Numbered from the stretch's first letter, positions 1 to 32,381 are shown. The stretch is DNA of 32,381 bases from Planctomycetia bacterium (GCA_005773755.1 SXHE01000867.1:1-32381); one strand, 5' to 3'. A program made the numbers and translations. The notes: generated from the letters alone by a model not told the origin.

Positions 1-1
1 A

Positions 2-1156
2 CTGGTGGACGTCGAAGCGCTGCCGCTCGACGAGGTGCTGGCGGCGCTGCTCGGTCGATTCGGGGCGGGCTGGAAGATCGAGGGCGACGAGCTGAAGGTC
101 GCGCTCGGGACGAAGCCGGCCGACCGCACCGGGGTTGCCAAGCTGTTCCGCCGGGCGCTCGACGCGGCCCCGACGCATCCGTCGGCGCTGGCCGCTCACG
201 TGTGGGTCGCGAACTTCGAGTTCGAGGCCGGGCACCTGACGCTGGCCGGTAAGGAATACCGGCACGTGATGGAAACCGCGCCGGAGGCGCGCGAGCTCCC
301 CTACGCCGTTTACAACCTCGGCCTCGTCGAACTGAACAGCGGGGCGCGGCAGGCGGCGCGCAGTCGGTTCGTCGATCTGGTCGACCGCGCGCCGCGCTCG
401 CAGTGGGCCGATTACGGCTGGTGGTGGGTCGGCCGCACACACATGGACGCGGGCGACTTCACCGCCGCCCGGACCGCGTTCCAGACCGCGCTGCGCGGGA
501 AGACGCGCGAGGTGGTTTCGGCCGCCGCGTTCGGCACCTGCGCCGCCGAACTGCTCGCGGGCAACGACGACGCGGCGCGGGCCGTGCTCCACGACTACCG
601 AACCGATACGCGCGAGGCCCACTCGGCCCTCAACACGGCGTTCGACGCGCTGCTGCGATACCGTTCGTCACCGACCGAGAGCCGGCGCGCGAGTTTGCTC
701 GCCGCGCTGCGCGGGGCCGGTGACGTGAGCGCGATCGGGCCGGGCGGCACGCTCCTGGCCGGGCGCGTGTACCGCGACCTGGGCCTCGCGGACCGGACCG
801 CGGCGCTGTACGACGCCGCTTCGGTCGCCACGCGCGGCCCGCTCGCCGCGCGGATGACGTTCGAGGTCGCCGAGTGGTACGACCTGCTCGACCGGCGCAA
901 CGACGCCCGGCAGAGGTATCTGGCCGTGGCCGTGATCGACCCCAAGGGTTACGGCCCGAGCGCGGAACTGAAGCTCGCGGAGATGGCCCTGCGCGAACTG
1001 AAGGCCGACGAGTGCGTCCGCCGTTGCCGGGCGCTGCTGGCCCGCGACGGGGCCGACAAAGCCGCGATCCTCGCGGTCATGGGCAAGGGGTACGAACTGG
1101 CCCGCAATCACCGCGCCGCCGCCGCCTGTTTCGCCGGTCGCGTGCCCACGGAGTAG
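2..1156 (+). CDS. TPR-repeat protein, 5'-partial (frame open at window edge)
   Basis: Ala-rich helical repeats with TPR/YbgF-like pattern (YAVYNLGLVEL..AARSRFVDLVDRAPRS; WWVGRTHMDAGDFTAARTAF; VMGKGYELARNHRAAAACF); GC3-rich codons; TAG at 1154-1156. Confidence 0.75.
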   Translation: MVDVEALPLDEVLAALLGRFGAGWKIEGDELKVALGTKPADRTGVAKLFRRALDAAPTHPSALAAHVWVANFEFEAGHLTLAGKEYRHVMETAPEARELPYAVYNLGLVELNSGARQAARSRFVDLVDRAPRSQWADYGWWWVGRTHMDAGDFTAARTAFQTALRGKTREVVSAAAFGTCAAELLAGNDDAARAVLHDYRTDTREAHSALNTAFDALLRYRSSPTESRRASLLAALRGAGDVSAIGPGGTLLAGRVYRDLGLADRTAALYDAASVATRGPLAARMTFEVAEWYDLLDRRNDARQRYLAVAVIDPKGYGPSAELKLAEMALRELKADECVRRCRALLARDGADKAAILAVMGKGYELARNHRAAAACFAGRVPTE

Positions 1157-1167
1157 AGCCTGGTGCG

Positions 1168-1947
1168 TCACCGGATCAGGTCTGTGGTCGCCTGGAGCAC
1201 TTGCGTTTCGATCTGGATCGCCTGGGTGTTGAACGAGAACGTCCGCTGTGCGATCAGCAGGTTGATGAGTTCGTTCGTGAGTTCCACGTTCGACTGCTCC
1301 AGAAACCCCTGACCGATCGTGCCGAGGCCGTTGGTTCCGGGCACGTCGGTGGTCCCGGTGCCGCTGGCCGGCGACGCGGCGAACGTCGTGTTGCCGACCC
1401 GCGTCAGCCCGGCCGGGTTCTGGAACCGCGTCAACTGGAGCTGCCCGATCTGCTGAATGCCGTCTGGGGTGGTCGCGGTCACGACCCCGGCGGGCGAGAC
1501 CGAAACTGCCGTGGTGCCGGCCGGCAGCGCGATCCCGCCACCGAGGAAGAAGCCGTCGGCGGTGACGACGTTGCCGGCGTTGTCGAAGTTGAAGTTGCCC
1601 GAGCGGGTGTAGCCGGTCGTGCCGTCCGGAAGCGCGACCGCGAAGAACCCTTCGCCCGTGATGGCGAGGTCGAGTGGCCCTTCGCCCGGTGTCAATCCGC
1701 CCTGTGTGAAGTTCCCCGCGATCGTATCCACGATGGCCCCGGTGCCGATCTGGTTGCTGCTCGGCGGGGTGACCCCTTGTGTGGCCGCGCCCGCCGGGGA
1801 CCCGGTGTAGAGCAAGTCCTGGAACGTGATCTGACCCGCCTTATAGCCCGTGGTGTTCGAGTTCGCGACGTTGTTACTCGTCACGTCGAGGAACGCGGAC
1901 GCGGCTTGAAGGCCGGCGTTGCTGGCGAAGAGCGCGCTGAGGATCAT
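1168..1947 (-). CDS. flgG: Flagellar basal-body rod/hook family protein (FlgG-like), ~259 aa
   Basis: N-terminal LDVTSNNVANSNTTGYK..FQDLLY, central TPGEGPLDLAITGEGFF..YTRSGNF, C-terminal QGFLEQSNVELTNELINLLIAQR. Start at ATG 1947 gives typical FlgG length. Confidence 0.85.
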   Translation of the reverse strand: MILSALFASNAGLQAASAFLDVTSNNVANSNTTGYKAGQITFQDLLYTGSPAGAATQGVTPPSSNQIGTGAIVDTIAGNFTQGGLTPGEGPLDLAITGEGFFAVALPDGTTGYTRSGNFNFDNAGNVVTADGFFLGGGIALPAGTTAVSVSPAGVVTATTPDGIQQIGQLQLTRFQNPAGLTRVGNTTFAASPASGTGTTDVPGTNGLGTIGQGFLEQSNVELTNELINLLIAQRTFSFNTQAIQIETQVLQATTDLIR

Positions 1948-2186
1948 GGCGAACCGGGGTGAGCGTCGTTGGTGCGGGCCGTTATCCGTGTCGGCCTCCG
2001 GGTGCGGCGCGGGCCACTCCTTCATAGTAACATCCGATGCACCAAAAGATAGAAGAACCGACCGCCGGCACGACCGGCGCGTTCGGACGCGCGTGGCGCG
2101 ACCCGGCGGAAACGGCTTGCCGAACGCGGGGGAAAACGCGAACATGGTGAGCGCCGGTCCCCAACCCTTTCCGATGTCGACTCACC

Positions 2187-3644
2187 ATGAATCGCGCGGC
2201 TCGTAGCGTACTGCTTGTATTCGGGGTCGTTGCGACCGGCGCGATCGCGCTCGGCATCATCAGCCGGCCGGCACCAATCGAAGTGACGCTCGGCGCGCGC
2301 GAACAGTTGCCGCGCCCCAGCGCCGCCGACCTGAAGGGCCTGCCGGTCGGCATGTCGGGGTGTCTCGCGTCCGCGTGTCACGGTTCACCCGCCAACAAGA
2401 CGCTCGCGGGGAAGCTGGACGCGGACACCTGGCAAAGCTCCGGCAGCACCTGGTCCGCGGCCGACCCGCATTCCGCCGCGTACAGCCTGCTGACGGACAG
2501 CCCGCACCGCCCGGTCAAGGTCACGGCCGCGCACATCATGGCCCGCTACGCGCCGGGCACCAGTGCGACGAGCGACGCCCGGTGCGTCGCGTGCCATACG
2601 AACCCGAGCCTCGCCACCAGCGAACGAATGACCGACGCGCGCGCGACGCACCTGCGCACCGAGGGAGTGAGCTGTGAGGCGTGTCACGGCAACGCCGGCG
2701 GGTGGGTCGGCGATCACACCACCTGGAAGGGACCGCGCGCGGGGGTGTACGCCAAGACCGGCATGAACCCGCTGTACGACCTGGGCGAGCGGGCGCTGGC
2801 CTGCGCCGGCTGTCACGTCGGCGCGCCGGCCGAGAACGGCCTGCCGGTGCGCGACATGAACCACGACATGATCGCCGCCGGCCACCCGCGACTGAACTTC
2901 GACTTCGCCGAGTACCAGCGCCGGCTGCCCGCACACTGGTTGGAGAAGGACCGCACGACCAACACGCCGCGAGCGCACAGCCCCGCGAAGGTGTGGTTGG
3001 TCGGTCGCGTGGCGCACGCCGAGGCCGCGTGCAAGATGCTCGTGGACCGCGCCGAGCGCTCGAAGGACGACGCGCGCACGCCGTGGCCGGAGTTCGCCGA
3101 GTTCAACTGCGCCGCGTGTCACCACAACCTCCGCGCCGCCACCGATCCTTCACTTGAGGCACGGTGGCGGAAAGACCCGAAACTCACCGGGCATACGCTG
3201 GGTTCACCGGGATGGCAACCGATCTGGCCGATGACAGTCGCGGCCGGTATCGACCAGCCAACCCCCGACACAGCGACCCTCAAGTACGTCACGAACGCGA
3301 TGAGCGTGGCGCGACCGAAACGCGGCGAGATCGTCGCACTCGCTAAGCAGGGTTCGGGAACAATGGCGGAATTGCGCGGGAGGTTGACCAATGCGGTGCG
3401 GGTTGAAGACGTGTACCCGCTCAACCGGCTGTTTCAGTCTCCGCTGCCCCGCGTGCCGGAATGGGACAGCGCCGCGCAGCTCTTCTACGGGTACGCGGCG
3501 ATGGAGCGTGCGCGCCCGGGGCCGTCGGACCTTGTGCCGGAGTTTCGGCGTGCGCTGGGCGCGCTCCGAACCGACGACTGGCCGAACGTGAAATGGGCCG
3601 AAGTCGAGGGGGCGTTCGAGGCGATACGGAGGAAGCGCCCCTAA
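2187..3644 (+). CDS. Multiheme cytochrome c (c554-like family), exported or membrane-anchored
   Basis: N-terminal hydrophobic segment; CLASACH (CX4CH), CVACH, CEACH, CAGCH, CAACH; HDMIAAGHP motif. Confidence 0.88.
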   Translation: MNRAARSVLLVFGVVATGAIALGIISRPAPIEVTLGAREQLPRPSAADLKGLPVGMSGCLASACHGSPANKTLAGKLDADTWQSSGSTWSAADPHSAAYSLLTDSPHRPVKVTAAHIMARYAPGTSATSDARCVACHTNPSLATSERMTDARATHLRTEGVSCEACHGNAGGWVGDHTTWKGPRAGVYAKTGMNPLYDLGERALACAGCHVGAPAENGLPVRDMNHDMIAAGHPRLNFDFAEYQRRLPAHWLEKDRTTNTPRAHSPAKVWLVGRVAHAEAACKMLVDRAERSKDDARTPWPEFAEFNCAACHHNLRAATDPSLEARWRKDPKLTGHTLGSPGWQPIWPMTVAAGIDQPTPDTATLKYVTNAMSVARPKRGEIVALAKQGSGTMAELRGRLTNAVRVEDVYPLNRLFQSPLPRVPEWDSAAQLFYGYAAMERARPGPSDLVPEFRRALGALRTDDWPNVKWAEVEGAFEAIRRKRP

Positions 3645-3703
3645 TACGATTTTCGCCGAGGAAGCCCCCGCACGGATGCGACGGACTGGCCGCGAGTGTA
3701 GCC

Positions 3704-5197
3704 GTGCGTCCATTTCTCGTTATCGCGGTCGTCGTCTGCGCGAGCGCGCTGGGCGCCGCGCTCAGCCCGGCCAACCCGCGGAACCCGCAGGAACCACAAC
3801 TCGCGCCCGCCGCGCCCGATCCACAAACGCCCTACGGTGTCGGCAAAGCGCCGTTCGCGCACCGCGCCGCCACGTCGTGCGCCGCGGCCTCGTGTCACGG
3901 CGGCGGGCAGGTCGGCAAGGTCGGCAGCGAGCACTCGACGTGGGCACCGGAGGCGTTCCCCGAAGGGCAGGGTGACCCGCACACGAAGGCGTACCGCGTG
4001 CTGTTCAACAACGTCTCCGTGCGCATGGCGAAGGCGCTCAACATCGGCGAGGCGCACAAGGCCGCGCTGTGCCTGAAGTGCCACGCGGTCGATAGCGGCA
4101 AAGACCCCGAAACGCGCGACCAGAGTCTGTCCGAGGGCGTCGGCTGCGGTGCGTGCCACGGCCCCGCGGACAAGTGGATCGGGGACCATTACTCCGCCGA
4201 GTGGAAGGCGCTCAGCAACCGCGAGAAGTGGGAGAAGTACGGGTTCGTGCCGGCGGGCAACCTCGTCGCCCGCACGCTCAACTGCGCCGGCTGTCACGTC
4301 GGCGACGCCGACCGCGACGTGAACCACGACCTGTACGCCGCCGGCCACCCACGGATCACCTTCGAGGCTGCCGCGTTCCACCATCAGCCGGGCTACCGCA
4401 AGCACTGGACCGAAAAGACCCCGCAACCGGACTTCGAGGTGCGGGCGTGGATCGTCGGGCAGGTCGCGGCGCTCCGCAGCGCGACCGACCTGCTGCGCAG
4501 CCGCGCGGAGAAGGCGGACAAGCCGGACGGCATCTGGCCGGAGTTCGCCGGGTACAGTTGCTATTCGTGTCACCAGAAGATCGGCGAGGGCGCGATCCGC
4601 GGCGAAGCGAGCGCCACCACCCGCGCGCCGGGCGTTCCCGGCTGGGAGGTGTGGTCGAACACCGGCATCGGAATCGCGGCCGAGTATTGCGGCGCGGCCT
4701 ATCCCGGTGTAAGCTCACCGGACTTGAAGGAACTGAAGGCGCTCCAGAAACTGATGGAGTCGAAGCGGGCACCGAACGCGAAGGCGGTCGCAACGCAGTC
4801 GACGAAGGCGGTCGCGGAACTCGATGCGTGGCTCGCCGGGCTGCAAGCGGCCGAGGACCGCGGCGCGAAGCCGGTGCCGAAGGGGACCGCGGAGAAACTG
4901 GCGAACGCCATCGCGCGGAACGCGCTCTCGAAGGACGGCGCGAAGCTCGCGGATCACGACTGGGACGCGCTCGCCTCGAACTACTTGGGCTGTGCGGCGA
5001 TGTTCCACGCAACGGGCGGCGCGCCCGCGAACAAGTGGGGTAAAGAGCTGGACGCGGTGCGCGACAACCTGCGGTTCCCCGCGGTGAAGGGCGCGCGGTT
5101 CGACAGCCCGTTCGACTACGACCGGAACAAACTCGATCTGTTGAAGAAGAACTTCGAGCGGTTGCGGGACGCGACCGCTCCCACGGGGGGGAACTGA
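3704..5197 (+). CDS. Multiheme cytochrome c (c554-like family), paralog 2
   Basis: Probable GTG start at 3704 before signal-like VRPFLVIAVVVCASALGAALS; CAAASCH (CX4CH), CLKCH, CGACH, CAGCH, CYSCH; HDLYAAGHP. Confidence 0.88.
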   Translation: MRPFLVIAVVVCASALGAALSPANPRNPQEPQLAPAAPDPQTPYGVGKAPFAHRAATSCAAASCHGGGQVGKVGSEHSTWAPEAFPEGQGDPHTKAYRVLFNNVSVRMAKALNIGEAHKAALCLKCHAVDSGKDPETRDQSLSEGVGCGACHGPADKWIGDHYSAEWKALSNREKWEKYGFVPAGNLVARTLNCAGCHVGDADRDVNHDLYAAGHPRITFEAAAFHHQPGYRKHWTEKTPQPDFEVRAWIVGQVAALRSATDLLRSRAEKADKPDGIWPEFAGYSCYSCHQKIGEGAIRGEASATTRAPGVPGWEVWSNTGIGIAAEYCGAAYPGVSSPDLKELKALQKLMESKRAPNAKAVATQSTKAVAELDAWLAGLQAAEDRGAKPVPKGTAEKLANAIARNALSKDGAKLADHDWDALASNYLGCAAMFHATGGAPANKWGKELDAVRDNLRFPAVKGARFDSPFDYDRNKLDLLKKNFERLRDATAPTGGN

Positions 5198-6969
5198 TGT
5201 CGGCACACTCTCAGCGCGCGACCCGCGCCGCGGGCCTCACGGCCGCGTTCGCCGGTCTGGTACTCGGCCTGATGTCGGCCGGCGGGCCGGACCGCGCCGC
5301 GCACGCGCGCCAAAAGGATGACAAGAAGGACGAGTATCCGCGGCCGACGGAGAAAGAGAAGCTGAAGCAAACCCTGATCGGTGCTGCGGCATGCAAACAG
5401 TGCCACGATACGGCAGACCCGACTATGAACGACGAGTACAAGAGCACACTCGGGTACGAGTTCGTTCGGCTATGGGAAAACAAGGTGTGGGGTGTCCACG
5501 ACCTCCACTCAACTGCTTACAAGAACCTGCTCACGAACAGGTGCACCGAGGTGAAGGACGGGGGTGATAAGCCCAACACCACAGCTCAGCGGATGGAAGA
5601 CAACATGCGCCGTGCCGGTGTTGACGCACGGTACAAAAAGCAAGATTACACTGTCTCCACCGATACTCAGTGTCTCGCGTGCCACGCGAGCACAAAACAA
5701 CCAGCATCGATCGCACCGCACAAGACTTGGACCGTTGATTCGTTCAACCCGCGGGACGGGGTCGGGTGCGAGATGTGCCACGGTCACGGTTCGCTCTACC
5801 GATTCCGTCACCAAGAATCGCACATGGACAAAGCGAACGCACCGAAGGGTGCGACCTCGATCGTTGATTGGCGCGAGACTGACCCAAAGATCAAGGCGGA
5901 ATGGGGGCTGGTGAACCTGCGCGACGCGGCCGAGGCCACCAACCGCTGCGCCTCGTGCCACATCGGGAACCTGGACGAGGGCCGCTTTGTCACGCACGAC
6001 ATGTACGCTGCCGGGCACCCGCCGCTGCCGCCGCTCGACCTGATCGCTTACACCCGCGAGCAGCCGCGGCACTGGGGCCTGCCATCCGAAATGCCGTACC
6101 TGAAGACCCTCGCGGAGAAAGACCCGAAGAAGGCGAACGCGGTGTTCCACATCCGTGCCGACGAGTCGCACGTCGCCCGCCGGTTCGTCGAATCGACCGT
6201 CGCCACGCTGCACTCGTCCGCCGTCGTCACCGGCCAACTCGCCCTCGACGGCAAAGAAGACGGTCTCGACTACGCGGCGTTCGACTGCGCCTCGTGCCAC
6301 CACAACCTCAAGTACCCCAGCGACCGCCAGGACCGCGGGTACAACGCCCGGCCCGGTCGCCCGCTGTTCCGCCCGGCCACGTTCGCCCTGACCCGCGTCG
6401 TGATGGAGCACGCGGCCGAGATGCCCGGCGGCGGCGACCTCAAGGCGTCGCTCGAAGCGCTCGCGACCGTCGAGAAGAACCTCGCGGTCGCGTTCACCTC
6501 GAAGTCGCTGGGCGACCCGGCGAAGGTGCAGGCGGCCAGCGCCGAGCTGAGCAAGTGGAGCGCGGACACGCTGAAGAGGCTGAACGGCGTGAAGTACACC
6601 AACGACGAGACGAAGAAGTTGCTAGCGAAGGTGCAAGCCGCGACGCAGAAGCCGGTTGCCGACCCCGAAGTCGCGCAACTCTACACCTGGGCCTTCGAGA
6701 CGCTGGTGCTGGACCAGACCCCGCCGGCCGCGGACAAGAAGCCGCCCGCGGCGCTCGAAGAGCTGCACAAGAAGTTGAAGGACGTGGTGGTGTCGCGGCT
6801 GCGGCCGAACGCGGCGTTCTACTACGAGCAGGGCGCGAACGGCGGCATCCCCGGCCCCACCGTGGAACCGGTCGACACGCGCATCGGCAAGCGGATGGAG
6901 CTGTTCAACTCGTTCAAGAACGCCCCGTTCCGTCAGGCGTTCGGCGACGTGAAGCCGTTCGGGAAGTAG
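5197..6969 (+). CDS. Multiheme cytochrome c (c554-like family), paralog 3
   Basis: TGATG stop/start overlap with the previous gene; signal-like N-terminus; CKQCH, CLACH, CEMCH, CASCH, CASCH; HDMYAAGHP. Confidence 0.88.
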   Translation: MSAHSQRATRAAGLTAAFAGLVLGLMSAGGPDRAAHARQKDDKKDEYPRPTEKEKLKQTLIGAAACKQCHDTADPTMNDEYKSTLGYEFVRLWENKVWGVHDLHSTAYKNLLTNRCTEVKDGGDKPNTTAQRMEDNMRRAGVDARYKKQDYTVSTDTQCLACHASTKQPASIAPHKTWTVDSFNPRDGVGCEMCHGHGSLYRFRHQESHMDKANAPKGATSIVDWRETDPKIKAEWGLVNLRDAAEATNRCASCHIGNLDEGRFVTHDMYAAGHPPLPPLDLIAYTREQPRHWGLPSEMPYLKTLAEKDPKKANAVFHIRADESHVARRFVESTVATLHSSAVVTGQLALDGKEDGLDYAAFDCASCHHNLKYPSDRQDRGYNARPGRPLFRPATFALTRVVMEHAAEMPGGGDLKASLEALATVEKNLAVAFTSKSLGDPAKVQAASAELSKWSADTLKRLNGVKYTNDETKKLLAKVQAATQKPVADPEVAQLYTWAFETLVLDQTPPAADKKPPAALEELHKKLKDVVVSRLRPNAAFYYEQGANGGIPGPTVEPVDTRIGKRMELFNSFKNAPFRQAFGDVKPFGK

Positions 6970-7094
6970 CCACCCGCCCGATTTCGTGCGCGCGCCGCCA
7001 TGCAGGGAAAAACGCACGGCGTTGCAAGATTGCGGCCGGGGCGGGCGTAAGTACACAAACGACCCGCGCCCGCAACCCCGCACACGGAGGCCTC

Positions 7095-7772
7095 ATGCCG
7101 TCCTACGTCATCGTTTGGGAGAACAACACGTTCGGGCACCAGAAGGTTTCCGGACACACGTGGCCCGGCCACTCGGCCATCAACATCGGCAACATCTTTG
7201 ACGACGAAGACATGGCCCGCGCGTTCAACAGCTATGTGAGCTGGTGGCCCGGCGAGGGGGCCGACTTCGGCGTGAAGGGTGTCATCAAGGCCATGTTCAA
7301 GAAGGCCCAGAAGGGGGACCGGAACCTGACCCTGGGTCAGGACGTGGACAGCGAGGGCTACCTGCCCGATCACTTCATCAAACTGGACACGACCGACGAG
7401 CAAGAGAAGAAGATGAAGGCCGAGTGGCTCACCGTGCTCATGAAGAAGGGCGGCGCGACGTACAAGAACCTGCGCAAGAACTGCTCGACGATCTGCTCGC
7501 GGGTGCTCCACGCCGGCGGGTTCTACTCCAAGAAGTGGGCCGTCAACAACAACTTCGCGTGGAGCCCCGGCGACGTCCGCGCCCTGGCGTGCTCGTCCGG
7601 CGGCACGCTGATGAAATGGACCGACGTGCTCGAACTGCTGAAGAAGAGCGGCATCACGGGCGACAGCCTGAGCGCGAAGGAGGCCCGGTCGGGCGTGTTC
7701 TGCTCCACGGGCGCGCCGTGCAACTACCAGAAGACCGAGACGTTCAAGGGCGACGGGACCAAGAAGAACTGA
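7095..7772 (+). CDS. Hypothetical protein, possible permuted papain-like (NlpC/P60-PPPDE/LRAT-type) hydrolase, 225 aa
   Basis: GGAGG at 7086-7090 then ATG 7095; host-like codon bias; GHSA followed by YKNLRKNCS (His-before-Cys order). Confidence 0.6.
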   Translation: MPSYVIVWENNTFGHQKVSGHTWPGHSAINIGNIFDDEDMARAFNSYVSWWPGEGADFGVKGVIKAMFKKAQKGDRNLTLGQDVDSEGYLPDHFIKLDTTDEQEKKMKAEWLTVLMKKGGATYKNLRKNCSTICSRVLHAGGFYSKKWAVNNNFAWSPGDVRALACSSGGTLMKWTDVLELLKKSGITGDSLSAKEARSGVFCSTGAPCNYQKTETFKGDGTKKN

Positions 7773-7782
7773 CCCACCATAA

Positions 7783-7816
7783 ACGGGGAACGGCCGGCGC
7801 ACCGGCCGTTCCCCGT
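7783..7816. terminator. Hairpin between convergent genes, probable terminator
   Basis: Perfect 15-bp stem ACGGGGAACGGCCGG / CCGGCCGTTCCCCGT with a 4-nt loop; short U-tract (UUUAU) on the minus strand. Confidence 0.75.
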
Positions 7817-7822
7817 CGTCCC

Positions 7823-8863
7823 TTACGCGAGCTTGGCGGTGACGTTCACGAACGTGTGGACGTGCGGGAGGGCGCGGTAGCTCCACACGAAGCCCGGGCC
7901 TTCGAGCCGCCAGAACGTCCACGGCTCCTTCGCGGTGGCCTTGCCCTCGTCGTAGAACGCCAGCGCCAGCTTCTCCATCCCGCCGTTGGCCTTCACGATC
8001 TCCATCACCTCGTCGCCGTCCTCCTTGCGGTACGGGGCGACCAGCGCCTTCATCACCTTCTCGGTCAGCGCCTTCTGGTCCTTCGACATGTCGGCGTAGG
8101 CCAGACCGGGCAGCTTGGTTGCGCCCTTGCCCGGCGTCTTCACCCCGCCGTGCTCGTCCTTCCACTTCGGCCCGCTCACCAGTGCGGCCTTCTTCGCCGC
8201 CTCGTCGAACGTGCCGAACAGCTCCTGAGCGGCCTTCGTTTGCGCGTAGAACACGTTCGTGGTGGCGTACCCGCTGGGGCTGTGGCCGTAGTACAGCGGC
8301 CCGCCGAACGCGGTCTTCTCTTCGGAGTTGCCGTCGCACCGTACGGTGATGTGGTGCCCGCAGAACACCAGCGAGAACTTCTTGCCCTCGACCGCCTCGC
8401 CGTAGATCAGCGCGCCGATGGTCTCGAAGTCGTTGCTGTTGTCGAACCGCCCGTTGCGGCTCAGGGCCTTGTAGCCCTCTTCGCCGTTGGCGATGGCGCG
8501 GAAGATCTTGTCGAGCAGTTCGACCTGCTTCTTGGTGTACTCTTCGCCGATGCGCGACTTGCCGTCCGCGCCGTTGTGCGTCAGCAGCCGGGCCGCGGTG
8601 CCCTTGCCGTTGGTGATGCCGTGGTCCCACGCGCGCACCAGCTTCTTCTTCTGGTCCGCGTCCATGCTCTTGTACAGTTCGAAGATCATCGCCTCGGCCT
8701 GAGCCTGCTTCTCGGCGCGGGCGGCGGTGGCCTTCTGGAGCGGGGTCAGCCCGACCGTGGCGACGGCCGCGGTCGTGCCGAGCACGCGGATGAAGTCGCG
8801 GCGGCCGATCGGCGCACCAGTTTCACACTCGGGGCAGTTCGCGTTCTGTTCGGCGGGCAGCAT
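7823..8863 (-). CDS. DUF3500-like protein with twin-arginine signal peptide
   Basis: GRRDFIRVLG Tat motif; FCGHHITVRCDG, FGGPLYYGH, WRLEGPGFVW..PHVH motifs typical of planctomycete DUF3500 proteins; GGAG upstream; alternative start at 8869. Confidence 0.75.
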   Translation of the reverse strand: MLPAEQNANCPECETGAPIGRRDFIRVLGTTAAVATVGLTPLQKATAARAEKQAQAEAMIFELYKSMDADQKKKLVRAWDHGITNGKGTAARLLTHNGADGKSRIGEEYTKKQVELLDKIFRAIANGEEGYKALSRNGRFDNSNDFETIGALIYGEAVEGKKFSLVFCGHHITVRCDGNSEEKTAFGGPLYYGHSPSGYATTNVFYAQTKAAQELFGTFDEAAKKAALVSGPKWKDEHGGVKTPGKGATKLPGLAYADMSKDQKALTEKVMKALVAPYRKEDGDEVMEIVKANGGMEKLALAFYDEGKATAKEPWTFWRLEGPGFVWSYRALPHVHTFVNVTAKLA

Positions 8864-9033
8864 GGACATGCACTCCGGCGGGGGAAAGGGACGGGCGACG
8901 TTGAACGGTACTCGCGCCATTAAACCCGATGCGCGTGGGAAAGTCACGCGCGAATGAATGAGAGCGAACCCCGCTTGTCACAACCCCGCGCGGGGGGGAT
9001 ACTTCTCCTACTGTCAACCGCGGAGAACCGTTC

Positions 9034-9918
9034 GTGCCAGTTGTCGTCACCTGCCCGTCCTGCCGCAACGACCTCCTGGTTGCCGGGGCCGCGGAGTCGT
9101 ACCTGCGGAACTGCCCCACCTGTGGCGACCCGGTCACGGTGCCCGCGGCCGGCGCGTCGCCCGCGCCGGCCACACTCGCCGTTGCAACAACCCGGCCCGA
9201 TGCCGCACGCGGCTGGCGTCCTCCCACCGTCCGCCGATCTCAGGTGCTGATTGCCCTCGCGTGCGTCGGGTTGGTCGCGGCCACGGTCGGGAGCTGGCTG
9301 CTGTACGAACGCCAGGAGAAGCGCGAACGGGCCAACCGGGTACTCGAAGCGCAATTCGCTAACAATCGGGCGCTCGTCGCCAACCGCGAGCTGTCGTACT
9401 GGGCGAAGAAAGGGATTCCGCCCGCGTACCTCCGCTCGTTGCAGAAGCAAGCGACCGAACTCGATGAGGAGGCGAAGGCGAAGGACGCGGAACTGGACCG
9501 GCGCTGGGGCGCGGACCGGAAGGGGCTGCGCGAGCTGGGCGACGGCCGCGCGGAAGCGTGCGGTGAGTGTCTGGTGAAGAGCGCGAAGGGGGCCGAGGCC
9601 CGGCTCCACGAGAACGCGCTGGCGATGGGCAAGGAGCTCGTGCAACTCGAAGCGCGGATCGCCGCGGAGCTGCCACCGAAACCCGTCGAGGTGCCGAAGT
9701 TCGACCGGACCACCGAGAAGGGCGAGCGCGAGTTTCAGGAGTTCCAAGCGGCGTTCCCCGCGAGGCGCGAGCGTGCGCGGGCGGAGGCCGAGGCCGCGCG
9801 CGCCAAGCGGTTCCGCGCCGAATCGGGGCCGATCGTGGAAAAGTGGGTCGCGCGCACGCGCGACGAGAACCGGAAGATGATCGAAGACTTCGAGCACCCG
9901 GTTCTGGGCCGCAACTAG
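9034..9918 (+). CDS. Hypothetical membrane protein: N-terminal Zn ribbon, one TM helix, helical C-terminus
   Basis: CPSC..CPTC; hydrophobic VLIALACVGLVAATVGSWLLY; charged helical tail. Confidence 0.7.
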   Translation: MPVVVTCPSCRNDLLVAGAAESYLRNCPTCGDPVTVPAAGASPAPATLAVATTRPDAARGWRPPTVRRSQVLIALACVGLVAATVGSWLLYERQEKRERANRVLEAQFANNRALVANRELSYWAKKGIPPAYLRSLQKQATELDEEAKAKDAELDRRWGADRKGLRELGDGRAEACGECLVKSAKGAEARLHENALAMGKELVQLEARIAAELPPKPVEVPKFDRTTEKGEREFQEFQAAFPARRERARAEAEAARAKRFRAESGPIVEKWVARTRDENRKMIEDFEHPVLGRN

Positions 9919-10004
9919 CTCTGCTGGCGCTCCTGAATCCACGCCCGCGAGTCACGAACCAACCCGGCAGCCTGTTGGGACACGGTTTGTTCGCGCCGGG
10001 GGTC

Positions 10005-10032
10005 TTGCCGGGCAAGTCCGGGCTGTTAGAAT
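10005..10032 (+). promoter_or_regulatory. Sigma70-type promoter for tRNA-Asp
   Basis: TTGCCG (10005-10010), 16-nt spacer, TG-extended TAGAAT (10027-10032). Confidence 0.6.
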
Positions 10033-10058
10033 CTGCTATGACGGAATCGCCGTGCGTT

Positions 10059-10132
<74 letters not shown>

Positions 10133-10311
10133 CTCATATTTTTCAAGCACTTGCGGCGGGTCTTGACCGCCGGGCACCGGCCATAATATGCGGCCGGTGC
10201 CTCATAAGTGCCTCCTGTGTCAGTCGTGTCGCACCGTGTGGCAAACCGGGGTCGGATGACCCGCCCCGGTCCCAACCACCACGTGTCCCGTCAAGGGAAA
10301 GCGACACGCTC

Positions 10312-11562
10312 ATGGCAAATCTCGGCAAAAAGGGTGACGTTTACTGCGTCCGGTTCCGGTTCGGTGGCAAGGAGTACAAGAAGTCCCTCAAAACGCGGGA
10401 CGAGTCTGCCGCCGGCGCTGCCCTGCACCTGATCGAACTCACCCTCCACCGGCTCCACACCGGACAGCTTCACGTCCCCGCACTCGTCGATCCCGGCGAT
10501 TTCGTCGTCAGCGGTGGCACTCTACTGGCGCCCGTCGAACGCCCGCAGGCGGCCGAAACGCCGCCACCCCCTCCCTCCACCTGCGAACTGATCGACCTCT
10601 ACACCGCGGCGCAGAAAAATCTGCTCGCCCCGTCGTACCTGTCCAGCCAGGCCATGCACCTGAGGCACCTGACGAGGCACCTCGGGCGGCGGGCGGACGG
10701 GCCGTGCGACGCGGTCACGTTCCGGGACCTCGACGGCTACCTCCAGGCGCGACTCGCCGAGCGGCACCCCAACACCGCCGAGCGCGAGCGGATCACGCTG
10801 CTGCAGTTCTACAAGTGGGTCGTGCGGCAGCAGTATCTGGGCGCGTCCCCGGCCGCCGGCCTGGCGCCGATCAAGGGGGGCGAGGACCGACCGCCGTTCC
10901 GCACCTCGGCAGAAGTGGAGCGGATCATCGAGCGCGGCGGCCTCGACGACGAGCAACGGCTCGACCTGTGGGAGTGCCTGTACCTGAGCCCGCCCGAGAT
11001 CGCCGGCCTGCTCGCCACGGTCAAGACGAACGCCGCGACCGACTACGGGTACCTTCTGCACGCGATCCCGGCGTACACCGGCATGCGGCGGGGCGAGGTG
11101 CTCCGACTGCGGTGGGTCGACGTGGACCTGGACGAGGGTTACGTGTCGGCCCGCAGCCGCAAGCAGTCGCGGCGCAAGCGGGAGACGATCCGCCGGATCA
11201 CGCTCCACCCAGAGTTGAAGGCTGATCTCCTCGCGTGGCGGGCAACCCGGGTGCGTGGGCAGTGCGTGATCTGCGAGCCGGACGGGGACGGGCCGATCAG
11301 CAACGACCGCGCCAACCGGGTGTTCTGGCAGCCGATGCGAAAAACCACGTGGTGCCTGGACAACGGCCGCGACCTGTTCAAGGTCGGCTTCCACACGTAC
11401 CGGCACTCGTTCGCGTCGAACCTGGCGGCGGCCGGGGTGGATCAGCGGGTGATCGACGAGTTCATGGGCCACACGACCGAGGCGATGCGCAAGCGGTACC
11501 GGCACCTGTTCCCCTCGAACAAGAAGTCCGCGATCGAGAGTTTCTCGCTGGCGGTCACCTGA
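10312..11562 (+). CDS. int: Tyrosine recombinase/integrase, 416 aa
   Basis: Catalytic motifs YTGMRRGEV (R), HTYRHSFAS (HxxR), MGH..RY (H, Y); N-terminal arm-binding-like beta segment; adjacent to tRNA. Confidence 0.95.
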   Translation: MANLGKKGDVYCVRFRFGGKEYKKSLKTRDESAAGAALHLIELTLHRLHTGQLHVPALVDPGDFVVSGGTLLAPVERPQAAETPPPPPSTCELIDLYTAAQKNLLAPSYLSSQAMHLRHLTRHLGRRADGPCDAVTFRDLDGYLQARLAERHPNTAERERITLLQFYKWVVRQQYLGASPAAGLAPIKGGEDRPPFRTSAEVERIIERGGLDDEQRLDLWECLYLSPPEIAGLLATVKTNAATDYGYLLHAIPAYTGMRRGEVLRLRWVDVDLDEGYVSARSRKQSRRKRETIRRITLHPELKADLLAWRATRVRGQCVICEPDGDGPISNDRANRVFWQPMRKTTWCLDNGRDLFKVGFHTYRHSFASNLAAAGVDQRVIDEFMGHTTEAMRKRYRHLFPSNKKSAIESFSLAVT

Positions 11563-11651
11563 GAGGCGACTCACACTGTTGCCGTACGGGGCGCGCCGCG
11601 GGCTGGTTCCTCCGCGGTGCGCCCGTCTCGTGAGTCGCAGGGGAGCAATTC

Positions 11652-13967
11652 GTGGCGAACGAAGGCGTGCGAGAGTGGGACGGGACCGCGGTCGTGCCGG
11701 GCCAGGTACTGATCCTGTTGGAGGTGCCCGCCACTTCGGCCTCATCCGCCGCACGTATAGTTGCCGGCTCGGGGGGCGGAACGCCTGTTACGTTTTGTGC
11801 GTCTCTCCTGCCCGCCTTCCTGCTCGTTCACCGCCATGCATTTTTCGTCTCCCCCGATAGCGCACCCCTCGTGACCGCGGCGGCGCTCTTCCCCGACGCC
11901 GCGCAGCCCGAAGCGACGATCCTGACGACCGTCCTCGAAGCGGATTGTTGGGTCGATCTCGGCCTTCTCGATCTGCTCCTTCGCACGGTAACCAGCAACT
12001 CCGTGTGTCGGCCTCGTGCCGAGGAGGAATTGGTCGGAGAAGCCCGGCTGAATGCGGCCGGTGCGGGCGAAAACCGGTCCCAGATCCCGACCAATTCGTA
12101 CCAAAATCTGCCGTTTCGGGACCGGATTGCCAACCTGCTCGCCGTGGCGGATCAGTTGGCGGAGCGGGCAGAGGCACTCGCAGACGAAGTCGAACGGCCG
12201 CACGAGGCGGAGTACCGCCTCCGCTCGCTCAGCCCGGACGCGGCACTCACGAACGCCGGAACGGTCCACAGTTCACTGGCCGCTCATGCGGCCGACTACC
12301 TCCGCCGACGGACGTTGGGGGCCGCGCACCCTCCGGCGAGCGGAGGTTCCGACAGTCTCACCGGCCCGGTCGAAGGGTTACCGAACCAGGTGTTAAACGG
12401 AGCGACCTTCTGTGGAATCGGTACGGCGCTAAGGGGCACGCTGGCGCTGGTGGCGATGCCGTGCCTGAGTCATGACGGCAGCCGAATCGTGAGCGCGCGG
12501 CTGGACGATCTTCGCGCCGCCGCCGAGGATCGATACAGAGATGCGTCGAGAGAACTGCGCCGGCATCCCGAAGCTCATACCGCCTTCCGGTGGGAGGGTG
12601 AGACCGTCTCTCGTGATCGGAATCGCGTGGACACAACCGAAGCGCTCCGCGGTTGGCTCCGCGTCGCCGGGAAACGTCTCGTCGATCGGTGGGGCTTGCC
12701 CGTCGCGATCCCGGAAACGGCGACCGGCGAATTGACACAGAACGCTGAGCACTGGGGTTGTTGGGCGGCATGCGATGGCGCTCTCTGGGCGTGGCGCGAA
12801 TTGGTCCGCATGGCCGAGGTGATCCGGTTCGCCACGGCGACTGCGACGATCGCACCGCGGTACGATGTCGCCCCCCGCCTGCGATCGATGGAACCGAACC
12901 TGGATGTGTACCGGCGGCTCGGCATACCGGTGCTGCGCCCCCACTCGAAGCACGTGTTCCTCGCCGGCCGCGTTCGGGATCTCAGGCTCCGCTGCTTCGC
13001 CGCTGTCGGACTCAGTCGCGGTTACTTTCATCGTGGGACCAGTCGCCTCGCCGGGTATTTCTTCGGGGCGGACGAACCGGTGGCCGCGATCGCCGCGGAA
13101 CTCTACGCCGGCGACGCAGTACGGGAAGCCAGAGCCGCTTGCCCGCCGCCCGCCGTGCAGGGAGAGGACGAAGACGGGGACAAGGAGGACGGCGTCGATC
13201 TCGGGTCCGTCCGTGACGCCGCGCTGGAGCGGTACGCGGCCCTCCAACAAACCCAACCGCTGTTGGCGGAGTCGTGGCAGCGCCGCGCCGAGGGCCTGTT
13301 GAATGCGGCGATTGTCGGCATCCCCGACGCCCGGCTGGGAACCTTCTTGGCGTGCGAATACCACGAACCGAACTTCGATTCTTTGGACGCCGTGCGAATG
13401 CTGAACCTGCTCGCGTCCGACGTCGTCTACGAACTCCAGCCGTGTCTGGAGGACCGGTCGGCGGACACGATCTGGGCGCGACTCGGGCGATCGTCCCAGG
13501 ACGAGTTGTACCGGCGGCTCTCCTCGGAACACCCGGACACGTTCGCCGCATGGGCGCGGAACCGTGTTTCGGGTGCGGCGGGCGTGGAAGGCTTGAACTT
13601 GGGTTCCGATGCCTACCCCACCCCAGACTCGGGGGGGGCGCACCCGACGCGCGGCCGCCGGCCTGACCTGTATTTGTCCCGCGGGCGGACGCTGGGCGGC
13701 CGGTTCACCGCGATGGCGAGCCGCCCCCTCGTCCTCCAGCAGGAGGTTCTACTCACCGCCGACGAGGTGATGCTCGAAGTCGCCCACGCGCTGCAAGCCC
13801 GCGGCTACAAATCGCTCGGCATTGCTGGCGAGGAGTTCCTGGTCGAAGTTCCCGATCGCGGTGCCCAGGCGGCACAGGCCGCCGTCGAGGAAGCGTGCGC
13901 GGCGGGTGCCGCCCGACTCCTCGGCAATCTCGCTTCCGTCTCGGTCGATCCTTGTGAGTTCTGGTGA
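11652..13967 (+). CDS. Highly diverged family-A DNA polymerase-like protein, apparently catalytically inactive, 771 aa
   Basis: GGGAG RBS then GTG. PolA-like segments occur in the correct order: PRLRSMEPNL, HVFLAGRVRDLRLR (motif A), RRAEGLLNAAIVG (motif B), GRTLGGRF, QQEVLLTADEVM, IAGEEFLVEVP (motif C). Catalytic residues are replaced. Confidence 0.65.
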   Translation: MANEGVREWDGTAVVPGQVLILLEVPATSASSAARIVAGSGGGTPVTFCASLLPAFLLVHRHAFFVSPDSAPLVTAAALFPDAAQPEATILTTVLEADCWVDLGLLDLLLRTVTSNSVCRPRAEEELVGEARLNAAGAGENRSQIPTNSYQNLPFRDRIANLLAVADQLAERAEALADEVERPHEAEYRLRSLSPDAALTNAGTVHSSLAAHAADYLRRRTLGAAHPPASGGSDSLTGPVEGLPNQVLNGATFCGIGTALRGTLALVAMPCLSHDGSRIVSARLDDLRAAAEDRYRDASRELRRHPEAHTAFRWEGETVSRDRNRVDTTEALRGWLRVAGKRLVDRWGLPVAIPETATGELTQNAEHWGCWAACDGALWAWRELVRMAEVIRFATATATIAPRYDVAPRLRSMEPNLDVYRRLGIPVLRPHSKHVFLAGRVRDLRLRCFAAVGLSRGYFHRGTSRLAGYFFGADEPVAAIAAELYAGDAVREARAACPPPAVQGEDEDGDKEDGVDLGSVRDAALERYAALQQTQPLLAESWQRRAEGLLNAAIVGIPDARLGTFLACEYHEPNFDSLDAVRMLNLLASDVVYELQPCLEDRSADTIWARLGRSSQDELYRRLSSEHPDTFAAWARNRVSGAAGVEGLNLGSDAYPTPDSGGAHPTRGRRPDLYLSRGRTLGGRFTAMASRPLVLQQEVLLTADEVMLEVAHALQARGYKSLGIAGEEFLVEVPDRGAQAAQAAVEEACAAGAARLLGNLASVSVDPCEFW

Positions 13968-14038
13968 ACGCCGGCTTACGCATCTCGGGCGGATGCCGGC
14001 GCATGTTGCGCCGACATGTCGTGGCTAAGAATTGCCCC

Positions 14039-14067
14039 TTGTCCGGTCACCCGAACCGGAATATGAT
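14039..14067 (+). promoter_or_regulatory. Sigma70-type promoter for the leader and xis operon
   Basis: TTGTCC (14039-14044), 17-nt spacer, TATGAT (14062-14067); predicted TSS ~14074, next to the first stem; palindrome CGACATGTCG at 14012-14021 upstream. Confidence 0.7.
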
Positions 14068-14073
14068 CTTCTC

Positions 14074-14258
14074 GGGATGAGGGGTGAGGAACTCCTCCGA
14101 CGGATCACGCACCGCTAACGCGGTTCACCGCTCCGACCTCATCCGACGGACTGCCCGGCCGCTTCGGCCAACGGCATCCCAATCAGACCCAGCAGACACC
14201 GGGTTACAAAGCCCTCAGACGGCTTTGTTGGGATGTCGTTTCCACTTTCAGTAGTCCG
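14074..14258 (+). ncRNA. Putative structured RNA or 5' leader with two multibranched domains
   Basis: Nested stems 14075-82/14137-44, 14083-87/14125-29, 14111-15/14120-24; 14147-54/14251-58, 14157-61/14165-69, 14170-81/14229-40, 14186-90/14201-05, 14206-13/14221-28; no credible ORF. Confidence 0.55.
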
Positions 14259-14371
14259 AACCTTCCACACACACATTCCGCAGTAACTCCACCGTCCGCT
14301 GGGCTGGTCCCGCGTTCACGCGTTCCGGGGCGTGCATCGGGTCTCAGACTCCCGGATCAGAAGGAGTTTCG

Positions 14372-14761
14372 ATGGTCATCCCGACCGTCCGACCGGCCCG
14401 ACCCGGTGGCGGGCCGGCGCCCCCCGATCCCCTCCTCGCCCGGCTCGTGGCGATGGAGTCGCAGATCGCCGACCTCTGCGGCCACCTGCCAACCGTCCTG
14501 CAGAAACTCGACGCCCTCAGCGAACTCCTCGGCAGTCGCCGGAAAGAGAGCTACGTCGTCGAGGAAGTCGCGGAGTTGACCGGTCGGAGCGAGTACACGA
14601 TCCGGCGCTGGATCACTGAAGGGAAGCTCAAGGCCGTTCGGATCACCGAGGGCGGCCCGCGCGGGCGCCTCCTTATTCCGCGGAGCGAACTCGACCGCCT
14701 CGTGGCCTGCGGACGCGGCGCTGAAGTACCGGCCACGGCCCTCAACCAGGAGGGCGTCTGA
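14372..14761 (+). CDS. Excisionase-like HTH (HTH_17/MerR-like) DNA-binding protein
   Basis: AAGGAG RBS; YVVEEVAELTGRSEYTIRRWITEGKLKA..GRLLIPRSEL; N-terminal coiled segment. Confidence 0.85.
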   Translation: MVIPTVRPARPGGGPAPPDPLLARLVAMESQIADLCGHLPTVLQKLDALSELLGSRRKESYVVEEVAELTGRSEYTIRRWITEGKLKAVRITEGGPRGRLLIPRSELDRLVACGRGAEVPATALNQEGV

Positions 14762-15711
14762 TGGGCCGCGGACCGTACCAAGTCGAAGACTTCGTCGGGC
14801 AGAAGCGGGCGCTCCGAGCCGCCCTGCGACTCCAAGACGGGGCCACGATGCGCGGGGAGCCAGCCCCGCACATGTTATTCGAGGGCCCTTCGGGGTGCGG
14901 GAAGAGTATGGCCGCGCTCACCCTGGGCGTCCGGGCGGGTACGACGGTTATCAAGTTCAACGGGAAAACTTCGGTCGAAGAGATCGCCGGGAAACTGGCC
15001 GCGATGAAAGCGTGTGATATCGCGTTTTTCGATGAATGTCACAACCTTCCTGGTGACCCACAGGAACTCCTGTTCACGGTCATCGACGCCAATGAACTCC
15101 CCGCGGCGCTCGTGCCCGGCGCAAAGCCGGACGAACCCGTGACCGTGGCGCCGATCACACTGATCTTCGCGACCGACCGTCCGGGGAAGCTCCTCAACGC
15201 TCTCCAGAAGCGGATCCCGTTGAAGGTGGAGTTCGAACCGTACGCGCTTGACGAGATGAAAGAGATTGTGGCCCGGATCGGGACGCGGCGCGGGATCTTG
15301 CTCAGCGCCCAAGCCGCGGGCCAACTCGCCCAGGTCTGCCACGGCCTCCCTCGGCGGGCGGAGCACCACGTCAACAACCTTCGGCTGACGTTCGCCGACT
15401 CCGAGCAAAGACAGCTCGGGATCGACGACGTCCGCGTCTACCTGGACGAGATCGGCATGGACGCGGACGGCTTGGACCGGTCCGCGAGAAAGTACCTGAA
15501 GTTTCTCCGGCGGAACGAGAGCGCTTCGGCCGAGGCCATCGCGGCGTTCCTCGGGACGGACATCGACAACCTGAAGAACCAGATCGAGCAGCCGCTCCGG
15601 TTCCGCGGCCTTGTCACCGTCGGCTCCGGCGGCCGCACCCTGACGGAAAAGGGAACGGAATGGGCGGAGCAACGCAAGGCCCGACAAACAAAGGGGGACA
15701 ACCGTGGCTAA
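14761..15711 (+). CDS. ruvB: RuvB-like AAA+ ATPase (Holliday junction branch-migration motor homolog)
   Basis: EDFVGQ, Walker A GPSGCGKS, Walker B FFDECH, LIFATDR, Arg finger LQKRI, sensor II GLPRRA, C-terminal wHTH GLDRSARKYL..IEQPL..GRTLT; TGATG overlap with xis. Confidence 0.85.
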   Translation: MGRGPYQVEDFVGQKRALRAALRLQDGATMRGEPAPHMLFEGPSGCGKSMAALTLGVRAGTTVIKFNGKTSVEEIAGKLAAMKACDIAFFDECHNLPGDPQELLFTVIDANELPAALVPGAKPDEPVTVAPITLIFATDRPGKLLNALQKRIPLKVEFEPYALDEMKEIVARIGTRRGILLSAQAAGQLAQVCHGLPRRAEHHVNNLRLTFADSEQRQLGIDDVRVYLDEIGMDADGLDRSARKYLKFLRRNESASAEAIAAFLGTDIDNLKNQIEQPLRFRGLVTVGSGGRTLTEKGTEWAEQRKARQTKGDNRG

Positions 15712-16735
15712 GACCAAGAACACCGTCATCACCGTCCCGATCGGGCGGCCCCTCGTGGCGGTCCTGGACGTCTGCTTCGCCGCCGGGCAGACCCCACTGC
15801 TCGCCGGGGGCACCGGCGTCGGCAAGAGCACGCAACTTGAAGACTACGCCCGTTCCCAGGACTGGGAATACCGGCAGATGGATCTGTCTCTCATGGAGCC
15901 GCCCGATCTGGTCGGAATGCCGAAACTGGACGGCAAAGTGACACGCTACCTGCCGCCGGTGGTTCTACCAACCGTGGATGACGGCGCGGGGTTACTCGCG
16001 CTGGAAGAGATCAACCGGGCCCCGGAGTACATGCGGGCACCCTGCCTGCAACTCCTCACGGCCCGGTGCCTCAACGACTACCGCCTGCCGACAACTTGGA
16101 AGCTGGTGGCGGCGATCAACCCGGCCGAGGACGGCTACGCCGCGGACGAGCTCGACCCGGCACTGGAGTCGAGGTTCGTGCGCATCAACGTGGTCGCCAG
16201 TCCGGACGAGTGGGCCGAGTGGGCACGAGAGCACAAGGTCGACCGGCGGGTGATCGAGTACGTCCTGTCTGACCCGGGCGTGTTCGATGCCCCCACGAGT
16301 AACCCGAGGGCGTGGACCGCGGTCGCGAAGTTGCTCAAGGAGGGTGAAAAACTCGGCACCCCTTCGGGTCTGCTCCAGGCGGTGACCGCCGGGTGCGTCG
16401 GGGTCGAGCGGGCCGCATCGTTCCTGCGGTTCATCAAGGACCGGGTCAAGCCGCTGAACGCCGATCAGATCCTACGGGGGTACAAGAAGGTCCGCTCGGC
16501 CCTGACGGCGTGGGTGACCGAGGGCAAACTCGATCTGGTTCAGGGGTCGGTGCTGAAGGTCAAGCAGCGGCTTCAGTCGCGTACCGAGTACACCGCGGCC
16601 CGGGAATACACGGCTGCGTGGAAGAACCTCGGCCGGCTCCTGGCTGACTTGCCGGGCGATCTGCGCGAGGACATGGAGGAGTTCTTCCGGGAGCACGATT
16701 ACGACGTCCCCGCCCCTGTCGGGGGGACGAAATGA
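15704..16735 (+). CDS. MoxR-like (AAA_5) ATPase
   Basis: Walker A GGTGVGKS, MEPPDLVGMP, Walker B LALEEINRA, AAINP, LDPALESRF, NPRAW. Confidence 0.88.
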   Translation: MAKTKNTVITVPIGRPLVAVLDVCFAAGQTPLLAGGTGVGKSTQLEDYARSQDWEYRQMDLSLMEPPDLVGMPKLDGKVTRYLPPVVLPTVDDGAGLLALEEINRAPEYMRAPCLQLLTARCLNDYRLPTTWKLVAAINPAEDGYAADELDPALESRFVRINVVASPDEWAEWAREHKVDRRVIEYVLSDPGVFDAPTSNPRAWTAVAKLLKEGEKLGTPSGLLQAVTAGCVGVERAASFLRFIKDRVKPLNADQILRGYKKVRSALTAWVTEGKLDLVQGSVLKVKQRLQSRTEYTAAREYTAAWKNLGRLLADLPGDLREDMEEFFREHDYDVPAPVGGTK

Positions 16736-17952
16736 GAACCGGTTGCAGTTCCGACCAGATCGCCGAGGGGGCGGTCCGGGTGGCGATCGTACGGCTCGCC
16801 GCCGCGTACCCGTTCCACGCCCGCGTACTGGAGAAGTTCCGACTCGTCCCTTCGCCCGCCGTCGAGACTATGGGGGTCGCCGCGACCGCCGGAGGCGTGT
16901 TGCTGTTCTACAACCCGGAGTTCGTCCGCGGACTGACCGCGGACGTCCGGGGCGGTGTTCTACTGCACGAAGTTCACCACGTCGTACTCGGGCATCTCGG
17001 CCTGGATCCGGCCGACTTCCCCGATCAGTGGGCGTTCATCGTCGCGTGCGAGGTGTCGGTCAACGAGTTCGTCACGTTGCCGCTTCCCGACGGGGTGATC
17101 CGCCTCGAACAGTTCCCCGATCTGCCGCCGATGGAATCGACGCTCGATCGGTACCGCCGGCTCGCGCGAGTGGCACCGAAGGCGCGCTTCACGATCAGCG
17201 GGGTTGGAGGGATGGCCCACCCGGGCGCCGCGGGCGGCAGCTCCGGCAACGTGATCGACAACCACTCGGTCTGGAAAACTGGTGGGGATGATGCAGACGC
17301 TGTCCGAGAGGCGGTCGCGGCACTCCTGAACGAGGCCGCCGTGGAAGCCGGCGGAGTGCCGTCTGAACTCCAGGCCGCCGTGAAGGCGATCGGCCGGGGC
17401 ACCGCGAGTCCGGGTCACATCCTGGCCGGCGGCGCCGACGGCACCCTGGACTGGCGACGGCTCCTCCGCCGGTACATCGGCCGACTGACTCGCCCGCAAG
17501 GCAGCTACTCGCGCCCGCCGCGCCGGTTCCCGCGCTTGATCGGTGTGGTACCCGGCCGGCTCCGACGGCCACGCGACTCGGCCGTGGTGGCGATCCTGGA
17601 TACTTCGGGCAGCATCGACGAGCCGATCATCGAAGCCATCGACGGTGAACTTCAGCGGCTCGCCCGAACCCGGGAGGTCGTCGTCGTTGAGGCGGACTGC
17701 GAAGTTCACCGCACCTACCGCTACGCCGGCCGACTGGAACGCGTTCACGGTCGGGGCGGGACCGACTTCTGCCCGGCACTCGACCGACGGTTCCTGGCGC
17801 CGCTAAAGCCCGAGGTGGTGATCTACTTCACCGACGGGTTCGGCCCGGCGCCGGAGGTGCCCCCGCCCTGGCCGCTCGTCTGGTGTCTGGTGCCCGGGGG
17901 CGAGCCGCCGGCCGAGTACGGCCGGGTGATCCGAATGGACGGGTCGGAGTGA
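16732..17952 (+). CDS. DUF2201-type putative metallopeptidase with a C-terminal VWA-like domain
   Basis: TMGV..YNPEF, HEVHH (HExxH), DNHSVW, LDWRRLL, MIDAS DTSGS, GRGGTDF, YFTDG; ATGA overlap with the MoxR gene. Confidence 0.88.
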   Translation: MRTGCSSDQIAEGAVRVAIVRLAAAYPFHARVLEKFRLVPSPAVETMGVAATAGGVLLFYNPEFVRGLTADVRGGVLLHEVHHVVLGHLGLDPADFPDQWAFIVACEVSVNEFVTLPLPDGVIRLEQFPDLPPMESTLDRYRRLARVAPKARFTISGVGGMAHPGAAGGSSGNVIDNHSVWKTGGDDADAVREAVAALLNEAAVEAGGVPSELQAAVKAIGRGTASPGHILAGGADGTLDWRRLLRRYIGRLTRPQGSYSRPPRRFPRLIGVVPGRLRRPRDSAVVAILDTSGSIDEPIIEAIDGELQRLARTREVVVVEADCEVHRTYRYAGRLERVHGRGGTDFCPALDRRFLAPLKPEVVIYFTDGFGPAPEVPPPWPLVWCLVPGGEPPAEYGRVIRMDGSE

Positions 17953-18079
17953 TGTCCGCGGGTCTGGCCCGGGCCCGCCTGTGTGTCGAGAAGTGAGTGT
18001 TCGGGTCTTTCAACGCAACGGCCCGCCGGTGCCAGCCGGCGGGCCGTCCAAAAACCAGCGAAGAGGAGGGCTCTTCACC

Positions 18080-18226
18080 ATGTGCCATTGTACACGTGTT
18101 CGACCGGGGCGCAACAGCCCAGGGTGGCAACTCCCTGACGATCCGGCCGGTCCAGTGCGTTTTGGAAACACACGCCAGCCGGCCGCTTTCACACACGCCC
18201 TCCGTCACGGGGAGGGCGGGTCGTGA
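18080..18226 (+). CDS. Possible 48-aa leader peptide coupled to the helicase gene
   Basis: GAGGAGG at 18063-18069, ATG 18080; its TGA overlaps the helicase GTG (GTGA 18223-18226). Confidence 0.35.
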   Translation: MCHCTRVRPGRNSPGWQLPDDPAGPVRFGNTRQPAAFTHALRHGEGGS

Positions 18227-20172
18227 AACTGACCATCGCCGTTGGGAACATCACCAGAAAGGTGATTTCGCCCGACCTCACGGCCGAATACGCGACCAAG
18301 CTCACCGATGAGATCGCCGCCGAGCCCGACGGTCCGGTCGTGCTGAAGGTCCACAGCTTCGCCGCTTGGCCCGACAGCGCCCGCGCCACGTTCTTCGAGT
18401 TCTGGGCGGCGGTGAAGCAGTCGCGGGCCGTCACGGTCAGGGTCAAGAAAGCGACATACCCGACGCCGCTGGACTTCGTGCTGGCGCAACTCGGGGACGA
18501 ACCATCGCAGGACGAGGTCACCGACTGGTTGACCGAGGCAGCGGGCGCCGTCGCTGCGTGTTACTCACAGGGCGAACGTGCCGCGTGCGCGCAGGCCGTC
18601 GCGCAGCACCTTCAGAAAGTCGGCTTCGGCGGAATCACCGAGCCCGAGTTCCTCGCCCAAGTGGCGGAAGCTGCGGGGGAGACTGACTCCGGCTCGAAGG
18701 GCCAGGGGCCGAACCCCACCCTGCTCGCGAACGACTTCGTCGAACGGCACCGGGCGACGATCACGGTCGGGCCGCTCGCGGCGGACGCGCGGACGCTCCA
18801 CTTCTTCGGCGGAACCTTCTACGAGTGGGACCGCGCCTGGAAGGAGATCAAGCCCGAAGAGATGCGGGCGCTCGTTACCCGCGACCTTCAGGACCACTCC
18901 GGGGTGCCGCGGGTGACCACCCAACTCGTCGCCAACGTGCTGCTGAACCTGCAGGGGCTCTGCGTCGTCGGCGGGGCGGATCAGCCGCTGCCTGTTTACG
19001 TCGAGGAGTACGGCCCGCCGACCCGGAGCACCCGGCGAAAGGTGCTGGTACTCCGGAACGGCATGATCGATCTCGAAGCGATCGCGGCCGGTTCGGAGTC
19101 AAAACTCCTCCCGCACGACCCGCGGTGGTTCGGATCCTCGGTCCTGCCGTTCGACTTCGACCCGGGGGCGACGTGTCCGGAGTTCAAGGTGTTCCTCCGC
19201 CAGGTACTGGAGCGCGACCCGGAGACGAAAAAGCCGCTCACCAAGGGCGACCGCCGGATGAAACTTCTCCAGGAGTGGTTCGGCTACTCGCTGCTCCCCG
19301 ACGGGCGCTTCCAGAAGTTCCTCCTCATGGTCGGCGACGGGAGCAACGGGAAGGGGGTGATCCAAAACCTGTGGCTCCAGATGCTCGGGAAGGAGAACGT
19401 CGCCCACGTCAGCCTCGACCAGTTGAGCGAGCGGTTCGCGCTCCAGCCGCTCTTGGGGAAGATGGCCAACATCTGCGGCGACCTGTGCGAGATCGACGCG
19501 GTCGCCGAGGGGGTGCTGAAGCGCCTCACCGGCGAGGACAACATCATGGTCGACCGGAAGAACCAGGCTCCGGTCACCATGGCCCCGACGATCAAGTTGA
19601 TCTTCGGTACCAACTCCCTGCCGCGGTTCAGCGACAAGAGCCGCGGTGTGTGGCGGCGGCTCGTGGCCATGCCGTTCCGGGTGGTCGTCCCCGACGCCGA
19701 GCAGGACGAACTGCTCGCCAAGAAGCTCGCCGCCGAGTTGCCCGGCATTCTGAACTGGGCACTGCGGGGGCTGCGGCGGCTGCTTCAGCAGGAGCAGTTC
19801 AGTTCCTGTGTGGTGTGCGCCGAGGCGGCGAAGCGGCACCAACTCGACTGCGACCCGGTCTCGCAGTTCGTGGACGAGAACGGGATCCACCCGCCCCCGG
19901 CCGGCGGCCCTCCTCGGCGGATCCTGAAGGACGAACTGTACAAGAAGTACCGCGAGTGGTGCGAGGGCGGCGGCTACCTGCCGCTGTCGAAGAACCGGTT
20001 CAACCGTCAGGTGGGTCGGCTCGCGGGCGTCCAGGAGTACCGCTCGCCCCAGGCCGAGCCCGACGGCAAGCGGCCCTATTTCTGGACCGGAATTGGAAAG
20101 CCGCTCCCGCTGCCCGCCGGCGCAGACGGCACCGAAGGAGATGAGGACGACCTCACAGAGGAGGCGGCGTGA
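18223..20172 (+). CDS. D5/P4-family SF3 helicase (phage/plasmid primase P4 C-terminal type) with C-terminal wHTH
   Basis: LRNGMIDL, LLPHDP, FDFDPGATCPEF, LQEWFGYSL, Walker A GDGSNGKG, LKRLTGED, TNSLP, WRRL, DPVSQF, LYKKYREWC. Confidence 0.9.
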   Translation: MKLTIAVGNITRKVISPDLTAEYATKLTDEIAAEPDGPVVLKVHSFAAWPDSARATFFEFWAAVKQSRAVTVRVKKATYPTPLDFVLAQLGDEPSQDEVTDWLTEAAGAVAACYSQGERAACAQAVAQHLQKVGFGGITEPEFLAQVAEAAGETDSGSKGQGPNPTLLANDFVERHRATITVGPLAADARTLHFFGGTFYEWDRAWKEIKPEEMRALVTRDLQDHSGVPRVTTQLVANVLLNLQGLCVVGGADQPLPVYVEEYGPPTRSTRRKVLVLRNGMIDLEAIAAGSESKLLPHDPRWFGSSVLPFDFDPGATCPEFKVFLRQVLERDPETKKPLTKGDRRMKLLQEWFGYSLLPDGRFQKFLLMVGDGSNGKGVIQNLWLQMLGKENVAHVSLDQLSERFALQPLLGKMANICGDLCEIDAVAEGVLKRLTGEDNIMVDRKNQAPVTMAPTIKLIFGTNSLPRFSDKSRGVWRRLVAMPFRVVVPDAEQDELLAKKLAAELPGILNWALRGLRRLLQQEQFSSCVVCAEAAKRHQLDCDPVSQFVDENGIHPPPAGGPPRRILKDELYKKYREWCEGGGYLPLSKNRFNRQVGRLAGVQEYRSPQAEPDGKRPYFWTGIGKPLPLPAGADGTEGDEDDLTEEAA

Positions 20173-20182
20173 GTGCGAGAGA

Positions 20183-20533
20183 CGTCCGGAACGTCCGGAA
20201 TGCAGTTTTCGATTGCGGACGTCACCAACCGTCGGTCCGGCAACAACTTGCGGTGATGTTCGCCGCGAGCCGTCCGGAATCGTCTTGGATTCTGGACGCC
20301 ATTAACAGTCGCCGGCGCAGAGAGTTACGTCGCGTCGTCCGGAATGAATGTCTTCCGCACTGTTCCTTCGAGGAGGAGAGATCGCGGCAGGTGTGGGAGG
20401 AACGCTGGGCGGGGGTTGGGACCGCGAGCGTTCCGGACGGCGTGTTCGGAAGTTCTGGATTTGAAAGACGTTGAGGCCGTCCGGAATTGACACGCGAATC
20501 CGGACGGCGCGCTCACCGGAGCCGATTCCGGGC
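20183..20533. repeat. Iteron-like array CGTCCGGAAT in direct and inverted orientation; putative replication origin
   Basis: Forward copies at 20183, 20192, 20271, 20336, 20478; reverse exact or near copies at 20212, 20289, 20431, 20497, 20525. Confidence 0.75.
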
Positions 20534-20577
20534 AAAAACAGGGTCCGAAGTGGCCACAAACTGAGGAGAAATCGACC

Positions 20578-21627
20578 ATGAACGTTCTCAATCCGCCCCT
20601 TTTTGAGGCTCTCACGCGGGAATTCGGGGAGGTCCGGGTCACCGACCAAGGCGCGGCCATGATTGCACGCCACGTCCGGTATCCGGGCGGTCAGGTGCGT
20701 CTCGAGGTGGGTTCGGCCGGGGAGTACTACCGGGTCTGCTGCGCTTTCTGTAACGACACCCGCTTCCGGCTCTGGATCAACCACCGCTGGGGCGTTCCGG
20801 ACCCGAAGACCGGGAGCCGGCACCGGTGGGCAGCCATCTGTTACAACGAGAACTGTCTTGCGCGAGAAGAGAACCGCGTCGAACTGATTCGTCGCGTCTC
20901 GTGGTACGACCGCACGGCCGGTGCCGGGCGGGTGAAAATCCTGCCCGGAAGAGTGACCGAACCGGGCACGCCGAAGCCGCTCCCCCGCGACTTCCTCCGA
21001 CTCAGCGAACTCGATAAGGGGCACCCGGCGCGGGGATACGTTCGGAGCCGCGGCTTCGTTCCCGATCTGATCTCGCAGCGCTGGGGCGTCGGGTACTCCG
21101 AGGCGGGACCGTTCCCCGGTGCGGGAATCGGCCGCCTCGTCATCCCCATCCACCGCGTCACGGAGGACGGCGCGAGGGTGTGGGGTTGGCAGGCCCGAAG
21201 ACTGAATGAGAACGAACACTTGCCCAAATACTTCACCGCGCCCGGCCTCCAGAAGACCGCGTTCCTGTACGGCGCCGAGCGGATCACCGACGGCACCGGC
21301 CCCGTCGTGGTCTGTGAGGGGCCGATCGACGTGTGGCGCTTCGAGCGGGATGCCGTCGCGCTGCTCGGGAATCACATTTCCGACTCCCAGGTGCGCCTCC
21401 TGTGCCGCCTCGCAACCGGTCGCCCGCTCGTCGTGGCCCTCGACGGGGAGGCCCGGGACGAGGCCGAAGTCGTCGTTACCCGACTCCGCCGGGCGCGCGA
21501 GTCCTCGATCCTTCGCCCCGATCCGTCGCCGGTGTTACTAATGCCCTTCCCAGCCGGGCGCGACCCGGCGGACTGTTCACATGAAGAACTGAAACGGCGG
21601 ATGCGCCGACTGCTGCAGACGACGTGA
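20578..21627 (+). CDS. TOPRIM DNA primase-like protein with an N-terminal Zn-binding domain
   Basis: GAGGAG RBS; CAFCND..CYNENC; YVRSRG, RLVIPI, GWQAR, PKY, FLYG, VCEGPID, ALDGE, RDPAD. Confidence 0.85.
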   Translation: MNVLNPPLFEALTREFGEVRVTDQGAAMIARHVRYPGGQVRLEVGSAGEYYRVCCAFCNDTRFRLWINHRWGVPDPKTGSRHRWAAICYNENCLAREENRVELIRRVSWYDRTAGAGRVKILPGRVTEPGTPKPLPRDFLRLSELDKGHPARGYVRSRGFVPDLISQRWGVGYSEAGPFPGAGIGRLVIPIHRVTEDGARVWGWQARRLNENEHLPKYFTAPGLQKTAFLYGAERITDGTGPVVVCEGPIDVWRFERDAVALLGNHISDSQVRLLCRLATGRPLVVALDGEARDEAEVVVTRLRRARESSILRPDPSPVLLMPFPAGRDPADCSHEELKRRMRRLLQTT

Positions 21628-21928
21628 GTGGAGCGATCGCGGCGCGAGCTCTCGATCGCCCGGCGCGACGCGTGCCTCCTCTGTGTAAGCGACGTGGGAT
21701 GCTATGAACGAGGGAAACACAGGGGGGGCCCTTTGCTCCCGAAAACGGTTCCGAAATGGCGAAATCTGGGACCGAAATCCCGGGTTTAGGGACGGAAATC
21801 CGACAGCGGAAGGCCCGTTTTGCACCAGACTGCGGTTCCTCGGTTGTTGAGCAATTGGCTGCTGAGAACCGCTCAGAGGTGGTGCTTCAGACCTGAGTTC
21901 ACTTTCCAACCTTCAGGAGGCAAGCGAC

Positions 21929-22759
21929 ATGGCTGTCGAGACGAAACAGACCACGAAGTGGAAGATCGCCAAGCTCACAGAACACCCGCAACAGGCCGCG
22001 ATGTTCGGCGACGTCGACGAGACCGAACTGGCGGCGCTCGCCGAGCACATGCGTAAGCACGGGCAGCGCGACCCGGTCGAGATCACCTCGTCGGGAGTGA
22101 TCATCGCCGGCCACCAGCGGGTCCGCGCGGCCGTGCGCCTCGGGTGGAAGGAGGTCGCCGTGGTTGTCCGCCGCGATCTCGAGGCCGAGGGACCGGACGC
22201 GGTGGAGCGCCACTTCGTCGAGGACAACTTCGTCAGACGCCAGCTCGGCCCTCTGGCGAAGGCGCGGTGCATCCGACGCCTGATGGAGTTGGAGGAGGGT
22301 GAGACCGTCCGCAGGTTCGGGTTCACGAAGAAGGAGGAACTCAAGGGCCGGATCGCGAAGCGCATGAAGCTGTCCCTCCGCAGCGTCAACCGGTACCTGC
22401 TCCTGCTCGACGCGCCCGATGCGATCCAGGCGGCATTCGACCAGGGCGAGATCTCACTCGTGACCGCCGGGAAGGTCGCGCTCCTCGACAAGGCAGCTCA
22501 AGAAGAGATCGCCAGACGGATCGCCGCCGGCGAGAAAGCGGCAGCCCTCGTTCAGGAACGCGCGCAGACCGGTGCGGCGGACGGGGTGCCCAAGGCGTTC
22601 GGCCGCCTCGTCCGCTCGCTGCGGCGTGAGGTGCCGGTCATCCGCGGGCACCTCGACCGGATCGCGCCTGGCCGATTGCAGAAGGCCGCGGTCTCGGTCG
22701 AAGAGGCCGTCGAACTGCTCAACGAAGTTGTCGCCGCGGGCAACAGACAGTCGCAGTAA
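21929..22759 (+). CDS. ParB/Srx N-terminal domain protein with HTH
   Basis: AGGAGG RBS; HPQQ..LAEHMRKHGQRDPV..IIAGHQRVRA..DNFVRRQL; HTH-like IAKRMKLSLRSVNRY. Confidence 0.85.
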   Translation: MAVETKQTTKWKIAKLTEHPQQAAMFGDVDETELAALAEHMRKHGQRDPVEITSSGVIIAGHQRVRAAVRLGWKEVAVVVRRDLEAEGPDAVERHFVEDNFVRRQLGPLAKARCIRRLMELEEGETVRRFGFTKKEELKGRIAKRMKLSLRSVNRYLLLLDAPDAIQAAFDQGEISLVTAGKVALLDKAAQEEIARRIAAGEKAAALVQERAQTGAADGVPKAFGRLVRSLRREVPVIRGHLDRIAPGRLQKAAVSVEEAVELLNEVVAAGNRQSQ

Positions 22760-22938
22760 CCGTCCCGCGGCGCGCGTGACTTCAAACACGCAAATGGGGC
22801 CACACGCCTGTCACAGGACAGCGTGTCCCGTGTGTCCGGACCCGGATCGGCCGGGCCAGTTCGGGTTCTCAAGGGCGAGAGCCGAACCGTTGAAAAGGAA
22901 GGATTCGCCGCACAGCGCCACAACCACAGAGGAATACC

Positions 22939-23844
22939 GTGACGAAGTCGAACCGCGCCGCAGAGACTGTTGCCAAAAAGAAGCCGCGACTGTCGCTGGT
23001 CAGCATGGCCGAGCTGTGCAACGAGAGCACCGCGCCGGACTGGTTGGTGAAGAACGTGATGGCTGCGAAACAGCCGCTCGTGATCGGCGGCCCCGCGAAG
23101 TGCCTCAAGACCTCTCTGGCGCTGGATCTTGCGGTGAGTCTGGCCACCGGCACCCCGTTCCTGGATACGTTCGCGGTAACAGAACGGTGCGACGTGGCCG
23201 TGTTCAGCGGCGAGAGCGGGCGGACCACGATCAACGAGACCGTTCAGCGGATCTGCCGGGCGAGGGACGAGGACCCCGCCGAGTGCGGCGTCCACTGCGG
23301 CTTCCGGCTGCCCCGCCTGGGCAACGCCGCCGACCGCAAGGAACTGAAGCAACTACTCCGCGACCGAAAGATCGGCGTCGTGGTGATCGACCCCCTGTAC
23401 CTGTGCCTCGGCGGGGGGCGGTCGATCTCGGCGGCGAATTTGTACGACGTGGGCGGGATCCTCGCCGCGGTCACCGACGCTTGCCTTCGGGCCGGCGCGA
23501 CGCCAGTGCTCGTCCACCACACGAACAAGAGCGCCGCGGCGGGAAAGGAGTCCCTCGCGCTCTACGATCTGGCCTACTCCGGGGTCGCCGAGTTCGCCCG
23601 GCAGTGGTTGCTGGTCAACCGCCGCACCGAGTACCGGGCCGGCAGCGGGGCGCACGACCTCGTGCTGTCGGTCGGCGGCAGCGCCGGGCACTCGTCGCGG
23701 TGGCGGGTTCTGATCAACGAAGGCCCCGGCGACGCGAAGCGGCGCTCCTGGTCAGTTCGCGCGGTTCGCGACGGAGAGTCGGATAGCATCTCGTCCCGAT
23801 CGCGCAGGCGGAGCAGGAGCCTGTGTGATGCGGGCGAGGTGTGA
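22939..23844 (+). CDS. AAA_25 / RecA-fold (RepA-type helicase-like) ATPase
   Basis: GAGGA RBS; WLVKNV, Walker A GGPAKCLKTS, FSGE, Walker B VVVIDPL, LVHHTNK. Confidence 0.82.
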   Translation: MTKSNRAAETVAKKKPRLSLVSMAELCNESTAPDWLVKNVMAAKQPLVIGGPAKCLKTSLALDLAVSLATGTPFLDTFAVTERCDVAVFSGESGRTTINETVQRICRARDEDPAECGVHCGFRLPRLGNAADRKELKQLLRDRKIGVVVIDPLYLCLGGGRSISAANLYDVGGILAAVTDACLRAGATPVLVHHTNKSAAAGKESLALYDLAYSGVAEFARQWLLVNRRTEYRAGSGAHDLVLSVGGSAGHSSRWRVLINEGPGDAKRRSWSVRAVRDGESDSISSRSRRRSRSLCDAGEV

Positions 23845-24183
23845 CGGCGACCGGTGCCCGCGGCGTGCGTTGAGGATTCGGTTCGAGAAGCGGCGCGTGG
23901 CGCCTCCAAACCGGCGGTCCAGAGATCAGTTTCGCGATCGTTAAGGCGCCGTTAATCCCCTGAATGGGCTCGAACCGGCACCTTAACCTCGCGTTAGCTC
24001 GCCGAAAGCGGGGGTAAATCGGCCCTGGAGGGCCGCTCGTAGCCCCGAGACAGCCGTCCGCGCCTGTCTCGGGACGCACGCGCTGTTCCGATCTCGCGAA
24101 AAAGGCCGGAAAATGCGACACTGGGACCGTCCGAGTGGTGGCCCCGCGAAGGTGTAGTACAAACGCGACTCCGGGTAACCAAG

Positions 24184-24564
24184 ATGGCCCTCGAAACGCG
24201 CAAGGTCGGCGGCAACGCGTACCTGTACCTGTCCCGCCGTGACGCGAAGACGGGCCGAGTCAGGAAGGTGTACGTAGGGCGCGGGCCGAAGGCCGACGCC
24301 GCCGCGGCTGAGTTGGAGACGCGCCGGAAGAGCCGCGGCGACGAACGCCGCGCAGTCGAGCAGGCAGTCGCCGAACTCCGAGCCGTGGACGCGCTGATGG
24401 CCTCGTTTGGTGAGGCCGCCACGCTGATTATGGAGGCGACGCTCTTCGCCGCAGGGTTTCACCGCCCCAACTTCGGGGTGTGGCGCAAGAGGAGGAACAG
24501 AGATGGCCACGGAGGGCACCGGGGAGCGATCCCCGACCGAGGCGCAGCCGGACGAATTGGCTGA
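24184..24564 (+). CDS. Hypothetical basic protein
   Basis: YLYLSRR..GRVRKVYVGRG followed by a helical region; plausible codon usage. Confidence 0.65.
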   Translation: MALETRKVGGNAYLYLSRRDAKTGRVRKVYVGRGPKADAAAAELETRRKSRGDERRAVEQAVAELRAVDALMASFGEAATLIMEATLFAAGFHRPNFGVWRKRRNRDGHGGHRGAIPDRGAAGRIG

Positions 24565-25171
24565 ACTGCGAACCGTGATCGCGAAGGCCCGGGCGGGCGA
24601 CGCCAGTGTGGTGCCGCGGTTGCGGGCGATCCTCGCCAGCAATCCTGCCCTCGTCGGGCACTACGGCGACATCGCACGGCAGGCCGAGGGGGCTTGGGTC
24701 GCGCTCGCGGCCGGCCCCAATTTGTTCATGAAGGAGTCGCTCGCCCGCGCCGCGGACGCCCGGCGGACCGAACTGACGCGGCCGGGGGCGACGGCCGTCG
24801 AAAAACTGTTGGTGGAGCGGGTCGTTGCGTGCTGGCTGCAGACGAATTACTTCAGCGCGCACGAGGCCGACAGGTTGGCCGCCGGCGACACCTTCCGCCA
24901 GTTGCAGTTCCACGCCAAGCGGCTCGAACGGGCGCAGCGGATGTACCTCGCGGCGCTAGGTGGTCTCCTGACCTTTCAGAAACTCACGCCCGTGCCCAAC
25001 CGGGAAACGCTGACGCGCGAACTGGCCTCTTGCGCCGAGGAGCGCCAGCAGCCACGAACCGAGGCAGTCGTGGCACAGGCGGACCGCGCCGTGGTGTCAG
25101 TCGAGGTGGATGAACCTTCTGAGCTGGAGCCCGCCGAACAGGAACGTGTTCGGGTCTGGGCCGGTGGTTGA
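24503..25171 (+). CDS. Hypothetical helical protein
   Basis: AGGAGG RBS before ATG 24503; EKLLVERVVACWLQ helical segment; overlaps the previous gene. Confidence 0.7.
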   Translation: MATEGTGERSPTEAQPDELAELRTVIAKARAGDASVVPRLRAILASNPALVGHYGDIARQAEGAWVALAAGPNLFMKESLARAADARRTELTRPGATAVEKLLVERVVACWLQTNYFSAHEADRLAAGDTFRQLQFHAKRLERAQRMYLAALGGLLTFQKLTPVPNRETLTRELASCAEERQQPRTEAVVAQADRAVVSVEVDEPSELEPAEQERVRVWAGG

Positions 25172-25202
25172 ACCTCGCGCCAAACGGAAAGGAGTCCGCG
25201 AC

Positions 25203-25562
25203 ATGAACGATCTGGCAACTCGTTCCGAACCGCAACTGATGCTCGACCTGATGATGGAATCTCTCAGGGTGCGCGACGAGCGCCTGAACTCCGTCGTGAG
25301 CGAACTGCTGACGCGGCACGGTGTGCGGTCCGTACCGCAACTCGTCCGGGTTGCTGCTAACTCAAAGAACGGAACCGGCCACCGCGTCCGCGCGCTGGAG
25401 GTGCTCGCCCGGATCGGACCGCCCTACAGGCTGGAGTTGACGGACCTGCTCGTTTTGGTGCAACGGACGCGCAACAAGGCCGTTCGGGAAGCGGCGGCGA
25501 AGTTGTTCGCCGTCACCGGGACCGCGGCTAATTCGGGGCCGAGTGTCGGTCCTCTGTCATGA
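25203..25562 (+). CDS. Hypothetical small HEAT-like helical protein
   Basis: AAGGAG at 25189-25194 then ATG 25203; RVRALEVLARIG..VREAAAKL. Confidence 0.6.
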   Translation: MNDLATRSEPQLMLDLMMESLRVRDERLNSVVSELLTRHGVRSVPQLVRVAANSKNGTGHRVRALEVLARIGPPYRLELTDLLVLVQRTRNKAVREAAAKLFAVTGTAANSGPSVGPLS

Positions 25563-26103
25563 CGTTTGGTCGCGGGCCCGATCGTATTCGCGCGGATTCG
25601 CGGCACCGGCGGTGAACGTTGCACGACGTCGGGCTACCGTTTGCAAGCTGCTCGGTGCCGACCGGAGGCGACAGGCTGCTCCTGAACACGCTCGCCGCGG
25701 ACAGGAACCCACAAATCCGCGAAGCAGTCGGCCGGTGCCTCACGCATTGTCCCGCAGCGGGGCCGTGAGCGTAACTTGTGGCAGTCGTCCAGCGAAGGAG
25801 CGATGCACCAAGGGACGCCGACCAACGACGGACCAGAAGCGGGTTGTCTCGCCGGACGCGCTGTCCGGCGAGACGCGAATTGTGGGTTTGAGGACGCAAG
25901 TGTCGGGGTCGGTTCCGTGTTCCCACCGGACCGCCGTTGGCCCGGCGTCGAACCCGACGTGGCGGCCAGTCGCTTGAGGATGGCGGCTCGGTATCGATAA
26001 TACGGTCTCGGTACGCGAACGGGCGTTTGCCGACTGGAAATGAAAGCATGCGGGATTGATTCGTCCCGCTCCCTCGGCGTCGAGCACTCAACCGGGTAGG
26101 ACG

Positions 26104-27423
26104 ATGGGTAACATGCGTGATCGTCAGCCCACGTCGTGCGATTTGCACGAGGGGCTCACGGACGGTGAGCGGCGGCTCCTCAGCCAAGAGTTCATACTCA
26201 CCCGGCGTATCCCCGCCGGCTTGGCCCTCCTACGCACCGTTCCCTACCCCCTTACCGAAGACACGGCGGCCACGGTCGCGGAGATCAGCCGGCGGTACGT
26301 TTTTCCCTGGCCCGACCTCCGCGCCCGCTACCTTCTCAACTGGGTGTGCGCCCGACTCACCTCCGAGGAGGGGGTGACCCTCCTCCCGCTCTCCGGTGGG
26401 CGGTCTGGCGAAGAGGCCGCAGGGCTCTTCCCGGACCCGGACGACCTCCGGGATTTCACAAACGGCACCGACTTCACGTACGGTCTGGCCGGCAGGCGGG
26501 ACGCGGAAGTCGAAGAAGATTGTGATTCACTTCAGAGGATCATCGAGGCCGCCGCTACAGACAAGTTGTTCGAGTTGGGTGTCGCGGTCGCTTTGCCGCT
26601 CCCGCTCGGCTCCCCGTCGTTGACCCGCATCCCTCTCGTCGAGGGAGTCTGGATCCACCGGCACGTCGTCGAATTGGCCGAGTGGTGTGCCGAACTCGTC
26701 ACTGCCGGGTATCGGCGGCTGCCGTCGCTCGACCCGCACCGCCTCGCGTGGCACAGAGTTTACCCGCGCGACACGGATTGGACCACCCCGCGCGAGGCCG
26801 ATCCGGACGCGATAGCTGAATTGCGGCAGCGGGCGTCCGCGAGGCTGGGCCGGTATCGCGGCCGGGCGCGCGAGGTTGGCGGGGGCACGCACCTTCACAT
26901 CGACGATTACGCTGAATGGAAACACCGCCTCGTGCCCAAGGATCTGCTGGCTCAGCGTACGCCGGGGATCGTGGTCGAATCCTGGAACGCGTGGATCGGC
27001 CAGGCGTCGGATGACGGGCGTGTCGACTTTTTGGGCGAGTTGGTGACGAGGGTGGCGCATCCCGTCGCCGTTCGCCAGGGTGTTGACTTTGCACCCATGG
27101 AACCAGCGGCCTGCAGCGCCTCGCAGCGCCGCCGCTCGGAGGCGGTGTTGGAGTTGAGAGCCTTGGCGGCAGATCGAGTGATCCGAACCCGCCCGGAAGA
27201 GTTGTTCACCCAGGTCCAACTCGCAATTCTCCAAGCGTTGGCAGAGAACAGCACGTTGACCGCTGATGAACTGAAGAAGAAGACCGGATACAGTCGCGCT
27301 CGTCTCTACCAGTCCGGCGGCATCAAGGAGTTGATGCAGCGCGATCCGCCGCTCGTCGTGCTCACTCCTGAAAAGCGAGGCTACATGCTGACAGACGTTC
27401 GCCCGGAGGTTGCCGAGCGCTAG
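26104..27423 (+). CDS. Hypothetical protein with a probable C-terminal winged HTH
   Basis: ~440-aa ORF (start 26104 or 26113); C-terminus FTQVQLAILQAL..LTADELKKKTGYSRARLY..GIKELM..RGYML. Confidence 0.7.
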   Translation: MGNMRDRQPTSCDLHEGLTDGERRLLSQEFILTRRIPAGLALLRTVPYPLTEDTAATVAEISRRYVFPWPDLRARYLLNWVCARLTSEEGVTLLPLSGGRSGEEAAGLFPDPDDLRDFTNGTDFTYGLAGRRDAEVEEDCDSLQRIIEAAATDKLFELGVAVALPLPLGSPSLTRIPLVEGVWIHRHVVELAEWCAELVTAGYRRLPSLDPHRLAWHRVYPRDTDWTTPREADPDAIAELRQRASARLGRYRGRAREVGGGTHLHIDDYAEWKHRLVPKDLLAQRTPGIVVESWNAWIGQASDDGRVDFLGELVTRVAHPVAVRQGVDFAPMEPAACSASQRRRSEAVLELRALAADRVIRTRPEELFTQVQLAILQALAENSTLTADELKKKTGYSRARLYQSGGIKELMQRDPPLVVLTPEKRGYMLTDVRPEVAER

Positions 27424-27536
27424 ACTGCGACTGGACCGCCAACTCTTTTCGGCTCTCTATCGAAAACCGTGTCCAGTGCGGACGCGGCCCGGCAAACCAC
27501 GCACAAACTGGAACCACCGCCCACGGGCGGTGCCCG

Positions 27537-27582
27537 CCCCCTGTAGGTACCTTGCCGGGCCGCCTACAGGGGGTTCTCGTTT
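27537..27582 (+). terminator. Intrinsic terminator-like hairpin, possibly switchable
   Basis: CCCCCTGTAGG / CCTACAGGGGG 11-bp stem followed by TTCTCGTTT. Confidence 0.5.
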
Positions 27583-27712
27583 CCCCGCGTCGGGGTTGCG
27601 AGGTTCCGAGCGGGTGAGCCGGGGAGAGTCAACTCCGCGGCGCCCGCAGTGATCCCGGTGGACGGCACAATCTTGTCGGGCGCCACCGACTAACAACAGG
27701 AGGGACGAGCTG

Positions 27713-28708
27713 ATGTACCGACTCGAATGGGAGTTCCTCGACAACTTGTTCGAGGCCATCGGAGCGCTACCGGATGCTCCTCAGGACGTGACCGCGTACG
27801 TGGCGGGGGCACCAGCGGTCGGAACGCTCCCGCCCCCGTGGGTCACGTGGGCGCTGCTCCACCTGTTCTATCTCCAGTCGCAGATCCACAGGCTCGAACC
27901 ACCGCGGTCCCGATCGGGGAAGAAACGCACCACTGGGTGCCCGGCAGCGCGGCGCGAACGGCCCGTGCCGCCGGGGTGGGTGTGTCGACAGGAGGGGAAC
28001 CGTACGGCATACCGGCACAAGGCCACCGGCGAAACGGTCTGGCTCAACGACTCCGAGGGACCGCGCGAGCCCACCATCGGCGTGTTCCTCGAGCACACCG
28101 TCAGCTTTACCGATCCGCCTCCCGTCGTCGTCCGGCACCGGACGCTCACGCCGAGTGTGCTCGGGGTGGTGCCGGCCCTGTACTGGATGCGCGGTTGCAT
28201 GGCCATCGAACTGCTCAAGGGCGGGGATGACGATTCGGACTTCCTCACCGGAGAGTACCGGGACCGTGTGATCGACCTGACGTACTACGAGGATCGCTGC
28301 GGCGTGGTGGCCCGGTTCCTCGAACGGTGGGGGCGCTCCGTGGACCGACTCTGGCTCGCCGCCGGAATCGGCGACTGGCTCGCCGCCCACGACGAGGCGG
28401 TGCGGGTGGGGCTGAGCGAACTAATCGAATTGACCGGCACCCGTGCGGAAGAGTGCCGACGCGGGTGGACGAAGTACCTCGACAAGCGCCTGAGTGAGAC
28501 CATCCCCACCCCCGAGGTCCTGCTCGCTCTGGTCGATGTCGGCCGTGGGAGCGGTGTGGATGCCCTCGGGGGGTATACGGCAAAGGTCGCGGATCAGGTG
28601 ATCGACCGGTTACTGGTTATGCCCGCCGAGTACCGCGGACACGCCCACGAGTTCGCCGTCCGGTACTCCCCCGGCCGCCTCGCGGAAGTGGAACGGGAGA
28701 CCCCGTGA
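27713..28708 (+). CDS. Hypothetical protein, 331 aa
   Basis: AGGAGG upstream; protein-like composition; no recognised motif. Confidence 0.65.
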   Translation: MYRLEWEFLDNLFEAIGALPDAPQDVTAYVAGAPAVGTLPPPWVTWALLHLFYLQSQIHRLEPPRSRSGKKRTTGCPAARRERPVPPGWVCRQEGNRTAYRHKATGETVWLNDSEGPREPTIGVFLEHTVSFTDPPPVVVRHRTLTPSVLGVVPALYWMRGCMAIELLKGGDDDSDFLTGEYRDRVIDLTYYEDRCGVVARFLERWGRSVDRLWLAAGIGDWLAAHDEAVRVGLSELIELTGTRAEECRRGWTKYLDKRLSETIPTPEVLLALVDVGRGSGVDALGGYTAKVADQVIDRLLVMPAEYRGHAHEFAVRYSPGRLAEVERETP

Positions 28709-28845
28709 CGGGGCACCGTGCGACCGGGAACACGCGTCGTCGAACCGGCCGCACGGTGAGACCTTCGAGTGCAACATCCGCGGCGATCAGACCGTGTGGA
28801 GTGAAGATCGGCGACGCGACCGAGATCCACATTCCAGGAGTCACC

Positions 28846-30129
28846 ATGGCACTACAGAGAAAACGGCCCCCGGCCCCAGCGCCGGCTGCGGGCAGCAGGA
28901 ATTCCAAACGCCCCGCGAATTCAGGCGGGCCGACGAAGTCTGACTACCGGCCACGGCCGGCGCGCTCCGGTCCGCACGTCACCGCGGCCGTGAACACAAT
29001 CGTCACCAACTGCGGGTCGCGAGCGAAGCGCCTGCTCCGCTCCGATCATCCTCGCCTGCCCGCCCCGGTGGTCCTGAAGATCGCCCGTACTCACCCCGAC
29101 CGGCAGTGCTTCGCGCTCACCCAGGCCCGCGCCGGCCGAGACCCGCTCGGTCCGCCCCCGCCCGGCGTCCCGCCGCCGTTCGACACCCGCGGCCCCGGCG
29201 AGGTGCTCAGCCGCCTCGCACGGAATGCCGGGGCGCTCGACAAGGTCGCGGACGGACTCCTGGACCTGCCGGTCGATCGCTGGCCGACGGCCGACAAGCT
29301 ATCGGCCGTGCTCGCCCGCGCCGAAGCCATCGCCCGGCAGGGGCGCGCGATGAAGCACCTCGTGCGAAGCGCCGCGAGCCGAACGCCCGGCGGAGGCTCG
29401 GTGCAACGCACTTCGCGGCGGCACGCGAACGGTCCGGGCAAGCCCTTCGACCCGCGGTTCGCCCTGCGCGACGTGGCGGCTGCGGCCGGGGTGACCGGGA
29501 AGAACGCCCGCGACCTCCCCCGCGTACTCGCCGACACGCCCCCGACCGGCGCGCAGCGGGAGGCGCTCTTGGTCCGGCTCGGCGATCTGGAGGCTGCGGC
29601 ACTGCGACTCGCCGCGGTCATCCGGTCGCAGGGCCACGACAACTCCACCGAACCGTCAGGGGTGTTCGGTACCTACGTGGTGTTCTTCCGCCTGGCGCAG
29701 CCGCAGACCGGGTTGAAGATCGGCGCGCTGGGCACGTTCGACTTCCCGGCCGGGGTGTACGCGTACCTCGGCAGCGCGTTCGGGTCCGGCGGGGTGCGGA
29801 CGCGCACCGGGCGACACCTCACGCCCGACACGAAGAAGAAGTGGAACATCGACTGGCTCAAGCCGCACTGCGTCCCGGTCGCCGTCTGGTGGGCGCACGA
29901 CCGGCAGAAGGTCGAGTTCCAGTGGGCCGAGGTGATGGCATCGCTGCCCGGCGCGTCGTTCCCGGCGAAGGGGTTCGGGGCCGCGAACAACAAGACGGCA
30001 CGGGCGCACCTGGTGCGTTTCGTCGAGGTGCCGGCGTTCGAGGAGTTCCAGCGGCGCGTGTCGGCTCTCGCTCTCGACCACGCCGATGTTCATCGGATCG
30101 TGGTGGCGAACTGGGCAGCGGCCGGCTGA
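28846..30129 (+). CDS. Fusion protein with a C-terminal DUF123 (GIY-YIG/Uri superfamily) nuclease-like domain
   Basis: AGGAG at 28836-28840 then ATG 28846; GTYVVFF..IGALG..GVYAYLGSAFGSGG..RTGRH..WNIDWL..GFGA..HL. Confidence 0.75.
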   Translation: MALQRKRPPAPAPAAGSRNSKRPANSGGPTKSDYRPRPARSGPHVTAAVNTIVTNCGSRAKRLLRSDHPRLPAPVVLKIARTHPDRQCFALTQARAGRDPLGPPPPGVPPPFDTRGPGEVLSRLARNAGALDKVADGLLDLPVDRWPTADKLSAVLARAEAIARQGRAMKHLVRSAASRTPGGGSVQRTSRRHANGPGKPFDPRFALRDVAAAAGVTGKNARDLPRVLADTPPTGAQREALLVRLGDLEAAALRLAAVIRSQGHDNSTEPSGVFGTYVVFFRLAQPQTGLKIGALGTFDFPAGVYAYLGSAFGSGGVRTRTGRHLTPDTKKKWNIDWLKPHCVPVAVWWAHDRQKVEFQWAEVMASLPGASFPAKGFGAANNKTARAHLVRFVEVPAFEEFQRRVSALALDHADVHRIVVANWAAAG

Positions 30130-30272
30130 CCCGTGTGAACACATGCACCGCTGTCGCCGTCCGCGGCCAGCGGTGTTCTCTCGATCCCGCGTCGGGGTCG
30201 GGTGACCGAAGGTGGCTGACATGAGCCGACGAGGTCACCACCTGCGAATCGGCTACATTCAGGAGACACGAG

Positions 30273-31490
30273 ATGGCAAAGCGAATGGCGAACGGGGAGC
30301 CGGTTTCTTCCGACCAAGAGGCACTCCTCTCTGCGATCATCGAGTACCCGGACGAGAACACGCCGCGGCTGGCGTACGCCGACCTGCTGGACGAGATCGG
30401 GGGCGAATCGAATCACGCACGGGCCAAGCTCATCCGCCTCCAGATCGATGTGAATGGGATGCACTTCTTCCAGGAACGGAAGATCGCCAAAGATGAGATC
30501 AATCGGATTCTCGACCGGTATGGCGCGGCGTGGCAGGCCGAAGTGGGTCTCATCGACCGCTATACCTCCTACACGAGCCCGATCTTCCGACGGGGCTTCG
30601 TGATGTGTGCCCACCTGACCGCTAACCAGTTCCTCCGTGCTGGCGAAGGACTGGTGGCTCGAACCCCGCTCAGGGACATCGGGCTGAGGAGACTCGGAGA
30701 ACTCGTCCCGAAGCTCGCCGCGTTCCCGGCACTCGATCGGATCCGCGGCCTGTGGATCAATAATCAACTCATCGGCGCGAGCGCCGCACAGACCCTGACC
30801 CACTCTCTGCACCTCCGGTTGCTGGAGAGGCTCGACCTCGCCGTCAACGGTATCGGCGCTAGCGGCGCCCGGGCCATTTTGGAAGGGACCGCCGAGAGCG
30901 CCTTGAAGGACGTGAATTTTCGCAGCAACCACTTGGGTTCCACCGGCGCTACCCTGGTGGCGGAATGCCCGGCAATGGCCAAGCATGTTGCCCTGCGATT
31001 GGGTGATAACGACATCCAGTTGACGGGCGCGAGAGCGATCGCAAATTCGCCTTATCTCGGTCAGGTGACGGTGCTGGATCTGGATAACAATGGGCTCGGC
31101 CTCCACAGCGCGCTGGCGTTCGTTGGTAGCGCGTCCCTGCGCCCGCGCCACGTGAGTCTTGTCGGTAACAGCCTGGCAGACCGTGGGATTGCGGCTCTCG
31201 TCGCAGGCTCATTCGTCGAGACCGTTGAATCACTCGATCTGGAAGCCAACCGAATCGGTGAGCTCGGAGCGATGGCGATGGCTCGGTCGCCTCACCTACG
31301 GTGCCTCCGTGACTTGGATCTGGCCAACAATCCGGTGACCGACCGCGCGGCGCTGGCTCTGCGGGCCGGGCTGCCCACATTGAAACGGCTTGGCCTCAAG
31401 GGCACCCTCGTGAGCGAGAGGATTCGGAAGCAACTCTTCGGCAAGGAAACGACATCGGGCATCCTGGTGGACCGGGTGGGCAAGGAGTAA
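30273..31490 (+). CDS. TIGR02996 repeat-companion domain plus ~9 RI-like leucine-rich repeats
   Basis: AGGAG RBS; ALLSAIIEYPDENTPRLAYADLLDE..RAKLIRLQ, FRRGFV; repeats such as LERLDLAVNGIGASGARAI and LRDLDLANNPVTDRAALAL. Confidence 0.9.
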   Translation: MAKRMANGEPVSSDQEALLSAIIEYPDENTPRLAYADLLDEIGGESNHARAKLIRLQIDVNGMHFFQERKIAKDEINRILDRYGAAWQAEVGLIDRYTSYTSPIFRRGFVMCAHLTANQFLRAGEGLVARTPLRDIGLRRLGELVPKLAAFPALDRIRGLWINNQLIGASAAQTLTHSLHLRLLERLDLAVNGIGASGARAILEGTAESALKDVNFRSNHLGSTGATLVAECPAMAKHVALRLGDNDIQLTGARAIANSPYLGQVTVLDLDNNGLGLHSALAFVGSASLRPRHVSLVGNSLADRGIAALVAGSFVETVESLDLEANRIGELGAMAMARSPHLRCLRDLDLANNPVTDRAALALRAGLPTLKRLGLKGTLVSERIRKQLFGKETTSGILVDRVGKE

Positions 31491-32007
31491 TTCGCCCATT
31501 TGTGGAGCGGACCTGCGCCCAATCGAATCCTGCGAGTGGCGACTCACCCGGATTCGACTGGGCGCAGGCGGGAATCCGAGTCGATGGTCACGGAGTCCGG
31601 TGCCTCGCGGTTGACGAGAGAAAGCCAATGCTGGGTCGGTATTGGGATCGGAGGCAATCTGCAGACTTAGGTTCGCGGGTGGGACGTGCCACTGCCAGCG
31701 TCACCTCCGGCGCTCGTCGGGAGAGCATCGCCACTCGAGTGATCGCGGCGTGCCGGGAGCGGTGCCGCGGGTGCCCGGCTGGACGGAAGTTTGTCCCCTC
31801 GCCCCGGGCGGAAGACGGATTCAACGAGCAGTTCATCCATCGGCAACTGACAGCCGGCGTGATCCGAGAGGAACTCGATCAACTGGCCCGGATGGCCTCC
31901 TGATGATCAACGAGTTGATCGTGGGTGAACTCAGAACCGCAGAAGGCACTGAGGCAGTCGACAGACTCCCGACGGGCCTTACCCGCTGACACCACAGGAG
32001 CAACCGC

Positions 32008-32381
32008 ATGACAGCGAGATCGACTCTGAGCACTGAAGACGACATGTTCGACCGCTGGGTGGCGGCAAGAGACCCGGCGTCGCGCGACGTCCTGGAACCC
32101 CTTGAACTGAGCCCCCGGCTCACTCGCCTGTTCGCGGTCGCCGTCTGCCGCGACATATGGGGGCTGCTGACCGACGAGCGCAGCCGGGCCGCTGTTGAGA
32201 TCGCAGAAAGGCATGCGGACGACCGAGCGACGATCCGCGAGCGACGCGTCGCGTACAAGGCGGCCAGCGACGTCTACTTCGGCCTGTGCGAGATGTACGG
32301 GAGCGACCAGCGCCCGGAGATCGCGATCCCCTCCTTGGCGGCCTCGGCCGCGCGCGACGCCGTCGACACGCACGCGAGGGC
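32008..32381 (+). CDS. 3'-partial hypothetical protein resembling a Gemmata-expanded family (not in the ORF track)
   Basis: AGGAG at 31996-32000, ATG 32008, open to the window end; [35 protein letters not shown]. Confidence 0.7.

Follow-up and report, generated by a model that had tools for sequence, protein, structure and literature searches.

Polymerase homologs with altered or missing activities are already known from bacteria and their mobile elements, among them the exonuclease-dead PolAs (APEX), the truncated but active CCPol and the polymerase-dead Y- and X-family proteins (parts of PMC12926913, PMC10201439 and PMC10061031). APEX/PolA2 of Actinobacteria is an accessory, chromosomal PolA with a dead 3'-5' exonuclease and a polymerase site that is kept and active (parts of PMC10201439 and PMC12926913). 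The CCPol-MP primase of SCCmec and the Pol-SSB pairs show that PolA can be repurposed on integrated elements; CCPol is catalytically active and exonuclease-truncated, and its gene shares a helicase operon with that of a partner SSB (parts of PMC10061031 and PMC7581432). ImuB, inactive PolY and non-canonical PolX proteins are retained without polymerase activity, but they belong to other families, either work alongside an active polymerase or have kept a nuclease, and are found outside int-xis modules (part of PMC12926913). The family-B polymerase gp43 of T4 and RB69 is active and moonlights on its own mRNA, binding a regulatory RNA operator hairpin through its palm and repressing translation (part of PMC3014915). 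P4-like satellites are integrated at tRNA genes; their integrase gene is followed, all in the same direction, by a promoter with a structured leader, a gene for an excisionase-type HTH protein, and primase/helicase genes. In P4, the leader RNA CI can confer immunity alone (part of PMC4825925). No polymerase-dead group of family A is described in parts of the 2023 PolA reclassification and the 2026 bacterial polymerase survey, whose supplements could list one, nor in the titles and abstracts listed by literature searches, a scope outside which most subscription journals lie.

The locus described here lies in a window of 32,381 nucleotides from a Planctomycetia bacterium. Its features are the following.

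10059-10133, + strand: tRNA-Asp(GTC), the integration target
10091-10133, + strand: att core, the 3' part of tRNA-Asp, with further copies on three contigs elsewhere in the genome
10312-11562, + strand: tyrosine integrase (int) of a distinct clade linked to the dead polymerase
11639-11645, + strand: Shine-Dalgarno-like sequence AGGGGAG, ahead of the GTG of the dead polymerase gene
11652-13967, + strand: homolog of family-A DNA polymerases, 771 aa, catalytically dead as judged by profile, fold and motif alignment; exonuclease remnant at about residues 5-195, thumb at 291-398, palm and fingers at 399-771
14012-14021, no strand assigned: palindrome CGACATGTCG, some 20 nt ahead of the -35 box; a weak lead as a possible operator
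14039-14067, + strand: predicted sigma70-like promoter, TTGTCC-17-TATGAT, of the xis-replication operon
14074-14371, + strand: structured untranslated leader, its first stem pairing 14075-14082 with 14137-14144
14372-14761, + strand: excisionase-family HTH protein (xis; HTH_17, TIGR01764)
14761-17952, + strand: genes for a RuvB-like ATPase, an AAA_5 ATPase and a metallopeptidase-VWA protein (DUF2201)
18223-20172, + strand: D5-like helicase, predicted replication module
20578-21627, + strand: primase-like gene, predicted replication module

The polymerase gene lies between int and xis, in agreement with the preliminary description, and behind a tRNA gene. A tyrosine integrase at a tRNA with an att core, an excisionase/AlpA-type HTH gene and primase-helicase genes are traits of P4- and PICI-type satellites that the window element shows. 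Gram-negative PICIs likewise have int, promoter/leader, excisionase-type HTH and primase/helicase genes in this order and in one direction. The window element appears to differ in its size of more than 22 kb, with its right end off the contig, satellites being under about 20 kb, and differs in the 2.3-kb dead polymerase that follows int. Among the window ORFs scanned, which stop short of that right end, none was named as a capsid-hijacking, packaging or capsid-size gene. The slot had been compared with the place where PICIs keep their repressor. That analogy is loose. In SaPIs, the repressor is transcribed away from xis, whereas int, dead polymerase and xis all point the same way here, unlike the stl/str switch.

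A ParB gene lies downstream of the primase-like gene. The RuvB-like, AAA_5 and metallopeptidase-VWA genes, also present in locus L032, are under purifying selection (dN/dS 0.17-0.26). Further cargo comprises an unnamed 455-aa protein with a weak C-terminal HTH (26056-27423; a 53% homolog occurs in the active-polymerase element L042), an unnamed 331-aa protein (27713-28708), a DUF123 protein (28705-30129) and an LRR protein (30273-31490). Three adjacent multiheme cytochrome c genes occupy the host side (2187-6969). The att core is found four times in the genome, in the window (within 10091-10170) and on contigs C689, C616 and C662, and there are no informative repeats within 9900-14800. C689 ends in the core plus the left end of the window element; therefore a second junction (attP or tandem island) exists, and its source is an excised circle, a set of tandem islands or a population that is mixed.

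The reading frame is open for 771 codons from its GTG, the chance of meeting no stop being about 3e-8 at local composition; both the uninterrupted frame and its ribosome-binding site are thus as first described. Taken alone, the sequence has no match in Pfam at E<=0.05, in PHROGs, NCBIfam or PADLOC at E<=0.001, or among PDB sequences. A phmmer search of 1.84 billion representatives found 236 related proteins or clusters at E<=0.001, many of them full length, of which the best 150 were listed, chosen by similarity only. The relatives are labelled Planctomycetota in public records; a PolA Pfam match is absent for 66 of them, and one of 11 matched PRK14975 below the cut-off. In the ESM Atlas, PolA clusters appeared at 0.78 only, which is a lead. 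Pattern scans gave one locus in metagenome contigs, none and then one in genome contigs, and none in two viral scans, and tblastn with one relative each against plasmids and against phages gave no match; two alignments were too divergent to serve as search queries. An assembly artefact was rejected, given independent relatives at 90, 77 and 53% and a contig from another study that matches int, polymerase, leader and xis and diverges near the end of xis. The dead polymerases are a real pseudo-polymerase family without earlier annotation, and profile-based surveys would miss them because the family escapes Pfam, PHROGs and NCBIfam.

Homology becomes visible with profiles and models. The profile built from 95 relatives aligns with Aquifex Pol I (8jrb; E 4.9e-11) so that motifs 2, A, B and C coincide, and a profile of 36 active relatives matches 96 of 103 dead proteins, the 771-aa protein at 2e-6. 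AlphaFold2 on the 95-relative alignment gave a model with pLDDT 90 and pTM 0.90, for which the PDB matches listed by Foldseek were all family-A polymerases, the best being 8jrb (E 3.5e-10, TM 0.44). VIA-align superposed 468 residues of the same model on the apicoplast polymerase 5dkt (Z 22.6, rmsd 5.5) and gave Z 22.1 to Klenow (1kfd), with the PolA fold running across residues 1-771. The predicted structure confirms a Klenow-type family-A homolog with exonuclease and palm/fingers/thumb, so the full-length family-A polymerase proposed from the bare sequence holds. The closest enzymes are the active PolA3-like/Aquificae-like PolAs of mobile elements (PF00476, phrog_17; 8jrb, 5dkt), which share the exo-thumb-palm-fingers fold and the collinear motifs and also lack the 5' nuclease. 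The dead protein differs from them in having lost the catalytic residues and in having moved from behind a primase-helicase to the int-xis slot.

The motif columns were read from an alignment with 36 intact relatives and carry what we take to be the corresponding Klenow residue names. The motif matches first made by eye hold in this alignment. Motif A Asp and Glu are replaced by Arg440 (12969) and Arg445 (12984), motif B Lys in the O helix by Glu547 (13290), motif 6 Gln by Leu700, and motif C His-Asp-Glu by Gly726-Glu727-Glu728 (Gly726-Glu727 at 13827-13832). At the Asp columns of the DEDDy exonuclease, where 31 of the 36 active proteins have Asp, stand Leu22, Leu73 and Arg158, so that the N-terminus is indeed an exonuclease remnant without its acids. 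Among the 83 full-length phmmer relatives covering both motif columns, motif A Asp is present in three (36 of 36 in active proteins), motif B Lys in five and motif C His in two. None keeps the full site, and the sole one with both aspartates misses the other site residues. Over 16 tested columns, the dead proteins (n=103) keep 0-6 residues, the active ones (n=36) 11-16 and the 771-aa protein 3. The alignment confirms the loss of the Asp of motif A, the Lys of motif B, the His-Asp of motif C and the acids of the exonuclease, and the protein is accordingly predicted to be catalytically dead. This lost polymerase site sets it apart from APEX/PolA2 and CCPol, by motifs and not by a tree.

Of 252 genomes of the family, 43 had a match to the profile, as did 38 of the 401 sampled from the class and 4 of the 401 sampled from the phylum; active paralogues and weak matches to host Pol I are counted in these figures. 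The proteins fall into two classes, the dead ones and 36 with intact motifs that sit behind primase/helicase genes, a split that is partly by definition because locus labels were taken from the motifs themselves. In a FastTree phylogeny of 93 rows, a single branch parts dead from active (support 100). A quick IQ-TREE run with no mixture model, on 48 rows (20 dead, 19 active, 9 outgroups) and rooted on host Pol I, gave the dead clade support 100 and a stem of 0.83 and nested it inside active element-borne PolAs, as sister to those of L101/L102 (99, 99); the exact sister is less certain than the nesting because branches are long. These sequence trees show one origin for the dead polymerases, from active PolAs of related planctomycete elements. 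The intact-motif PolAs of planctomycete islands (L034, L042-L058, L080-L083, L093-L107), behind their primase-helicases, form a large group at tRNA-Val, Ala, Lys, Pro, Ser, Met and Arg and at tmRNA, a class of self-replicating islands. At L104:14488-17052, in an element that also carries a dead polymerase, a primase-like domain is fused to an intact-motif PolA domain.

Across elements, the gene keeps its place. In the 21 dead loci with DNA, int is directly upstream in 16 and separated by an IS or two genes in 2, and its position in the other 3 is not judgeable at contig ends; xis is next downstream, sometimes behind an IS, in 15 of the 17 with enough sequence (exceptions L060 and L090). The proposed int-xis synteny is thereby upheld, with counts taken over related sequences and not independent events, and with L179, very divergent, as a tentative member. 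No copy was seen elsewhere, two loci not being judgeable. Where all three genes are present they are co-directional, and the tRNA targets include Asp, Gln and Leu. Seen from the integrase side, where clade members were taken as at least 45% identical to the window integrase and only the top loci per search were fetched, 25 loci were found, 4 of them at a contig edge. A dead polymerase accompanies 17 of the 21 clade integrases with downstream sequence (15 within 1.5 kb, 2 farther), and 4, L047 among them, have none in the available sequence. Outgroup integrases at 32-37% identity have none within 1.5 kb (0 of 28). The genes past xis vary, from D5 plus primase to a DUF927-type helicase, an RT or a second, intact PolA. 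This fixed slot with changing replication genes suggests a module for the control of integration and excision rather than a part of the replisome or turnover cargo. L100 and L104 each have, beside the dead polymerase, another PolA whose motifs are intact, so the dead gene is more than a spent replicase. Reverse transcriptases (RVT_1/phrog_1423) lie a few genes past xis in four dead-polymerase elements (L037:4578-6221, L039:15416-16174, L089:5744-6988, L091:13986-15599), others having primase/helicase genes there; they may be group II introns or replication modules. L041 is a mosaic with a window-type integrase, a first xis and DUF5131, followed by an L037-type dead polymerase, leader, xis and cargo.

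The sequence just past the dead gene is also recurrent. Of 15 dead loci, 12 have the pattern TTG-N16/18-TANNNT no farther than 150 nt past the stop (0.81 expected), compared with none of 25 active ones; the pattern was chosen after viewing the data, and loci that carry insertions (four) or lie at contig ends (two) were excluded. The palindrome CGACATGTCG, picked after the fact, occurs in only about four independent lineages. It is under-represented in the genome (20 seen, 56 expected); a common host site was rejected, the palindrome-plus-promoter pattern occurring once in the genome, at the window locus. The leader is conserved in L001 and L032. Its folding is modest, with z -2.7 for the first 110 nt in the window, +0.3 to -3.3 across loci and -1.8 for the whole stop-to-xis gap, and an alignment of three related copies has 56 consensus pairs with 5 two-sided changes. 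Rfam at E<=0.5 returned tRNA only, with no match for the leader and no C4/CI. A promoter followed by a long, hairpin-enclosing stem before xis is seen in the window (14039-14371), L001, L032, L037 and L041, and likewise in L047, L089, L092, L100 and L104, with little sequence shared between elements; leaders of the window clade have an alternative CCCAGC / GCTGGG pairing. These leaders possibly form an unlisted class of CI/C4-like immunity RNAs.

What the dead polymerase does is a more tentative matter. The reading that we favour, with reservations, is that it may bind nucleic acid and regulate the xis-replication promoter or its structured leader. In keeping with this, no gene for a separate repressor is found between int and xis in the window. 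At former catalytic or neighbouring cleft positions, basic residues occupy columns 440 (53 of 103 dead proteins), 445 (48 of 103), 421 (82 of 102) and 411 (58 of 101); active relatives have none there (0 of 36) and the background is 12%. The thumb is the sole region equally conserved in dead and active proteins (0.42 vs 0.44). Because the cleft gained basic residues and the thumb is conserved, DNA or RNA binding is the likeliest remaining property. The protein would be co-transcribed with int, as overlapping or close stops and starts at several loci suggest. With Arg/Lys in place of the metal-binding acids, in about half of the family, and with its thumb, it could grip DNA or RNA without metal. 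It would act on the promoter region or on the leader just after its gene, and would help keep the xis-replication operon off, so that the element stays integrated. The fast divergence of the dead polymerases, about 20% identical between elements whose integrases share 40-86% and Xis proteins 28-92%, could track the unrelated leaders, as in immunity repressors and their operators. The gp43 protein offers a model for such binding, which for the dead polymerase is a presumption. A stronger version, in which a whole Klenow fold was domesticated once as an immunity repressor, its cleft acids turned to arginines, reading its own leader RNA or promoter and diverging into many immunity groups across Planctomycetia, is speculative and rather unlikely.

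Several observations weaken the regulator reading. Sister element L047 shares the att core and has the promoter, the leader hairpin and xis, together with an integrase that is 84% identical, but it lacks a dead polymerase, so the gene is not obligatory. An obligatory repressor, an obligatory Int cofactor and an obligatory partner of the leader RNA were rejected on this ground; of the regulator and RNA-partner idea in the preliminary description, only a non-obligatory role is left standing. Immunity can also come from a leader RNA alone, as with CI of P4. The protein is acidic (net charge -21; family median -8 vs +2), and the primer-template contact columns Thr356, Arg409, Arg686, Asn696, Gln700 and His726 are mostly not conserved. 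Polymerase distances follow those of xis (Mantel 0.57) somewhat more closely than those of int (0.43) over 13 loci, one int being assigned across contigs; this favours the regulator reading, but the correlation with xis may be plain linkage because the dead polymerase of L041 moved with all downstream genes.

An alternative that we consider possible but unlikely is a decoy or sensor, which would jam or sense the primase-helicase or primer ends of competing active-PolA elements or phages. The nearest active clade, L101/L102, sits behind a 1040-aa primase-helicase, and none of the dead-polymerase elements examined has this module. Quick divergence with a retained fold is typical of conflict genes, the conserved thumb could serve as a protein-binding surface, and the gene is dispensable in L047. 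Integrase-adjacent defence hotspots are known in P4-like satellites and prophages (part of PMC9122126), but such hotspots turn over fast, whereas the same gene recurs in 17 of the 21 clade members here. The protein has no effector domain, none of 9 family members matches the 2023 PADLOC library at E<=0.001, and the intact-motif PolA beside the dead one in L100 and L104 also speaks against a decoy.

Less probable still is an accessory to recombination. It would bind Int, Xis, att DNA, or intermediates that are nicked or branched, and would determine in which direction, or how efficiently, integration and excision proceed. The linkage to one integrase clade, the placement between both recombination genes and an int stop that overlaps or adjoins the polymerase start in L036, L038, L063 and L037 would fit. 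Int, however, carries its own arm-binding, core-binding and catalytic domains in the window and stays under purifying selection where the dead gene is absent (window-L047 dN/dS 0.17), and the two proteins do not keep pace: window and L001 integrases are 96% identical over 146 codons and the polymerases 54%, and for L041 the figures are 81% and 21%. A non-catalytic replication factor, acting in processivity or as a scaffold for the primase, helicase or primase-polymerase of the element as ImuB does in the mutasome, appears quite improbable. The ancestor was a replication enzyme adjoining primase-helicase genes, and dead Y-family proteins serve as scaffolds (part of PMC12926913), but the dead gene is no member of the predicted replication operon, lying upstream of its promoter, and the set of replication genes varies between elements.

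That the gene is a functionless, slowly decaying relic is very improbable and largely refuted. Nei-Gojobori dN/dS, a crude measure for GC-rich, partly saturated DNA, is 0.29-0.75 in seven overlapping pairs of dead polymerases, with all bootstrap intervals below 1 (window with L001 0.40, with L032 0.36), compared with 0.16-0.37 in five active pairs, 0.17-0.26 in six neighbouring genes and 0.15-0.66 in five integrase pairs. Selection is relaxed but purifying; constraint peaks in the thumb, in the palm and around the O helix, and the linker shows none. A relic would be in line with the values of 0.61-0.75 in the tRNA-Gln subgroup, with the GC3 of 0.77 (neighbours 0.82-0.89) and with the 5 broken copies among 21 (L033, L035, L039, L090, L100), but the integrase is broken too beside 3 of these 5. 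Against decay also stand the long stem and the deep radiation after loss of the site, the many full-length clusters, and a buried core that is kept while lost site positions are filled by many different residues. One old dead clade, dN/dS below 1 and constant gene order support exaptation over decay, as first argued from the frame without stop or frameshift; of the refuting results foreseen in the preliminary description, only the broken copies turned up. An active enzyme with a rebuilt, non-canonical site is hardly credible. Acids recurring at the motif C columns 727 (48 of 99) and 728 (71 of 100) and at 416 (43 of 100) would fit it, but the palm shows no new invariant acid or His, and many different residues fill the lost positions. 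The family is very probably functional and non-catalytic.

The dead polymerases represent a clean case of an enzyme turned pseudoenzyme with the living ancestor clade at hand. Their testable targets are few: the promoter, the leader, Int, Xis and the ancestral primase-helicase. If the protein regulates or blocks, it would add a new device to those by which mobile elements exert control or wage conflict and would, in addition, be a natural nucleic-acid-binding Klenow scaffold.
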